This document shows positions 1-64,000 of a stretch of DNA of 64,000 bases, one piece after another. Origin of the DNA: Alphaproteobacteria bacterium (GTDB lineage: Bacteria; Pseudomonadota; Alphaproteobacteria; JASGCL01). The stretch covers positions 2,489 through 66,488 of the forward strand of contig JBPCVJ010000039.1 in assembly GCA_051010635.1 (NCBI GenBank), read 5' to 3'. Both the position numbers and the translations under genes were made by a program. The notes beneath the pieces are model-generated. The model did not search any database, was not told the DNA's origin, and saw only the letters and a program-made list of their open reading frames with translations. Position 1 is the first letter of the stretch; every line of letters begins with the position of its first letter.

Positions 1-2
1 TT

Positions 3-554
3 ATGCCAGATAAAATAAATATAGATAATAAATACCACCCCAGCAAAAATTATATATTGCGGGGTAAAAATGCCCTTATTCGTTCGGTAAGAATAGATGA
101 TGCAGAATTTATTTTATCATTAAGAACAGATAAAACATTAACCCAATATCTTCACCAAGTGGATGATGATATTGATAAACAAATTCTATTTATAAAAAAT
201 GACACAAAGAAAAATTATTATTTTATCAGCGAAGACCTATCTGGCAATCGCTATGGCACCATACGCGTTACCAATATCAGAGAAAATAGTTTTACCATTA
301 GCTCATGGCTTACAGGAAAAAATGCACCGATGGGTTTATCCGTCACCGCAATGTTGTTAAGTTATGATTTTGGTTTTTTTAATTTAAATAAAGGTTATAA
401 TTTTTTTAATGTTAGAAAAAACAATATATCGGTTGCTAATTTTCACAAAATTTTTGGCGACACTATTATTGATGAAGATGAACAAAATTATTATTATATT
501 CTGCATAAAAGTGAATATATAAAAATAAGGGATAAATATAAACAATTTTTATAA
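3..554 (+). CDS. GNAT-family N-acetyltransferase (putative). It starts 2 bp from the window edge and may be 5'-partial.
   Basis: 183 aa, the size of a GNAT domain, with a loose acetyltransferase-like motif pattern (RSVRIDDAEFILSLR ... YGTIRV ... GKNAPMG). It is divergent from the neighbouring ligase/SDR/ACP operon. I cannot verify a start upstream of the window. Confidence 0.45.
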   Translation: MPDKINIDNKYHPSKNYILRGKNALIRSVRIDDAEFILSLRTDKTLTQYLHQVDDDIDKQILFIKNDTKKNYYFISEDLSGNRYGTIRVTNIRENSFTISSWLTGKNAPMGLSVTAMLLSYDFGFFNLNKGYNFFNVRKNNISVANFHKIFGDTIIDEDEQNYYYILHKSEYIKIRDKYKQFL

Positions 555-588
555 ATCAAAAATCTGCCCTTTTTTGCTAATAATAGGA

Positions 589-1896
589 TTATAATTTTTT
601 AAAACGATGACTAATATTGATATCATTAAAATAAAACCGATGCGGCACCATTTGCGGCGGCATATTTATTTTACAATATTCTAGCAGATGTTTTTTATCA
701 GGCGTTTCATTATTTTTATAATTAACAGTAACCGCAATATGTTGGCCAACAATAGGATTCGTTTCGGCAAAAACTTTAACCATAGAAATTTTAGGATGTA
801 ACATCAATATATCTTCAACCTGACTAGCCAAAAATTTTATACCACCAACATTTATAACCTCATTATCACGACCAAGAATTTTAATATAACCATTTTTTTC
901 TTCCACTATATCATGCGTGTTATAAAAACCATCTTTATCAAATGGCGATGGTGCATTGATATACCCCATCATGCAATTGGGATTTTTTATATATAAAATT
1001 TTGTTAATAATTTTTGTTTCAACAGCTTCACCGCCAATTTTCATATAAAGACTATCATCGCTTTCGCTTTTGGTAGATAAAATACCAATTTCTGATGCAC
1101 CATAAGTTTGTTTTAATTTTACCTGAGGCAAATTTTTATGAAATTTATTCAATGTCGCCTGATCCATTTTTTCTGTTCCATAAGTAATTATTTTTATAGA
1201 TGGTGGAAAATTTTTAGGAAAATCACTTGACAATAATAGCATTCTCATAAAAGTAGGTGAAACAGGCATATTTTCCACATTATATTTTTTACATAAATTG
1301 ATGATATGGTCGATTGATCTTTGACTAGGTGCGACAATCAAATTTTGATTAAAAAGCGAATGAAGCAATGTATTAATACCGCCAATATGATCAAACAATA
1401 AAAAGCTTAATGTAATCAAGATAGGTCGGGGTTTATTATATTTTTTCAAAAATAATGAAACATCATGCAAAATCGCTTTTGGTTTTCCGGTTATGCCAGA
1501 CGAAAAAAGAATTAACCCGGGTTTGTTTGCGGTGCGTAATTTTTCAATCAATTCATGTTTTTGTTGATGCTTTCTGCGAATAATTTTATTATTTTCAATG
1601 ATAACATCTACCAAACCATTCATAAAAAAATCATCATGTTGCACACGAGTAGAAATAGTTAGTGGCATAATAATGGCATTTTTTTCCACCAACAATATCA
1701 ATGTCATAATTGATTGTGGATTAAAATCACCAATCAAAGCAACCACATCACCAGATTTAATAGATGATAAATCTATTGTTTTTTTGGCATCTAATATATC
1801 TTGAAAAAAATATTCTTTGTTATCATACACAAGAAAAGCTTTTGCCTCATCCCGCCATATATTGACCAAATGTTCAAGCATCTTAAATTCCCCCAA
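589..1896 (-). CDS. Adenylate-forming enzyme (AMP-binding acyl-CoA/acyl-carrier-protein synthetase family)
   Basis: Motifs seen in translation: SSGITGKPKAIL (AMP-binding P-loop-like motif I), QTYGASE (motif II), YNTHDIV and ILGRDNEVINVGGIK (GRxD..K hinge). At 435 aa it is shorter than classical FadD enzymes. Its start overlaps the upstream SDR stop by 14 nt, which suggests an operon. Confidence 0.8.
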   Translation of the reverse strand: MGEFKMLEHLVNIWRDEAKAFLVYDNKEYFFQDILDAKKTIDLSSIKSGDVVALIGDFNPQSIMTLILLVEKNAIIMPLTISTRVQHDDFFMNGLVDVIIENNKIIRRKHQQKHELIEKLRTANKPGLILFSSGITGKPKAILHDVSLFLKKYNKPRPILITLSFLLFDHIGGINTLLHSLFNQNLIVAPSQRSIDHIINLCKKYNVENMPVSPTFMRMLLLSSDFPKNFPPSIKIITYGTEKMDQATLNKFHKNLPQVKLKQTYGASEIGILSTKSESDDSLYMKIGGEAVETKIINKILYIKNPNCMMGYINAPSPFDKDGFYNTHDIVEEKNGYIKILGRDNEVINVGGIKFLASQVEDILMLHPKISMVKVFAETNPIVGQHIAVTVNYKNNETPDKKHLLEYCKINMPPQMVPHRFYFNDINISHRFKKL

Positions 1897-2560
1897 CTGA
1901 CAAAACCTCTCCTGTTATAGATGATAATTTCTTATCCAATAATGCCTCAACCAAACTAGCAATATCATCTGGCTTAAATTGTTTTTGTATAATTTGATGA
2001 GAAAGAATTGATTGTATATTTTTATCAGGAACACCCTTTAACAAATCAGTATCAATAGGACCTGGTGCAATGCAATTAACTTGTATATTAAAATCTGCCA
2101 TTTCTTTTGCAAATGCACGGCTAAACCCTTCAATCCCAGATTTAGCTGCCACATAAATAGATTCCCCCTTAAGAGCAATCATCACCGCAATAGTTGAAAA
2201 ATTAATAATATGACCAGCCGCTTGACGCATCATTAATGGTGCAAAGACTTGGCAAGCAAAAATTGTTCCTAACAAATTTGTTTCAATAATTTGCCTTGTT
2301 TTCTTTTCAGTCGTAGTAATAGCTAAATTCATTGCCGCAATACCAGCCGCATTAATAAGACCTGTAATAGATTTTTTTTGTTTTTTTAATTCATGTGCTA
2401 TTTTTTTTAAATCTTCAAAGCACGCCACATCGACAGCATAAGTTTTAAAATCCGCTGAAAAAGACTCGCGCGAAATACCTATCACTTCATGCCCATTGCT
2501 ATAAAGCCGATTGGCTATAGCTAACCCCAACCCCTTTCGTGCGCCAGTTATAATTATCAT
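1883..2560 (-). CDS. Short-chain dehydrogenase/reductase (FabG-like 3-oxoacyl reductase)
   Basis: N-terminal Rossmann motif IIITGARKGLGLAIANRL. The catalytic region contains YVAAKSG (YxxxK). The 225 aa size is typical for an SDR. Confidence 0.8.
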   Translation of the reverse strand: MIIITGARKGLGLAIANRLYSNGHEVIGISRESFSADFKTYAVDVACFEDLKKIAHELKKQKKSITGLINAAGIAAMNLAITTTEKKTRQIIETNLLGTIFACQVFAPLMMRQAAGHIINFSTIAVMIALKGESIYVAAKSGIEGFSRAFAKEMADFNIQVNCIAPGPIDTDLLKGVPDKNIQSILSHQIIQKQFKPDDIASLVEALLDKKLSSITGEVLSVGGI

Positions 2561-2567
2561 GTTATTT

Positions 2568-2846
2568 TTATGTTGTTTGTTTTATAAATTCGTCAATCAA
2601 ACTACCAACATCCTTAAACATACTACGCGTTTCTGATAATGTACTATCAGAGGTATAAACAAATTCTTTTCCATTCTCATTGGCATAATCTTCTAAAGCC
2701 AAACAAATCCTAACCAAATTTAATGAATCAACACCCGACTGCGAACCAATGAGTTTTGTTTGTTCAGATATAACTCCCCCCCCCTCAGATGGCAAAAGGG
2801 CATCCTGAATAACCTGTAATATTTTATCTCTCATACTTAAACTCAA
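2568..2846 (-). CDS. Acyl carrier protein (phosphopantetheine-binding)
   Basis: 92 aa and acidic. It contains GVDSLNLVRICLALE, which resembles the DSL phosphopantetheine attachment motif. It is the first gene of the ACP-SDR-ligase operon. It contains a G9 homopolymer on the coding strand (the C9 run at plus-strand 2776-2784). Confidence 0.7.
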   Translation of the reverse strand: MSLSMRDKILQVIQDALLPSEGGGVISEQTKLIGSQSGVDSLNLVRICLALEDYANENGKEFVYTSDSTLSETRSMFKDVGSLIDEFIKQTT

Positions 2847-2868
2847 TTAAGATAAATTTATTTTTGTG

Positions 2869-2940
2869 TCAAGAAAATTTATAATGCTATAGAAATGTCT
2901 ACCGCTGTGCCATTATTGATAATCAGGCTGTTGATTTTTT
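2869..2940. repeat. 72-bp direct repeat, copy 1: an orphan copy of the glpX 3' end
   Basis: It is identical over 72 bp to 4291-4362, apart from one fewer T in the terminal T-run. On the minus strand it encodes ...INSLIINNGTAVDISIAL*, the same tail as glpX, but it is not attached to a gene. Confidence 0.9.
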
Positions 2941-3092
2941 CATGGCGGCGGACAAGGTTTATTTTGGGCAGGGGGCGAGTGGTGGTTAAGATGTTTGGGG
3001 CAGACCCCGCCATTTTTTTGCTTGTTTGGGGTTAAGAAACTGCTATAGAGTAAAATATTATTAATTGAATGAAATAAATTAAAGATGGATAT

Positions 3093-4265
3093 ATGGCAGA
3101 ATCAAAAAAAATGATGGTAGATAATGATATGAATTTTTCTTGGGAAAAAAATAAAGTTGTAAAATCACAATTTTTTTTAGAATTATTACACAAGGTTTTT
3201 TTATCATTAAAAACTCCACCAGTTAAAAATAATTGGGACGAATTATTGTGGGGTAAAATTGGTGTAGCTGGCGGTTTTATATTGGATTATCATAGGCGTA
3301 ATTTGCCAAAAGGGGGAGAGCCTTTCATCGGTGGGGAAAAAAACTTTTTGTATATTTTGGAGCATATTGATGATTTTCAAAAGGCACATGATTTATTGGC
3401 AGATAAAGAATCAAAAAACCTTTATAAAGAATTATTGGTTTATCGGCTGTTGGGACCTCGTTATGCCAAACTTTCTATTAACAATGAAACCTATTGGCAT
3501 AAAAGACAACAGGCATTACAATATAAATTACAAGATTATGACAAAAACACAACGCCCGCTTCCTTAAACAATCCCCTTGAAACATTCTATTATTTTACTT
3601 TACCACTAGGTGATAAAAAAACAAAAATTATCAATCCGCTTTTTACTTTTTTTACTTCCTTTTTTATCAAACAATATTTTTTTCAGCGGCAAACAATTTC
3701 TATAACGGTTGAGCCCAATGATGTTATTTTAGATTTTGGATCTTTTTTGGGCGAATCGGCGATTGCTTTTTCCCATGCCACCCATCATCAATGCCAAATC
3801 TATTGCTTTGAATGCGAACCTTATAATCTTGAAGTATTCTACAAAAATCTTGCTAATAATCCTGATAGCAAGAAAAATATTCATATTATTGAGGAGGTGG
3901 TGATGGACCACCCCAACCATGAACTTTATATCATGTCCTTAAAAGCCGAAAGCCGATTAACCAGCGATGCCAAACAAGGTAAGAAAGTTCCTGTTACCAC
4001 CATTGATAATTTTATGGAGGATAAAAAACTTAATAGAATTAATTTTATCAAAATGGATATTCAAGGGTCAGAAGCAAAAGCACTTAAAGGAGGCATTGCC
4101 ACAATAAAAAAACACAAACCAAAATTAGCGATTAGTATTTATCATACTATGGACGACTTGTGGCAAATTATTCATTACCTTGATGGGTTGCAGCTTGGCT
4201 ATCAATTTTACATTGATCATCATTCTTTGACTGAAAATGAAACTATTTTATATGCTAAAGTATAA
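3093..4265 (+). CDS. FkbM-family SAM-dependent methyltransferase with a roughly 200-aa N-terminal extension
   Basis: The C-terminal half contains ILDFGSFLGESAIAF (SAM-binding Gly-rich region) and INFIKMDIQGSEAKALKGG, which matches the FkbM-family hallmark (xDxEGxE-type). It sits between the two copies of the 72-bp repeat. Confidence 0.75.
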   Translation: MAESKKMMVDNDMNFSWEKNKVVKSQFFLELLHKVFLSLKTPPVKNNWDELLWGKIGVAGGFILDYHRRNLPKGGEPFIGGEKNFLYILEHIDDFQKAHDLLADKESKNLYKELLVYRLLGPRYAKLSINNETYWHKRQQALQYKLQDYDKNTTPASLNNPLETFYYFTLPLGDKKTKIINPLFTFFTSFFIKQYFFQRQTISITVEPNDVILDFGSFLGESAIAFSHATHHQCQIYCFECEPYNLEVFYKNLANNPDSKKNIHIIEEVVMDHPNHELYIMSLKAESRLTSDAKQGKKVPVTTIDNFMEDKKLNRINFIKMDIQGSEAKALKGGIATIKKHKPKLAISIYHTMDDLWQIIHYLDGLQLGYQFYIDHHSLTENETILYAKV

Positions 4266-4290
4266 CAGGTAAAAAAGGATTTTTTATTCA

Positions 4291-4362
4291 TCAAGAAAAT
4301 TTATAATGCTATAGAAATGTCTACCGCTGTGCCATTATTGATAATCAGGCTGTTGATTTTTT
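4291..4362. repeat. 72-bp direct repeat, copy 2: the genuine 3' end of glpX
   Basis: Identical to 2869-2940. It overlaps the last roughly 20 codons of glpX. Confidence 0.9.
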
Positions 4363-5257
4363 TGGGCGATACGCCTTGTAATAACATACCATCGGTGATG
4401 CCAGTTAATATCACTGCCATATTTTTTTCATCATCGGTTTTTATAAAATCATCGGTTTGATACCATTTGGTAAAATCATAATTTTCTTTTTCTAAAATTT
4501 TTTTTTCATCATTTGATTGTGGGGCAAAGCGTGCCAAAAATTCGCCCTTAAGAATTTTTGCTATCATAGCGTTTACCACCCCTTCGGGCGAACCACCCAC
4601 CCCCAGCAAGGCATCAACCTTTGGCTGATGCATGAATTTATTTTCGCTGATGGCTAAAACTGCCCCCGCAATATCGCCAGCGGGTATAGCTATCATACGC
4701 GCACCATGTTTTATGATGGCTTGTTTGATGTTGCTATGGCGATGTTTATCCAGCAGATAGATAACCAAGTCTTTTGTTTTTTTTTCTAAAATATCCGCCA
4801 GATGCGGTAGAAATGTTTCATAATTCAATTCGCCATTTAGAAATTTTTTATCAATTTTACCTTTGGCATAAGGTGGTAGGGCAATTTTATCCATATAATA
4901 ACTTTTGCCACAATCCATCATAGTATTTTTGGGCGATAGTGCCAAAACCACCAAACTATTGCCCAAACCATGGGCAAAAAAGCTAGTGCATTCCAGCGGG
5001 TCAATTGCCAAATCATACAACCATTCTGTATTTTTATCGCCAACCATTTCGCCACGATAAAGTGCAGGGGCATTATCTTTTTCGCCTTCGCCAATTATCA
5101 CCTTTGCTTGAAAGGGCGCTTTATCAAAACCTTGCCGTAAATGATGCACACAAACCCCATCAGCCATATCTTTATCGCCTGCCCCCCACAGCGGTAAAAC
5201 GGCACGGGCGGTTGATGCGGCTAATTGATGCAAAAATTCCAGATGCAATTTTTGCAT
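4301..5257 (-). CDS. glpX: Fructose-1,6-bisphosphatase class II (GlpX)
   Basis: Strong similarity to the GlpX family: GEGEKDNAPALYRGE, AIDPLE, LDKHRH and GVGGSPEGVV align with the E. coli GlpX blocks GEGEIDEAPMLYIGE, AVDPIE, LAKPRH and GIGGAPEGVV. Confidence 0.9.
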   Translation of the reverse strand: MQKLHLEFLHQLAASTARAVLPLWGAGDKDMADGVCVHHLRQGFDKAPFQAKVIIGEGEKDNAPALYRGEMVGDKNTEWLYDLAIDPLECTSFFAHGLGNSLVVLALSPKNTMMDCGKSYYMDKIALPPYAKGKIDKKFLNGELNYETFLPHLADILEKKTKDLVIYLLDKHRHSNIKQAIIKHGARMIAIPAGDIAGAVLAISENKFMHQPKVDALLGVGGSPEGVVNAMIAKILKGEFLARFAPQSNDEKKILEKENYDFTKWYQTDDFIKTDDEKNMAVILTGITDGMLLQGVSPKKINSLIINNGTAVDISIAL

Positions 5258-5266
5258 AAGGGGAGT

Positions 5267-5626
5267 TTATTTTTTGGTTTGCGGGGCGGTGCCAGCGGGC
5301 ACGCCACGACTATCTAATTTATATTCATTGGCAACGGGGTTTGTGGTTTGCACAGGGGAAGCACCAGCGGGTGTTTGATTGGGGTTGGCACGCCCCAACA
5401 CGCCATTTTGTTCTAATTTTTGCACCATACCATTCAAATCACCAAACATTTTTAGAAAACCATTTAGCGGTATAATCAAGCGATGGCATGGCACCAATTC
5501 GGGGTTGGCTTGGGGATTGGCAGGATCGCCCTGAACTGAACCAAAATCAATACGCACCATACCGCCGCTTAAGGAAAGATTCACCGTGGCATCGGCAAAA
5601 TATTCGGGGATAGTTTTATTAACCAT
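5267..5626 (-). CDS. Hypothetical Pro/Gln/Asn/Gly-rich protein
   Basis: A 119-aa ORF with locally higher GC. No recognisable motif. It is co-directional with, and downstream of, the giant repeat protein. Confidence 0.3.
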   Translation of the reverse strand: MVNKTIPEYFADATVNLSLSGGMVRIDFGSVQGDPANPQANPELVPCHRLIIPLNGFLKMFGDLNGMVQKLEQNGVLGRANPNQTPAGASPVQTTNPVANEYKLDSRGVPAGTAPQTKK

Positions 5627-5754
5627 AATATTTATTTATAGCAAATGGGCGATGGCTGTCAAGGTTATTTTTTATTTTTGTTATATCATCAATTCGCTAT
5701 TTTTATAGATAATAAAGCATGACCGAAATAGCAAGTATAAAGCACCAGCGGGGT

Positions 5755-8700
5755 TTAGATAAAATTAATATTATCTTGCCCGCCCACTAGGTCAAGGAAT
5801 TGTTGGTAAGTTAGGGCGGCAGTGCCATTTTGGTCAAGGCTAAGACCATTAGGGGTTGCGAATTCGCCATTCAAGTTCGGGCTTTGCCAATCAAATGCAT
5901 TAAAATTATCTTTATCGCCATAGATATAAATTCGGTCATTTCCTGTGCCATCGCCATCAATATCAAACATAATATGACCCGTGCCATCATTGGCATTATC
6001 TTGAATAAAATACCAATGGTACTGGTTTTGATTGCCATCAGGGTCGGTGAAGACAATAAAACTATCATCTAAATTATCAGCGGTTAAGTTATGATAATTT
6101 TTGCCATCATCATTGGTATAATGTGCGTTGGAAAAATAAATATCTGCCGATAGAATAACATTGCCATTGTATATGGCATCATCAACATAAATAGGGGTGT
6201 TGGGTGGTGGGTGGTTTGGGGATTCATTAATATCAACCAAAGACAAAATGAAAGTTTGGGTTATGGATAGGGCGCCATCGCCCACCCCCGCACCACCATC
6301 TGTGCCGATAGCATTGATGGTGATGGTAAAATAATTGCCAGCATGGCCATTATATGTGCCCTCATAATCAAGGCTTGATATAAGGGTCAAAACACCTTCG
6401 GTATCTATCATGAATAGATTGCTATCAGTGCCGCCTATGCTGTAGCTAATATCTGCACCATCGGTATCGACTGCGGTGAAGGTGGTGATGGTTAAATCAG
6501 ATGCATTATTTTCATTGACCGTCGTCCCAGCACTTTGTGTGCCAGACCATTCGGTCATTTCATCGTTAACATTGTTGATGCTTAAAACAAATATTTGGGT
6601 TATCGCCGATGTGCCATCGCCCACCATAATGCCATCGGCTGTGCCGATGGCATTAATTGTTATGGTAAAATAATTGCCATCATAACCGCCATAGATGCCT
6701 TCATAATCGATCGTAGATTTTAAGCTCAACCCCCCCATATTATCAATCGAAAATAAATTGCTATTGATACCGCTGAGAGAATAGGCAATGCCAGCTCCAT
6801 CGGCATCGGTTGCTATAAAGGTGGCAAAGGCTACATTGACAACATCGTTTTCATCTATCACCGCCCCCGCATTTTGTGTGCCAGACCATTCGGTTGGTTG
6901 GTCATTAAGGTTTGTTTCATTGGTGCCATCATTGTTGATGGTTAAAATAAAAGTTTGGCTAAGAATCAAAGCACCATCACCCACCCCATCTCCACCGCTG
7001 GTGCCAATCGCATGGATGGTGATGGTAAAATAATTACCATAATGACCATTATAAGTTTTTTCATAATCAATGCTGGATTTTAGGGTTAAAACCCCCGCTG
7101 TATCTATAGCAAATAAATTTCTATCATCGCCTGCTATACTATAGCTAATATCCGCCCCATCGGCATCGGTTGCCATAAAGGTGGCAAGGCTTACATCAAC
7201 CGCATTATTTTCATTGATGGCGGCACCTGTGCTTGGTGTGCTAAGCCATGCGGTTGGTTGGTCATTCACATCAACTTCGTCTTCGTCGCCAACACTTAAA
7301 ATAAAAATTTGGGTTATTGCCAATGCACCACCGCCTATGCCTTGCCCACCGCCTGTGCCAAGTGCGTGGATAGTGATGGTAAAATAATCCCCCCGATGCT
7401 CATGATAGGTTTCTTCATAATCAATGCTGGATTTCAAAATTAAAACACCATTGTCATCAATAGTAAATAAATCACTATCATCGCCTGTGATACTATAGCT
7501 AATTCCTACCCCATCGGCATCGGTTGCCGTAAAGGTGGTTAATACCAATTCAGAAACATTATTTTCATCGATCATGACTCCTGAACTCGGCGTGCCAGAC
7601 CAAATTGCCATTTGATCATTAACATTGGGATCATCCACCCCATCATCAATCACAGTTAAAATAAAAGTTTGGGTTATCGCCAAAGCACCATCGCCTCTTC
7701 CAAAGCCATCGCTTGTGCCAAATGCACGAATGGTTATCGTAAAATAATTCGCAACATGGTTATTATAGGTTGTCTCATAATCAATGCTGGATTTTAAAAT
7801 TAAAACACCATTTTCATCAATGCTAAATAAATTACTATCAGTCCCAATGATACTATAATCAATGTCGGTCCCATCGGCATCTATAGCGGTAAAGGTGGCT
7901 AACATCAATTCAGAGGCATTATCTTCATTAATCATGCCGCCCGTGCTTGGTGTGCCAGACCAAATTGCCATTTGATCATTGCTGTTAGGTTCGTCTTGAT
8001 TATTAAGCGTTAAAATAAATATTTGGCTGATAGATAATGCACCATCGCCCACCCCCGCACCACCATCTGTGCCTATCGCATTGATGGTGATGGTAAAATA
8101 ATTGCCATTATGACGATTATATATGCCCTCATAATCAAGGCTGGATAGGAGAGTCAAAGCACCTTGCGAATCTATGGTGAATAGGTTGGTATCGGTGCCT
8201 GTGATGCTATAATTGATATTGTTGCCATCAAAGTCAATAGCACTAAAAATAGTCAATATCAGACCAGAAGCATTATTTTCATCAATCATTTCACCCGCAC
8301 TTGGTGTATCCGCCCATCTGGTAGGTTGGTCGTTAAGATTCAGTTCGTTAATCCCATCATTGCCAATGCTTACAACAAAATTTTGGGTTAAAACAATTCC
8401 ACCCGCACCCACACCATCACCGCCTGCCGTGCCGATCGCATTGATAGTAATGGTATATTGATGACTAACCGTTTCATAATCAAGCAATGATATAAATGTT
8501 AGAATACCAGTATCGCTATCAATAGAAAAATAAACACTATCTGTTCCAGTAATTGAATAACTGATACCTGCACCATCATCATCAATAGCGGTAAAAGTGG
8601 TTATCACCACATCGGTTGTATCTTCTTCAATAATAAAAATATCCGAAGTTTGATTATCCGACCAAATGGTTGGTTGGTCATTAACATCGGGGTCATTCAC

Positions 8701-10086
8701 ACCATCATTATCAATACTCAAAACAAAATTTTGGGTTATCACGCCGCCGCCATCATTTTCACGAGCCGATATGATAATACTATAGATAGGGTTAGTGCGT
8801 TCTTCAAAATCAAGCGACGATATGAATGTTAAAATCCCATCATGATTAATATAAAAATAATCGGCATCAGCACCGCTTAAACTATATTGAATAAACCTTG
8901 AACTGCCACCACCATCTACATCAACTGCCAAAAATGTGCCAATCAATATGTTGGCGGTATCGGTTTCGCTAATAGACAAATCGCTTGAGGTTGTCATCCA
9001 AGCCGTATCATCATCAATGTTATAGGCTTGCAAAACAAAAATGGTTGAAATAGATTCATTGCTATCGCTGGAATGGGCATACACCACAACCGAAAAAATA
9101 CCATCGCCATTGGTAGAAGCCTCATAATCAAAACTACCTATTAATCGCAATTCACCAGTATCCTCATCGATTGAAATGGTCGCAAGGGCCGCCTCATCAC
9201 CAGTCAAACTATAACTTATTTCACTATTATCGCCATCACGCGCTGAAAAAAATGCCAAATGATAATCATGCAAACCATCCATTTCATTGGCTGATAAAAA
9301 ATTCCTTTGCGTGCCGTGCCACAGCAGTGGATATTCATCAACATTGGATATTGATAAAACAAATAATGTACTTATCACCAGAGTGCCATCGCCTGATGCC
9401 GCCCCGCCATCTCTACCACGGGCATTGACCAAAACGGTGTAATTGCCCCAACGCTCCCTATCGGTAATTCCTAAACTTAACCAATAATTACTAAGATATT
9501 CATAATCAGGCTGATGTTTTAACCTTATCACGCCATCGCCACCTATCATCATAAGGGCAGTGCCAATACTATCTGGTGTATTGCTTAACCAATAATCTAT
9601 GCCTGGTCCATCAGGGTCTGTGGCAGAAAAAGTCGCAACCCCGCTACCGATATTTGCCGTTTCATCTATGGTTGCCGATGATGGATTACCGACAAACCAT
9701 CTAGCTACCCTATCATTCAAGCCATCTTCATGCAGATTGACAACCGACAAAACAAACAAACTGGTTAGGGCGGGCTCATCAATTACCCTATCGCTTGGTG
9801 CAGCATTAACCACAACGGTATAATTATTCCAGCGTTCTTGATTATAATTGCCAACATCACGCCAATATTGGATTAGATATTCATAATCAACAAAATGCCT
9901 TAATCTAATAACACCATCTAGCCCGATGGTCATAAGCACCAAACCAGCATTATCATCACTGGTGAGCCAATAGCTTATATCGTTGGATTCAGTATCGCTG
10001 GCAACAAAACTTGCTACAGGTTCGCCAACGCCTTTGTTTTCTTCCACATAGCCATCTTCTGGATTGACATCCCAAGTCGTTGTCAT
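5755..10086 (-). CDS. Giant secreted adhesin-like protein with at least 8 tandem cadherin-like repeats
   Basis: 1443 aa. A roughly 110-aa unit repeats: NDQPT.WSGT.S.G..I.ENN.S.L.L.TFTA.DADG..ISYSI.G.DSNLF.ID..GVLTLKSSIDYE..YN.H.GNYFTITI.AIGT.GG.GVGDGAL. Each unit shows cadherin hallmarks (DxDxNDQP linkers, ATDADG calcium sites, LDYE). There is no N-terminal signal peptide. The C-terminus carries Gly/Asp-rich DIDGDGTGNDRIYIYGD, which resembles RTX/T1SS-type calcium-binding and secretion regions. Confidence 0.85.
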   Translation of the reverse strand: MTTTWDVNPEDGYVEENKGVGEPVASFVASDTESNDISYWLTSDDNAGLVLMTIGLDGVIRLRHFVDYEYLIQYWRDVGNYNQERWNNYTVVVNAAPSDRVIDEPALTSLFVLSVVNLHEDGLNDRVARWFVGNPSSATIDETANIGSGVATFSATDPDGPGIDYWLSNTPDSIGTALMMIGGDGVIRLKHQPDYEYLSNYWLSLGITDRERWGNYTVLVNARGRDGGAASGDGTLVISTLFVLSISNVDEYPLLWHGTQRNFLSANEMDGLHDYHLAFFSARDGDNSEISYSLTGDEAALATISIDEDTGELRLIGSFDYEASTNGDGIFSVVVYAHSSDSNESISTIFVLQAYNIDDDTAWMTTSSDLSISETDTANILIGTFLAVDVDGGGSSRFIQYSLSGADADYFYINHDGILTFISSLDFEERTNPIYSIIISARENDGGGVITQNFVLSIDNDGVNDPDVNDQPTIWSDNQTSDIFIIEEDTTDVVITTFTAIDDDGAGISYSITGTDSVYFSIDSDTGILTFISLLDYETVSHQYTITINAIGTAGGDGVGAGGIVLTQNFVVSIGNDGINELNLNDQPTRWADTPSAGEMIDENNASGLILTIFSAIDFDGNNINYSITGTDTNLFTIDSQGALTLLSSLDYEGIYNRHNGNYFTITINAIGTDGGAGVGDGALSISQIFILTLNNQDEPNSNDQMAIWSGTPSTGGMINEDNASELMLATFTAIDADGTDIDYSIIGTDSNLFSIDENGVLILKSSIDYETTYNNHVANYFTITIRAFGTSDGFGRGDGALAITQTFILTVIDDGVDDPNVNDQMAIWSGTPSSGVMIDENNVSELVLTTFTATDADGVGISYSITGDDSDLFTIDDNGVLILKSSIDYEETYHEHRGDYFTITIHALGTGGGQGIGGGALAITQIFILSVGDEDEVDVNDQPTAWLSTPSTGAAINENNAVDVSLATFMATDADGADISYSIAGDDRNLFAIDTAGVLTLKSSIDYEKTYNGHYGNYFTITIHAIGTSGGDGVGDGALILSQTFILTINNDGTNETNLNDQPTEWSGTQNAGAVIDENDVVNVAFATFIATDADGAGIAYSLSGINSNLFSIDNMGGLSLKSTIDYEGIYGGYDGNYFTITINAIGTADGIMVGDGTSAITQIFVLSINNVNDEMTEWSGTQSAGTTVNENNASDLTITTFTAVDTDGADISYSIGGTDSNLFMIDTEGVLTLISSLDYEGTYNGHAGNYFTITINAIGTDGGAGVGDGALSITQTFILSLVDINESPNHPPPNTPIYVDDAIYNGNVILSADIYFSNAHYTNDDGKNYHNLTADNLDDSFIVFTDPDGNQNQYHWYFIQDNANDGTGHIMFDIDGDGTGNDRIYIYGDKDNFNAFDWQSPNLNGEFATPNGLSLDQNGTAALTYQQFLDLVGGQDNINFI
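6330..8680. repeat. Intragenic tandem DNA repeats of about 330 bp. These are the cadherin-like repeat units of the giant gene.
   Basis: Periodic near-identical segments are visible in the ORF translation and in recurring DNA strings such as ccatcggcatcggttgc and gataatagaaat-like blocks. The boundaries are approximate. Confidence 0.6.
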
Positions 10087-10142
10087 ATATTTTATATCAT
10101 CAGGCTAGCCAATATAAGTTTATTTTGCAAGCGAATTTTTAA

Positions 10143-11009
10143 TCAAAACCCCAACTTAAAATCAGCTATCACCGAGCCGATATTACCTGAGGCAAAATCC
10201 TTTGCCAGCAAAAGCTCTGAACCAGCCCCACGGTTGGTATTACGCCTATCACCAAACACAAAATAATAATCAAAACGCAGTTCAACATCCATCGTGCTAA
10301 ATATAGATAAATCACGAACGATATTAAATTTAACACCGGTGCCAATTTTTAACAAAATATTATTGCCAGCTTTATCCAAATCATCTGGGTTAGGTATGGT
10401 TTCATCAAATAGACCTTTTGTAACAATATCCTCTGTTTGCCAAAATAATACCCCCACCCCCAATCGCAAGGGGAAAGAAAATTGCCAAACCGAAATGCCA
10501 TGGTAGGATTGATCAATCGTAAAAATATAATTATTAAAAGTCACATCGCTAATAACTGCAGGGTCGGTAAGATAAATCTTACCGCTATTACCATAATACA
10601 TAAAATTGGCTTCAGCCGAATAGTTTTGATTAAAATCATAACCAAGCGAAATGCTAGGGGCATAGCCAACTGTAAAACTATTGGTTATATGGTTGCTAGG
10701 GGTGGTTGAGTCATCATCATCATTATTCCCACGATAAAAACCTTCCTCATCAAATGGAATAATAACCGCAAAACCGCCCTTAAAAAACAAACCAAGTGTA
10801 TCTGACTCAGGTGGCAAGGAATAATCATTGGCTATAATTTTAATAGGTTTAGCCGTAGGTTGATTATTGGCTTTGGTATCAGGCTTATTAGTATCCTGTG
10901 CCCACGCCATCAATGGCATAAAACATAAAATAAATTTTATAAATAACCCCATCAACCATAATGAAGTAAAAGAAAAACCAATAGAAGAAAATTTCATGGC
11001 AGGCAACAA
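10143..11009 (-). CDS. Outer membrane beta-barrel protein (small, OmpA/Omp25-like barrel family)
   Basis: It has an N-terminal signal-like hydrophobic segment (..FMPLMAWAQDT). Alternating amphipathic beta-strand pattern. The terminal residues are ...DFKLGF, with the terminal Phe typical of OMP barrels. It lies directly upstream of, and co-directional with, the cadherin-repeat gene. Confidence 0.55.
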   Translation of the reverse strand: MLPAMKFSSIGFSFTSLWLMGLFIKFILCFMPLMAWAQDTNKPDTKANNQPTAKPIKIIANDYSLPPESDTLGLFFKGGFAVIIPFDEEGFYRGNNDDDDSTTPSNHITNSFTVGYAPSISLGYDFNQNYSAEANFMYYGNSGKIYLTDPAVISDVTFNNYIFTIDQSYHGISVWQFSFPLRLGVGVLFWQTEDIVTKGLFDETIPNPDDLDKAGNNILLKIGTGVKFNIVRDLSIFSTMDVELRFDYYFVFGDRRNTNRGAGSELLLAKDFASGNIGSVIADFKLGF

Positions 11010-11091
11010 TAAAGTCTTTTGTGATTGAATGCAACAAATTATTTAAAAACTCTTCATAATAAATTTATCAAAAAATTATTTTATGTTTGTA

Positions 11092-12723
11092 TCAATTAAT
11101 TATGTTGTCATCGCTTGAGGGCAATAAACCCATATATTGTTGCATAGCCTTATCAGGTTGCCGCCATAAATTAAAATAAAATGGTGAAACATAAAGAGCT
11201 TGTGTCATTATTTTTTGCCTTGTAGCAATTGATGGCATATCAGTAAATTCTTGAAACATAGAATAACCAAAACCCAATCGCCCGCCTGCCACCTTAAAAT
11301 CCAACAGTTCAAGCATAGTGGGGAAAAGGTCATAATGGGTTACCTGCCTTTCATTTGCCAGCCTTAATTTTTGTTTATAGATAAAACCATAAATATCACG
11401 ATGGGGATAAAGTGCATCCCATGTTTTAATATCAACATAAGCAATGGCAGTCATACGATGGTCGCCCATCAATAATATCTCGCTATCTTTAAGTAAATTC
11501 ATAGATTCAGCTTTGGCAAAAAAATCATGTAGTGCTTGGGCGGTGCATTCCACCACCTTATCCAAATTATCCACATTGGTTGGTGCATTATAATGGCAAG
11601 AACTGCTAGCTGGCAAATGCATATCAATGGTTGCGATGATTAAAAAAAATGGTGTGCCATCTATTTTTCTTCTATCTTGCAATTCTTTTAATTTGTTATA
11701 ACCTTCTTCCAAAATAGGGGCATCGTGCAATCCCCATTGTCCTTGTTTTTCGGAAATGGCGGTGCCATAACCATTTTGTTGAAAATATTCCATGTGATAA
11801 GCTTCATCAAAATGATGGGTTTGATTATAAAAATCCGCAAGCCCAGCCGAATTGCGAAAGGCGGCTTGAATAAAAACATTGTCATAACCATATTTTTTTA
11901 AAATATCGCTTAAACAAATTGCATTTTGTAAAACGGTGGAATCGCCATGGGTATTTTTTAAATCAATAAAAAATACCGACCTTATCGGCAAACCACATTG
12001 GCTAGCAACATGACCTGATTGGGTATGCACTGCCGTGCCGATGGTTTTAAAATTGAGCACCAATGATTTATCCTCAATAGGCTGTAAAGCCGCTAATAAA
12101 TTTCGCCCATAATAGGCTGGGTGCTTAAAACTATCTTCTAAACTTTCAACATAAATCACTATCAAATTTTTTTTCTTTTTGGGGGCAACGATCGCAACTT
12201 GTTTTGGGTCAATATAATTTTGTTGAAAATAATCTGGCTGATGTGGCCACGGCACACGGCTATAAACAAAATCGGTTATATTGGCCCCACGCCAAAAAAT
12301 CGAACAACTAACCATAACAATCATTAACACCAAAAAAAATTTTATCCTTAATCGCCACCAACCAATTTTTTTTATTTGCAATGGATCTTTGGTATTTTTT
12401 TTTAACCGCAAAGCTATCCATTGGTCAAAAAATGATAACAATAATGCCACCAACCATGGCATCAAAATCAGATATAAAATGCCAGTTTGGGTATAATAAA
12501 ATGGTGCTTCCAAACCTTTGGTGCCAAACATCAATAACATAGAAATGGTTTCCATGCTTGGGCCACTAAAATTACGCCATAACCAAAGATGAAACCCATA
12601 AAACATCAAGGGCACATAATAAGGCAATGCCCCCAACAATAGTGAAAAAACGCCCAATTGTTTAGCAGTTAGCATTTTAAAAAAACGGCTTTGACCACCG
12701 CCAGCTAAATCATCATTCGCCAT
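11092..12723 (-). CDS. Sulfatase-like membrane phosphotransferase (LTA-synthase / phosphoglycerol-transferase MdoB-like family)
   Basis: N-terminal multi-TM region followed by an alkaline-phosphatase-superfamily domain: LIVIYVESLEDSF (the VxxES motif of LtaS/EptA-type enzymes), IIATIDMHLP and LLMGDHRMT (the MGDH metal-binding motif). Confidence 0.7.
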   Translation of the reverse strand: MANDDLAGGGQSRFFKMLTAKQLGVFSLLLGALPYYVPLMFYGFHLWLWRNFSGPSMETISMLLMFGTKGLEAPFYYTQTGILYLILMPWLVALLLSFFDQWIALRLKKNTKDPLQIKKIGWWRLRIKFFLVLMIVMVSCSIFWRGANITDFVYSRVPWPHQPDYFQQNYIDPKQVAIVAPKKKKNLIVIYVESLEDSFKHPAYYGRNLLAALQPIEDKSLVLNFKTIGTAVHTQSGHVASQCGLPIRSVFFIDLKNTHGDSTVLQNAICLSDILKKYGYDNVFIQAAFRNSAGLADFYNQTHHFDEAYHMEYFQQNGYGTAISEKQGQWGLHDAPILEEGYNKLKELQDRRKIDGTPFFLIIATIDMHLPASSSCHYNAPTNVDNLDKVVECTAQALHDFFAKAESMNLLKDSEILLMGDHRMTAIAYVDIKTWDALYPHRDIYGFIYKQKLRLANERQVTHYDLFPTMLELLDFKVAGGRLGFGYSMFQEFTDMPSIATRQKIMTQALYVSPFYFNLWRQPDKAMQQYMGLLPSSDDNIIN

Positions 12724-12823
12724 ATTTTTATTTTATTGTGCGGTTAGCATCCGATATTAATTTTTGCATTTTTAAGCGATGATAAAAAAATTGTCAAGAG
12801 ATAAGGCAAATATCATCATCTAC

Positions 12824-14482
12824 CTATCTGGCAACAGGCCTTGTCCAAAGATTAAGGTAGGTTTTAGAATATTGCAATGATTCGCCAATAATTTTATGCC
12901 ATTCATCAAGATTGGGATAAGAAGGATGTTTTTGAAAAACCGAATAACCAAGCCCCAAACGCCCGCCTTGAATCTTAAAACCCAAATGTTCTAATAAACT
13001 AGGAAACAGGTCATAATGGGTTATATCATATCTCATAGGTTCTAAATTTTTTTGCAAAAATAAATTATAAATATGCCGCACGGGATAAACCGCATTCCAT
13101 TCAACCATCTTAATGCCTTTCATACCAAATAACAAATGGTCTCCTATAATAACAACATTGCTATTGGCAAATAAATTATGATGATCGGCTTTGGTAAGAA
13201 AATTTGCCAAGCTAGCACTGGTGCATTCCACCACCTTATCCAATGTTTTATCTTTGGCATCAACGGTGCAAGTCGAATCAGCCAAAGGGTGAAGGTCAAG
13301 CGTAGCCACCATCAATAAAAAAGGTTGCTGTGTATTTTTTTTATGCTTTTGTAGCCATAGCAATTTTTTATAAGTTTCTTCAAAAATATATTCATCATAT
13401 AATCCCCACTGACCTTTTTTATGGGGCGTCAAAGCATAACCACGCAAATTCCAATCTTCTAAATAATAGGTTTCATCAAATTGATGGCTATTATAAAAAT
13501 TACCCATACCACCCGTTTTGAAAGTTGCCCCTTTCATAAAAACATTATAATAGCCGTGGGTTTTTAAAATATCACTCAGGCAGGTGGCATTGTGTAAAAT
13601 ATGTTTTATTTGTTTTTGTTGTTTATTAACATTGGAATTATTTTTGCCAAATAAAATACTCTTTAAGGGCAAACCACATTCTAAACTTACATGGGCGGAT
13701 ATGGTATAACTATTGGGCGGAACTTGATGAAAAGTTAATTGCATGCCTTTATTTTCAAAAGGCAATAGATGGGGTATAAGATTGCGACCAAAAAAATCTG
13801 GCTGGCGAAAATTATCTTCAAAACTTTCTAGAATAATAATTACCAAATTTTTTTTATTGTCTGGGGGTGTGATGATAACATTTTTTGGGTCAATATAATG
13901 GCGAGCAAAATAATCAGGGTTGTTCGCAGTTTGAAAAACTTGTTCGCCCTGTAAAAAATCCTTCAATTTCATATCCACTGACAAATTCATAGTATTAGAA
14001 ACAATAAAAAAAATAATTGCCAACCATTTCAAATAGAAAAAAACCTTGCCAAATATGTTTAAAATGTTTGGTAAATTTTTTTTTGCCTTAGTGTTCAATA
14101 CTAATTGCAAAACAATGGGCAAGATAAAACCACTGCCAACTATTCGCACTACCTTTACCAACAAAGCCAATAATAAAGCTATCACCAATGGTATTAAAAC
14201 CACAAAATAAATAAAAGTTAGATAAACATAATTGGCAGCTTCTATACCATCAACCCCAAAGGCAAGATGATTCATCACCTGTGCCAAACTTGGCATATCA
14301 AAATATCGTTTTAACCAATAATGAAAATAATAAATCATCAATGGCAAACAATACGGCAAACCAGCCACCAGCCATTGCCAGCTAATTTTTTTTAAACTCA
14401 GATGCGATAATTTTCTTTTTTGCAAAAATAACCAACTAGTCCATCGCCGCCTATTCAACCGTTGAAAACCAAACTTAAACAA
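12824..14482 (-). CDS. Sulfatase-like membrane phosphotransferase, tandem paralog of 11092-12723
   Basis: Same architecture and collinear motifs: LVIIILESFEDNF, MVATLDLHP and VVIIGDHLLF. It is clearly paralogous to its neighbour. Confidence 0.7.
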   Translation of the reverse strand: MFKFGFQRLNRRRWTSWLFLQKRKLSHLSLKKISWQWLVAGLPYCLPLMIYYFHYWLKRYFDMPSLAQVMNHLAFGVDGIEAANYVYLTFIYFVVLIPLVIALLLALLVKVVRIVGSGFILPIVLQLVLNTKAKKNLPNILNIFGKVFFYLKWLAIIFFIVSNTMNLSVDMKLKDFLQGEQVFQTANNPDYFARHYIDPKNVIITPPDNKKNLVIIILESFEDNFRQPDFFGRNLIPHLLPFENKGMQLTFHQVPPNSYTISAHVSLECGLPLKSILFGKNNSNVNKQQKQIKHILHNATCLSDILKTHGYYNVFMKGATFKTGGMGNFYNSHQFDETYYLEDWNLRGYALTPHKKGQWGLYDEYIFEETYKKLLWLQKHKKNTQQPFLLMVATLDLHPLADSTCTVDAKDKTLDKVVECTSASLANFLTKADHHNLFANSNVVIIGDHLLFGMKGIKMVEWNAVYPVRHIYNLFLQKNLEPMRYDITHYDLFPSLLEHLGFKIQGGRLGLGYSVFQKHPSYPNLDEWHKIIGESLQYSKTYLNLWTRPVAR

Positions 14483-14498
14483 ATTATGTTGTCCCTCA

Positions 14499-15500
14499 TT
14501 ATCTATTTGCTATTTTAACCCATGCCCCTTCGGTTTGTTTTAATCTTGCCAATTTTAATTTCTTAAAATCATCACCTGCATGATAGGAAGACCGCGTCAA
14601 TGGGCTAGCCGATACTATCAAAAAACCTTTTGCCAAAGCCACTTCAGCCAATTCGTCAAATTCTTTTTGATACCAGAATTTTTTTACCGCGGCATGTTTT
14701 TTGGTTGGTTGTAAATATTGACCAAGCGTTAAAAAATCCACCCCTGCCGAACGGGCATCATCCATCACTTGCAATATCTCATTGCGTTCTTCGCCAAAAC
14801 CCAACATCAAACCAGTTTTGGTAAAAATATTAGGCGAAAGTTTTTTCATATTTTCTAACAGCGATAAGGATGTATAATAACGCGCGCCAGGGCGAAGTTT
14901 GAGATAAAATCGCGGCACAGTTTCTAAATTATGATTAAAAACATCAGGCGGGTTTTGTGCTATCACATCAATCGCATTAGATTTATGCTTAAAATCAGGG
15001 GTAAGAATTTCTATGGTCGTATCGGGATTCATTTTTCGCACCGCCATAATAACTTTTTGAAAATGTGTCGCTCCACCATCGGGTAAATCATCACGATCCA
15101 CCGAGGTAATAACAACATGCGATAGCCCCATTAATTTGACTGCCATGGCTATATTATATGGCTCTTTGGGATTGAGTAGCCGAGGGCGACCTGTTTTAAC
15201 ATAACAAAACCCACAGGCACGGGTGCAAATATCCCCCATTATCATAAAGGTGGCATGTTTTTTTTGCCAACATTCATGGATATTGGGACAAGCGGCTTCG
15301 GCACAAACAGTGTGAAGGTTATAATCCCTAACAATTTTTTCAGTCGCTTGCCAAGATAAAGATGGAGTGGTTGCCACCCGCACCTTTAACCAATCAGGTT
15401 TGGCAAGGCTCAACTGGTCAGGGCGGTGGCGTTTTTCTGGATGGCGGGGCGGAGCAACATTGTTGCTATTAGCAAAACGGCGAAAAGATGGCGAAGTCAT
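14499..15500 (-). CDS. lipA: Lipoyl synthase
   Basis: Both cysteine clusters are present: [12 protein letters not shown] and the radical-SAM motif CTRACGFC. Confidence 0.92.
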
Positions 15501-15584
15501 TGATGTGTTTATAACAGAGGCACGCCAAAAAATCTATCAATTAGCTTATCATTTACCCCCATCATCACCTATAAAAAAATGCCC

Positions 15585-16814
15585 CTATTTTTCATCATAA
15601 CCACGCTTAAAACCCGCCGCCAAATCTGCCCAAATATCTTCTTTATCTTCAAGACCAATTTGCAAACGCATCAAGGTGGGGGTGGTGGCATCCTCCACTT
15701 CACCTGATTTTTGCCATGGGGTTATCGCCCGATTGGGAAAATGCGGCACAATAAGGCTTTCAAATCCCCCCCATGAATATCCCATTTTAAAAATATCCAT
15801 CTTATCAACAAAATCTGCCAATTTATTTTTTGCTAAGGCTTCAATAATAATAGAAAAAACCCCTGTGGCACCATTAAAATCACGCTGCCAAAACTCATGC
15901 CCCACACTACCCTTGATGGCGGGGTATAAAATTTCTTTCACTTTTTTTTCACCCTGCAATTTTTTTATTAACCATGCGGTGGATTCTTGATGCTGACGCA
16001 AACGAGTCAATAATGTGCGTAATCCCCGCAACATCATATAACAATCATCTGCCGATACCGAAATACCAAGCGCCCGCCTGCCACGGTCAAGCAGGGCAAA
16101 ATGCTCGGCATTATCTGCCACCACTGCCCCCATCAAACCATCGGCATGACCGCAAATATATTTGGTAAGGGAATGCATAACAAAATTAACCCCCAATGTG
16201 AGTGGTTTAATACAAACCCCCGCACCCCATGTGCTATCACAACCGACCAAGATATTTTTTGCCCGTGCCATAGCCACAATGGCTTGGGTATCGCATATTT
16301 CAAAAGTTTGTGAACCGGGGTTTTCTATCCACACCAACACTAAATTTTTTTCATATTCAATTATTTTTTGCGATAAGGTTTTTGTATCCATCGGGTCAAA
16401 ATACACCACCAAAACCCCAAGCGGTGTTATCATTTTTTGCAAGAAATTCTTCACTGGGTCATAAACATTGTCAGCCACCAACATCACCGCATTTTTTTTG
16501 ACTGAGGCAACCGACAAAAATAATGTGGTAATGGCATTCATTCCTGATGATGCCAGCATCGTATCATAACCTTCTTCCAATTCGGTTAAGGCGGCACGCA
16601 AATAATCAGCGGTTGCTGTGCCATGCCGCCCATAGGTTATTTTTTGCTTTTTTATTCCCAACAGATGGTCAAGGCTTTCATGTAATATCGTGCTGGCACG
16701 ATAAGGCGGTGGATTAATAATGCCATCGTGTTTTTTACTATCACGACCCATCAATGTTAATTTGGTGCCGAGGCGAAAATTATCTTTACTATATTTCACC
16801 ATAACAATATCCAA
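15585..16814 (-). CDS. metC: Cystathionine beta-lyase (PLP-dependent, Cys/Met metabolism family)
   Basis: The PLP-lysine region is SLTKYICGHADG. The blocks GHEFWQRDF, YSWGGFESL and RLQIGLEDKEDIWADLAAGF are collinear with E. coli MetC. Confidence 0.88.
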   Translation of the reverse strand: MDIVMVKYSKDNFRLGTKLTLMGRDSKKHDGIINPPPYRASTILHESLDHLLGIKKQKITYGRHGTATADYLRAALTELEEGYDTMLASSGMNAITTLFLSVASVKKNAVMLVADNVYDPVKNFLQKMITPLGVLVVYFDPMDTKTLSQKIIEYEKNLVLVWIENPGSQTFEICDTQAIVAMARAKNILVGCDSTWGAGVCIKPLTLGVNFVMHSLTKYICGHADGLMGAVVADNAEHFALLDRGRRALGISVSADDCYMMLRGLRTLLTRLRQHQESTAWLIKKLQGEKKVKEILYPAIKGSVGHEFWQRDFNGATGVFSIIIEALAKNKLADFVDKMDIFKMGYSWGGFESLIVPHFPNRAITPWQKSGEVEDATTPTLMRLQIGLEDKEDIWADLAAGFKRGYDEK

Positions 16815-16903
16815 ATGATTTTTTTACATAAAAAATACCAAGCAAAAATTAATGTCTGTTATAAAAATTATGTTATTATTTTTTAATGATAGATAACCAA
16901 ATG

Positions 16904-18397
16904 TTAATAACTAATCCAAATGGTTTTTAAGGCAGTGTATTTATCAAAACTATGCAATGACAAATCACGCCCAAAACCTGATTGCTTAAAACCACCAAAT
17001 GGCATAGTAAAACCACCCGCATCAACATTATTAATTGACAATGTGCCAACATGCACTGTATCAGCCATACGATGTGCCCGTGATAAATTATTTGTCCAAA
17101 CACTACCTGCCAAACCATAGATTGAATCATTTGCCAAACTCACCGCTTCATCATCGCTATCAAACCCGATCACCGATAACACCGGACCAAAAATTTCTTC
17201 TTGGGCTATTTTCATATCATTTTTAACATTATCAAAAATCGTAGGTTCAACAAAAAAACCTTTGCCGTCTATTTTCACTGGATTACCGCCCATCACCAAT
17301 TTAGCCGATTGTTTGCCACTATCAATATAATTTAAAATTTGTTTATGTTGTTTGCCATCAAGCACCGCACCCATCATCGATGTTGGGTCAAGCGGATCTT
17401 TTGGCATATAGTTTTTTTGTCCCCGTTCCATCAGCATAGCGATAAATTTTTCTTTAATTTTATTTTCAACCAACAAACGAGAATTAGCCGAACAAACTTC
17501 CCCTTGGTTATACCAAATACCACGCGCCGCATTATCGGCCGCCATTTCCAAATCGGCATCGGCAAATACTAAATTGGGGCTTTTACCACCGCATTCTAGC
17601 CAAACCGCTTTCATATTTGATTGCCCAGAATATTCAAGAAAATATTTTCCCACTTCGGTTGAACCAGTAAAGGCAATAACATTAATATCCACATGAAGGC
17701 CCATAGCCTTACCACAGGTTTCACCAAAACCGGTAATCACATTCAAAACCCCATCGGGCAAACCAGCCTCCGATGCCAATTTGGCCGCCAATAAAGCTGA
17801 CAATGGCGATTGCTCGGCAGGCTTCAACACCACCGAATTACCAGCCGCCAAGGCAGGTGCTAATTTCCATACCGCCATCTGTAAGGGAAAATTCCACGGC
17901 ACCACCGCACCCACCACACCCACTGCTTCACGCCTTATCATGGCTATGGCATTGTTATCAGGGGTTGGGGTTATTTCATCATAAATTTTATCAACCGCTT
18001 CGGCATACCAACGAATGGTGCCAAATGAAAAAGGAATATCATCATTGTAGGCATAAGAAATTGCCTTGCCCATATCCAAAGTTTCTATCAAGGCAAATAA
18101 TTCTTGGTGTTTTTCAATCAGGTCAGCCCATTTTAATAAAATGGTTTTACGGTCGCTTGGCAACATTTTAGACCAAGCCCCCCCTGTAAAGGCTTGCCGT
18201 GCCGCACGCACCGCAACATCAACATCCTGTTTATCGCATTCGGCTACCTCAACGATCACCTCCTCAGTAGCGGGGTTGATAGTCTTAAATGTCTTACCAC
18301 TTAAAGCATCAACAAATTTTCCATTGATAAAGGCTTTGGTATCTAATTTTAATGATTTGGCTTTTTTTTGCCAATCAGATTTACTAAGCATAGACAT
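16904..18397 (-). CDS. NAD-dependent aldehyde dehydrogenase (PuuC/AldH-like)
   Basis: Contains FTGSTEVGK, ECGGKSP (catalytic Cys) and EEIFGPV. The N-terminus DWQKKAKSLKLDTKAFINGKFVD resembles the PuuC N-terminus. The tracked ORF extends to 18463, but an internal ATG at 18397 is preceded by AGGGGA about 6 nt upstream, so I chose the shorter start. Confidence 0.82.
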   Translation of the reverse strand: MSMLSKSDWQKKAKSLKLDTKAFINGKFVDALSGKTFKTINPATEEVIVEVAECDKQDVDVAVRAARQAFTGGAWSKMLPSDRKTILLKWADLIEKHQELFALIETLDMGKAISYAYNDDIPFSFGTIRWYAEAVDKIYDEITPTPDNNAIAMIRREAVGVVGAVVPWNFPLQMAVWKLAPALAAGNSVVLKPAEQSPLSALLAAKLASEAGLPDGVLNVITGFGETCGKAMGLHVDINVIAFTGSTEVGKYFLEYSGQSNMKAVWLECGGKSPNLVFADADLEMAADNAARGIWYNQGEVCSANSRLLVENKIKEKFIAMLMERGQKNYMPKDPLDPTSMMGAVLDGKQHKQILNYIDSGKQSAKLVMGGNPVKIDGKGFFVEPTIFDNVKNDMKIAQEEIFGPVLSVIGFDSDDEAVSLANDSIYGLAGSVWTNNLSRAHRMADTVHVGTLSINNVDAGGFTMPFGGFKQSGFGRDLSLHSFDKYTALKTIWISY

Positions 18398-18602
18398 AAT
18401 ATGTTTCCCCTTTTTATTTGATATTGTGCCTTTCATTGTATGATAAAAAAATAAAAATAGCAAGCCATAAATTTTTAAAAAATATATCTGCTGTTGGCTT
18501 CAAAATTCTTCACAAATTAATTCTGGCAATCAAATTGCAATGGGTTATAGAAGTTTATAGAATATCAAACAAAAAAATTCCTGAAACCTAAGAATCAATG
18601 AT

Positions 18603-19979
18603 ATGGCAAAAAAATCAATTTTTGTAGTTATTATGGCGGGTGGTCATGGCACCCGTATGAAATCCCGCTTGCCCAAAATTTTACACCCATTGGGCGGCTT
18701 ACCCATCGGTGCCCATGTGATGCATTTGGCAGAAAAACTATTACCCGCCAATATTTTATGCCTGATACCGCCTTCAGATAATACAGAAAAAGATAATGGA
18801 TTAAAAAATCTTTTTTATCCCCATCGTTTATTGACACAAGATAAACCGCTGGGCACGGGTCATGCGGCCAAAATTGCCGCTCAAGAATTTGATAAAGAAT
18901 TTATTGGCGATGATGATGACCGTGCGGTGGTGGTTTTTTTATATGGCGACAGCCCATTATTTCGCTTAAGCACGATCGAAAAATTGATTAGTCAATTAGA
19001 CGACCATGATTTAGCACTTTTAACATTTCAATCTTCTACCCAATATCCATATGGTCGTTTGCAAATAAAAAACCATCAGGTGGTTGATATTATTGAAGCC
19101 AAAGATTATGCCCACACCGCAAACAACCAAGAACAAAATAGCATTTTTAATTCTGGTATCATGGCAGTCAAATGGCAATTGGGCGATAAAAATCTATATG
19201 AGCTATTAACCACCATCAATGCTGATAACCAAGCAGGCGAATATTATTTAACCGACTTGGTAAAAATAGTATCATCAATGGGTTTAAAAACAACCTACCA
19301 AATCACCAATGAAGAGGAATGTTTGGGTATAAATAATCAAAATGATTTGGCGAACGCCACCAAAATTTTACAAGATCGCTGGCGGCAAAATTTTATGGCA
19401 CATGGCGTGCACCTCCCCGACCCATCATCAGTTTTTTTTAGCCACGACACCACCATAGAACCCGATGTTACCATTGAGCCTTTTGTGATGATCCACCCAG
19501 AGGTGCATATAGCATCGGGGGCTGTGATTAAATCTTTTAGCCATTTATCTCAAACTCAGATTGGCAAAAATGCCATTATTGGACCTTATGCCCGCATCCG
19601 CTATGGCACGAAAATTATGAATAATGCCAAGGTGGGAAATTTTGTTGAAATAAAAAACACCATATTTGGCACAAGTGCCAAAGCCAATCATCTCACTTAT
19701 CTTGGTGATAGTGACATTGGTGAAAATGCCAATATTGGTGCTGGTGCCATCACCTGTAATTATGATGGAGAAAAAAAATCGCAAACCACCATCGGCAAAA
19801 ATGCCTTTATCGGTAGCAATAGTGCCTTGGTGGCACCCATAAAAATTGGCGAAGGTGCGGTGGTGGGTGCGGGTAGCACCATTACCAAAGATGTTGATAA
19901 AGACGCCCTTGCCATAGAACGCAGCCAACAAGCAAGCATTCTGGGATATCGACAAAAAAAATGGAAAAATAAAAAATAA
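18603..19979 (+). CDS. glmU: Bifunctional UDP-N-acetylglucosamine pyrophosphorylase / glucosamine-1-phosphate N-acetyltransferase
   Basis: N-terminal VIMAGGHGTRMKS nucleotidyltransferase motif. C-terminal left-handed beta-helix hexapeptide repeats. Confidence 0.92.
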   Translation: MAKKSIFVVIMAGGHGTRMKSRLPKILHPLGGLPIGAHVMHLAEKLLPANILCLIPPSDNTEKDNGLKNLFYPHRLLTQDKPLGTGHAAKIAAQEFDKEFIGDDDDRAVVVFLYGDSPLFRLSTIEKLISQLDDHDLALLTFQSSTQYPYGRLQIKNHQVVDIIEAKDYAHTANNQEQNSIFNSGIMAVKWQLGDKNLYELLTTINADNQAGEYYLTDLVKIVSSMGLKTTYQITNEEECLGINNQNDLANATKILQDRWRQNFMAHGVHLPDPSSVFFSHDTTIEPDVTIEPFVMIHPEVHIASGAVIKSFSHLSQTQIGKNAIIGPYARIRYGTKIMNNAKVGNFVEIKNTIFGTSAKANHLTYLGDSDIGENANIGAGAITCNYDGEKKSQTTIGKNAFIGSNSALVAPIKIGEGAVVGAGSTITKDVDKDALAIERSQQASILGYRQKKWKNKK

Positions 19980-19992
19980 AAAGGCAAAATCT

Positions 19993-21846
19993 ATGTGTGG
20001 CATCATTGGTATTACAGGAACGGACAAAACATCGGTTGCCAGTGATATTTTACAAGGTTTAAGAAGATTAGAATATCGCGGCTATGATTCAGCGGGAATG
20101 GCAATGCTGAATAACAATCAATTTCATCGCTTGCGTAGCAAAGGTCAATTAGACAATTTGATAAAACAATTTAGCCAAAACCCCATAGATGGATTATTGG
20201 GTATCGGGCATACCCGTTGGGCAACCCATGGTATGGCGACCCCCGAAAATGCCCACCCCCATGTTAGCCAACGGGTGGCATTGGTGCATAATGGTATTAT
20301 TGAAAATTACCAAGAATTAAAACATGCGCTTGATAAAAAATATCAAAAGCAATTTACCTCAGAAACCGATACTGAGGTTTTGGTGTATATTTTAACTAGT
20401 TTTTTAGAATCTGGTCTTAGCCCAGAAGATGCGGTTAAAAAAATGTTGCCGATGCTAAAAGGGGCATTTGCCTTTGTTGTTATATTCAAACATTACCCCG
20501 ATACTCTGATAGGGGTAAGACGGGGAAGTCCACTGGCGATTGGTTATGGCAAAAATGGCGATGAAATGTTTTTAGGCTCAGATGCTTTAAGTTTATCGCA
20601 TTTAACCGATCGTGTTAGTTTTTTGGAAGAAGGCGATTGGGTTATATTATCGCCAACCCATGTGATAATCTATGACAAAAATAATCAACAAATTGAACGT
20701 ATCATACATCAATCATTGGCCGAGGCTACATTGGTCAATAAAGGCAATTATGACCATTTTATGTTAAAAGAGATACAGGAACAGCCAACCGTGATGGCAA
20801 TGTTATTACAAGAAATGGTGAATCGTGAAAGTAGCAGTATCATTTTACCAAAACTTAATTTGCCATTGAAAAAAATAGCACAGATTCAAATGGCGGCTTG
20901 TGGCACCGCTTTTTATGCTGGCTTAACTGCACGCCATTGGGCAGAGCGGCTAGCCGAGATTCCTTTTCAATGCGATTTGGCATCTGAAATTCGCTATCGC
21001 CAACCACCATTTCTAAACAATACTTTGGGTCTTATTATTAGCCAATCAGGCGAAACAATGGATAGCCTAGAGGCAATAAGATTTTTTCATAAAAGACATA
21101 TTCCCACCCTTGCCATCATCAATGTTTTACAAAGCACTATCGCACGAGAAGCCCAAGCAACATTATTCACCCATGCTGGTCCAGAAATTGGGGTTGCCAG
21201 CACCAAAGCCTTTACCAGCCAATTATTAACCTTATTATTTTTTATTTTACAATTAGCCAAAGAAAAAAATAACAAAAATTTTGATAAAAAAATTGAACAA
21301 GCATTGGTTAATCATCTTTTGCATTTGCCGCTTATCATGACCAAAACATTGCAACATGACCATGCCGCTAAAATGATTGCTGATAAATTAACCAAGGCAC
21401 GCTCGGTGCTTTATTTGGGGCGGGGGCGGTGTTATCCATTGGCATTAGAGGGCGCGTTAAAATTAAAAGAAATTTCCTATATCCATGCCGAAGGCTATGC
21501 CGCAGGCGAAATGAAACATGGACCAATGGCATTGATAGAAGAGGGGATGCCAATTATTGCTATCATTCCTTATGATGAATTATTTGAAAAAAATATTAGT
21601 AATATACAAGAGGTGATAGCCCGCGGTGGGGTTATATTTGCCTTAACCGATGAAAAAGGCAAAGATGAATTACAAAAAAGAAAATTGGCTATCAAAGGAT
21701 TTTTTACCGTTCCCAACCATGATGTTTTTTTATCACCACTTGTTTTTTCTATCCCCATACAGCTCATTGCCTATTATACCGCGGTGCTAAAAGGGCAAGA
21801 TGTTGATAAACCCCGCAACCTTGCCAAATCAGTTACGGTAGAGTAA
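19993..21846 (+). CDS. glmS: Glutamine--fructose-6-phosphate aminotransferase
   Basis: Begins MCGIIG (Ntn amidotransferase catalytic Cys2). Two SIS domains. 617 aa. Confidence 0.95.
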   Translation: MCGIIGITGTDKTSVASDILQGLRRLEYRGYDSAGMAMLNNNQFHRLRSKGQLDNLIKQFSQNPIDGLLGIGHTRWATHGMATPENAHPHVSQRVALVHNGIIENYQELKHALDKKYQKQFTSETDTEVLVYILTSFLESGLSPEDAVKKMLPMLKGAFAFVVIFKHYPDTLIGVRRGSPLAIGYGKNGDEMFLGSDALSLSHLTDRVSFLEEGDWVILSPTHVIIYDKNNQQIERIIHQSLAEATLVNKGNYDHFMLKEIQEQPTVMAMLLQEMVNRESSSIILPKLNLPLKKIAQIQMAACGTAFYAGLTARHWAERLAEIPFQCDLASEIRYRQPPFLNNTLGLIISQSGETMDSLEAIRFFHKRHIPTLAIINVLQSTIAREAQATLFTHAGPEIGVASTKAFTSQLLTLLFFILQLAKEKNNKNFDKKIEQALVNHLLHLPLIMTKTLQHDHAAKMIADKLTKARSVLYLGRGRCYPLALEGALKLKEISYIHAEGYAAGEMKHGPMALIEEGMPIIAIIPYDELFEKNISNIQEVIARGGVIFALTDEKGKDELQKRKLAIKGFFTVPNHDVFLSPLVFSIPIQLIAYYTAVLKGQDVDKPRNLAKSVTVE

Positions 21847-21883
21847 AAAAAATATCATTATTTTTTTATTATAGTTTTTTGCC

Positions 21884-22549
21884 ATGGGATATTTTTTTAA
21901 ACAATCATTTTTTTATACCAAACTTCTTAGAAGTTATCGTATCACCTATATATTCATAAGTTTAGTCATTGGCAACACCACCAGCCATTTAGCAAAAGCC
22001 GAATGGTTGTTCCAAGCCAATGCAGAATTTTATATCCCTACAGCAACAACTATCAATCAAGATGGCAAAACCGCTAAAATTTCAAATGATCAAGGTGGTG
22101 GTTTTTCAGCCATATGGGGTTATCGCTTTTTACAACATATTGATACGACTTTAGAATATGTTTTTTTACACCATCATTCGCATATAAAATCGGGTGGTCT
22201 TTTCAACCACTTACCTGTCAAAAATTTTTATGTTAGTCACCATCTTGCCTTAGCCAATATCGGTTATCATTTTGGGCGTTATGCGGGTTTAAAAAATTTT
22301 GGTATTGATATCGGCACTGGGTTTGGGGCAGAAATCACCAATGGCGGTGTTGGTTTATATCATGCCAGCCAATTTGTTATGCCATTCAAATTGGCAGTGA
22401 ATTATCAAATCAATGAAATTTTCACAATGGGTATTTATAGTCGCTATTATTTTCCTATTGGTGATAATGGTACAGCCAATGCAAAACCAGCCAGCATTGC
22501 ATCAGTCGGTGCTTTTTCGGCAGGGCTATCTTTGGGATTAAATTTTTGA
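21884..22549 (+). CDS. Outer membrane beta-barrel protein (small)
   Basis: Hydrophobic N-terminal region, alternating beta-strand pattern, and a C-terminal ...SLGLNF with terminal Phe. Confidence 0.5.
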   Translation: MGYFFKQSFFYTKLLRSYRITYIFISLVIGNTTSHLAKAEWLFQANAEFYIPTATTINQDGKTAKISNDQGGGFSAIWGYRFLQHIDTTLEYVFLHHHSHIKSGGLFNHLPVKNFYVSHHLALANIGYHFGRYAGLKNFGIDIGTGFGAEITNGGVGLYHASQFVMPFKLAVNYQINEIFTMGIYSRYYFPIGDNGTANAKPASIASVGAFSAGLSLGLNF

Positions 22550-22564
22550 TAAAACAGGCAAAAT

Positions 22565-22638
22565 AATTTCTATGGCGGGTATGGTTCAGTGGTAGAATGT
22601 CAGCTTCCCATGCTGAAGATGAGGGTTCGATTCCCTCT
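22565..22638 (+). tRNA. tRNA-Gly (anticodon CCC)
   Basis: Hand-folded cloverleaf: acceptor GCGGGTA pairs with TACCCGC, anticodon stem TCAGC/GCTGA, loop TTCCCAT, T-arm GGTTCGATTCC, 3' CCA encoded. Confidence 0.9.
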
Positions 22639-22714
22639 ACCCGCTCCAAAAAATATCTTTTGCTAAAAAATAAGTATTTTACCTTGTGATAAAAAAGCTT
22701 TAAATAAATCAAAT

Positions 22715-23986
22715 ATGCATGATATAAAATTTATTCGTGATGACCCAGCGGGTTTTGATGCGGGCTTAAAACGCCGTGGCTTGCCACAACAAAGCCAAAT
22801 GATTTTAGAACTTGATAATGCTTGGCGGCAAGCACAACAAAAATTAGAAGAAACTCTGGCAAAACGCAATGCGGGTTCTGTGGAAATAGCTAATTTAAAA
22901 AAATCAAACCAGCCGACCAGCGAGGCGATGGCGATGTTGCAAGAATTAAAAAATACCATTTCACAACTTGAAGAGGCATCAACCAAGAAAAAAACCAAAC
23001 TGGATGAATGGCTTGCCACCTTGCCCAACCTACCCGATTCTTCGGTGCCAGATGGCAAGGATGCCAAAGACAATGTTGAAATTCGTAAATATGGTGAGCC
23101 AATAGAATTATCTTTTCCGATTAAATCGCATGATGAATTGGGCATAGATTTAAATATGATGGATCTTGAAACCGCTGCACAGGTGGCAGGGGCAAGATTT
23201 GTATTTTTACGAAAAGACCTAGCCCGATTAGAACGGGCATTGGCACAATTCATGCTTGATACCCATATTGGTGATTTTGGTTATGAAGAAACATCGCCGC
23301 CTCTTTTGGTGCGTTCCAAAACGGTGTATGGCACTGGGCAATTACCAAAATTTGCAAGCGATCTATTTCAAACCACCGACCAAAGATGGCTCATACCCAC
23401 CGCTGAAGTATGCTTAACTTCACAAATGATGGGGCAGGTTTATCACATAAAAGATTTACCCAAACGCTATGTTGCCTTAACGCCATGTTTTCGCTCAGAG
23501 GCAGGGGCGGCAGGCAAAGATACAAAAGGCATTCTCCGCCAACATCAATTTTGGAAGGTTGAATTGGTTAGTATCACCACTGCCGAATCATCTGAAGAAG
23601 AATTGGAACGCATGACCCATTGTGCCGAAACTATATTACAAAAATTGCAATTACCCTATCGCACCATTATTTTATCAAGTGGCGATATGGGTTTTGCCGC
23701 CAAAAAAACCTATGATATTGAGGTTTTTATGTCCGCTCAAGCCAATTATCGTGAAATTTCTTCATGTTCCAATGTTGGCGATTTTCAGGCAAGGCGTTTG
23801 CAAGGGCGTTATAAAGATAATGATGGTGTGGTCAAATTTTTGCATAGTCTTAATGGTTCGGGGCTTGCGGTGGGGCGCACCCTAGCCGCGGTGATGGAAA
23901 ATTATCAAGATAAACAAGGCAACATAAACATACCAACCATATTACAACCTTATATGAATGGGCTTAAAAAAATAGTAAAGGCATAA
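22715..23986 (+). CDS. serS: Seryl-tRNA synthetase
   Basis: N-terminal coiled-coil arm. Class II aaRS core with a typical SerS start (MHDIKFIRDDP...). 423 aa. Confidence 0.95.
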   Translation: MHDIKFIRDDPAGFDAGLKRRGLPQQSQMILELDNAWRQAQQKLEETLAKRNAGSVEIANLKKSNQPTSEAMAMLQELKNTISQLEEASTKKKTKLDEWLATLPNLPDSSVPDGKDAKDNVEIRKYGEPIELSFPIKSHDELGIDLNMMDLETAAQVAGARFVFLRKDLARLERALAQFMLDTHIGDFGYEETSPPLLVRSKTVYGTGQLPKFASDLFQTTDQRWLIPTAEVCLTSQMMGQVYHIKDLPKRYVALTPCFRSEAGAAGKDTKGILRQHQFWKVELVSITTAESSEEELERMTHCAETILQKLQLPYRTIILSSGDMGFAAKKTYDIEVFMSAQANYREISSCSNVGDFQARRLQGRYKDNDGVVKFLHSLNGSGLAVGRTLAAVMENYQDKQGNINIPTILQPYMNGLKKIVKA

Positions 23987-23988
23987 AT

Positions 23989-24804
23989 ATGACAAAAAAA
24001 CTTTTAATTTTATTGATGGTGCCATTTTTTTTATGGGGATGCGAGACCTTGCCATTTCGCTGGGGTGCTGACCTAGATGTGCAAGATATTGTTAGTAAAG
24101 ATAATAAAATTACCAAATTGCAAAAAGCCAAACCAGACAAACAAGTGGCTGAAGGAAGGTTATATAAAACAAAGCTGGTTAGAAAAAAAATTATTTACAA
24201 AGTGCGCAAGGGTGATTCGCTTTATGCACTGGCACGAAAACATAAAATAAAAATATCCACCCTTGCCAGAGACAATAAATTAAAATCAAACGCAAAATTA
24301 AAAATTGGTCAGCGGCTGGTTATCAATAAAAAAGTTCTTAAAAAAGTGCCTATCAAAACTACTAAAAACAATGATGGTATCACCCCGCCAAAAAATCAAA
24401 CCAAAGTTACCAAAACCGCCATCAGCAATTCACGCCAATTTTTATGGCCATTGAATCCTGCCAATTTGACACAAAAATTTGGCAGAGGTATTAGCCAAGA
24501 TGGCATTATTTTATCAGGAACGCTGGGGCAAAATGTATTAGCGACCAATAATGGCTCGGTGATTTATGTTGGCACTGATATTAAACCACTGGGGCTATTG
24601 GTGCTTATCAAACACAATAATGGTTTTGTATCAACCTATGGGCATTTACAAGGTGCTTTGGTTAAAAAAGGCGATACGGTAAAAACTGGGAAAGCCATTG
24701 CCACTTTAGGGCAATCGGGCAAGGCACAACAACCACAATTATATTTTGAAATTAGAAAAAATAATAAACCAACCAATCCCTTAAAATTTTTGGGTGATAG
24801 ATAA
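23989..24804 (+). CDS. LysM-domain M23 metallopeptidase lipoprotein (NlpD/LppB-like murein hydrolase activator)
   Basis: Lipobox LWGC after the signal peptide. LysM region: YKVRKGDSLYALARKHKIKISTLARDN. M23 region: GHLQGALVKKGDTVKTGKAIATLGQSG ... LYFEIRKNNKPTNP. Confidence 0.8.
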   Translation: MTKKLLILLMVPFFLWGCETLPFRWGADLDVQDIVSKDNKITKLQKAKPDKQVAEGRLYKTKLVRKKIIYKVRKGDSLYALARKHKIKISTLARDNKLKSNAKLKIGQRLVINKKVLKKVPIKTTKNNDGITPPKNQTKVTKTAISNSRQFLWPLNPANLTQKFGRGISQDGIILSGTLGQNVLATNNGSVIYVGTDIKPLGLLVLIKHNNGFVSTYGHLQGALVKKGDTVKTGKAIATLGQSGKAQQPQLYFEIRKNNKPTNPLKFLGDR

Positions 24805-24813
24805 AATAATATA

Positions 24814-25392
24814 ATGGATCATCAACCATCCTATAAAACATATTTATCACTTGTCGAATCGCTACAACCTTTTTATGTGTTTGGCTTTGGCTCACTTATA
24901 TGGCATCCAGATTTTGATTATGAAAAAAAATTTTATAGTCGCATTTTGGGGTTTCATCGCCGTTTTGGTTTGTGGTCGATACATTATCGTGGCACCATAG
25001 AAAAACCCGGTTTGGTATTAGGGCTGGATAGGGGCGGCAGCACCACTGGCATTTGTTTTCAAATACCCAATGAAAAAAAAATACCAGTGGCAAAAAAATT
25101 ATGGGAACGGGAAATGATATCGCTGGCTTATCAGCCTTTAATTGCCACGGTGCTTATAGCAAAAGATATGATCCCCATCTATGCCTTGGCTTTTGCGCTT
25201 GACCCTAACCACAAACAATATGTTAAGCCAACATTATCTTTAAAGGATAAAGCGAAAATAATTGCATCAGCATCGGGCAATGGCGGTAGCAACAAAGATT
25301 ATTTTTTTAATATGGCACAAAGTTTAAAAAAAATGAATATCACCGACCATTATATTAATTCATTAGCCAGCGAATTAAAAAATATAGGATAA
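24814..25392 (+). CDS. ChaC-family gamma-glutamylcyclotransferase
   Basis: YVFGFGSLIW (the ChaC YGSLMW motif), WEREMIS, and SGNGGSNKDYFF (compare the ChaC SGPLGTNAQYLF block). Confidence 0.8.
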   Translation: MDHQPSYKTYLSLVESLQPFYVFGFGSLIWHPDFDYEKKFYSRILGFHRRFGLWSIHYRGTIEKPGLVLGLDRGGSTTGICFQIPNEKKIPVAKKLWEREMISLAYQPLIATVLIAKDMIPIYALAFALDPNHKQYVKPTLSLKDKAKIIASASGNGGSNKDYFFNMAQSLKKMNITDHYINSLASELKNIG

Positions 25393-25418
25393 ATAATTTT
25401 TGACGATGTTTATTTTTA

Positions 25419-25495
25419 TGGTCGGAGTGGCAGGATTTGAACCTACGGCCCCTGCCTCCCGAAGGCAGTGCTCTACCAGTCTGAGCTACACTCCG
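25419..25495 (-). tRNA. tRNA-Pro (anticodon CGG)
   Basis: Reverse complement CGGAGTG...CTGCC-TTCGGGA-GGCAG...GGTTCAAATCC...CACTCCG-A-CCA. The acceptor stem and discriminator A match the bacterial tRNA-Pro pattern. Confidence 0.9.
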
Positions 25496-25588
25496 ATGTT
25501 CAGATTGCTTGCCTAGCATGAAATGATGTTTTTTTCATTAAAAAAATCCCACCTATGTTTTTTTTAAAAATTATGTTAATTTAATCGC

Positions 25589-26032
25589 ATGACCATATTA
25601 CATCTTTTGGGTTTATTTGCAGTTTTTTTACTGCTGGCGATGATAGTGCGAAAATTTCTGCCCATTATAATTTTATTATTAACCACCATCTTAATTGGTA
25701 TGGGGCTTTCTTTCTTTTTTGGTTTTATGCCCGATTACAGCAATGGGTTTCGTGCGGGGCTGGTGCAAAAATATTCTGTCAAAGGCATTTTTTTTAAATC
25801 AAATGAATTTATTTTGGTATTACCGATCGAGGGTTTGGTTATGACCGAAGGCAAAATTACCGTGATTGAAATTTCTTGTTTGCCAAAAAAAACCCCTATC
25901 GCTTGTAGGGAGTTAAAAAAAGCCGTGGCAACTCGGGAAAAAATATTGGTTGAATATAATCAATGGTTGAGAAAACCCATCACCCAAGATAGCATTTATA
26001 CGGTAAAATCAGCTACCCCTGTGGATTTATAA
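25589..26032 (+). CDS. Hypothetical small membrane protein
   Basis: Two or three N-terminal hydrophobic helices followed by a soluble C-terminal region. No recognisable motif. Confidence 0.35.
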   Translation: MTILHLLGLFAVFLLLAMIVRKFLPIIILLLTTILIGMGLSFFFGFMPDYSNGFRAGLVQKYSVKGIFFKSNEFILVLPIEGLVMTEGKITVIEISCLPKKTPIACRELKKAVATREKILVEYNQWLRKPITQDSIYTVKSATPVDL

Positions 26033-26084
26033 AAATTTTTTTCTTTAGAAAAAATAAAAATGTTTTTTCTATGACACAAATGAT

Positions 26085-27473
26085 ATGACACAAAAAATTA
26101 TTACCCGTTTTGCCCCATCTCCGACTGGTGATTTACATATTGGCGGCGCCCGCACAGCCCTGTTTAATTATCTTTTTGCTCGCCACCATAATGGCGAATA
26201 TAAATTGCGTATTGAAAACACAGATAAAGAACGCTCAAGCGAAGCCGCTATTGCAACGATATTGGCAGGCCTTAACTGGTTGGGCATCAACCATGATGGC
26301 GAAGCTATTTTGCAATCAGACAATTTTGACCAACATGTAGAAGCCGCAAAACATTTGGTTAAAAAAGATTTAGCTTATGAATGCTATACCACCATTGAAG
26401 AATTACATAATCTACGCACCATGCAAATTGAAAAAAAATTACCACTTAAATATGATGGGCGCTGGCGTCAGCGTGATGAAAATGAACGAAAAAAAATGCG
26501 TCTCAATGGCATAAAACCCACCATTAGAATCAAAATGCCACAGCAGGGTGAAATAAAAATACAAGATATGGTGCAAGGCGACATCAGCGTTCAAAATAGC
26601 GAATTGGATGATTTTATTTTATTACGCGCCGATGGCAGCCCCACCTATATGCTTTCAGCTGTGGTTGATGATATCAATATGCATATTAGCCATATCATCC
26701 GCGGCAGTGATCATTTGACCAATAGTTTTCGCCAATATTATCTATTTCGTGCCCTATTGGCAGACGATAAAAATATTCCACATTTTGCCCATATACCATT
26801 GATATTAAATGAAGCAGGCGAAAAATTATCAAAACGCCAAGGCGGCGCCGCCATCAGCGATTACCAAAAAATGGGGTTATTACCCGAAGCTATGGTGAAT
26901 TATTTATTGCGACTTGGCTGGTCGCATGGCGATGATGAAATTATTTCAATCGCGCAAGGCATCGAATGGTTTGATATAAAGGCGATCGGTAAATCACCCG
27001 CCCGCACCGATACAAAAAAATTAGATTATTTAAACCGCCACTATCTTAGTATAACCCCTGATGACCGATTGGCAAAATTGGCAGATATTGATGATATAAA
27101 AATGAAAAAATTTATTCCCTTGATAAAAACCCGTGTCAATAATTTACACCAATTAAAATCAACCATCGCAATATTAGCAAAAATACCATCCCACCCTATG
27201 GCTAATCAAACCCTTGCCAGCCAATTGCAAAATAAAAAAGATTTACTAAAGGCAATATATGAATTTTTAGCCAGCCAAGATAATTTTACCAAACAGCATC
27301 TTCAAGATTCTATCAAGGCTTGGGGGATAAAACAAAATTTAAAAATAAAAGATGTTGCACCAACCATTCGTCTTGCCTTAAGTGGGTTAGAAAATTCGCC
27401 AAGCTGTTTTGATATGCTAGCTACATTGGGAAAGGATGAATCATTAACACGCTTACAGGCGGCAATGGAATAA
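26085..27473 (+). CDS. gltX: Glutamyl-tRNA synthetase
   Basis: RFAPSPTGDLHIGGARTA (HIGH region) and KLSKRQG (KMSKS-type motif). Confidence 0.95.
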   Translation: MTQKIITRFAPSPTGDLHIGGARTALFNYLFARHHNGEYKLRIENTDKERSSEAAIATILAGLNWLGINHDGEAILQSDNFDQHVEAAKHLVKKDLAYECYTTIEELHNLRTMQIEKKLPLKYDGRWRQRDENERKKMRLNGIKPTIRIKMPQQGEIKIQDMVQGDISVQNSELDDFILLRADGSPTYMLSAVVDDINMHISHIIRGSDHLTNSFRQYYLFRALLADDKNIPHFAHIPLILNEAGEKLSKRQGGAAISDYQKMGLLPEAMVNYLLRLGWSHGDDEIISIAQGIEWFDIKAIGKSPARTDTKKLDYLNRHYLSITPDDRLAKLADIDDIKMKKFIPLIKTRVNNLHQLKSTIAILAKIPSHPMANQTLASQLQNKKDLLKAIYEFLASQDNFTKQHLQDSIKAWGIKQNLKIKDVAPTIRLALSGLENSPSCFDMLATLGKDESLTRLQAAME

Positions 27474-27505
27474 TAGAAAAATATAGTTCATCGTGGTGAA
27501 AAACA

Positions 27506-28504
27506 TTAAAAGGCATAACCAATTTTTGCCCCAACCTCTATCGTTGTATTGGCAGGTTCTGTAAAAGAAAGCGTAACATTGCCATCACTGCTAACATTAG
27601 TGCCAGAACATACACTATCTTTTATAATATCATCTTTTGAACTATTTAATTCCCCTACACATGGCAAAGTATAATTAACCGATTGACTATCAGCTATATC
27701 CCAATAATTAAAAAATGGTTCAAAAACAATGTTTTTATAACCCAATGCTAGCGATATTTTAATACCATAACCGACCGATTGCTGATTTTTAAAAGGACCA
27801 CCGGGTAAATTAAATTTAATAAGTCGAAAATTATTCTCATCAACTTGCCCAACTTCTAGCGGTTCAAAATGTGTATGTTGCGCACCAATTAATAATAGAT
27901 CATATTCGCCACCAAGCGAAATATGCCAAACATCATCATTATAGTTATATTTGATACCAAAAGGCATATAACCAATATGATTTTCTCGGTCATAAGCCAA
28001 ACTCCCCGTATCAGTTCTTTTACCACCATCATAATTACCTGTATAACGATAACCAAAACCAGAAAAAACATGAAAAGAATGATTTGGCTTAATTATTTTT
28101 TCATAGCCTGTCAAAAGCCTTATTTCGGTCAAAAAATAGCTAGCATTATCATGCGATCCTGTACCCGCTGAGGTATATTGCAATGACCCGCCATAAATTG
28201 TTATATCAGGTGCTATGGTGCCACCAAATTCAAATCGCAATTTACCAAAATAATTCGCACCAAATAGAGGACCTTCATTTTTAATAAAAAATGCACCATT
28301 ATTGGTTTCGGTATAATTGTAATAGGCACTTAAGGCAGATATTTTATGTTCATAAGTGGCGGCACGAACAGAATGTGTGGTTATCATATATGCTGATGAT
28401 ATCATCACAGCATAGATGATAGCTAAACATAATTTTGTAAAATACCCCTGCCTTAAGAACATCACAATAGGCACAATAATTCTATTCATCATCATGTTTA
28501 ACAT
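27506..28504 (-). CDS. Outer membrane beta-barrel protein
   Basis: C-terminal ...AKIGYAF with terminal Phe, aromatic-rich alternating strands, N-terminal hydrophobic segment. The tracked ORF start at 28570 would overlap lpdA by 44 nt. An internal Met at about 28504 or 28495 is more likely. Confidence 0.5.
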   Translation of the reverse strand: MLNMMMNRIIVPIVMFLRQGYFTKLCLAIIYAVMISSAYMITTHSVRAATYEHKISALSAYYNYTETNNGAFFIKNEGPLFGANYFGKLRFEFGGTIAPDITIYGGSLQYTSAGTGSHDNASYFLTEIRLLTGYEKIIKPNHSFHVFSGFGYRYTGNYDGGKRTDTGSLAYDRENHIGYMPFGIKYNYNDDVWHISLGGEYDLLLIGAQHTHFEPLEVGQVDENNFRLIKFNLPGGPFKNQQSVGYGIKISLALGYKNIVFEPFFNYWDIADSQSVNYTLPCVGELNSSKDDIIKDSVCSGTNVSSDGNVTLSFTEPANTTIEVGAKIGYAF

Positions 28505-28526
28505 ATCATAAAATAAATAAAATTGT

Positions 28527-29933
28527 TTAAATATGAATCGCCCGACCAAAAGCTGCCATAGCCGATTCATGTATCATTTCTGATAAGGTGGGGTGGGGGA
28601 AAACACTATGTATCAATTCGGCTTCGGTGGTTTCTAGGTTGCGTGATAAGGTAAAACTATGAATCAATTCGGTTACCTCGGCACCTATCAAATGCGCACC
28701 CAATAACTCACCAGTTTTGGCATCAAATATAATTTTCACCATACCCATGTCTTCTCCAAGCGCGATAGCCTTACCATTACCCTGAAAAGGAAAACGACCA
28801 ATTTTTGTCTTGATATTTTTTTCCTTCGCCTTGTCCTCAGTCAAACCAACCGATGCAATTTGTGGATGACAATAGGTGCAACTTGGAATATTATCTTTAT
28901 TAAGGGGGTGGAGTGGCTTCACCCCAGCAATATGCTCAACCGCTATCACCCCTTCATGTTCAGCCTTATGAGCCAGCCATGGCGGCGCACCCATATCGCC
29001 TATGGCATAGATACCAGCCTCAGCGGTTTCAGCCCATTGATTGGTAGCCACAAAACCCTTTTCAAGTTTGATGGCAGTTTTTTCTAAACCAAGGTTTTCG
29101 CTATTAGCCGTTATACCCACTGCCGATAACAAAACATCAGCGGTCAAACTTTCAATCCCCTTGTTGGTTTTAATATCCAATTTCACCCCATCGGCAGTTT
29201 TGCTTAATTTTTCAGCCTTGCTATTGGTTTTAAAATCAATCCCTTGGGTTGCCAATATTTTTTCAGCCATGGTTGATATTTCTGTATCCTCTTGCGGTAA
29301 GATACGCGGCAATAATTCCACCACCGTTACCTTAACACCAATTTCATTATAAAAACTGGCAAATTCTATACCAATAGCACCGCTACCTAATATTATCATC
29401 GTTTTGGGTTGCTTTTTTGGCTTTAAGGCATGTTTATAATGCCACACCAGCACGCCATCGGTTTCAAACCCCGCTATTTCCTTTGGGCGGGCACCAGTGG
29501 CAAGAATGATATTTTTGGCGGTTATGGTTTTTTCACTTTTATCAGCCATCGCCACCACCACCGACCGCTTGCCTACCGCCCCGCCTGAAAGCCGTGCCAT
29601 GCCGTTAAAAACTTGAATATTATTTTTTTTCATTAAATATTCAACCCCTTGCGACAATTTATCGGCAATCCCACGAGACCTTGCCACCATACCATTCAGG
29701 TCAGATGCTACATCCCCCGCCACAACACCAAATGTTTTGGCGTGTTTGGCAAGACGCAAAACCTCTGCCGATCTTAACAATGCTTTGGTAGGGATACAGC
29801 CCCAATTAAGGCATATTCCACCCAAATGATGTGCCTCGACCAATGCAACCTTTAATTTTAATTGTGCGGCACGAATGGCCGCCACATAGCCACCAGGACC
29901 ACCACCAATAATTATTAAATCAAAATCTGTCAT
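28527..29933 (-). CDS. lpdA: Dihydrolipoyl dehydrogenase (E3)
   Basis: IIIGGGPGGYVAAIRAAQL (FAD-binding), the redox disulfide GICLNWGCIPTK, and the C-terminal HPTLSE interface motif. Confidence 0.95.
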   Translation of the reverse strand: MTDFDLIIIGGGPGGYVAAIRAAQLKLKVALVEAHHLGGICLNWGCIPTKALLRSAEVLRLAKHAKTFGVVAGDVASDLNGMVARSRGIADKLSQGVEYLMKKNNIQVFNGMARLSGGAVGKRSVVVAMADKSEKTITAKNIILATGARPKEIAGFETDGVLVWHYKHALKPKKQPKTMIILGSGAIGIEFASFYNEIGVKVTVVELLPRILPQEDTEISTMAEKILATQGIDFKTNSKAEKLSKTADGVKLDIKTNKGIESLTADVLLSAVGITANSENLGLEKTAIKLEKGFVATNQWAETAEAGIYAIGDMGAPPWLAHKAEHEGVIAVEHIAGVKPLHPLNKDNIPSCTYCHPQIASVGLTEDKAKEKNIKTKIGRFPFQGNGKAIALGEDMGMVKIIFDAKTGELLGAHLIGAEVTELIHSFTLSRNLETTEAELIHSVFPHPTLSEMIHESAMAAFGRAIHI

Positions 29934-29950
29934 ATTTTTATAGAGTTTGG

Positions 29951-30859
29951 TTATGAAAAAAACATCAATGCAGGGTCTTCGACATAATGTTTAAAATATT
30001 TTAATAATTCTGCACCGATAGCACCATCAACCGCCCGATGGTCGCAAGATAATGTTGCCGACATAATGGGTGCGACCTCAACCCTGCCATCTTTGACGAT
30101 AGGTGTATCAATGCCCGCACCCACCGCCAAAATTGCCCCCTGCGGCGGATTAATCACCGCATCAAATTGTTTAATGCCAAACATACCCAAATTAGATAAA
30201 GATATCGTGCCGCCTTGATATTCCTCGGGTTTTAATTGCCCCTGTTTGGCTTTGCTAGCCAAAGATTTCATTTCAGTTGAAATGACCTGTAATGATTTTT
30301 TTTCGGCTTGCCTTACGATCGGGGTAATCAAACCACCATCAATTGCCACTGCCACCGCTATATCAACCGATTGAAATAGTTTGACACCATCTTTTGTAAA
30401 ACTGGCATTGGCATTCGGCACCTTGCGACAAGCCATCGCCAAAGCCTTAATAATAATATCATTGATACTAATTTTGCTACCCTTGCCCGCCGCATCGGTA
30501 GGATTTAATTTTTGCCATTTTTCCCGTAAAGTCGTGATATGGCTAAGATCGCAATCAACCGTCAAATAAAAATGTGGTATTGTGGTTTTAGACAGCGTCA
30601 AGCGTTCGGCAATCACACGGCGCATAGCGGTGATAGGCGTTATAGTAAAAGGTGGTTCGAAATTATTATCTAATTTCATCGCGGTTATAGGGGCAGAATC
30701 TTGCGCCACATCGCCCGTGGTCGCCATTTTATCAATATCGGCTTTAACAATTCGCCCATGCGGTCCTGAACCCATTATTCCAGCAATGTTGATACCCCGT
30801 TCCATCGCCAATCGCTTAGCAAGGGGGCTAATAAAAATGCGTTCTTGATGATTCATCAT
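29951..30859 (-). CDS. pdhC: Dihydrolipoamide acetyltransferase E2 core lacking any lipoyl domain (PSBD plus catalytic domain only)
   Basis: It starts directly with the peripheral-subunit-binding domain (SPLAKRLAMERGINIAGIMGSGPHGRIVKADI). The catalytic domain has SCDHRAVDGA. No lipoyl (biotinyl/lipoyl attachment) domain is found upstream in any frame. Only about 150 bp lie between it and the next gene. Confidence 0.85.
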   Translation of the reverse strand: MMNHQERIFISPLAKRLAMERGINIAGIMGSGPHGRIVKADIDKMATTGDVAQDSAPITAMKLDNNFEPPFTITPITAMRRVIAERLTLSKTTIPHFYLTVDCDLSHITTLREKWQKLNPTDAAGKGSKISINDIIIKALAMACRKVPNANASFTKDGVKLFQSVDIAVAVAIDGGLITPIVRQAEKKSLQVISTEMKSLASKAKQGQLKPEEYQGGTISLSNLGMFGIKQFDAVINPPQGAILAVGAGIDTPIVKDGRVEVAPIMSATLSCDHRAVDGAIGAELLKYFKHYVEDPALMFFS

Positions 30860-31012
30860 TTATTTTTGCTTGTTAATTATAAAATAACTTTTATAATAGG
30901 AAAGATAAAAAAGCAACCAAAAAACCTCTCTATCATCATATCATTTTTAAGCTTGAAAATTGATAGCAAAAATAATAGGTTAGATAAAGATACAAAAATA
31001 AAACAGGAATAG

Positions 31013-31348
31013 ATGATGGCTAAATTTTTTAAACTCCTTATCGCCTTGATTATGGAATTGGTTAATTTTGTTTTTATAGGTGCATGGTTAAGTTTTAAGC
31101 TTTTGCTTATAACAATTTTTTTCTTTGCAAAAAAAAAGGGCAATGCACCTGTATTGAATACCCAAGGTCAAAAAGCTTTGGACGAGGATTTCAAAAACCT
31201 GACCAAGAGTTTGCGTAAATCTTTTGTTGCATTATTTAACATCTCGGCATTTACGGGTGAAAAAGCCAAACAAAAATATCAAGAAATCAAACAACGGCAA
31301 CCAAGCAAAAAAAAGCCGAAAAAGAAAAAATCAAAAAAGAAAAAATAA
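31013..31348 (+). CDS. Small membrane protein with a poly-lysine C-terminal tail (paralog 1)
   Basis: 111 aa. N-terminal hydrophobic hairpin (FFKLLIALIMELVNFVFIGAWLSFKLLLITIFFF). C-terminus SKKKPKKKKSKKKK. It is paralogous to the next ORF and is transcribed antisense to the pdh operon. Confidence 0.5.
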   Translation: MMAKFFKLLIALIMELVNFVFIGAWLSFKLLLITIFFFAKKKGNAPVLNTQGQKALDEDFKNLTKSLRKSFVALFNISAFTGEKAKQKYQEIKQRQPSKKKPKKKKSKKKK

Positions 31349-31361
31349 ATAAGGAATCGCC

Positions 31362-31691
31362 ATGAATAATTCTTTTAAACTGATATTTGACCTATTATTG
31401 AGTCTGGTTGTTTTTATGTTGCGTGCCGCATGGTTGGGGTTTAAATATCTATTGATAACAATTTTTTTCTTTGCCAAAAAAGATGGCAATGACCCCGCTT
31501 TGGGCGTTGCCGGACAGCAGGCCTTAAAAAAAGATTTTAAGAATATCGGCAAGGGGTTAAAAGTATCTTTCAAAAAAATGGGGGGTATTTTTAAGGACCT
31601 GGTTAATGACCCCAATTCTACCAGCACCAAAGTTAAATCAAAATTAAAAAAAATAAAAAGCAAAACCAAAATTAAAACACCTGAAAAATAA
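31362..31691 (+). CDS. Small membrane protein with a lysine-rich C-terminal tail (paralog 2)
   Basis: 109 aa. It shares with the upstream paralog the conserved core AWLxFKxLLITIFFFAKKxGNxPxL...GQxALxxDFKN. AAGGA ribosome-binding site 8 nt upstream. Confidence 0.5.
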   Translation: MNNSFKLIFDLLLSLVVFMLRAAWLGFKYLLITIFFFAKKDGNDPALGVAGQQALKKDFKNIGKGLKVSFKKMGGIFKDLVNDPNSTSTKVKSKLKKIKSKTKIKTPEK

Positions 31692-31696
31692 TTTTA

Positions 31697-33127
31697 TTAT
31701 TTGCCTACCAGCGAACGCACCGCATTAATAATATCGGGTATTTGTGGCAAGGCTAGTTTTTCTAAATTCTGGGCATAGGGTAGGGGGACATCTTTACCGC
31801 ATACTCTAAAGGGGGCGGCATCAAGCCAATCAAAACATTGTTCATTAATAACCGCCATAATTTCAGCACCAACCCCTGATTGTGCCCAACCCTCCTCAAC
31901 TGTAATAACACGATTGGTTTTTTTTACCGATGAAACTATCGCTGGTATATCAAGTGGTCGTAAAGTTCTTAAATCTAAAACCTCAACCTCAATCCCCGAT
32001 TTTGCCAATTCTTCGGCCGCTTGTAAAGATTTTCCTACCATAATTGAAAAAGTAATAATGGTCGCATCGCTCCCAATACGCTGTAATTTGGCTTTGCCTA
32101 TCGGCACTTGCCAATCTTCGCTATCAGGCACTTGAAAAGATTGCCCATAAAGTATTTCATTTTCTAAAAATATCACTGGATTATTATCCAAAATGGCTGA
32201 TTTTAATAAACCCTTGGCATCGGCCGCAGTGTAAGGGGCAACTACTTTTAACCCTGGCACATGGCTATACCAACTGGCAAAACATTGTGAATGTTGTGCC
32301 GCCACCCGTGCCGCGGCGCCATTGGGACCACGAAATACTATCGGACAATTTATTTGCCCCCCCGACATATAAAGGGTTTTGGCGGCACTATTAATAATTT
32401 GATCCATCGCTTGCATTGAAAAATTCATTGTCATAAATTCTACTATTGGACGCAATCCATGAAAGGCGGCCCCGATACCAATACCAGCAAAACCCATTTC
32501 GGTTATGGGGGTATCAATAATGCGTTTGTTGCCGAATTGGTCAAGCAAGCCTTGCGTTACTTTATAAGCCCCTTGGTATTCACCAACCTCTTCACCCAAT
32601 AAAAATACCTTATCATCGCGCTGCATTTCTTCTTTCATAGCATCACGCAAAGCCTCCCGCACTGTTTGCATTGTCGTTTTGCCTGTCCATTCGTTTTCAG
32701 CAACAGGCATTGCTTCAGTATTTATATGTGGTGCAACGGGTGGATGTTGTTGCAAAGGTTCTTCTACTAGTGGTGGTGCCATATCCGCACCATTGCTTGC
32801 CATATCATTTGCCGTATTTTTCGCCATATCGGTTGGTGCATGATGTGATGTATTTTGGCTTTTTGCCATCACATCTTCCAATGTTTCATCATCTTCTAAA
32901 ATAACCGCTATAGGGCTACCTACCTGTATTTTTTGGCTACCACCCGCAATGATAATTTTTGCCAATGTGCCACTATCAACCGATTCAACCTCCATGGTTG
33001 CTTTATCAGTTTCTATTTCGGCAATAATTTGTCCGGGTGTAACTTTATCACCCTCCTTGACCAACCAACGGGCAAGATTACCCTCGGTCATGGTGGGGGA
33101 AAGGGCGGGCATTAAAATTTGTGGCAT
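31697..33127 (-). CDS. pdhB: Pyruvate dehydrogenase E1 beta subunit with an N-terminal lipoyl domain
   Basis: The N-terminus [29 protein letters not shown]...[12 protein letters not shown] is a lipoyl domain with its lipoyl-lysine. An Ala/Pro-rich linker follows, then the transketolase-like E1-beta region ([26 protein letters not shown]). This fusion is known from alphaproteobacterial pdhB. Confidence 0.92.
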
Positions 33128-33136
33128 ATTAATTTT

Positions 33137-34147
33137 TTATTGCAAAATATCGGTCCATAGGTCGGTTTCATTGGGTTCAGGGGAGTCTTCAGCAATTTTA
33201 ACCGCTTCAAGTATAATGGTTTTAATTTTTTGTTCGGTATCTTTTTCTGTTTTTTCATCAAGCTGTTCATTATCCTTTAATATTTTTTTTATATGTTCTA
33301 TCGGATCATGTTTTGCGCGTATTTCATCAACCTCCTCACGGGAACGATATTTCGCTGGGTCAGACATTGAATGACCACGATAGCGATAGGTCTGTGCCTC
33401 AATAATAAATGGTCCATTGCCAGATTCTACATATTGAATTGCCTCCTTACCCAAATTGCGCATCGCCTCAACATCCATACCATCAACTTGGCTACCCTTA
33501 ATACCATAGGCAATGCCCCTATCACATAATCTGCTGTCATTGGCTGATGACCGCTTTGCCGATGTTCCCATCGCATAACGATTATTTTCAATCACAAATA
33601 TCGCTGGCAATTTCCATAAAGCTGCCATGTTAAAGGTTTCATAAACCTGCCCCTGATTCAACGCGCCCTCGCCCATATAGATAAAAGACAAACCCAATTT
33701 TTCTTTTTTGTCGCCAATGCCATTTTCATAACGATATTGTAATGCCAAAGCAAGCCCAGCACCAAGTGGCACTTGTGCCCCAACAATACCATGCCCGCCA
33801 TAAAAATTCTTTTTACGGGAAAACATATGCATCGAACCACCCTTGCCCCGACTATATCCCGCACTGCGACCTGTCAATTCCGCCATAACCCCCGAAGGTT
33901 TCATACCTGATGCCAACATATGCCCATGGTCACGATAACTGGTTATCACACAATCATTTTTTTTCATCACCGTCTGTAAGCCCACCACCACCGCTTCTTG
34001 CCCTATGTAAAGATGACAAAACCCCCCTATCAAACCCAACCCATAAAGTTGCCCCGCCCGTTCTTCAAAACGGCGAATAAGCAACATTTGATAAAAATCT
34101 TGCTTGAGTTGTTCAAAGCGTTGGTCATTAGCTATATTTTTTGTCAT
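33137..34147 (-). CDS. pdhA: Pyruvate dehydrogenase E1 alpha subunit
   Basis: Thiamine-diphosphate-dependent E1-alpha pattern: YRDHGHMLASG and GxGAQVPLGAG. 336 aa. Confidence 0.92.
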   Translation of the reverse strand: MTKNIANDQRFEQLKQDFYQMLLIRRFEERAGQLYGLGLIGGFCHLYIGQEAVVVGLQTVMKKNDCVITSYRDHGHMLASGMKPSGVMAELTGRSAGYSRGKGGSMHMFSRKKNFYGGHGIVGAQVPLGAGLALALQYRYENGIGDKKEKLGLSFIYMGEGALNQGQVYETFNMAALWKLPAIFVIENNRYAMGTSAKRSSANDSRLCDRGIAYGIKGSQVDGMDVEAMRNLGKEAIQYVESGNGPFIIEAQTYRYRGHSMSDPAKYRSREEVDEIRAKHDPIEHIKKILKDNEQLDEKTEKDTEQKIKTIILEAVKIAEDSPEPNETDLWTDILQ

Positions 34148-34383
34148 AAACTATATCCATTTCAATATTTTTAGAATGATGATTGGTCTGGCTAATTTTG
34201 TGTTTTTATAGAATTTTGTATCCCGATTTGCAAGATAAAAATATTATCAATCATCTCATCATTTTTATTCTATTTATCAACAGATTATTCACAAAACCGC
34301 CTAATAAAATGCAAAAAGAAATATGGGGATAATGTTGTAATATTCTTTTATCAAGCGAATCATTCTATATTAACTATATTGCT

Positions 34384-35973
34384 ATGATTGATTATCCTGA
34401 CCCAACCGTTTTAGAAAAACCTCTAGAAACCACCGAGGGTTTATCTTATCATAATGATAATTTGCCTGATACTATACCATCACAGCTTAAAGCAACATCG
34501 GCAGACCATCATACCGCTAAGCGGCTTGAAGTGCCCTATAATATCGAATTGGAAGCCGCGCTACTCGGTGCCTTATTACGCAATAATGACCTTTATGGTT
34601 TGGTGGCAGATATGGTCCATAAGTCTGATTATTTTTATCATCCCCTGCACCGCAAAATTTTTGATTATTTTATAGAATTACAAGATAAGGGGCAACTTGC
34701 CACCCCTGCCACTATGCGCCATTTATTTCAAAGCGATAGTAAAGATGGCGATATCAACAAACATGATACCAGCCGTTATTTAGCAGAGATTGTAAGCTAT
34801 GTGCCAAGTTTGGTTAATGTGAAAGATTATGCCAAGGTTATTAGAGACCTTTATCGCAAACGACAATTAATAAACATCGGTGAAGATATGATCATCCGAG
34901 CACGCGATTTAACCGACCATAAAGCCACTTCTGACAAACAGATAGAATGTGCCGAAGAAGAATTATTTCAATTAGCAGAACATGGTGTTGCCGAAAAATC
35001 TTTTGACCGCCTATCAGTATTTAGCAATCGCTTAATCAGTAGTATTGAAAAACGCCGACAAGATAAATCAAAATACGCTGGGGTTGCCACAGGATTTCCG
35101 CAGATGGATGATTTTTTTGGCGGGCTTAATCCATCTGATCTTTTTATTTTGGCGGCCCGGCCCGGTATGGGCAAAACCGCTTTTGCCGTTTCATTGGCGG
35201 CACAGGTGGCAGGCATTCCTTTGGTGATGGATGCCATACCCGAAGATGAGATAACCGCAAGGCAAACCGAAAAAAAACATGTATTATTTTTTTCATTAGA
35301 AATGTCGGCAGAACAATTAACCAATCGTATTTTATGTCAAATGACGGGCGTATCATCTATCAATGTGCGTCGCCAGATGAGCGATGATGATTTCCAAAAA
35401 TTCTGTCGGGCGATCAATGATTTAAAAGACTCCCATTTGTATATTGATGACAGCCCATCGATTTCCATTACCACTTTACGCCAAAAGGCAAGACGCGCCA
35501 AACGCTTGATGAAAAATCTTGATTTAATTTTGGTGGATTATTTACAATTATTGCAACCATCAGGTTTAACCCGGCATGATAATCGTGTAGCCGAGGTTAC
35601 CGAAATTTCACGCGGTCTTAAAATTATTGCCAAAGAACTCGAAGTGCCATTGGTAGCACTTTCACAATTATCACGGGATGTTGAAAAACGCTCTATCAAA
35701 CCAACTGGCAAGGTGCCACAGCTTTCCGATTTGCGTGATTCGGGATCGATTGAACAAGATGCCGATATTGTCGCTTTTTTATATCGTGAAGCCTATTATT
35801 TAAAAAATGAAAAATCAGACAATGAAGCACAGGAGCAAACCAGACAAAATAGATTAAAAGAAATTGAGCATCTTGCGGAACTTATCATTGCCAAACACCG
35901 CCATGGTCCTATTGATAAAATTCCATTTCATTTTAATTCAATTACCAGCCAATTTTCAGCCATGCAAAAATAA
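34384..35973 (+). CDS. dnaB: Replicative DNA helicase
   Basis: GFPQMDDFFGGLNPSDLFILAARPGMGKTAFA (Walker A with DnaB-specific context), LSQLSRDVEKR and HRHGPI. Confidence 0.92.
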   Translation: MIDYPDPTVLEKPLETTEGLSYHNDNLPDTIPSQLKATSADHHTAKRLEVPYNIELEAALLGALLRNNDLYGLVADMVHKSDYFYHPLHRKIFDYFIELQDKGQLATPATMRHLFQSDSKDGDINKHDTSRYLAEIVSYVPSLVNVKDYAKVIRDLYRKRQLINIGEDMIIRARDLTDHKATSDKQIECAEEELFQLAEHGVAEKSFDRLSVFSNRLISSIEKRRQDKSKYAGVATGFPQMDDFFGGLNPSDLFILAARPGMGKTAFAVSLAAQVAGIPLVMDAIPEDEITARQTEKKHVLFFSLEMSAEQLTNRILCQMTGVSSINVRRQMSDDDFQKFCRAINDLKDSHLYIDDSPSISITTLRQKARRAKRLMKNLDLILVDYLQLLQPSGLTRHDNRVAEVTEISRGLKIIAKELEVPLVALSQLSRDVEKRSIKPTGKVPQLSDLRDSGSIEQDADIVAFLYREAYYLKNEKSDNEAQEQTRQNRLKEIEHLAELIIAKHRHGPIDKIPFHFNSITSQFSAMQK

Positions 35974-36000
35974 CCAACCATTATCTAGCATCATCATTGA

Positions 36001-36648
36001 TTAGCGGCGTAAATGTGATGTTATTAATATAATACCCCAAGCCGCCAAATAACCAAACACCAATCCACCCAAATGACCAGCATTGGAAATGGCTGTATCG
36101 GCTAGCCTATTCGCTGTTAGTGCTGTCAAAAAATTCAATGCCAAAAAGAATATAATAAAAAACATAGCACGACTTTTGGTTTCAAATGGCGGGGGCATAG
36201 CAATATCATTCACTGCCAAAAATAAACTCGCCCCGATCCATGCCGCCACCCCCGCTGACGAACCAATAATGCCAATATCGGATGCTGTGGTCAGCAGATG
36301 AAAAATCGCCCCACCGCAAAGCCCAGTAAAAAAAACAAATCCCCAACCCCACCCAGAAAGCGCGTCATAAATCACTTTAGAAAAAACCACTCCCACCACC
36401 ACATTAAACAATAGATGACTAATGTTACCATGCAAAAACCCATAGGTTATAATTTGATAGGGCCAAATACCAGAAAAAACTTGCCACTGCCAATCACGCC
36501 ATGGCAAAAACATATATTGTTGTATGATGGTTGTTTTGTCAAATAAAGAAAAAATATTAACCAGCAAAAAAATTATTGCCATCACCAATGCCCATAATAC
36601 CACTGCATTTGGCAAATTAAAAAATGTTATAGATTTTTGATAACGCAT
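36001..36648 (-). CDS. Rhomboid-family intramembrane serine protease
   Basis: Six or seven TM helices. GSSAG (catalytic Ser in the GxSG motif) and a downstream AGHLGGLVFG (catalytic His). Confidence 0.75.
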   Translation of the reverse strand: MRYQKSITFFNLPNAVVLWALVMAIIFLLVNIFSLFDKTTIIQQYMFLPWRDWQWQVFSGIWPYQIITYGFLHGNISHLLFNVVVGVVFSKVIYDALSGWGWGFVFFTGLCGGAIFHLLTTASDIGIIGSSAGVAAWIGASLFLAVNDIAMPPPFETKSRAMFFIIFFLALNFLTALTANRLADTAISNAGHLGGLVFGYLAAWGIILITSHLRR

Positions 36649-36689
36649 TGATAATCCTGCCCTAATTTTATCTAAAAAAATTTTAATTT

Positions 36690-37928
36690 TTAAAAACCCA
36701 TGGCATAACGCACGGTTTTTTTCTTCAAAAATGATAATTGGTCAAACCCCAACAAACCCAAACGACGCATCGCCGCCGCCATATCATGGCTGGTAGCAAA
36801 TAATCTGTGCAAACTATCGGTCGCCAACAACATTTTTTGATTATCATAAAACCGCTTTCGTTCATAATTTTTAATCACCATATCATCACCCAAATCTTGT
36901 TTATGATGTTTAGCTGTTAGTAAAATATCGCTCAGTGCCATAATATCTTTAAGCCCTAAATTAAATCCTTGACCAGCTATCGGGTGAATCGTGTGGGCAG
37001 AATCGGCAATGATAATTTGTCTATCCTTGCCATAATGATAGGCATGGCGTGCCACCAATGGATAGGAAAAAACTTGCCCGATCATTTCAATCTTTCCTAA
37101 CCAATCAGTAAAACGCTGGCATAATTGATAATGAAAATCTTTTGGTGATAATTTTAACAATTTTTCTGCCATTGCTGACTTTTCGGTCCAAACAACATTC
37201 ATTTTATTACCCACCAAAGGTAACATAGCAAAAGGTCCTGCTGGCATAAAAAATTCAACTGCCACGCCATTGTGGTGGCGTTCTGCCTTTATAGATAAAA
37301 CCAAAGCTGTGTCTTTATAATTATTTTCATAAAAATTGGTTATGGATTTTGCTAAATTTGACATTTTGCCTTCGGCTATCACCAAAAGCGGTGCTGTCAA
37401 TATATGATCGGTTTGTAATGTCGCTTGAATTTTTTTATCATCAATGTTTTTTTGTAAAATACTATCCTCTTCATATAGAGTTATATTTTTTTGCTTTTTA
37501 ATCGCATTTATCAAAGCATAACGCAGGTGGCGATTTTCAACTATCACGCCAAAAGGTTGGTTGTCACGCTCGCTATAAAGTTTTTTTTCCTTATGAATTT
37601 CTTTATCAAATTTAATCCCAATATCACGATAATCAAAATGGGTTATCATAGGCGATGCACCACGCAACCCATCGCCATCAACAATACGAATATCATTGAT
37701 TGGCATTGCATAGGGTGATAACACCTGCCACAAACCCAATGATGCCAAAAATTGTAAAGGCGCTAAAGATAAAGCCACCGCCCGACCGTCAAATTCTGGT
37801 TTTAAGGTTTTTTCGATCTTACCATATTCAACTATCGCAACCGATAAACCATATTGTGCAACAGCCAATCCCAAAGTTTGCCCCGCCAAGCCGCCACCCG
37901 AAATAATCACATCATAATTTTTTGTCAT
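36690..37928 (-). CDS. FAD-dependent ubiquinone-biosynthesis hydroxylase (UbiH/UbiF/Coq6 family)
   Basis: YDVIISGGGLAGQTLGLAV (FAD Rossmann motif) and IADSAHTIHPIAGQGFNLGLKD (the conserved DAAH..P..GQG motif of this family). Confidence 0.8.
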   Translation of the reverse strand: MTKNYDVIISGGGLAGQTLGLAVAQYGLSVAIVEYGKIEKTLKPEFDGRAVALSLAPLQFLASLGLWQVLSPYAMPINDIRIVDGDGLRGASPMITHFDYRDIGIKFDKEIHKEKKLYSERDNQPFGVIVENRHLRYALINAIKKQKNITLYEEDSILQKNIDDKKIQATLQTDHILTAPLLVIAEGKMSNLAKSITNFYENNYKDTALVLSIKAERHHNGVAVEFFMPAGPFAMLPLVGNKMNVVWTEKSAMAEKLLKLSPKDFHYQLCQRFTDWLGKIEMIGQVFSYPLVARHAYHYGKDRQIIIADSAHTIHPIAGQGFNLGLKDIMALSDILLTAKHHKQDLGDDMVIKNYERKRFYDNQKMLLATDSLHRLFATSHDMAAAMRRLGLLGFDQLSFLKKKTVRYAMGF

Positions 37929-37990
37929 ATTTTTTTTACTATCAATATCATCACAGGCAAATTTTTTTATCCCACCACCATCATATCAAT

Positions 37991-39217
37991 TTATGTCAAA
38001 CGGGGTAATTGAAAATCTTGCCATTCTTTGTTCAAAGCAAAAACCATTCGTTCTATCAATTCATCATCATGCAGGGGGCTTGCTGTCAAACGCAATCTTT
38101 CTGAACCCCGTGGCACCGTGGGGTAATTGATAGGTTGAATATAAATATCATGGCATGTCAATAACCTGTCGGTTATAATTTTGCATTGATCGGCCGCACC
38201 GATCACCACTGGCACAATATGGCAATCTGATGGCATGGTGGGAATTTTTGCCGCACCCAAAGCTTTTTGCAAATGTTTTGCTTGTTTAGATAAAGTAATA
38301 CGCAAACTAGGGGTTTTGCGAATAATATCCAGCGCCGCCATTGCCCCTGCCGCCACATGGGGTGGCAAAGATGTGGTAAAAATAAAACCATGTCCTATTG
38401 AACGAATATAATCTATGACTTCTTTTTTACCAGCAACATAACCGCCTATTTGCCCAAATGCTTTTCCCAGCGTGCCTTGTATAATATCAACCTCATCCAT
38501 CACCCCTGTTTGTTCTGCTACCCCTGCACCTGTTTCACCATAAAGCCCTACCGCATGCACCTCATCAAGATAGGTAATAGCCGAATATTTTTTGGCAAGG
38601 GCAACGATAGGTTTTATTTTGCCAAAGGTTGCCTCCATCGAATACACCGACTCAAAAGCAATAATTTTTGGTCTGTCGGGGTTTGCTTTATGGTCGGCTG
38701 CCAAAAATTTTTCTAAAGCATCAACATCATTATGTGGAAATATTCTTTTGCTTGCCTTACCATAACGCATACCCGCTATCATTGAATTGTGATTCAAAGC
38801 ATCAGAATAAATAATCGGGTTGATAGCCGATAATGCCGATAAGGCAGTTAGATTAGCCACATACCCCGAGGTAAAAAGCAATGCTTGTTCTTTTCTGTGA
38901 TGCTCCGCCAATTTATTTTCTAATAATTGATGCAAATAATGCGACCCCGCTATATTACGGGTGCCGCCCGCACCCGTGCCATATTTTTCTAAAGCATTCT
39001 GCATTGCATGAATCACCCGCTTATCTTGTCCCAACCCCAAATAATCATTTGAACACCACATAGTTATTTCTTTCTGCCCGCCATTTTTATCATGATAAAT
39101 GGCTTTTGGAAATTTATCAGGTATGCGTTCTAGCCCAGCGAATATGCGATAACGCCCCTCATTTTTTATTTTCCCTAAGGTGTCTTTGATAGATTGTTCA
39201 AAAAAATCAATGCTCAT
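37991..39217 (-). CDS. hemA: 5-aminolevulinate synthase
   Basis: ITMWCSNDYLGLGQD (the ALAS-signature VWCSNDYLGMG) and the PLP-lysine block TLGKAFG. 408 aa. Alpha-oxoamine synthase family. Confidence 0.9.
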   Translation of the reverse strand: MSIDFFEQSIKDTLGKIKNEGRYRIFAGLERIPDKFPKAIYHDKNGGQKEITMWCSNDYLGLGQDKRVIHAMQNALEKYGTGAGGTRNIAGSHYLHQLLENKLAEHHRKEQALLFTSGYVANLTALSALSAINPIIYSDALNHNSMIAGMRYGKASKRIFPHNDVDALEKFLAADHKANPDRPKIIAFESVYSMEATFGKIKPIVALAKKYSAITYLDEVHAVGLYGETGAGVAEQTGVMDEVDIIQGTLGKAFGQIGGYVAGKKEVIDYIRSIGHGFIFTTSLPPHVAAGAMAALDIIRKTPSLRITLSKQAKHLQKALGAAKIPTMPSDCHIVPVVIGAADQCKIITDRLLTCHDIYIQPINYPTVPRGSERLRLTASPLHDDELIERMVFALNKEWQDFQLPRLT

Positions 39218-39226
39218 ATTGTTTGC

Positions 39227-40606
39227 CTATGATGCCAATATTGAAATAGCCTCATCCAATGCGAGAGTCAGCCGCTTAAATAATTCATCCAAATCTTTTT
39301 CATTGATAATCAAGGGCGGACAAAAGGCGATTGAATCAAATATCAACGGGCGTAAAATCACGCCATGTTTTTCACATAAAGCGGCTACTTTCGCTGCCAC
39401 AGCCGTTTCGGGTGCAAAAAATTTTCTTGCCTTTTTATCTTGCCATAATTCAACCGCACCAATTAACCCCACCCCACGCGCATTGCCAACCAATTCATGT
39501 TGGCGTAATTTTTCTAAATGTGCCTCGACCTTAGGTGCCATAGTTTTTACCCGAGAGAGTATTTTATCTTCCTCATAAATTTTCAAAGTTTCCAATGCCA
39601 CCGCACAAGATACTGGATGACCACCATAGGTGAATCCTGTGCCAAAGTTTTTCAATTCACCTGCAAATTTTATAATTTCATCTGCCAATTTTTCATTTAT
39701 CATCACTGCCGATATTGGCAAATAGGCTGATGACATTGCTTTGGCCATGGTTATCATATCGGGGTTCATGCCATAGGTTTCTGCCCCCCAAAAATTTCCA
39801 GTGCGGCAAAAACCGGTAATAACTTCATCGGCAATAAGCAAAATATCATTTTCTTTTAAGAGTGCTTCCAATTTTTGAAAATAATTTTTTGGTGGAATAA
39901 TCACCCCGCCAGCGCCTTGCAATGGTTCGGCTATCATTGCACCAATATTATCAGCCCCCACCTGTTGGATAGTTGCCTTGACTTCCATCATCATTCTATC
40001 GGTAAAAGCCGCCTCGCTTTCACCATCTTGGCTAAGGCGGGGAAAATGCGGCGCCGATAAATGCTTAACAGGTATGATGGGCAAATCAAACCCTTTATGC
40101 AAAACATCTAACCCGGTGAGCGATGCCCCTGCCAGCGTGACCCCATGATAGCCATGGTGGCGAGATAGGATCATTTTTTTCTTCGGCTTGCCAATCGCAT
40201 TGTGATAATACCATACAATTTTGATGGCACTATCAACCGCCTCTGACCCTGAACAAGCAAAAAAAACTTTTGCCATTTTCGGGGTGGTGGCAGGTGCAAG
40301 GGCAATGAGTTTTTCTGCCAAATCAATGGCTGGGTCATGGCTTTTATGAGCAAACAAATGCCCATAGGGCAAACGATGCATTTGCCTTTCGGCAGCTTCT
40401 ATCAATCGTGTTTCACCATAACCCAAAGAGGCACACCATAACCCCGACAAACCTTCGATATATTCTTTACCATCACTATCTTTGACATAAACCCCCTTGC
40501 CCTGTTCTATAATGGTTGGACCGCGAGTTTCATGCACCGCCAAATTTGTATAAGGGTGCAAGATATTGGCAATATCACGGGCTTGGGCAGAATTACTTTT
40601 GACCAT
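39227..40606 (-). CDS. Class-III (omega) aminotransferase, SpuC / beta-alanine-pyruvate transaminase-like
   Basis: ADEVITGFCRTGNFWG (the class-III DEVxTGFGRTG motif), GHLFAHKSHDPAIDLAEKL and TYGGHPVSCAVAL. Confidence 0.8.
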   Translation of the reverse strand: MVKSNSAQARDIANILHPYTNLAVHETRGPTIIEQGKGVYVKDSDGKEYIEGLSGLWCASLGYGETRLIEAAERQMHRLPYGHLFAHKSHDPAIDLAEKLIALAPATTPKMAKVFFACSGSEAVDSAIKIVWYYHNAIGKPKKKMILSRHHGYHGVTLAGASLTGLDVLHKGFDLPIIPVKHLSAPHFPRLSQDGESEAAFTDRMMMEVKATIQQVGADNIGAMIAEPLQGAGGVIIPPKNYFQKLEALLKENDILLIADEVITGFCRTGNFWGAETYGMNPDMITMAKAMSSAYLPISAVMINEKLADEIIKFAGELKNFGTGFTYGGHPVSCAVALETLKIYEEDKILSRVKTMAPKVEAHLEKLRQHELVGNARGVGLIGAVELWQDKKARKFFAPETAVAAKVAALCEKHGVILRPLIFDSIAFCPPLIINEKDLDELFKRLTLALDEAISILAS

Positions 40607-40677
40607 TTGATTTTATCATTCATTGTCCTATCGCAAAATATAATAAAAAGCAATCAAAGCTTAAAACCCCCACCCTT

Positions 40678-42219
40678 TTAATTACCCGAAAATTCATAGG
40701 TGCGGTCAAAAGCCTTAAACAAAGCCTGAGCCTTATGCAAACATTCTTGTTGTTCATTTTTGGGTATCGAATCATACACCACCCCCGCACCTGTTTGAAT
40801 CACCACCTTGTCATCTTTTAACAAAGCACATCTTAAGGCAATGCAATGGTCACTATCGGCTTGATTAACAAAATCTTTATCATCAATATCACTCATCTGC
40901 CCCACCATTTTACTAGAAAAATACCCAACCGCACCAGCATAAAGACCCCTTTGTGTTTTTTCCAATTCGGCAATAATTTCCATCGCACGAATTTTTGGTG
41001 CCCCCGAAACCGTGCCTGCTGGCATACCAGCAAGCAATGCCGCCAAACTGCTTTTGTCTTTTGCCAATTGCCCCACCACCTCAGATACCAAATGCATAAC
41101 AAAAGAATACCGTTCCACCTGAAATTCTTGCACCACCTTTACCGAACCTAATTCTGCTACCTTGCCAACATCATTTCTACCCAAATCAAGTAACATAAGA
41201 TGCTCGGCTCGTTCTTTTGGGTCATGCTTTAATTCCTCTTCCAATTTTTTATCTTCGGCATCGGTTTTACCCCGTGCTCTGGTGCCCGCTATGGGATATA
41301 CCGAAACTTTTTTATTATCAACCTTCACCAATGTTTCGGGGCTAGCACCGACAAAGGCAAAATCATCCCAACGAAAAAAAAACATATAAGGTGCAGGGTT
41401 CGTGGCACGCAACGCACGATAAAATGCAAGTGGCGATGCATGGAAATTATCATATTGAAAAACTTGGCTGATAACTGCCTGAAAAATATCACCCGCTTTA
41501 ATATAATCAATGGTTTTATTAACCGCCGCAATAAATTCTGTTTCGCTGGTTAAAAATTGTGGTTGCTGTGGCATGTTTTCAGTGGCGGGTGATGAAGCGG
41601 GAAGCGGTTGTTGCAACATCATAAAAGTTTTATCCATCATAGTGCTGGTCTGTTCCAATGCCGAAGAAGCGCTAAGATTTTTTTCATATTGGCATCGCAC
41701 CACCAACCACGCCTTATCCATCACATTGTCAAATATCAATATTTGTTTTGGCAAAAAATAACGACCATCAGGCAAACCATGTGCATCATGGCGGTGGCTA
41801 GGAATTTTTTCTATCAACCGCACCGCTTCATAACTTAAAAAACCAAAAAACCCCGAGGCGGCGGCTGGCAAGCCATCTGGAAATTTTATTATATGTTGAT
41901 TAAGAATTTGATTAAGGTCAGACAAAGGGTCATGCGATTTTTCTTGCCATACCCCATCATCGCCATAGCGATGAAATGCCTTGCCATTTTGCATCTGCCA
42001 CAATAAAATAGCTTGCCAACCCAAAAAACTATAACGGGAACGGCTTTTGCCTTGTTCAACCGATTCCAACAAAAACATATGGCGTGACCAAGATTGCAAT
42101 TTTATCATCGCTGCCACGGGGGTTAAGGTATCGATGGATAATTGGCGATAAAGCAATGCATCATGCTTGATGCTATAATTTGATAAAAACTCTTCTTGGT
42201 TGGTGATGGCATTTAACAT
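40678..42219 (-). CDS. Chorismate-utilising enzyme, anthranilate synthase component I (TrpE) or aminodeoxychorismate synthase (PabB)
   Basis: VYPIAGTRARG, EHLMLLDLGRND, RYSFVMHLVS, GTVSGAPK and AGAVGYF are collinear with E. coli TrpE. I cannot discriminate TrpE from PabB by eye. No trpG/pabA is adjacent. Confidence 0.8.
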   Translation of the reverse strand: MLNAITNQEEFLSNYSIKHDALLYRQLSIDTLTPVAAMIKLQSWSRHMFLLESVEQGKSRSRYSFLGWQAILLWQMQNGKAFHRYGDDGVWQEKSHDPLSDLNQILNQHIIKFPDGLPAAASGFFGFLSYEAVRLIEKIPSHRHDAHGLPDGRYFLPKQILIFDNVMDKAWLVVRCQYEKNLSASSALEQTSTMMDKTFMMLQQPLPASSPATENMPQQPQFLTSETEFIAAVNKTIDYIKAGDIFQAVISQVFQYDNFHASPLAFYRALRATNPAPYMFFFRWDDFAFVGASPETLVKVDNKKVSVYPIAGTRARGKTDAEDKKLEEELKHDPKERAEHLMLLDLGRNDVGKVAELGSVKVVQEFQVERYSFVMHLVSEVVGQLAKDKSSLAALLAGMPAGTVSGAPKIRAMEIIAELEKTQRGLYAGAVGYFSSKMVGQMSDIDDKDFVNQADSDHCIALRCALLKDDKVVIQTGAGVVYDSIPKNEQQECLHKAQALFKAFDRTYEFSGN

Positions 42220-42234
42220 GTGATAGTAAAAAAT

Positions 42235-44118
42235 TTAATTAAATAAATTATCTAAGCGTTGCCAAAAAACTTCAACACCATAAATTTGATAAAGTTGAAG
42301 TAGCCAACTTTCAGTGCTGGCGGCTTGAAATTGTTGTTTGAAATCATCGCTATTTTTTTGTGACAGATTTGGCAAACTGGGTATATGCCGCATGATCAAT
42401 AATCTTGCCTTATCCGATACCACCACATTAAAAGCGGCAAACAACACCTCCACCACCTGTTGGTTATTTATATTTTGTAATATCGATTCATTGCCCAATA
42501 TCTGTTGTTGCGAAAAATAAAATCGTTTTGCCGATAATTTTTTGTCAGAACTATATTGGTCAAAATCAAATGTGCCTTTATTTATCTGTTCATCGATATT
42601 TTGTTTTTCAACCAACAATGTTTTTTTTGCCTCTGCCAATTGCCAATCTTGCAATAATTGATTTTTTATTTCGGCAAAAGGCGGTAAGAAGGTCGGCTGA
42701 TTATCCAACAAACCTATCGCTACAAGATTATTTTCATCATTGGTATTTTGATTATCATCGGTTTGATTCAAAACCAAAGGGGCAGTTTTAATATTGTCAG
42801 AAAACCCGCCCTCTAAAATATCATCAAGATAGGGTTGATTTGCAACATATCGCCCATTTTGGTAGCGACCTTGTTTATCAATAAAATCAGTGGCGGTAAT
42901 ACGCCCAACCAAACCTGTATCTTTTAATACCTCAGAAAATTTTTTCCCGCTTGCCAATTGGTCATTGACCAAACGGTAAAGATTGTTAAAAGCCTGATCG
43001 GTTTTTTTCGTCATAATATCGGCACGCAATGCATCTGCCACATCTGCCAATGGTTTTGGTGCGCCACCGATTTTTGTTAAAAAATGCAAAACGGCAAAAC
43101 CAAAAGGTGTCTCAATCACCGATGGTATGGTATCACCAACCTCAGCAGTGGTTAAGCCATAATTTGCCAAATCATGTCTCTGCAAAGTGATGGTATTATA
43201 TTTGGCATTTTGTGGTCGCTGGTTTAGCGATTGGGCGGGATTTTTTTGATAGATACGATAAAAATCATCTGCCGATGTTTTATCAGAAAACAACCATTGG
43301 GCAAATTGATAACCCGCTGGCACTATAAATTCTTGACGCCTTGCTTGGTAAGCGGCTTTGATGTCGGCATCACTTACCACCAATTTTTTAACCACCAATT
43401 TTTTTAAATCACCGCTGGATAAGGTAAGAATTTGAAAACGGCGATAATTGGGTTTTTGATATAAGGAAGCATTCGCCTGATAAAAATTTTCTAAATCATC
43501 ATTGGTGGGGTTTTTGATGGTAAGCCCAAGTTGTTTTGTATCCAATGAAATATAATCCACCGCAATGTTTGCATCACGCCCTGGCCAAACCGCCAACAAA
43601 TTGGGCGTATCAAATGTCAAGGCGGCAAAATAATTTTTTAGCCATGTTTGAGACAGATTTTTTTTTATTTGTTCAATGATGACGCCTTCGCTAATACCAT
43701 TTTGCTGAATAATCGCCAGATAGCGATCTTTTGAAAATTGCTGTGTGGCGGGGTCACGAAAAGCAGGATTTTTTTGAATCGCCTGTGCCACCACCTTATC
43801 AGAAATTTGCAATTTCATATCCACTGCCAATTTTGCCAATAATTCTTCAAGCAATAAATCTTGTAAAAACCTTTGCGGTAATTGTAAATTTTTTTGTTCA
43901 TCAATCGATAAATTTGCCAAATTATATTCTTGCAATTTATTTTGGTAATAGCGTTCAAATTGGCGAGGTTTAATATCACTGCCTTTCATTTTTACCAATG
44001 CTCGGCCCGATGGTGCCACACCGCTTGCACCAAAAGAAATAAAACCTATCGCCAATAATACCCCAAGCACAATTTGAAAAGGGCGATTGCGAACCAAAAA
44101 ACGAATGGGGGATAACAT
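42235..44118 (-). CDS. ppiD: Periplasmic chaperone / peptidyl-prolyl isomerase PpiD-like (membrane-anchored SurA-type)
   Basis: N-terminal single TM anchor. The blocks LQISDKVVAQAIQKNPAFRD and RYLAIIQQNGISEG are collinear with E. coli PpiD (GISDEQVKQAIFATPAF and RYNGILNQMGMTAD). Confidence 0.75.
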   Translation of the reverse strand: MLSPIRFLVRNRPFQIVLGVLLAIGFISFGASGVAPSGRALVKMKGSDIKPRQFERYYQNKLQEYNLANLSIDEQKNLQLPQRFLQDLLLEELLAKLAVDMKLQISDKVVAQAIQKNPAFRDPATQQFSKDRYLAIIQQNGISEGVIIEQIKKNLSQTWLKNYFAALTFDTPNLLAVWPGRDANIAVDYISLDTKQLGLTIKNPTNDDLENFYQANASLYQKPNYRRFQILTLSSGDLKKLVVKKLVVSDADIKAAYQARRQEFIVPAGYQFAQWLFSDKTSADDFYRIYQKNPAQSLNQRPQNAKYNTITLQRHDLANYGLTTAEVGDTIPSVIETPFGFAVLHFLTKIGGAPKPLADVADALRADIMTKKTDQAFNNLYRLVNDQLASGKKFSEVLKDTGLVGRITATDFIDKQGRYQNGRYVANQPYLDDILEGGFSDNIKTAPLVLNQTDDNQNTNDENNLVAIGLLDNQPTFLPPFAEIKNQLLQDWQLAEAKKTLLVEKQNIDEQINKGTFDFDQYSSDKKLSAKRFYFSQQQILGNESILQNINNQQVVEVLFAAFNVVVSDKARLLIMRHIPSLPNLSQKNSDDFKQQFQAASTESWLLQLYQIYGVEVFWQRLDNLFN

Positions 44119-44121
44119 AGG

Positions 44122-44751
44122 TTAATCTTTTTTTTGTAAAGGTTTTCGTTTCGGCATAACATCATCTATCAAGCCAAATTGTTTGGCTTCGCTTGCCGAC
44201 ATAAAATTATCTCGGTCAACCGATTTTTCTATGATTGCCAAATCATTGCCAGTATGTTTTACCAATAATTGATTCAAAATTTCACGAATACGCAAAATTT
44301 CTTGTGCCTGAATAGCCAAATCGGACGCCACCCCCTGTGCCCCACCCGATGGTTGATGCACCATAATCCGTGCATTGGGCAAAGCCATTCTTTTGCTTAC
44401 CCCACCCGCTGTTAATAGCAATGCCGCCATGGATGCCGCTTGACCAACACAGATGGTTGATACCGCAGGTTCAATAAATTGCATGGTATCATAAATTGAT
44501 AACCCCGCTGTCACCGAACCACCGGGCGAATTGATATAAAGAAAAATATCTTTTTTGGGATTTTCTGCCTCCAAAAATAATAATTGTGCCACCACCAATG
44601 ATGCCACATTATCATCAATACCGCCGGTTATAAAAATTACCCTTTCTTTTAATAGGCGTGAATAAATATCATAGGCGCGTTCGCCGCGCCCTGATTGTTC
44701 TATCACCATTGGCACCAAAGTATTATGAATGGTAGATATGGTATCGTTCAT
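44122..44751 (-). CDS. clpP: ATP-dependent Clp protease proteolytic subunit
   Basis: [11 protein letters not shown] (catalytic Ser), MVHQPSGG (His) and the conserved N-terminus [17 protein letters not shown]. Confidence 0.95.
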
Positions 44752-44789
44752 GTTTTTTTATAATAAATGAATCAAAAACTAATCGCAAA

Positions 44790-46166
44790 TCAATCGCTGG
44801 GGGCACGATGGATGCTTTCAGCTTTTTTAATAAAATCATCGGGCGATAGATCTTTATCAGCAATGGTAATTTTAGCCAAAAGATGTTCCACCACCTTTTG
44901 TTCAAAAATCGGTAATGACAATTCCACTTGCAGATTCTTATCTTTTTCAATGGTTTTTAAGAATTTTTCACGCTGGTCGGTTGGGTATTGCATGGCACGA
45001 TTCATAATCACCTGACGCATTTCATTTTCAGATACTTTGATATCGGCTTTTTCGCCCACATCATTCAATATCAAACCCAATTTTACCCGCCTTGCTGAAA
45101 TGGCACGATATTCTTTTTCCAAAGTTGTTAGGTCCTTACCCTTATCCTCCTCCTCCAGATGGTTATGTTCAAAAGCATGTTTAACATCCTTAAACACCGA
45201 TTGAAAATCATTTTCTACCATGCGTTCGGGCAATTCAAAATCCATCAAACGATGCAATTGGTCAAGCAATTGCCGTCTTAGTAAATCATTGCTCTGTTGG
45301 TCGGTTTGGCGGGTGATTTCTTTTTTTATCATTGCCACCAATTCCTGTTTATCCTTAAGCCCCATTTTTTTTGCCAAATCATCATCTTGTAAATTTGGCA
45401 AATATGCCTTGAGCGCCTTGATAGTGGTTTTAAAAACCGCTGGCTTTTCTGATAATGATTCATCATGATAATGTTTGGGAAAAACAACCTTAATCTCTAG
45501 GCTTTCATCCAATTTTTTACCCACCAATTGTGCCTCAAACCCTTCAATAAATTGTCCCGACCCCAATTCCAATTCAAAATCATTGGCTTTGCCACCCGCA
45601 AAAGGTTTGTCATCAATAAAACCTTCAAAATCCATCACCACAATATCGCCCTGTTTGGTTTCATTGCGGTCGGTGATGGGTTTTGTTTCACGATATCTTT
45701 TTGCCATAGCCACAAGGTTAGATTCAACTTTTTCTGCCATTTCCTTTTCGCTCAATGTGGCACGATAACGATGTAGCGAAATTTTATTAAGTGGCAATTC
45801 GGGTATCAAAGGCAATAGATTAACCGCAATTTCGGCAGTCAAATCCTTTTCTAATTTTAATGCCTCCTGATGATTGATGCTAATAATTTCTGGGCGGTCA
45901 GCAATTTTAACCGCAAATTCTTTTTGAATTTTTTCCAAACCTTGTTTCAAAAATTTTTGAATGGCATCCGCCATCAATTTATCGCTATAGTTTTTTTTCA
46001 AAATATCTATCGGCACCTTACCGACACGAAACCCCGCCATCTGTGCTTTGGGTTGCAAACTTGCCAATTCGGCATCAAGGTTTTTTGCCAAATCAGATTT
46101 TTTTACATTAATTTCATACTGCCGTGCCAATTTTTTTTTACTGGTCTGTTTGATATTTATCATCAT
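44790..46166 (-). CDS. tig: Trigger factor
   Basis: Three-domain layout with a central FKBP-like PPIase region (FEGFIDDKPFAGGKANDFELELGSGQFIEGFE). It is adjacent to clpP, as is typical. Confidence 0.9.
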   Translation of the reverse strand: MMINIKQTSKKKLARQYEINVKKSDLAKNLDAELASLQPKAQMAGFRVGKVPIDILKKNYSDKLMADAIQKFLKQGLEKIQKEFAVKIADRPEIISINHQEALKLEKDLTAEIAVNLLPLIPELPLNKISLHRYRATLSEKEMAEKVESNLVAMAKRYRETKPITDRNETKQGDIVVMDFEGFIDDKPFAGGKANDFELELGSGQFIEGFEAQLVGKKLDESLEIKVVFPKHYHDESLSEKPAVFKTTIKALKAYLPNLQDDDLAKKMGLKDKQELVAMIKKEITRQTDQQSNDLLRRQLLDQLHRLMDFELPERMVENDFQSVFKDVKHAFEHNHLEEEDKGKDLTTLEKEYRAISARRVKLGLILNDVGEKADIKVSENEMRQVIMNRAMQYPTDQREKFLKTIEKDKNLQVELSLPIFEQKVVEHLLAKITIADKDLSPDDFIKKAESIHRAPSD

Positions 46167-46239
46167 CTTAACTTTCTATGTATCACATTGTTTTCACATA
46201 TCGCAAATCAATAAAATTTTTTGGCTAGATTTTTATATC

Positions 46240-46323
46240 TGGTGCGGGCGGAGGGATTTGAACCCCCACGAGTTACCTCACCAGAACCTAAATCTGGCGC
46301 GTCTGCCATTTCGCCACGCCCGC
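46240..46323 (-). tRNA. tRNA-Leu (anticodon TAG)
   Basis: Reverse complement GCGGGCG-TG-GCGAAATGGCAGACGC-GCCAGATTTAGGTTCTGG-(long variable arm TGAGGTAACTCGT)-GGGGGTTCAAATCCCTC-CGCCCGC-A-CCA. A type-II tRNA with anticodon loop TTTAGGT. Confidence 0.9.
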
Positions 46324-46457
46324 CATTTTTTTTCTTTGCTATTGCCTTGTTATTAATAGATCCCCTTGTTTCACTTTTTATAAAAAAAAGCAAGATATTT
46401 TTCCAGCTTATAAAAATCCGCTTGCTAGTTTATCACAAACATCATAAAAACAAATCT

Positions 46458-49100
46458 ATGCCTAATACCATACCGCCCAATGATGATACTTCTGACCTTT
46501 TATCACCTTTAAAAGATAGTGCCAATCATTCCCCGCCGCTTGATAATCACGCCCAGAATGATAGCGAAAATAATTTACCAAAGGATGCTACCCTAACCCC
46601 ACTGATGGCACAATATCAATCATTAAAATCACAACACCCAGATAATCTGTTGTTTTTTCGCTTGGGCGATTTTTATGAATTATTTTTTGATGATGCTATT
46701 GAAACCGCCAGCCTGTTAAACCTTACCCTTACCAGACGCGGCAAACAAAATGATAAACCTATTCCGATGTGCGGGGTGCCATACCATGCGGTGGATAATT
46801 ATATTGCCAAATTAATTGCTATGGGAAAAAAAATTGCCCTTGCCGAACAAATAACCGACCAATCCAGCCATAAAAATTTGATGATGCGTAAAGTGGTGCG
46901 CATCATCACCCCAGGCACGGTGTTTGAGGATAGTTTGCTTGCTGATAAAACAAATAATTTTCTTATCGCCATCTACCCCCATAGTGCGATAGGTGGCAAA
47001 CATAATCCCCCAAGCGAAAAATCTATTGTGGTTGCCACCAGCGATGTATCGACTGGTTTTTTGGCGGTGGAAACGATACCCCTATCGCTGTTATCTGGTT
47101 TTATTAGTAAAATATCGCCTGCTGAGATTCTTATCCCCGATAATATGTTAAAGGATGAAAACATCGCCCTGACGATAAGGGATTTTTATGAAAAAATTAC
47201 CCCCGAGGCACATTCTATTTTTCATCATAAGCGTGGTAAAGAAATGCTTGAACAACAATTTCAAGTCAAAAGTTTGGCGGGGTTTGGCGATTTCAACCAT
47301 GATGAATTGGCGGTATTGGCGGGGTTATTATCTTATCTAAAACGCACCCAGATCGATACTATGCCGCGCCTATTGCCACCGAAAAAAAATAATCCATCGG
47401 ATGTGGTGGCGATTGATCGTGCTAGTTTTCAATCTTTGGAGATATTAACCAGCCAATCATCACCCCATAGCAAAAGCGGTAGTTTGCTTGATATGTTGGA
47501 TAAAACCCAAACCGCAGCGGGGGCAAGATTATTGCGTTCACGCTTGCAACAGCCATTGAAAAACCACCAACAGATTAATGCCCGCCTTGACCTCTTGGCA
47601 TTTTTTGTTGATAACCAGCCTTTAAGCGATTCTATCAAACAACATTTAACCGCCCTGCCTGATATATCCCGCGCCCTATCACGCCTATCGGTTAAAAAAG
47701 GCGGACCAAGAGATTTGGCGGCCATAGCCCAAGTGTTAGAAAAAATCCCTGCCATCAAGCAAACTTTGCGTCAATTTTTGCCAACCAACGATGAACATAA
47801 ATTATCGCAGGATGAAAAAAAAACCTATCAACCAATTATCCATTTGCTCACCGCTTGCCCCGATATTTTACCCATCAGGCAAACTTTACAAGATGCCCTG
47901 TTGATGGATAATTTGCCATTATTGGCACGCGATGGCGGGTTTATTCGTGCTGGGTTTCGCCATGACCTTGATAACATCAACACCCAGAAACAAGAAAAAC
48001 AACGGCAATTAAAATTGTTGGAGCAAACCTACCGCACCACCACCCAGATTGATAGTTTGAAAATAAAACACAATCATATCTGGGGATTTTATGTTGAAAT
48101 ACCCGCCAAACACGCTGGCAAGATGGCACAGCATCATATATTTCAACATCGCCAAACCCTATCATCATTGGTGCGATATAATAGTGCCGAATTGATAGAT
48201 TTGGGTAGCGATATTGAAAAAAGCATCAACCGAGCCTTGGCTTTGGAATTGGGAATTTTTGATGAATTGGTGGATGATATTTTAGACCAGCATATGCCAT
48301 TGATGAAAACCGCCGATTTGATAGCGGTGTTGGACCTTAATCAAACCATCGCCACCATCGCCCGTAACCAACATTTCACCCGCCCCGATATCATTGCCAA
48401 TGATGATGGCAACAACCGATTGGAATTGCATCGTGCCCGCCATCCGGTGGTCGAGCAGGCACTGGAAAAACAAGCCAACCATTTTACTGCCAATGATATC
48501 TTGCTTGATGATAAGCTATTCTTCATGTTGCTCACCGCCCCCAACATGGCGGGCAAAAGCACTTTCTTGCGTATGGTGGCAATTATTGTGGTGATGGCAC
48601 AAAGCGGATGTTATGTGCCAGCCGATAGGGCAGTGATAGCGGTGGTGGATAAAATTTTCTCACGGGTCGGGGCATCTGATGATTTGGCTAGGGGGCAATC
48701 AACCTTTATGGTTGAAATGTTAGAAACCGCCCATATCTTGCAAAATGCCACCCGCCATTCGCTTATCATTATGGATGAAATTGGTCGTGGCACCGCAACC
48801 TTTGATGGTCTATCGCTTGCGATCGCCATTACCGAGCATCTACATAACCACATCCATGCTAGATTATTATTTGCCACCCATTACCATGAATTGACCAAAT
48901 TGGCACAAAACCTAAAATCCATGACCTGCTTTACGATGAAGGTTGAAGAATGGGATAACAAATTGGTATTTTTCCATGAATTAATCTCTGGCAGTGCCAA
49001 TCATTCTTATGGCATTCAGGTGGCATCTATGGCGGGGGTGCCAAAATCGGTGATAGGTCGTGCCACACATATATTAAAGGAATTGGAAACCCATCAATGA
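46458..49100 (+). CDS. mutS: DNA mismatch repair protein MutS
   Basis: The mismatch-binding N-domain is LTPLMAQYQSLKSQHPDNLLFFRLGDFYELFFDDA. Walker A is TAPNMAGKST, and the C-terminal region carries the HTH. The tracked ORF start at 46221 lies inside tRNA-Leu, so I chose the ATG at 46458. Confidence 0.93.
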   Translation: MPNTIPPNDDTSDLLSPLKDSANHSPPLDNHAQNDSENNLPKDATLTPLMAQYQSLKSQHPDNLLFFRLGDFYELFFDDAIETASLLNLTLTRRGKQNDKPIPMCGVPYHAVDNYIAKLIAMGKKIALAEQITDQSSHKNLMMRKVVRIITPGTVFEDSLLADKTNNFLIAIYPHSAIGGKHNPPSEKSIVVATSDVSTGFLAVETIPLSLLSGFISKISPAEILIPDNMLKDENIALTIRDFYEKITPEAHSIFHHKRGKEMLEQQFQVKSLAGFGDFNHDELAVLAGLLSYLKRTQIDTMPRLLPPKKNNPSDVVAIDRASFQSLEILTSQSSPHSKSGSLLDMLDKTQTAAGARLLRSRLQQPLKNHQQINARLDLLAFFVDNQPLSDSIKQHLTALPDISRALSRLSVKKGGPRDLAAIAQVLEKIPAIKQTLRQFLPTNDEHKLSQDEKKTYQPIIHLLTACPDILPIRQTLQDALLMDNLPLLARDGGFIRAGFRHDLDNINTQKQEKQRQLKLLEQTYRTTTQIDSLKIKHNHIWGFYVEIPAKHAGKMAQHHIFQHRQTLSSLVRYNSAELIDLGSDIEKSINRALALELGIFDELVDDILDQHMPLMKTADLIAVLDLNQTIATIARNQHFTRPDIIANDDGNNRLELHRARHPVVEQALEKQANHFTANDILLDDKLFFMLLTAPNMAGKSTFLRMVAIIVVMAQSGCYVPADRAVIAVVDKIFSRVGASDDLARGQSTFMVEMLETAHILQNATRHSLIIMDEIGRGTATFDGLSLAIAITEHLHNHIHARLLFATHYHELTKLAQNLKSMTCFTMKVEEWDNKLVFFHELISGSANHSYGIQVASMAGVPKSVIGRATHILKELETHQ

Positions 49101-49780
49101 TAAAACCCCAAATCAACCCCGCCGATATTCAACATTGGGTATTCGATTTGGATAACACCCTTTACCATCATTCATTCAACCTATTTCAACAGGTGGAAAA
49201 ATTAATGACCAAATTCATTATGGAAAAATGGAATATGGATATCAATTCTGCCAAGCATTTACAAAAAAAATATTTCATCAAATATGGCACCACCTTAAGG
49301 GGGTTGATGGAAAATGATAACATTGACCCGATAGAATTCTTAAATAAAATACATGAAATTGATTACAGCCTATTACCCCGCAATGATAAATTGGCTAGCG
49401 ATTTACAAAATATCAGCGGGCAAAAATATATCTTCACCAATGCCAATCAAAACCACACCATCGCCATATTGAATCAGTTGGGTATCAAACAAACCATCTT
49501 TGCCAAAATGATATTTATTGAAGATATTGATTATATTCCCAAACCAAATATACCCGCTTATGAAAAATTCTTTAGCCACTGCCAGCAGATTCAAAAACAA
49601 AATTCAGTCTTGATAGATGATATTGCCGATAATTTAAAAACCGCCAAACATTTCGGTATGAAAACCGTGTGGTTAAAAAATACTTCCTACCCCCATAACC
49701 CCGCACCCCATCCATTGCCCGATTATATCGATATGGCAATTGATAACATTGATGATTTCGTTGCCGATATGATAAGGTAA
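49097..49780 (+). CDS. HAD-superfamily hydrolase (pyrimidine 5'-nucleotidase-like)
   Basis: HAD motif I VFDLDNTLY near the N-terminus. 227 aa. Its start overlaps the mutS stop by 4 nt. Confidence 0.6.
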   Translation: MIKPQINPADIQHWVFDLDNTLYHHSFNLFQQVEKLMTKFIMEKWNMDINSAKHLQKKYFIKYGTTLRGLMENDNIDPIEFLNKIHEIDYSLLPRNDKLASDLQNISGQKYIFTNANQNHTIAILNQLGIKQTIFAKMIFIEDIDYIPKPNIPAYEKFFSHCQQIQKQNSVLIDDIADNLKTAKHFGMKTVWLKNTSYPHNPAPHPLPDYIDMAIDNIDDFVADMIR

Positions 49781-49786
49781 AAAAAA

Positions 49787-50242
49787 ATGCCAAGCGATGA
49801 TATTGCCCTAATGAAACAATTGCTATCAATGGCAAAACAGGCTGGCAAAAAGGGCGAGGTGCCGATAGCCGCCATGCTGGTCGATAAACATGGCACCATA
49901 TTGGCAAGGGCACATAATCAGGTCGAGGCAAACCAAAACCCATTCCACCATGCCGAAATTGTGGTGATGCAAAGGGCGATGAAAAAAATTGGCAAAAAAT
50001 ATCTGCTTGATTGTCGGCTTATCACCACGCTTGAACCTTGCCATTTATGTGCGGCGGCGATCGGTTTGGCACGCATCAAAACATTGGTGTTCGGGGGTTA
50101 TGATGAAAAAATGGGCGGGGTGTTATCTGGGGCAAGGTTATTTGCCCAAAAAAATTGCCACCATATTCCAGACATCATTGATGGTATTTTGGCAAACGAA
50201 TCAGAAAAATTGATGCAAGAATTTTTTCAAAACCGCCGCTAA
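49787..50242 (+). CDS. tadA: tRNA-specific adenosine deaminase
   Basis: Zinc-binding HAEIVVMQRA and PCHLCAAAI (CDA-fold HAE...PCxxC). 151 aa. Confidence 0.85.
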   Translation: MPSDDIALMKQLLSMAKQAGKKGEVPIAAMLVDKHGTILARAHNQVEANQNPFHHAEIVVMQRAMKKIGKKYLLDCRLITTLEPCHLCAAAIGLARIKTLVFGGYDEKMGGVLSGARLFAQKNCHHIPDIIDGILANESEKLMQEFFQNRR

Positions 50243-50440
50243 AATTAGGGCAGGGTGATATAATATCGGGCGGCACAAAATAGCCATTGCCACAGGCTAG
50301 CGAGTCGCCACGCAACGCCACCACAGCTGGCATTATTTTTTTTCGTTGGCATCACCAAAAATACTTGAAAGTGAATAAAAAAATATTTTTTTTTATTGTT
50401 TGATGGTGGTATAATGGCTACTAATAATGAAAGGTAAAAT

Positions 50441-51142
50441 ATGATAGTTCAAATGAAACCTGAAGAAATTAATGTTTTTTGGCAATCTAACAACCAAACA
50501 ACATGGGAATATGTTTTGGGAAAATATATGTCCCGTGTTAAGTGGCGAAATAGAGAATTAGAGAATGAGTTAGAAAATGAATTCAATAAAGTGAAATGTT
50601 TAGATGATATAAAAAAATTCAAGGATGTAAAGAACTGGTATGAATTTATGTTAGAAAAATATTTTAGATGGAAATTTACTGACGGTAGGATATATGCAGG
50701 AAGAAAAACAGAATTTGAAATAAAATATGCATCTAATCAAGTATGTTTAGAAAATATGATTGAAGCTATTTTGCAAGAATCTAATCAGGCAGATGCCCAG
50801 ACAATGATAGCACTTACAAGAGAAATAGATGGGCTTGCTGTTCCAGCAGGTTCGGGTTTTTTGGCTTTATTATTACCAAAATTATATGGCACGGTAGATA
50901 GATATATTGTTGAGAATATTAAAGTCATAGAACCATTTAAAAATCACCCATTAATAAAATATATTAAACTTACAGCAATAGATAATACAGATTTTGAATC
51001 CTTAACAAAAATATTTAGAAATAAGGCAGATGAATTAAATAAAAAATTTTCTACTAATGATTGGACGCCTAGAAAAATTGATAAAGTGCTGTGGGCTATT
51101 CGGCAACCCCGCAAACCCCGCATTTCAAAATACCACCCTTGA
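50441..51142 (+). CDS. Hypothetical protein, first gene of an AT-rich cassette
   Basis: 233 aa. It has its own AGGTAAA ribosome-binding site before the ATG. No recognisable motif. By eye it is distinctly more AT-rich than the flanking housekeeping genes. Its last roughly 25 codons overlap the 29-bp direct repeat, copy 1. Confidence 0.45.
   Translation: MIVQMKPEEINVFWQSNNQTTWEYVLGKYMSRVKWRNRELENELENEFNKVKCLDDIKKFKDVKNWYEFMLEKYFRWKFTDGRIYAGRKTEFEIKYASNQVCLENMIEAILQESNQADAQTMIALTREIDGLAVPAGSGFLALLLPKLYGTVDRYIVENIKVIEPFKNHPLIKYIKLTAIDNTDFESLTKIFRNKADELNKKFSTNDWTPRKIDKVLWAIRQPRKPRISKYHP
51061..51089. repeat. 29-bp direct repeat, copy 1 (ttggacgcctagaaaaattgataaagtgc)
   Basis: It matches 51614-51642 with a single mismatch (G versus A at position 4). 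Confidence 0.85.
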
Positions 51143-51220
51143 TATTGGCTTATCAACACCCCATATTGTGAGATATCAACCAATTAAATCAATCAATTAT
51201 TTTTTGAAAGGATTAAAAAA

Positions 51221-51607
51221 ATGGAAAAAGAGTTAAAAATCGCTATATGGAACTTTATATATTATCTAGAAGATAATATGTATAGTGACCAAAAAAAGAG
51301 TTATTATAAATTGTATATGATGCGTTTTTGTGATGAACCTATGGATGAATATTGTTCTTTAGATCATATGCGAGATAAAATCAAAAAATTTATTCTTGAA
51401 GCAGAACAGGGTCAAATTTTAAAATTATTGCAATTTTTATTTAAAAATATTGCTTTAATATATGCTGATTCTAGAAGCAAACTTGCTTCAGTAGACGAAT
51501 TCACAAAATATACAGAACAACAATTAAATGATATTTTAGAAGGACATAAATTTCCTAGTAGATTTGATTCAAAAGAAAACATATTTTTTGAATTAAAATT
51601 ACCCTGA
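51221..51607 (+). CDS. Hypothetical protein, second gene of the cassette, bracketed by the 29-bp repeats
   Basis: 128 aa. AAAAAATGG start region with GGATTAAAAAAATGG upstream. No recognisable motif. Confidence 0.4.
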   Translation: MEKELKIAIWNFIYYLEDNMYSDQKKSYYKLYMMRFCDEPMDEYCSLDHMRDKIKKFILEAEQGQILKLLQFLFKNIALIYADSRSKLASVDEFTKYTEQQLNDILEGHKFPSRFDSKENIFFELKLP

Positions 51608-51613
51608 TAATTG

Positions 51614-51642
51614 TTGAACGCCTAGAAAAATTGATAAAGTGC
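51614..51642. repeat. 29-bp direct repeat, copy 2
   Basis: See copy 1. In the shifted frame the downstream sequence would give ...TPRKIDKVRFAITALFYHFYACYWWRIGVGIF*, an alternative hydrophobic C-terminus for the 233-aa protein. Confidence 0.85.
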
Positions 51643-51844
51643 GGTTTGCCATAACTGCCCTTTTTTATCATTTTTATGCTTGCTATTGGTGGCGAATTGG
51701 TGTAGGTATTTTTTGATGATTCGGCATAGCCGATATATCATTGATATATCGTATTTATATTGCTATGATGATCGTTTGGTGGGCAATGTCGCTTGCCATT
51801 AACTAAACTATAAATCAATTAACTTATATCATAAAGGAGACTAT

Positions 51845-52762
51845 ATGATGAAAAAAACATTCAAACAAACTCTATTGGCGTCAGCTTTGATAGGTTTGGC
51901 AGGTATTGCCAATGCTAAAGATGGGTTCTATGTAACCCCTGATTTCAATTTGCTATTTGTCGATAGTGGCTACACCAAAGATAATGGCACAGGCGTTGGT
52001 TTTGGTGGCGGTTTGCTAACTGGCTATCAAATCAATAATTTTCAACTCGAATTGGCGGCTGCCTACCAATATTATGGTGGCACAGGCTCGGTAACCCAAA
52101 ATCTTACACCAACGGGGCAACAGGCTGCCCTTGGCGGTGCTCAAGTTACAGGGGATGCTGAGGTTGGTGATGGTTCTGGATCAATGACCAGCTCGGTTGA
52201 TAGCAATGAAGCTTTCATTCCCTTAACATTGGGGGTGAATTATATCATTCCGCTTAATGACAGCGGGTCATTTTCCATTTCGCCCGGTATTGCAACTGGC
52301 GTGTGGTTTCACACCATAGATAGAAGCTTCTCTCTTAGCCCTGATGCTAATGTGATTAATGCTACTATTGGTGGTGCAAATGCAACCCAAGAGGGTCAAG
52401 TAGCGTTTGGTGCAGCTGTGGCAAATGCTATTACTGCTAGTGGTGGAACTCTAAACCAAGCTCAAGCCTCACAAGCGGTGGCAGCGGGTATTTTAGACGG
52501 AAATGCTCCCGATGATTCTGCTAGCGAAACCAAATGGGTTATCGTGCCAGCCTTGAACATGGATTATGCGATATCGCAAAATTTCACCATGCGTCTTGCG
52601 GGTAAATTTTATCTTGTGCCATCTGGCTACAGCGATAATTATGATGCCACTAACCAAGCCAATGCCGAGGCAGGGTCAGCTTTGTTTGCCCCAGCCTATA
52701 ATGGCGTAGAAGATTTCTTCTGGTATGGTGCGGTTAATCTTTCAGCACAATATACTTTCTAA
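51845..52762 (+). CDS. Outer membrane beta-barrel protein (Omp25/Omp31-like surface antigen family)
   Basis: Clear signal peptide (MMKKTFKQTLLASALIGLAGIANA-KDG). Gly/Ala-rich loops. C-terminal ...LSAQYTF with terminal Phe. Paralog of 54295-55029. Confidence 0.7.
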   Translation: MMKKTFKQTLLASALIGLAGIANAKDGFYVTPDFNLLFVDSGYTKDNGTGVGFGGGLLTGYQINNFQLELAAAYQYYGGTGSVTQNLTPTGQQAALGGAQVTGDAEVGDGSGSMTSSVDSNEAFIPLTLGVNYIIPLNDSGSFSISPGIATGVWFHTIDRSFSLSPDANVINATIGGANATQEGQVAFGAAVANAITASGGTLNQAQASQAVAAGILDGNAPDDSASETKWVIVPALNMDYAISQNFTMRLAGKFYLVPSGYSDNYDATNQANAEAGSALFAPAYNGVEDFFWYGAVNLSAQYTF

Positions 52763-52786
52763 TTATAGATTGATGAAATCAAAAAA

Positions 52787-52823
52787 ACCCCGTCTTGGAA
52801 TCTATCCAAGGCGGGGTTTTTTA
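52787..52823 (+). terminator. Rho-independent terminator after the OMP gene
   Basis: Hairpin ACCCCGTCTTGG...CCAAGGCGGGGT (one mismatch) followed by TTTTTTATTTTTT. Confidence 0.75.
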
Positions 52824-52896
52824 TTTTTTCAACTTGCAAATGGTGAATGGATTGGATAAAAATTTTTAATGGGCGAATAATGATGAGCGAACAATA

Positions 52897-54090
52897 ATGA
52901 GCAAACATAAAAATGATATTGTTATTTTGGCGGCAAAACGCAGTGCCATAGGGTCATTTTTGGGCAGTTTATCTAGCATCAATGCCCCAGATATCACCGC
53001 ACCATTGATAACATCGGTTTGTGCAGGGTTAGATAAATTGACCGATATTGGCGAGGTGATTTTGGGGCAGATATTAAATGCAGGTGGCGGGCAAGGCCCG
53101 GCACGCCAAGCCGCTATGCGGGCTGGAATCCCCCAAACCGTGCCAGCGATGGGGATTAATTTTCTGTGCGGTTCGGGGCTGAAAGCGGTGGCACTAGCCA
53201 ATGATTATATTCTATCTGGCAGTTGCCAATTGCTGGTGGCTGGCGGTATGGAATCGATGAGCCGCGCACCACACGCTGTATTATTAAGGGCAGGGCTACC
53301 CGATGCGATAAAAATGGGCGATGGCAAATTGGTTGATACCATGTTGTCAGATGCTTTATATTGTGCGTTTCATAATTATCACATGGGGCAGACCGCTGAA
53401 AACATTGCCAAAAAATTCAACATTGATAGGCACGCCCAAGATGAATTTGCCATAGCCAGCCAAGAAAAGGCGGCACGGGCTATCAAACAAGGCAATTTTA
53501 AGGATGAAATTTTACCCCTAACCATAAAGCAAAAAAAGGGCGACATGATATTTGACAATGATGAATACCCTAGGGGTGGCGATATAGATAGCCTAGCCAA
53601 ATTACAACCAGTTTTTATGAAGGGCGGTTCGGTAACAGCGGGCAATGCATCGGGCTTGAATGATGGCGCCGCGGCGTTATTGGTGGCAAGCCGTGACTAT
53701 GCCGATAAACACCATCTAAAGCCGATGTGCAAAATTATTTCCCATGCTTCGGTGGGGGTAGACCCCGCCATCATGGGGGTGGGGCCCATCGATGCAACCA
53801 AATTGGCGTTGGCAAAGGCGGGTTTGACGGTGGGCGATTTGGATTTGATAGAATCAAATGAAGCCTTCGCCGCACAAAGTTTGGCAGTGATAAAAGAATT
53901 GGGGTTTGATGCAAAACGGGTGAATATCAATGGCGGTGCGATAGCCCTGGGCCACCCCGTGGGGGCATCGGGGGCAAGAATATTGGTGACATTGATCCAT
54001 GCCTTACAAAAAAATGGCGGGCGTTATGGATTGGCAACTTTATGCGTGGGCGGTGGTATGGGGGTATCGATGGTGGTGGAGCGAGAATAA
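52897..54090 (+). CDS. Acetyl-CoA C-acetyltransferase (thiolase II)
   Basis: Active-site Cys region NFLCGSGLKAV, and the C-terminal NGGAIALGHPVGASGARI and CVGGGMG thiolase signatures. Confidence 0.92.
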   Translation: MSKHKNDIVILAAKRSAIGSFLGSLSSINAPDITAPLITSVCAGLDKLTDIGEVILGQILNAGGGQGPARQAAMRAGIPQTVPAMGINFLCGSGLKAVALANDYILSGSCQLLVAGGMESMSRAPHAVLLRAGLPDAIKMGDGKLVDTMLSDALYCAFHNYHMGQTAENIAKKFNIDRHAQDEFAIASQEKAARAIKQGNFKDEILPLTIKQKKGDMIFDNDEYPRGGDIDSLAKLQPVFMKGGSVTAGNASGLNDGAAALLVASRDYADKHHLKPMCKIISHASVGVDPAIMGVGPIDATKLALAKAGLTVGDLDLIESNEAFAAQSLAVIKELGFDAKRVNINGGAIALGHPVGASGARILVTLIHALQKNGGRYGLATLCVGGGMGVSMVVERE

Positions 54091-54207
54091 AATCTGGTGG
54101 AGCGGGAATAAAAGTTGGTGGAGCGAGAATAAATTTTAAGGTGGGCGGTTAATGGGGGTATCAATGGTGGTGGAGCGAGAATAAAAGTTGGTGGAGCGGG
54201 AATAAAA
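54064..54207. repeat. Minisatellite: about 5 tandem copies of a 21-bp unit (tggtggagcgRgaataaaaDt) plus a duplicated copy of the last roughly 35 bp of the thiolase gene
   Basis: Units are visible at 54071-54090, 54091-54111, 54112-54132, 54166-54186 and 54187-54207. The segment 54150-54186 (taatgggggtatcaatggtggtggagcgagaataaa) repeats the 3' end of the thiolase gene. Confidence 0.85.
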
Positions 54208-54238
54208 AACCGCCCAGCTAGCATAACTAGACTGGGCG
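54203..54238 (-). terminator. Hairpin terminator for the convergent minus-strand OMP gene. It may act in both directions.
   Basis: The stem CCGCCCAGCTAG pairs with CTAG(A)CTGGGCG. On the minus strand the hairpin is followed by TTTTTTATTCCC. Confidence 0.6.
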
Positions 54239-54294
54239 ATTAGGAGGAGGAAAGGCTTTTTTACTTCAGCCCAAAGAAGACCTATCAAAATCTA

Positions 54295-55029
54295 TCAAAA
54301 CCTATATGATGAACCGATGGTAACACCGCTATACCATAAAAGCCCGTCTTCTGGTCTGGGGCTTTCGGTGGTATAATATCCTTCGGTGTTGGCGATATCA
54401 ATAGCCGAATCGCTATAAACTTCATTATAACCACCAAACACCATATAAAATTTTCCTGCCAAAATAAGCGTCCATTGGTCATCAAGCGCATAGATCAATT
54501 CTATTTTTGGCACCAATAACCCCCTGATGATGGATGTGGTATCATCAAATGATGCGGTGCCATCAAATGGCGTAGTATTATCGGTGGTGGTAAAGGTTTT
54601 ATTCACACTATAAATCATCATGCCGCCACCGACGCTAAAGGTGGTATCGATGCTTTGTAAAAAGGGAAAGGTGTAATTGACACTACTATAGATGGGGAAA
54701 AAATTTTCGCTAATATCGCCTTCAAGATTTGTGGCGTCGCCAATTTTTTGCGTTTTGCCCGAACCGAAAGCATAATGCCAGCCAGCGGTGGCTTCCCATT
54801 GCCAAGCATCAAATTGATAGCCAAAGCTAAAGCTTAAACCAGCACCAAGCCCAGTTTCGCCCGAACCACGGGTTAAATCAGACGGGATAAGAATAAATTC
54901 CCCCTCAGGTTTGATAAACCAGCCGTCTTCGGCTTTGGCAGTACCCACCGCCATCATCGAGGTTAATAATAAACTGGCTAAACCAATTTGGATGTTTTTT
55001 TTCATTTTATTGCGGCGATGTTTTTTCAT
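54295..55029 (-). CDS. Outer membrane beta-barrel protein (Omp25/Omp31-like)
   Basis: Signal peptide (..MKKNIQIGLASLLLTSMMAVGTAKA-EDG). C-terminal ...IGSSYRF. The true start is probably the second Met, at about 55005. Confidence 0.7.
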   Translation of the reverse strand: MKKHRRNKMKKNIQIGLASLLLTSMMAVGTAKAEDGWFIKPEGEFILIPSDLTRGSGETGLGAGLSFSFGYQFDAWQWEATAGWHYAFGSGKTQKIGDATNLEGDISENFFPIYSSVNYTFPFLQSIDTTFSVGGGMMIYSVNKTFTTTDNTTPFDGTASFDDTTSIIRGLLVPKIELIYALDDQWTLILAGKFYMVFGGYNEVYSDSAIDIANTEGYYTTESPRPEDGLLWYSGVTIGSSYRF

Positions 55030-55312
55030 AATAGTATTTTTTGATTGATGGAATAGTTTCGCCCGCTATTATATCATCATTTTTTAAAAAATCAATAGGG
55101 GTGGGCATCATTATTGTCTTTTGTTGTTATTTTATTGAATTTTTTGCTATTGCAACAATGAAGACAGGTTATTTTATCCGTTTTCGCTTATAATAATAAA
55201 AATTGACCCAAATATTTTTTTTATAAATATGTTGACAAATTGATGAAAATATCTTATAAAAGGTGTAATTCTTTATAATATAAAGAAGGTGGGGTATTTC
55301 TTTAGAGTGCCG

Positions 55313-55350
55313 TAAAAAAGCCAGCATCTTTAAAAATGCTGGCTTTTTTA
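55313..55350 (-). terminator. Rho-independent terminator immediately after the DUF3800-like gene
   Basis: Perfect inverted repeat AAAAAAGCCAGCAT-cttTAAAA-ATGCTGGCTTTTTTA, with U-runs on both strands. Confidence 0.8.
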
Positions 55351-55351
55351 T

Positions 55352-56137
55352 TTATCGTATCAATTTGATACCATAACCTTTTTGATGACCATTCGTATCC
55401 TTTAGAATTTTATTATTGATAGTTTCCAAAACTTTTAGACCAAAATTATTACTTAATTTATCAATTATTCCATATTGATAAAGCACATAAAATTTAAGAA
55501 TAGTTGTTATCATATCACATATTTCTAATCCACAGATTCTATGTTTTTTATTCCTTTCTTTTATTTTATTTGTTGTGATTACTTTTTGAATTTCGTTACT
55601 ATCGCTATAATCGGTGCCCTTATTATAAAAATTTTCAAATGTTTTTCTTAATTGTTGGTTTTCATGTTTTCCCCTCTGTTCTATCATAACATCACCTTGT
55701 TTATTATTTTCTATTAAAAAACGAACATATCTTTCTAATAAAACATTTAAAGTATAGTGGTAAGGATGGTAAGGGTGGAGATAACGATTTTTATGATTTG
55801 TTTTATCTAATACGACAGATATGATATTCATATTATTTTTAGATAAAAAGTCCAAATATATTTTATCAAATTTATTTTTTAGATTAATATCATTTTTTAA
55901 TTTAGAAAAAATGCCTTTTCCATTAATCACATCAATAAGATGAAAATTAGGTAAATGACCATTTGTATCAATAAATAAATTTCTTATTTCTTCCCATTCA
56001 GTGCTAATTTTTTCATAGATATCATTATGAATAATAACGCCTGATAGGCAAAGATAGCGAAATGGTATATCATCTAATGTTGAGTAACGATGATCCCCGC
56101 TTTCATCAATATATATTCGATATTTATCTTTCATCAT
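55352..56137 (-). CDS. DUF3800-like protein in a singleton AT-rich island
   Basis: 261 aa. It begins MMKDKYRIYIDESGDH, and from memory the N-terminal YIDESG motif is the hallmark of the Pfam DUF3800 family. It is visibly more AT-rich than its neighbours. It has its own terminator. Confidence 0.55.
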   Translation of the reverse strand: MMKDKYRIYIDESGDHRYSTLDDIPFRYLCLSGVIIHNDIYEKISTEWEEIRNLFIDTNGHLPNFHLIDVINGKGIFSKLKNDINLKNKFDKIYLDFLSKNNMNIISVVLDKTNHKNRYLHPYHPYHYTLNVLLERYVRFLIENNKQGDVMIEQRGKHENQQLRKTFENFYNKGTDYSDSNEIQKVITTNKIKERNKKHRICGLEICDMITTILKFYVLYQYGIIDKLSNNFGLKVLETINNKILKDTNGHQKGYGIKLIR

Positions 56138-56277
56138 GTCAAATAGGAAAACCTATGTTTAATTTTATTAAATATAGGTTTGGTAGTTATAACAATTTTT
56201 AACGAATGGTAAATAATTTTTTATAGTTTGTAAAGTGTTTATTATTTAATCAAATTTATAATTTCAAAAATAACACC

Positions 56278-57348
56278 TCACCATTGCCGTGATAGGGATG
56301 CGATGGTAAATTCCTCTAGCAGTTGTTTGGCGGGGCTATCGGCAAAATAGGTCAGCGATGTTAGGGCGTGGGATACAAATTTTTCTATATGGGCGTGGCT
56401 GGCAGCGGCAATGTTATAATTGGTTAATTGTGCCTTTAGCCAAGCAAAATCATCGCTGGTTTTTTTAACCGCTGGTTGTGTGGTGTGATAAAATAATTCA
56501 TCTAATTTTTTTATGATGGCTTTATCATGCTTGGCATGGGTTTTTAGCAACAATATCGGCAGGGTCATTTTGCCCTCATAAAAATCACCACCGATGGGTT
56601 TTTGGGTTTTGGTTTCATCGCCAAAATAATCCAGCCCATCATCCACCAGTTGAAATACCATACCCAAATCGCCACCCAATTTATCAAGCGCACGGGTGGT
56701 TTTGTGGGCTGTATCATATTGTTGTAATAAACCTGCCACCGCAAAACTGGCAGAAAATAAAGCACCGGTTTTGGCAAAAATAATTTTTTCATAATTGGGC
56801 ATGGTCAATGGTTGGGGTTGATGATGTTGTTGATAGCTTAATTGCCATATTTCCCCGATGGATAGGGTGGCGGCGGTGGTTGCCAATTTGCTTAAAACCG
56901 CTTGGTTATTTGTTTTGACCATCAATTGAAAGGCACGGGCGAATAAAAAATCCCCCACCAATACCGATAGATGGTTGCCCCAAATATGATTGGCAGTATT
57001 TTTCCCCCGCCGATGGGTGGCATGGTCTATCACATCATCATGAAATAAGGTTGCGGTGTGAATAAATTCCACCGCCGCCGCCAAATAAACGATCGGTTTG
57101 GTTGTATCGCCCTTTAAGGGTGGGGTGGAGGTTGGCAATAATTGTTCGCTTAATAAACATAATAGGGGGCGAATATGTTTTCCCCCCGCTGATAAAAGAT
57201 GGTTGGCAATTTCGGGCAACAGGGGTAGATGCGAAATATCAGCCATCTGTAATTCGCTTTTGATGATATTTTGCACCGCCAAAAAATCATCCGCCACCGC
57301 CGCCGCCATCGCCTTCATAACATTGTTTAAATTTTTTTGTGTGCGCAT
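56278..57348 (-). CDS. ispB: Polyprenyl (octaprenyl) diphosphate synthase
   Basis: First Asp-rich motif LFHDDVIDHATHRRG and second motif FQLVDDGLDY, the trans-IPPS FARM and SARM. 356 aa. Confidence 0.85.
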   Translation of the reverse strand: MRTQKNLNNVMKAMAAAVADDFLAVQNIIKSELQMADISHLPLLPEIANHLLSAGGKHIRPLLCLLSEQLLPTSTPPLKGDTTKPIVYLAAAVEFIHTATLFHDDVIDHATHRRGKNTANHIWGNHLSVLVGDFLFARAFQLMVKTNNQAVLSKLATTAATLSIGEIWQLSYQQHHQPQPLTMPNYEKIIFAKTGALFSASFAVAGLLQQYDTAHKTTRALDKLGGDLGMVFQLVDDGLDYFGDETKTQKPIGGDFYEGKMTLPILLLKTHAKHDKAIIKKLDELFYHTTQPAVKKTSDDFAWLKAQLTNYNIAAASHAHIEKFVSHALTSLTYFADSPAKQLLEEFTIASLSRQW

Positions 57349-57447
57349 AGATATAGTTTTTTTTGATGCAAAAAAAACTTTATCATATTATAGTGTGAAA
57401 AACAATTTTATGACAAAGATGGATGATAGGGGTTTGATGATATAGCA

Positions 57448-58218
57448 ATGACTGGTGATATAACTTGCGATGGTATTTTGAATCAAAAATTGGTTTTGTA
57501 TCAATATAAAATGGGTTATCGGGTGGCGGTTGATTCGATTCTGGTGGGGGCGATGGTGGATCTATCGGCAAAAAATATTCTTGACCTTGGGGCAGGGGTG
57601 GGGGCGGTTTCATTGGTGGCACAATATTGGAACAGGTTGGCACAATACCATGCTGTGGAAAATAATATTGATTATTTTCACTTGCTTAAAAAAAATTTAT
57701 TAAAGGCAAACCTATCTTTACGGCGCGGCAAAAAAATGACCACCCATCATTGTGATATAAAAACCTTTGCCGATAATCCCCACCACAGGGAAAAATTTTG
57801 TCAGGTATTGTGTAATCCGCCCTTTGATAATATTGATGATACAACACCCCCGCCCGATGGGTTAAAACGATCGGCATTTGTTTTTCAATCGGGCGATAAT
57901 ATGCTTGATTGGTGGCAGGCGGGTTTGGCGGTATTGCGATTGGGCGGGCGGCTGAGTTTTATCACCCGTTTTGATATGAAAAAAACCATCATTGATTTTT
58001 TTTCACAATATAAAGGTTTATTAACCATGCAATCGGTGGTGGCGAATGATCGCACGATAAGATGGCTGGTGGATTTTAAAAAACTACCGAATAACATGGG
58101 CGATGTGATAACCCCCCCCGATTTTATTTTACAAACCACAAAAAAAAATGGCACCCATTATACCCCAAAAGCCGATGCTATTTTGGCGGGGGAAGCCTAT
58201 CATCATTTTCCTTTTTGA
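57448..58218 (+). CDS. N6-adenine SAM-dependent methyltransferase, tRNA (m6A37) TrmN6/YfiC-like
   Basis: NPPF catalytic motif (VLCNPPFDNI), the SAM motif ILDLGAGVGAVSL, and an N-terminal GYRVAVDSILVGA resembling YfiC GxxxxxDxxLL. A C8 homopolymer lies at 58112-58119. Confidence 0.6.
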   Translation: MTGDITCDGILNQKLVLYQYKMGYRVAVDSILVGAMVDLSAKNILDLGAGVGAVSLVAQYWNRLAQYHAVENNIDYFHLLKKNLLKANLSLRRGKKMTTHHCDIKTFADNPHHREKFCQVLCNPPFDNIDDTTPPPDGLKRSAFVFQSGDNMLDWWQAGLAVLRLGGRLSFITRFDMKKTIIDFFSQYKGLLTMQSVVANDRTIRWLVDFKKLPNNMGDVITPPDFILQTTKKNGTHYTPKADAILAGEAYHHFPF

Positions 58219-58232
58219 TGGGGGGCAACATC

Positions 58233-58445
58233 ATGAAAATAATATTATTTTTTATTATTTTAACACCATTGATGGCTGGTTGCCATATCAAGCAAAAACC
58301 GCTGGATGAATGTATCAAACAGGGCGGCACAAGGGTGATCCTTTCTACTGGTAGCGGTTTTGCTGTGGGGGGTGTTTCGCTTGGCGTGACCAGCAATATA
58401 GTTGATTGCAAAAAACCATCTGCAAAGAAATATAAAGAACAATGA
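58233..58445 (+). CDS. Small putative lipoprotein
   Basis: MKIILFFIILTPLMAGC is a lipobox with Cys, followed by a roughly 50-aa mature peptide. I chose the Met at 58233 rather than the tracked 58215. Confidence 0.35.
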   Translation: MKIILFFIILTPLMAGCHIKQKPLDECIKQGGTRVILSTGSGFAVGGVSLGVTSNIVDCKKPSAKKYKEQ

Positions 58446-58494
58446 TTCCATTTTGACAAATTTTTTGATATGATATAGTAAGAATAAAAACAAA

Positions 58495-58773
58495 ATGAAA
58501 AATAAAATGGCAAATGATAAACCGCCGCAAACTGGTTTGGTAACTGGCGTGACTCTAGTTGTGTTTGGCAGGGTTATAAAATGGTCTGGTATTTTGTTCC
58601 TTGTTTTATTGTTGGGGATTTTATGGGCTATAATGATAGGTAATAATGAGGCAATTTATGGAGATTTGAATATGATGCGTATGTTGATTTTTATAATGAT
58701 TTCCTTGTTTATGATTATCATAGGTCAGGTGATGATAATGCGGGGAAAGGGCGATAAAAGAAAATTATGGTAA
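58495..58773 (+). CDS. Small hypothetical membrane protein
   Basis: 92 aa with two hydrophobic helices. No motif recognised. Confidence 0.3.
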   Translation: MKNKMANDKPPQTGLVTGVTLVVFGRVIKWSGILFLVLLLGILWAIMIGNNEAIYGDLNMMRMLIFIMISLFMIIIGQVMIMRGKGDKRKLW

Positions 58774-58883
58774 GGGCTTGACAAGCCTATCGATAGGTTT
58801 TATATTGATGGCTGATAGGAAAGATGGTATAACCATTTACACCTATTTTTAAATCGTTAACCATTTTTTTTAAGGAGAAAAAT

Positions 58884-59624
58884 ATGAACGATAATTTTTC
58901 ATTCTCATCGGTTGCTAGTAAGGCACAAGTTACCTATGACGCGGGTTTGCGCCGTTTTATGCTATCAACCTATAATTATATGGCACTGGGTATAGCCTTT
59001 ACTGGGCTGGTAACCTTGTGGCTTGCGGTCAATACCGAAATTATGCGTAGCATCGCCTCGGGCATTATGCTGTGGGTGGTGTTTGGTGCAACCTTGTTGG
59101 TGGGTGTCATGGCACCCAATATCATTTTGCGTAGCCGTAACATCGCCACCGCCCATCTGGCTTATTGGGGCTATGCGGCATTGGTGTCGGCACTTATATC
59201 CCCCATGATCTATTCTTTTTTAAGTATTGAAAATGGCGTTTATGATTTGGCACGGGCATTTTTTATCACCTCGGGTATGTTTGCGGGGGCAAGCCTTTAT
59301 GGTTATGTTACCCGCCGTAATTTGCAAGGTATGGCTGGCTTTTTGGCAATGGCAGGTATCGGGCTTTTCATTGCCTTGCTGGTGAGTTTCTTCCTCAAAA
59401 GCACATTCTTTAGTCTGGTGGTTTCTTTCGGCATTGTGATATTCTCCGCCGTGGTCACCGCTTTCAAGACGCAATTATTAAAACAACAATATGATAGTTT
59501 CTATCGTGCAGGACCTGCCATGTTATCCCGCTTGGGGATTTTGGGGGCATTGATACTTTATGGTGCTTTTATCAATATGTTTATCAATATATTGCGGATA
59601 ATGATGCTCACACGCAACAATTAA
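58884..59624 (+). CDS. Bax-inhibitor-1 / YccA-family membrane protein
   Basis: Seven TM helices. The N-terminus ...DAGLRRFMLSTYNYMALGIAFTG is typical of the BI-1/YccA family. 246 aa. Confidence 0.75.
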   Translation: MNDNFSFSSVASKAQVTYDAGLRRFMLSTYNYMALGIAFTGLVTLWLAVNTEIMRSIASGIMLWVVFGATLLVGVMAPNIILRSRNIATAHLAYWGYAALVSALISPMIYSFLSIENGVYDLARAFFITSGMFAGASLYGYVTRRNLQGMAGFLAMAGIGLFIALLVSFFLKSTFFSLVVSFGIVIFSAVVTAFKTQLLKQQYDSFYRAGPAMLSRLGILGALILYGAFINMFINILRIMMLTRNN

Positions 59625-59721
59625 TCCAAAAATTTTGGGCGAGTCATTATGAAAATAGTGACTCGCCTATTTTTTTAAGCCGAATTTTTTTTGAAAAAAA
59701 ACCCAAGATCATTTTTACACC

Positions 59722-60747
59722 ATGGTGCTTAATATCTTAAAACGCAGTGGCAAGCCAGCCATACCCGCACCATATGGGTTTCAAGCCTCGTTGCTTGATT
59801 TTGAACAAAAATTAACTGCCGATTTACAAAAAGAATTGCAAGAATTAGAAGAATTACGTAATAAAAAAGGCAAACATACCGATGTATTGGAATCGGATAT
59901 TGCCTTGGTGAAAGAAAAAATTTCACAGAATCTTAAAATACTCTATCAAAATTTGACGCCATGGCAAAAGGTGCAGGTTGCCCGCCATGCCGAAAGACCA
60001 AGATTTTTAGATTTCGCCCATCATATTTTTCAAGATTTTATGCCGCTATCTGGCGATCGCTATTATGGCGAAGATTGTGCCATCGTGGGCGGGCTAGCAT
60101 TTTTTAATCAACGCCCGCTGGTTTTGTTGGGGCAGGAGCGCGGCAAAGATACCCAAAGCCGTATCAAACATAATTTTGGTATGCCAAAACCCGAAGCCTA
60201 TCGTAAAGCCATCAGGCTGATGCATTTGGCAGACCAATATTCTTTGCCAGTGGTATCATTGGTTGATACCCCAGGGGCTTTTCCCGGTAGCGAAGCCGAG
60301 GAACGCGGTCAAGCCGAGGCGATCGCCCACAATATTGATGTTAGTTTGGCGCTTTCCGTGCCATTTGTTTCGGTGATTATTGGCGAAGGCGGGTCGGGTG
60401 GTGCTATGGCAATAGCCGCGGCAAACCATGTTTTGATGTTGGAATATGCGGTTTATTCGGTTATATCCCCCGAAGGTTGTGCCTCGATTTTATGGCGCGA
60501 TGCCAAAAAAGCCGAAATGGCGGCTACCGCACAAAAAATTACCGCCGATGATATGCTGGCATATAAGGTGATAGATAAAATTATCAAAGAACCAGTCGGT
60601 GGGGCACATCGCAACCCCGACCTTACCTTTACCAACACCGCAAAAGCGATAGCAGAATCGCTAGAACTATTGATAAAAATGGATAAAAAACAATTGATAG
60701 AAAAACGCCGTGAAAAATATCTTGCAATCGGGCAATGGGTTGGGTAG
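59722..60747 (+). CDS. accA: Acetyl-CoA carboxylase carboxyltransferase alpha subunit
   Basis: LDFEQKL..L...L near the N-terminus and FGMPKPEAYRKAIRLMHLADQYSLPVVSLVDTPGAFPG (the AccA signature). Confidence 0.9.
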   Translation: MVLNILKRSGKPAIPAPYGFQASLLDFEQKLTADLQKELQELEELRNKKGKHTDVLESDIALVKEKISQNLKILYQNLTPWQKVQVARHAERPRFLDFAHHIFQDFMPLSGDRYYGEDCAIVGGLAFFNQRPLVLLGQERGKDTQSRIKHNFGMPKPEAYRKAIRLMHLADQYSLPVVSLVDTPGAFPGSEAEERGQAEAIAHNIDVSLALSVPFVSVIIGEGGSGGAMAIAAANHVLMLEYAVYSVISPEGCASILWRDAKKAEMAATAQKITADDMLAYKVIDKIIKEPVGGAHRNPDLTFTNTAKAIAESLELLIKMDKKQLIEKRREKYLAIGQWVG

Positions 60748-61784
60748 ATTCGTTAATTGATATGACCTTGCCTAAGATATTTTTTCAGCAAAAGCCCGAA
60801 TGGCAATTACCCGAGAAAGATGCTACTCCTGAGGCCTTGTGGTTGGATTATCAACAAAACCGCAGGAAATTTTTGCGTCTATCGGCAGGTTCGATAGGCG
60901 GGGCATTGGCAAGCGGGGTGTGGGGTATCAATAATCTTGCCCGTGCCGATGCGGCTTTATGGCAACAAAAGGCAAAAATATTTTATCCCAGTAGAAAAAA
61001 CCTTACATATGATAAGGCAAAGCGATTTCCCATCACCAGCGAATTTGATGCGACCCGTTATAATAATTTTTATGAAATTGGTAGCGATAAGGCGGTGTGG
61101 CGGGGTAGCGATTCCTTGCAACCTTATCCTTGGACGGTGCGTATCGATGGTATGGTGGATAACCCCAAAACCTTTGATGTGTTGGATTTGATAAAAAAAA
61201 TGGGCATCGAAACACGGGTTTATCGTTTGCGTTGTGTTGAGGCTTGGAGCATGACCGTGCCTTGGGTGGGGTTTCCTTTAAAAAAAATGTTGCAATCGGT
61301 GGGGGTGAAGTCAGGGGCAAAATATGTGGCTTTTTATACCAAAGCCGATAAAGAAACCATGCCGGGTTTAAGGCAAGTGTGGTATCCCTGGCCCTATAGG
61401 GAGGGGCTCACCATCGCCGAGGCGATGCATGATTTAAGTTTTATGGTGGTGGGTGCTTATGATAAACCATTGCCCAACCAAAATGGTGCCCCCTTAAGGC
61501 TTGCCCTGCCATGGAAATATGGTTTCAAATCTATCAAATCGATCGAACGCATTACCCTAACCAGTAGAAAACCAAAAACCTTTTGGTCGGATATCGCCAG
61601 CAATGAATATGGTTTTTATGCCAATGTTAATCCCAAATATTCGCACCCCCGCTGGTCGCAAGCCACCGAGCGGGTGTTGGGTAAGGGCAAAGAAAGGGTG
61701 CCGACCTTGAAATATAATGGCTATGGGCGGTGGATAGCGGGTATCTATAAAAACCTACCACAAACTAGGGAATTATTTTTTTAA
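60735..61784 (+). CDS. msrP: Protein-methionine-sulfoxide reductase catalytic subunit MsrP (YedY, molybdopterin)
   Basis: Twin-arginine signal (RRKFLRLSAGSIGGALA). Long collinear identity with E. coli MsrP: YNNFYE.G.DK, YR.RCVEAWSM.VPW.GFPL, AKYVAF, NGAP.RL..PWKYGFK.IKSI, EYGFYANVNP and HPRWSQATER. The true start may be the Met at about 60762. Confidence 0.9.
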   Translation: MGWVDSLIDMTLPKIFFQQKPEWQLPEKDATPEALWLDYQQNRRKFLRLSAGSIGGALASGVWGINNLARADAALWQQKAKIFYPSRKNLTYDKAKRFPITSEFDATRYNNFYEIGSDKAVWRGSDSLQPYPWTVRIDGMVDNPKTFDVLDLIKKMGIETRVYRLRCVEAWSMTVPWVGFPLKKMLQSVGVKSGAKYVAFYTKADKETMPGLRQVWYPWPYREGLTIAEAMHDLSFMVVGAYDKPLPNQNGAPLRLALPWKYGFKSIKSIERITLTSRKPKTFWSDIASNEYGFYANVNPKYSHPRWSQATERVLGKGKERVPTLKYNGYGRWIAGIYKNLPQTRELFF

Positions 61785-61796
61785 TAAAAAAAACCA

Positions 61797-63359
61797 TCAG
61801 CCGAATTTTTTTTCAACCCAATCATTCAACAATCGCACCCCATAGCCCGACGCACCCGCTTGATAAACCTCGCCAGCGGTTTTTTGCCACACCATACCAG
61901 CAATATCAATATGCGCCCAATGCGGTTTGTAATCATCTTTTGCCATAATAAAGCGTTGTAAAAATTGTGCGGCGGTTATGGATCCCGCTTGCCCGCCTGT
62001 GCCGATATTTTTCACATCGGCACGATCTTCAAAACAATCTATCAATTTATCATAATAACCACCGATGGGCGATAGTGGCATCTGCCATAATTTTTCATCA
62101 ACCGCTTCGCCCGATGTGCATAATTCTTTTGCCAATCCATCATGGTTGCTAAATACGCCGGCGCGGTCATGCCCCAAAGCTACTACCATCGCCCCAGTTA
62201 AGGTTGCCAAATCAATGATGGTGCTTGGTTGAAAATTTTTTTGTGCATACCATAGGGCATCTGCCAATATCAATCGCCCTTCGGCATCGGTGTTTAAAAT
62301 TTCGATCGTCTGCCCCGACATAGATGTTACAATATCGCCAGGGCGGGTTGCCGCGCCATCGGGCATATTTTCTACGATCGCCAATATACCGATGGCATTG
62401 ATAGGTGCTTGGCGTGATGCCAATAATTTCATCAACCCCGAAACCGCACCAGCCCCGCCCATATCCCAAATCATATCCTCCATACCATTTGATGGTTTCA
62501 GTGAAATACCACCCGTATCAAAACACACCCCCTTGCCGACAAAACAAATTGGTTTTTGATCTTTTTTACCGCCCGACCATTTCATCACCACCAATTGCGA
62601 TTGTTGTGCCGAGCCTTTTCCTACCGCCAACAGGGCGTGCATATTTAATTTTGCCATTTCCTTTTCTTGCAAGATGGTTAATTTCAAACCATTTTTATGT
62701 AGCAAATGGGCGCGGCGTGCAAATTCGGGCGGGGTAAGAATATTGGCGGGTTCAGAAACCAGCGACCTAGTTAAACACACCCCATCATAAATGGCAGTTT
62801 GTTTTTTGCCTAATAATGTGATGGCTGTTTTATCTTTTAATCCCCCTTCATAAATAACATATTCTTTATCAAAATTTTTTTTGGGCGATTTTTTTTCATC
62901 GGTAAGGTAAGGGTGAAATTGCCATTGTTTCAAACGATACCCCAACAACATATCAGCCATATCAACCAAAGGGTGAATTTTTTTATCGATCGCCCAATGT
63001 AGTGCGATGGGGTGTTTTTTTTTGCTATCTTGTATTTTTTTGGCAAGGTTGATGGTGTGGGTAAACATCTGCCCGCCCAATTCGATGGCGAGTTGCGATG
63101 GTGATTTTTTGGTTGGTTGTTCATCGTCATCACCCGTGCCATACAGCAAAATTGCCGACCATTTTGTGCCAGCGGGTGCGATGACCTCCAAAAAATTGCC
63201 CCTTTTATTTTTGAAATTTGCCACCAAGACGGCTCGGCTTAATTGCCCTGATGAAAAACCATCAAGGTTGCTGGTGAGGGCGCCCCCCAAAGGCAATAGC
63301 AAAATGCCAGTTTGATTATCTGGTGATGATAAAATGGGTTTGAGTTGGAAATCAAGCAT
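61797..63359 (-). CDS. pepA: Leucyl aminopeptidase (M17)
   Basis: NTDAEGRLILADAL (the M17 signature NTDAEGRL). 520 aa. Confidence 0.92.
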   Translation of the reverse strand: MLDFQLKPILSSPDNQTGILLLPLGGALTSNLDGFSSGQLSRAVLVANFKNKRGNFLEVIAPAGTKWSAILLYGTGDDDEQPTKKSPSQLAIELGGQMFTHTINLAKKIQDSKKKHPIALHWAIDKKIHPLVDMADMLLGYRLKQWQFHPYLTDEKKSPKKNFDKEYVIYEGGLKDKTAITLLGKKQTAIYDGVCLTRSLVSEPANILTPPEFARRAHLLHKNGLKLTILQEKEMAKLNMHALLAVGKGSAQQSQLVVMKWSGGKKDQKPICFVGKGVCFDTGGISLKPSNGMEDMIWDMGGAGAVSGLMKLLASRQAPINAIGILAIVENMPDGAATRPGDIVTSMSGQTIEILNTDAEGRLILADALWYAQKNFQPSTIIDLATLTGAMVVALGHDRAGVFSNHDGLAKELCTSGEAVDEKLWQMPLSPIGGYYDKLIDCFEDRADVKNIGTGGQAGSITAAQFLQRFIMAKDDYKPHWAHIDIAGMVWQKTAGEVYQAGASGYGVRLLNDWVEKKFG

Positions 63360-63417
63360 GGTATTTTTTTATCATTAAATAGTTTATTTGGCAATCAGGT
63401 TTTTGTTTAAAAATTTT

Positions 63418-64000
63418 TTAATGATGAAAATGACGGCTATGGCAAAAAAATAATTTGATATTTTTTTCTTTACAGTTGGCAATGATGTCATCATCATTGA
63501 TAGACCCACCGGGTTGTATAATTGCCTTGATACCGCCTTTGGCAAAAATAGATATATTATCGCTAAAGGGTAAAAAACCATCTGAGGCTACCACTGGCGA
63601 TAGGTTTTTATCGATCAGATGTTTTTTTTGTAAAAAATCATTGACGGCTTTTTGTGCCGCCATCACCCTGCTGGTGGCACCGCCGCCAAGCCCCAAACTA
63701 CTACCGCCAGCCACAATGGCAATGGCGTTAGAACGCATTTCCTTCACCACCATCATTGCCAATGATAAATCTTGCCATTCCTGCACCGATGGTTCATCGC
63801 CCGCCACCAAATTGCAATCATCACGATTGATAATTTTTTTATCTTGGTCCTGTTGTAATATGCCCCCCATGATGGAGCGGTATTTTTTTTCATCGGGCGT
63901 TTGATAAGAATCCTGATGTAAAAACATATCATCATCATCGGGGTTGAGCGATATAAGGCGTAATTTTTTTCTTACCATCAATAGTTTTTTTGCGATGGGC
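63418..64000 (-). CDS. purH: Bifunctional purine biosynthesis protein PurH, C-terminal part. The gene continues past the window edge.
   Basis: The C-terminus ...GIKAIIQPGGSINDDDIIANCKEKNIKLFFCHSRHFHH matches the PurH end block (IIQPGGSIRD...MVFTGxRHFRH). The reading frame stays open to position 64000. Confidence 0.75.
   Translation of the reverse strand, partial: PIAKKLLMVRKKLRLISLNPDDDDMFLHQDSYQTPDEKKYRSIMGGILQQDQDKKIINRDDCNLVAGDEPSVQEWQDLSLAMMVVKEMRSNAIAIVAGGSSLGLGGGATSRVMAAQKAVNDFLQKKHLIDKNLSPVVASDGFLPFSDNISIFAKGGIKAIIQPGGSINDDDIIANCKEKNIKLFFCHSRHFHH

Follow-up and report, generated by a model that had tools for sequence, protein, structure and literature searches.

Between a tadA-type gene and a predicted outer-membrane protein gene of this alphaproteobacterial contig, a short sequence at the 3′ end of one small AT-rich gene recurs, almost unchanged, just downstream of the next. 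Does this repeat mark a cassette that integrated into the first gene and replaced its end, as a preliminary description proposed, or a more ordinary kind of gene turnover? The locus lies in a 64 kb window, by which we mean the whole stretch of DNA that was analysed, and the genes and sequence features of the locus described below are all on the + strand. On the left, the host core gene for a tadA-type nucleoside deaminase (49787–50242; Pfam MafB19-deam and dCMP_cyt_deam_1; named nucleoside deaminase by NCBI) has a GC content of 0.45. On the right, the host gene at 51845–52762 (GC 0.45; hypothetical protein at NCBI) has a product with no Pfam match, predicted to be an outer-membrane beta-barrel protein (OMP) from its signal-peptide-like N-terminus and C-terminal YTF.

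The intervening segment of ~1.3 kb has a GC content of 0.22–0.28, against 0.45 in both flanking genes. As first described, it carries two AT-rich ORFs (25–28 % GC): gene 1 (50441–51142; 233 aa; GC 0.28 against 0.45 for the host) and gene 2 (51221–51607; 128 aa). An AT-rich leader (50355–50440; GC 0.22) precedes gene 1 and may hold its promoter, as it contains, by eye, the candidate extended −10 element TGgTATAAT at 50407–50415, together with the RBS GAAAGG; a promoter scan found no excess of promoter-like sites. The DNA directly after the first copy of the repeat (51090–51180) has a host-like GC content of 0.46, unlike the remainder of the islet. At the far end, where the relic described below also ends, a consensus scan and folding (ΔG −11.9 kcal/mol, z −1.76) point to a weak hairpin of intrinsic-terminator type with a T run behind it (51641–51668), a candidate terminator. 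Rfam models matched just three tRNAs, all distant from the locus, and a GTDB scan with TadA found no host relatives in which the tadA–OMP interval could be compared.

The exact repeat, ACGCCTAGAAAAATTGATAAAGTGC, is 25 bp long and occurs exactly twice in the 64 kb, at 51065–51089 and 51618–51642, where shuffled sequences are expected to hold 0 copies. Each copy lies within a 29-mer (51061–51089 and 51614–51642); the two 29-mers are spaced 553 bp apart and match at 28/29 positions, the sole mismatch being a transition. These two copies had been correctly recognized, but the 29-mer is not a crisp unit. It is the core of an ungapped 81 nt homology, 51019–51099 against 51572–51652, with 59/81 positions identical (73 %; blastn). 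Upstream of the core, identity in register amounts to 28/46 and 41/75, above every other register; over the same 75 nt, the other registers gave 24.4±4.0 identical positions, with a maximum of 35. Nor do the repeats bound both genes as a cassette, since they enclose only the last 18 codons of gene 1, a spacer and gene 2. The reading frame does continue past copy 2 into a different C-terminus, as reported, and reads TPRKIDKVRFAITALFYHFYACYWWRIGVGIF before a stop codon.

No further copy of the 25-mer was found in the 64 kb window, in 596 Gb of GTDB species representatives or in IMG/VR, so the repeat is not a REP-like element. Several other candidates were set aside. The 29-mer was considered as an integron attC or a Xer dif site, and by eye has neither an inverse core nor dyad symmetry. 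A third copy at the left edge of the islet, suggested by eye, showed similarity no higher than that of shuffled sequences. Homology between the DNA 3′ of copy 1 and that 3′ of copy 2 was marginal (P about 0.05) and was not used; that comparison amounts to one between the region upstream of gene 2 and the region upstream of the OMP gene.

Copy 1 encodes T209–V216 of gene 1, the most conserved motif of a protein family for which we found 632 members and which has no Pfam model, solved structure or annotation. The C-terminal motif of almost every member is WTPRK[IV]D[KM][VI]LWxxR, and ~70 relatives terminate with it in the same way as the present gene 1, where it reads W208-TPRKIDKV-LW218. W208, R211 and D214 are invariant across the family, and L217 and W218 are conserved in at least 90 %. 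This family-wide ending indicates that the present C-terminus of gene 1 is native, which contradicts the earlier proposal that a cassette had replaced it or swapped its tail. In 0/80 related loci was the 3′ end of the gene repeated downstream. Searches with gene 1 gave no plasmid or IMG/VR matches, no significant viral structural match and no PHROG.

What, then, is the second copy? A family HMM searched against the six-frame translation matched 51522–51653 (i-Evalue 4.4e-4; HMM positions 258–301 of 319), and tblastn with gene 1, P0002 and P0003 gave matches at E 0.004–0.03 that reach 51540–51650. Together with the blastn alignment and the register test, these matches delimit a relic of the last ~44 profile positions of a gene of this family, in the +1 frame relative to gene 2, with copy 2 as its undecayed core. 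The relic retains K195, L199 and N200. It also carries a TAA stop in frame, a TGA stop where the W208 codon was TGG, and RF in place of LW (L217R, W218F). The two stops and the loss of the near-invariant L217 and W218 mark the downstream copy as a probable pseudogene stub of a second family member. The alternative tail that the tail-swap idea would require thus has RF for LW, and both stops precede it in the same frame. Outside the core, the relic matches gene 1 at 8/29 positions and more distant members at up to 9/29; its helix region gave 8/17 against 5/17 in the comparison with L001. A sub-profile of residues 176–207 of gene 1 alone did not detect the relic, and the upstream extension of the homology therefore rests mainly on DNA identity and the full-profile match.

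Gene 2 runs into this stub. Its product aligns with the Pfam domain AbiJ_NTD4 (PF18863; E 1e-5; 26.5 bits, below the cut-off of 34, and the precomputed Pfam tag is likewise marked weak) and with the N-terminal half of the PADLOC model PDC-S32 (E 1.9e-6; profile positions 28–139 of 285). The statement that neither protein has recognizable motifs holds only in part, as gene 2 has these two matches and gene 1 has a large family and a confident glycosylase-like model. One PADLOC alignment stops at residue 101 of gene 2. In a single-sequence model (pLDDT 66.5) the last helix stops at residue 106, at the start of the relic, and a coil tail extends from 107; a fold search with this low-confidence model was uninformative. 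Residues ~101 to 128 are encoded by the stub DNA, out of frame, and since this tail (the last ~25 codons) merely crosses the stub, gene 2 is probably truncated. AbiJ abortive-infection proteins combine one of the domains AbiJ-NTD1–5 with HEPN (Anantharaman et al. 2013, PMC3710099). Gene 2 aligns with the ‘sensor’ domain of such proteins and, unlike them, is an orphan ORF with a tail made from out-of-frame relic DNA and no HEPN/Abi_C effector: the ORF stops at codon 128, no HEPN-like ORF lies in 51608–51845, and gene 2 has no Rx4-6H motif. No homologue of gene 2 was detected in 5.8e9 proteins, IMG/VR, plasmids or the neighbours of gene-1 relatives, and among 1.84e9 cluster representatives it matched only itself.

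For gene 1, structure prediction points to a DNA glycosylase-like fold. The AF2 model (pLDDT 88.6) had as its top Foldseek matches in the PDB the Ogg2-type 8-oxoG glycosylases (probability 0.90–0.97), and most of the top 50 matches are HhH-GPD glycosylases. By E-value (0.1–0.35) the match is weak, with TM 0.39–0.47 and 14–17 % identity, and it covers the whole length of the protein in ~220 aligned columns. The predicted HhH occupies approximately residues 119–144, with helices 119–126 and 134–144 flanking the hairpin IDGLA, and is followed by P146, G150, T151-V-D153 and a helix at 154–161. Within the family G131, S138, G139, P146 and T151 are invariant, and D153 is conserved in at least 90 %. 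The model has the arrangement expected of HhH-GPD proteins, namely a HhH, a Gly/Pro loop and an Asp that caps the next helix. Sequence profiles do not place gene 1 in that superfamily. No Pfam family covers it, 0/40 family members match a glycosylase family, a sequence search of the PDB gave no match, and hhalign against Escherichia coli EndoIII returned a probability of 0.06. The sole Pfam match among those 40 members was a faint one to Q_salvage (E 0.021).

The best structural matches, Tm1821 (3N0U), SsOgg (3FHG) and MjOgg (3KNT), are all of Ogg2 type. Gene 1 shares with them the HhH, the Gly/Pro loop and the capping Asp, which stands in TVDRY in gene 1 and in IIDRH in Ogg2. It differs in having no Pfam HhH-GPD match, in its non-core, foreign and variable context, and in its predicted lack of the catalytic Lys; the position of the Ogg2/EndoIII HhH lysine is Ala, Gly or Pro in the gene 1 family. 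If active, the protein is therefore probably monofunctional.

A further parallel is offered by the defence-associated glycosylases Dag1–Dag17 of the HhH superfamily, which are AT-rich, mobile and structurally near Ogg2/AGOG, and of which Dag1 requires D184 and W188 (DxxxW) as well as K118 (Getz et al., bioRxiv 10.1101/2025.10.29.685425). Like the Dag proteins, gene 1 encodes a small stand-alone protein with no link to known glycosylases by sequence search and with a predicted HhH fold nearest to Ogg2/AGOG, and 3FHG and 3KNT are both reference structures of Getz et al. and top matches here. The family conserves D214xxxW218, again a DxxxW in the C-terminal helix, and from its spacing this pair may be equivalent to D184/W188 of Dag1. 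The family differs from Dag1 in having no HhH lysine, where we assume that the missing residue corresponds to K118, and gene 1 does not lie in an integron.

Like Dag genes, members of the gene 1 family occur in AT-rich, horizontally moving contexts beside defence genes. The neighbourhoods of gene-1 relatives are hypervariable, with no conserved partner, and often contain defence genes; the neighbours include GmrSD, SspE, HEC-06, mREase_IV, MADS and Hma/DUF499-DUF1156, as well as Dcm-Vsr-HNH, a TrwC relaxase and a Mu transposase, and many others are housekeeping genes. These contexts and the AT-rich composition of the islet support the early impression that the ~1.3 kb between tadA and the OMP gene is foreign in composition and belongs to the defence-island type. 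Given the orphan status of gene 2 and the hypervariable neighbours of gene-1 relatives, the pair is not a conserved ordinary operon. By eye, no integrase or transposase was recognized among ORFs of at least 150 aa in 38000–46500, at least 40 aa in 47000–55000 or at least 100 aa in 54000–64000. Among these ORFs and the sequence collections searched, neither the nearby recombinase nor the recurring site expected of an att-flanked element or integron cassette was seen.

Taken together, we consider it moderately probable that the locus is a partly decayed, horizontally acquired islet that comprises an intact glycosylase-like gene 1, a truncated AbiJ_NTD4-type gene 2 and a stub of the gene 1 family. 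In this scenario, an AT-rich defence islet of ~1.3 kb would have been acquired horizontally between tadA and the OMP gene and then have partly decayed. Gene 1 would most likely encode a monofunctional HhH-GPD-type DNA glycosylase that, like Dag, excises a non-canonical (phage-modified) base, with an active site to which the conserved C-terminal helix (D214xxxW218) contributes. Gene 2 would represent the 5′ ~100–106 codons of an AbiJ_NTD4-type sensor-domain gene whose effector part has been lost. Its ORF would now continue, in another frame, into what is left of the 3′ end of a second glycosylase gene, a diverged member of the gene 1 family and presumably a separate paralogue. A single deletion from the middle of the AbiJ-like gene into that second glycosylase gene would explain both truncations. 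The 29 bp repeat would be the stretch, coding for TPRKIDKV with shared AT-rich codons, over which the intact gene and the stub stay identical. Other AT-rich family members already reach 19–22/25 identity at the 25-mer motif, and identity of at least 24/25 occurs in just 0.5 % of family pairs. A 25/25 core beside ~60 % flanks exceeds what codon constraint predicts, and a short patch of gene conversion may have contributed to the core identity.

The perfect core could also mean that the 3′ end of gene 1 itself was duplicated locally and recently, with no second gene involved; the cause would be slippage, template switching or filler DNA at the insertion junction of the islet or of gene 2. The copies are just 553 bp apart on the same strand, and the one transition in the 29-mer fits a young copy. 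Uniform decay of such a copy would not be expected to leave ~60 % flanks around a 100 % core, however, and outside the core the family consensus is at least as good a match to the relic as gene 1 is. We regard this origin as unlikely.

More doubtful still is a reading in which the 25 nt that code for TPRKIDKV served as a homology ‘docking’ tract for allele replacement, with the stub as its footprint, and in which gene 1 represents a new, lysine-less class of antiviral glycosylases. If the former were true, diverged glycosylase alleles and their downstream DNA would replace one another in defence islets; if the latter, the class would recognize a phage base modification that is not yet covered by Dag or Brig enzymes.

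The model of the preliminary description, a 553 bp cassette with gene 2 that entered the 3′ end of gene 1 by site-specific recombination or through short homology, supplied a replacement end and displaced the original one downstream, is largely refuted and in our judgement highly improbable. It implies an ancestral gene 1 with the ending KIDKVRFAITALF. Its attraction lies in direct, in-frame repeats that are exact over 25 bp, which is close to the minimal homology for RecA-dependent recombination and a length typical of att cores, and in the host-like GC content of 0.46 at 51090–51180, unlike the rest of the islet. Prophages e14 and 21 at icd provide a precedent, as they integrate into the 3′ end of that gene, bring a replacement end and encode an integrase. 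There, as here, the gene end is duplicated directly and a displaced partial copy lies downstream. At icd, however, the displaced copy is the genuine original end, whereas here the downstream copy is the degenerate one: the supposedly incoming LWAIRQ is the canonical family end, and the supposedly displaced RFAI lacks the conserved L217 and W218. The homology also runs upstream of copy 2, which is not expected of an att arm and differs from icd, and it carries in-frame stops. Moreover, no integrase or transposase ORF was recognized among the ORFs listed in 38000–64000, the 25-mer has no other copy in any collection searched, and such a structure was seen in 0/80 related loci.

An even smaller probability attaches to copy 2 being an artefact of the MAG assembly, a false join at a short shared k-mer. 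An independent Logan contig (L012) spans exactly 50355–51618 and reproduces the MAG sequence exactly there, in copy 1 and both its flanks as well as in the decayed portion of the relic that precedes its core. Its last base, 51618, is the first of copy 2, which leaves the MAG as the sole support for the join of gene 2 to copy 2. Host contigs assembled from these same runs are just as short, with arbitrary break positions, and low coverage is the simplest explanation for the break; a false join would, moreover, still need the core in both molecules. The contig was also considered as a possible mobile unit, an idea downgraded to a weak hint in view of the same short host contigs.

Two further readings are scarcely credible. 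RecA-mediated deletion between the repeats could act as a functional switch (phase or tail variation) that drops gene 2, stays in frame and gives gene 1 a hydrophobic, membrane-type tail of 24 residues, but the resulting protein would lack L217 and W218 in its conserved terminal helix, and the DNA that codes for the tail is intergenic and terminator-like. The independent k=31 assembly passes straight through copy 1 with no branch, and no other family member (80 related loci) has the arrangement. The suggestion of a polymorphic toxin–immunity pair draws on small adjacent ORFs, AT-rich composition and the repeat, and is opposed by the domain searches (Pfam, NCBIfam, PADLOC), which found no toxin, pre-toxin, secretion or immunity domain in either protein. 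In addition, the gene 1 family is stand-alone and enzyme-like with no conserved partner, and both the relic, as the end of an enzyme-like gene, and the repeated part, as the most conserved segment of the family, are the opposite of a variable toxin tip.

We conclude that the flagged repeat is a scar left by ordinary gene turnover in a small defence islet, and that neither the repeat nor the supposed tail swap is of importance in itself. The useful by-product is a family of at least 632 proteins with a conserved Asp and DxxxW signature and no catalytic lysine, and this glycosylase family alone is of moderate interest. To our knowledge, glycosylases have been recognized as antiviral effectors only since 2024–2025, which makes the family a reasonable candidate for defence against phages with modified bases; gene 1 itself is probably an antiviral DNA-glycosylase-like gene. 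The locus illustrates how a small defence islet decays: a single gene is still intact, a sensor-domain gene is truncated and a third survives as a stub.

The AT-rich islet studied here is flanked by a TadA-type deaminase gene (49787-50242) and an outer-membrane-protein (OMP)-like gene (51845-52762), and encodes two ORFs on the plus strand, gene 1 (50441-51142; 233 aa) and gene 2 (51221-51607; 128 aa). Both ORFs were located as in the preliminary description, and their AT-richness was confirmed: GC content was 0.22-0.28 across the leader and both ORFs, against 0.45 in both flanking genes, and was 0.50 in the tadA-proximal spacer. A 25-mer, ACGCCTAGAAAAATTGATAAAGTGC (hereafter the core), occurs exactly twice in the 64 kb window, at 51065-51089 (copy 1) and 51618-51642 (copy 2), where none would be expected by chance. 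Extended to the left, the core becomes the 29-mer recognized previously, the copies of which are indeed 28/29 identical and 553 bp apart, and the reading frame does run on after copy 2, as TPRKIDKVRFAITALFYHFYACYWWRIGVGIF followed by a stop. However, the repeats do not bound a two-gene cassette as had been proposed, but enclose only the last 18 codons of gene 1, a spacer and gene 2. Directly after copy 1, approximately 90 nt (51090-51180) show a host-like GC content of 0.46 within the islet; this stretch includes CAACCCCGCAAACCCCGC and encodes an unusual 11-residue extension of gene 1, PRKPRISKYHP. The RBS-proximal segment upstream of gene 2 (51174-51212) weakly resembles 51797-51838 upstream of the OMP-like gene (TAAATCAAT...AAAGGA), a marginal likeness (p about 0.05 by shuffling).

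An initial search identified three distant relatives of gene 1 (33-35% identity), each with WTPRKIDKVLWASRQ or WTPRKVDMVLWTCGR at its C-terminus. A profile search expanded the family to 632 proteins, and a metagenome scan yielded 80 loci. Nearly all members end in ...WTPRK[IV]D[KM][VI]LWxxR and stop 4-6 codons past LW. An alignment of 40 sequences showed no variation at W208, R211 or D214, and conservation of at least 90% at L217 and W218. Gene 1 ends in ...WTPRKIDKVLWAIRQ plus the 11-residue extension, which was modelled with low confidence, whilst the tail following copy 2 has RF in place of LW. The earlier proposal that a cassette replaced the original C-terminus of gene 1 is therefore the wrong way round, and the present C-terminus is, judging by the family alignment, the native one. 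None of the related loci carries a downstream repeat of its own 3' end, so the structure is peculiar to the gene 1 locus.

The family varies in architecture. The common form, of 326 aa, carries an N-terminal extension of ~100 aa, 3/40 members have an N-terminal DUF7225, some have C-terminal extensions of 100-150 aa, and P0064 is fused to an AAA/STAND-like ATPase (fusions and extensions drawn from proteins P0064, P0018, P0087 and P0096/P0104, and metagenome loci L017, L028, L043, L064 and L080). One member showed a faint match to Q_salvage (queuosine salvage; E 0.021), and a long 7-nt tandem array (CCCTTAG / ACCTTAG) lies directly upstream of the relative P0003 (L001:5768-5947). On metagenome contigs L047, L061 and L007-L009, several family genes are split into two ORFs, maybe by frameshifts or as pseudogenes, which suggests frequent decay of the family.

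The similarity around copy 2 is not a crisp 29 bp repeat. Blastn gave an ungapped alignment of 51019-51099 and 51572-51652, in which 59/81 positions are identical. Upstream identity in the core register was 28/46 and 41/75 nt, compared with 15.1 +/- 3.2 (maximum 23) per 46 nt and 24.4 +/- 4.0 (maximum 35) per 75 nt in other registers; as the codon phase is offset by one in the core register, the excess is not accounted for by a common coding periodicity. When the six-frame translation of the window was searched with the family HMM, gene 1 and one other match were detected, at 51522-51653 (i-Evalue 4.4e-4; HMM positions 258-301 of 319), and tblastn with gene 1 and distant members as queries recovered the same stretch (E 0.004-0.03), although a sub-profile of residues 176-207 alone did not detect it. 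In frame, this stub reads DINFLVDLIQKKTYFLN*NYPDNC*TPRKIDKVRFAI, the gene 1 counterpart being DFESLTKIFRNKADELNKKFSTNDWTPRKIDKVLWAI. The stub retains the conserved K195, L199 and N200, but the K201 codon has become TAA, the W208 codon reads TGA instead of TGG (the one mismatch in the 29-mer), and R and F stand in place of L217 and W218. Given the extended homology, the in-frame stops and the loss of L217/W218, the stub represents the pseudogenized 3' end of a gene belonging to the same family.

Within the sequence searched, the 25-mer is not a REP-like element: apart from the two window copies, neither 596 Gb of GTDB representatives nor IMG/VR contained it. No third copy was found at the left edge of the islet, and no integrase or transposase was recognized among the ORFs listed for 38000-64000, which in other respects resemble core genes. 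Tail swapping, suggested previously, was not supported. Duplication of gene 1 itself has the complete core match in its favour; yet outside the core the stub matches gene 1 at 8/29 residues and distant members at up to 9/29, and its helix region shares 8/17 with the relative on L001 and 5/17 with gene 1. Being no closer to gene 1 than to distant members, this short segment suggests a separate paralogue or xenologue as its source. High core identity is to be expected between two diverged members, since the core codes for the family's most constrained peptide and other AT-rich members match gene 1 at 19-22/25 core nt. Identity in the flanks of the core is ~60%, and 0.5% of family pairs share 24 or more of the 25 core nt, so that 25/25 is still unusual; a short gene-conversion patch may lie behind this match. 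We interpret the repeat as a vestige of gene turnover within a small defence islet that has partly decayed.

An independent k=31 Logan assembly (run SRR33949960) contained a 1264 bp contig, L012, identical to window positions 50355-51618, confirming gene 1, copy 1, gene 2 and the decayed portion of the stub; the junction into copy 2 is supported by the metagenome-assembled genome alone. L012 starts at the onset of AT-richness, ~10 nt past the terminator-like T run of tadA; its last base is the first of copy 2. We did not take these ends as graph branch points, as host contigs of the same runs were equally short (2344 and 1414 bp) and broken within genes, and 7/9 host genes were not intact in Logan. 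The coincidence is thus a weak hint of heterogeneity at most; both islet edges may vary within the population, or coverage may simply have been low.

Gene 2 had no homologues among 5.8e9 clustered proteins or 1.84e9 representatives, in IMG/VR, in plasmids or adjoining any gene 1 relative. It matched Pfam AbiJ_NTD4 (E 1e-5; 26.5 bits, under the cut-off of 34) and the N-terminal half of PADLOC PDC-S32 (E 1.9e-6; profile positions 28-139 of 285). The N-terminal domains of AbiJ proteins are regarded as sensors joined to HEPN RNase or other effectors (PMC3710099, PMC13064643); unlike AbiJ proteins, gene 2 is without any effector part. In a low-confidence single-sequence model its helices stop at residue 106, the remainder being coil. 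The start of the stub (51522-51543) falls at roughly gene 2 codons 101-108; the final ~25 codons of this ORF are thus glycosylase-relic DNA in a different frame. One deletion starting midway through an NTD4-effector gene and reaching into a second glycosylase gene downstream would account for both truncations, and we infer such a history.

The AlphaFold model of gene 1, built on 40 family members, is of high confidence (pLDDT 88.6, pTM 0.86) and all-helical. The top Foldseek PDB matches were the Ogg2-type 8-oxoguanine glycosylases 3N0U, 3FHG and 3KNT (probability 0.90-0.97, E 0.1-0.35, TM 0.39-0.47), and HhH-GPD glycosylases (OGG1, 3-methyladenine glycosylases, MagIII, MutY) made up most of the top 50. 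Gene 1 shows the HhH hallmark (helix 119-126, hairpin IDGLA, helix 134-144), followed by a P146/G150 loop and T151-V-D153 capping helix 154-161; G131, S138, G139, P146 and T151 are invariant in the family alignment and D153 is at least 90% conserved. No sequence method connects the family to any glycosylase, and the assignment of gene 1 as a likely HhH-GPD-type glycosylase therefore draws solely on structure and motif. Where bifunctional enzymes have their catalytic lysine, the family has Ala, Gly or Pro, which predicts a monofunctional glycosylase.

A second small AT-rich islet lies 4 kb downstream (55050-56200; GC 0.245 across 55001-56000), flanked by another OMP gene and a polyprenyl synthetase gene. 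Its single gene, on the minus strand (55352-56137; 261 aa), is named by NCBI as a DUF3800 domain-containing protein and had no PHROG match. Tandem repeats of 21 nt (TGGTGGAGCGAGAATAAAAGC; 2.9 and 1.9 copies) at 54074-54207 start in the last codons of a thiolase gene (gene end 54090) and extend into the intergenic DNA that precedes the next OMP gene. AT-richness was likewise seen at window positions 1-5000 (GC 0.28-0.36 versus an average of ~0.40).

Family neighbourhoods are hypervariable, with 153 neighbouring ORFs falling in 144 clusters, and the gene 1 family appears as a solo gene without a conserved partner. Recurring neighbours include GmrSD, SspE, HEC-06, Orf5, a type IV methyl-directed REase, MADS, Hma/DUF499-DUF1156, Dcm-Vsr-HNH, a UvrD-PDDEXK nuclease-helicase, TrwC relaxase, ArdC and Mu transposase; housekeeping genes are also numerous. 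The family was not found in IMG/VR, and gene 1 as query found nothing in PLSDB. The earlier suggestion of a defence island was supported. Dag1-17 are defence-associated HhH glycosylases, AT-rich, mobile and undetectable by sequence, that are structurally near Ogg2/AGOG and act on 7-deazaguanine-modified phage DNA; D184 and W188 are required in Dag1 (bioRxiv 10.1101/2025.10.29.685425). Compared by published description, the gene 1 family matches this profile, and D214/W218 of gene 1, a pair within the repeated motif, have the same DxxxW spacing as D184/W188 of Dag1. The glycosylase-like family represents the sole part of the locus worth following up.
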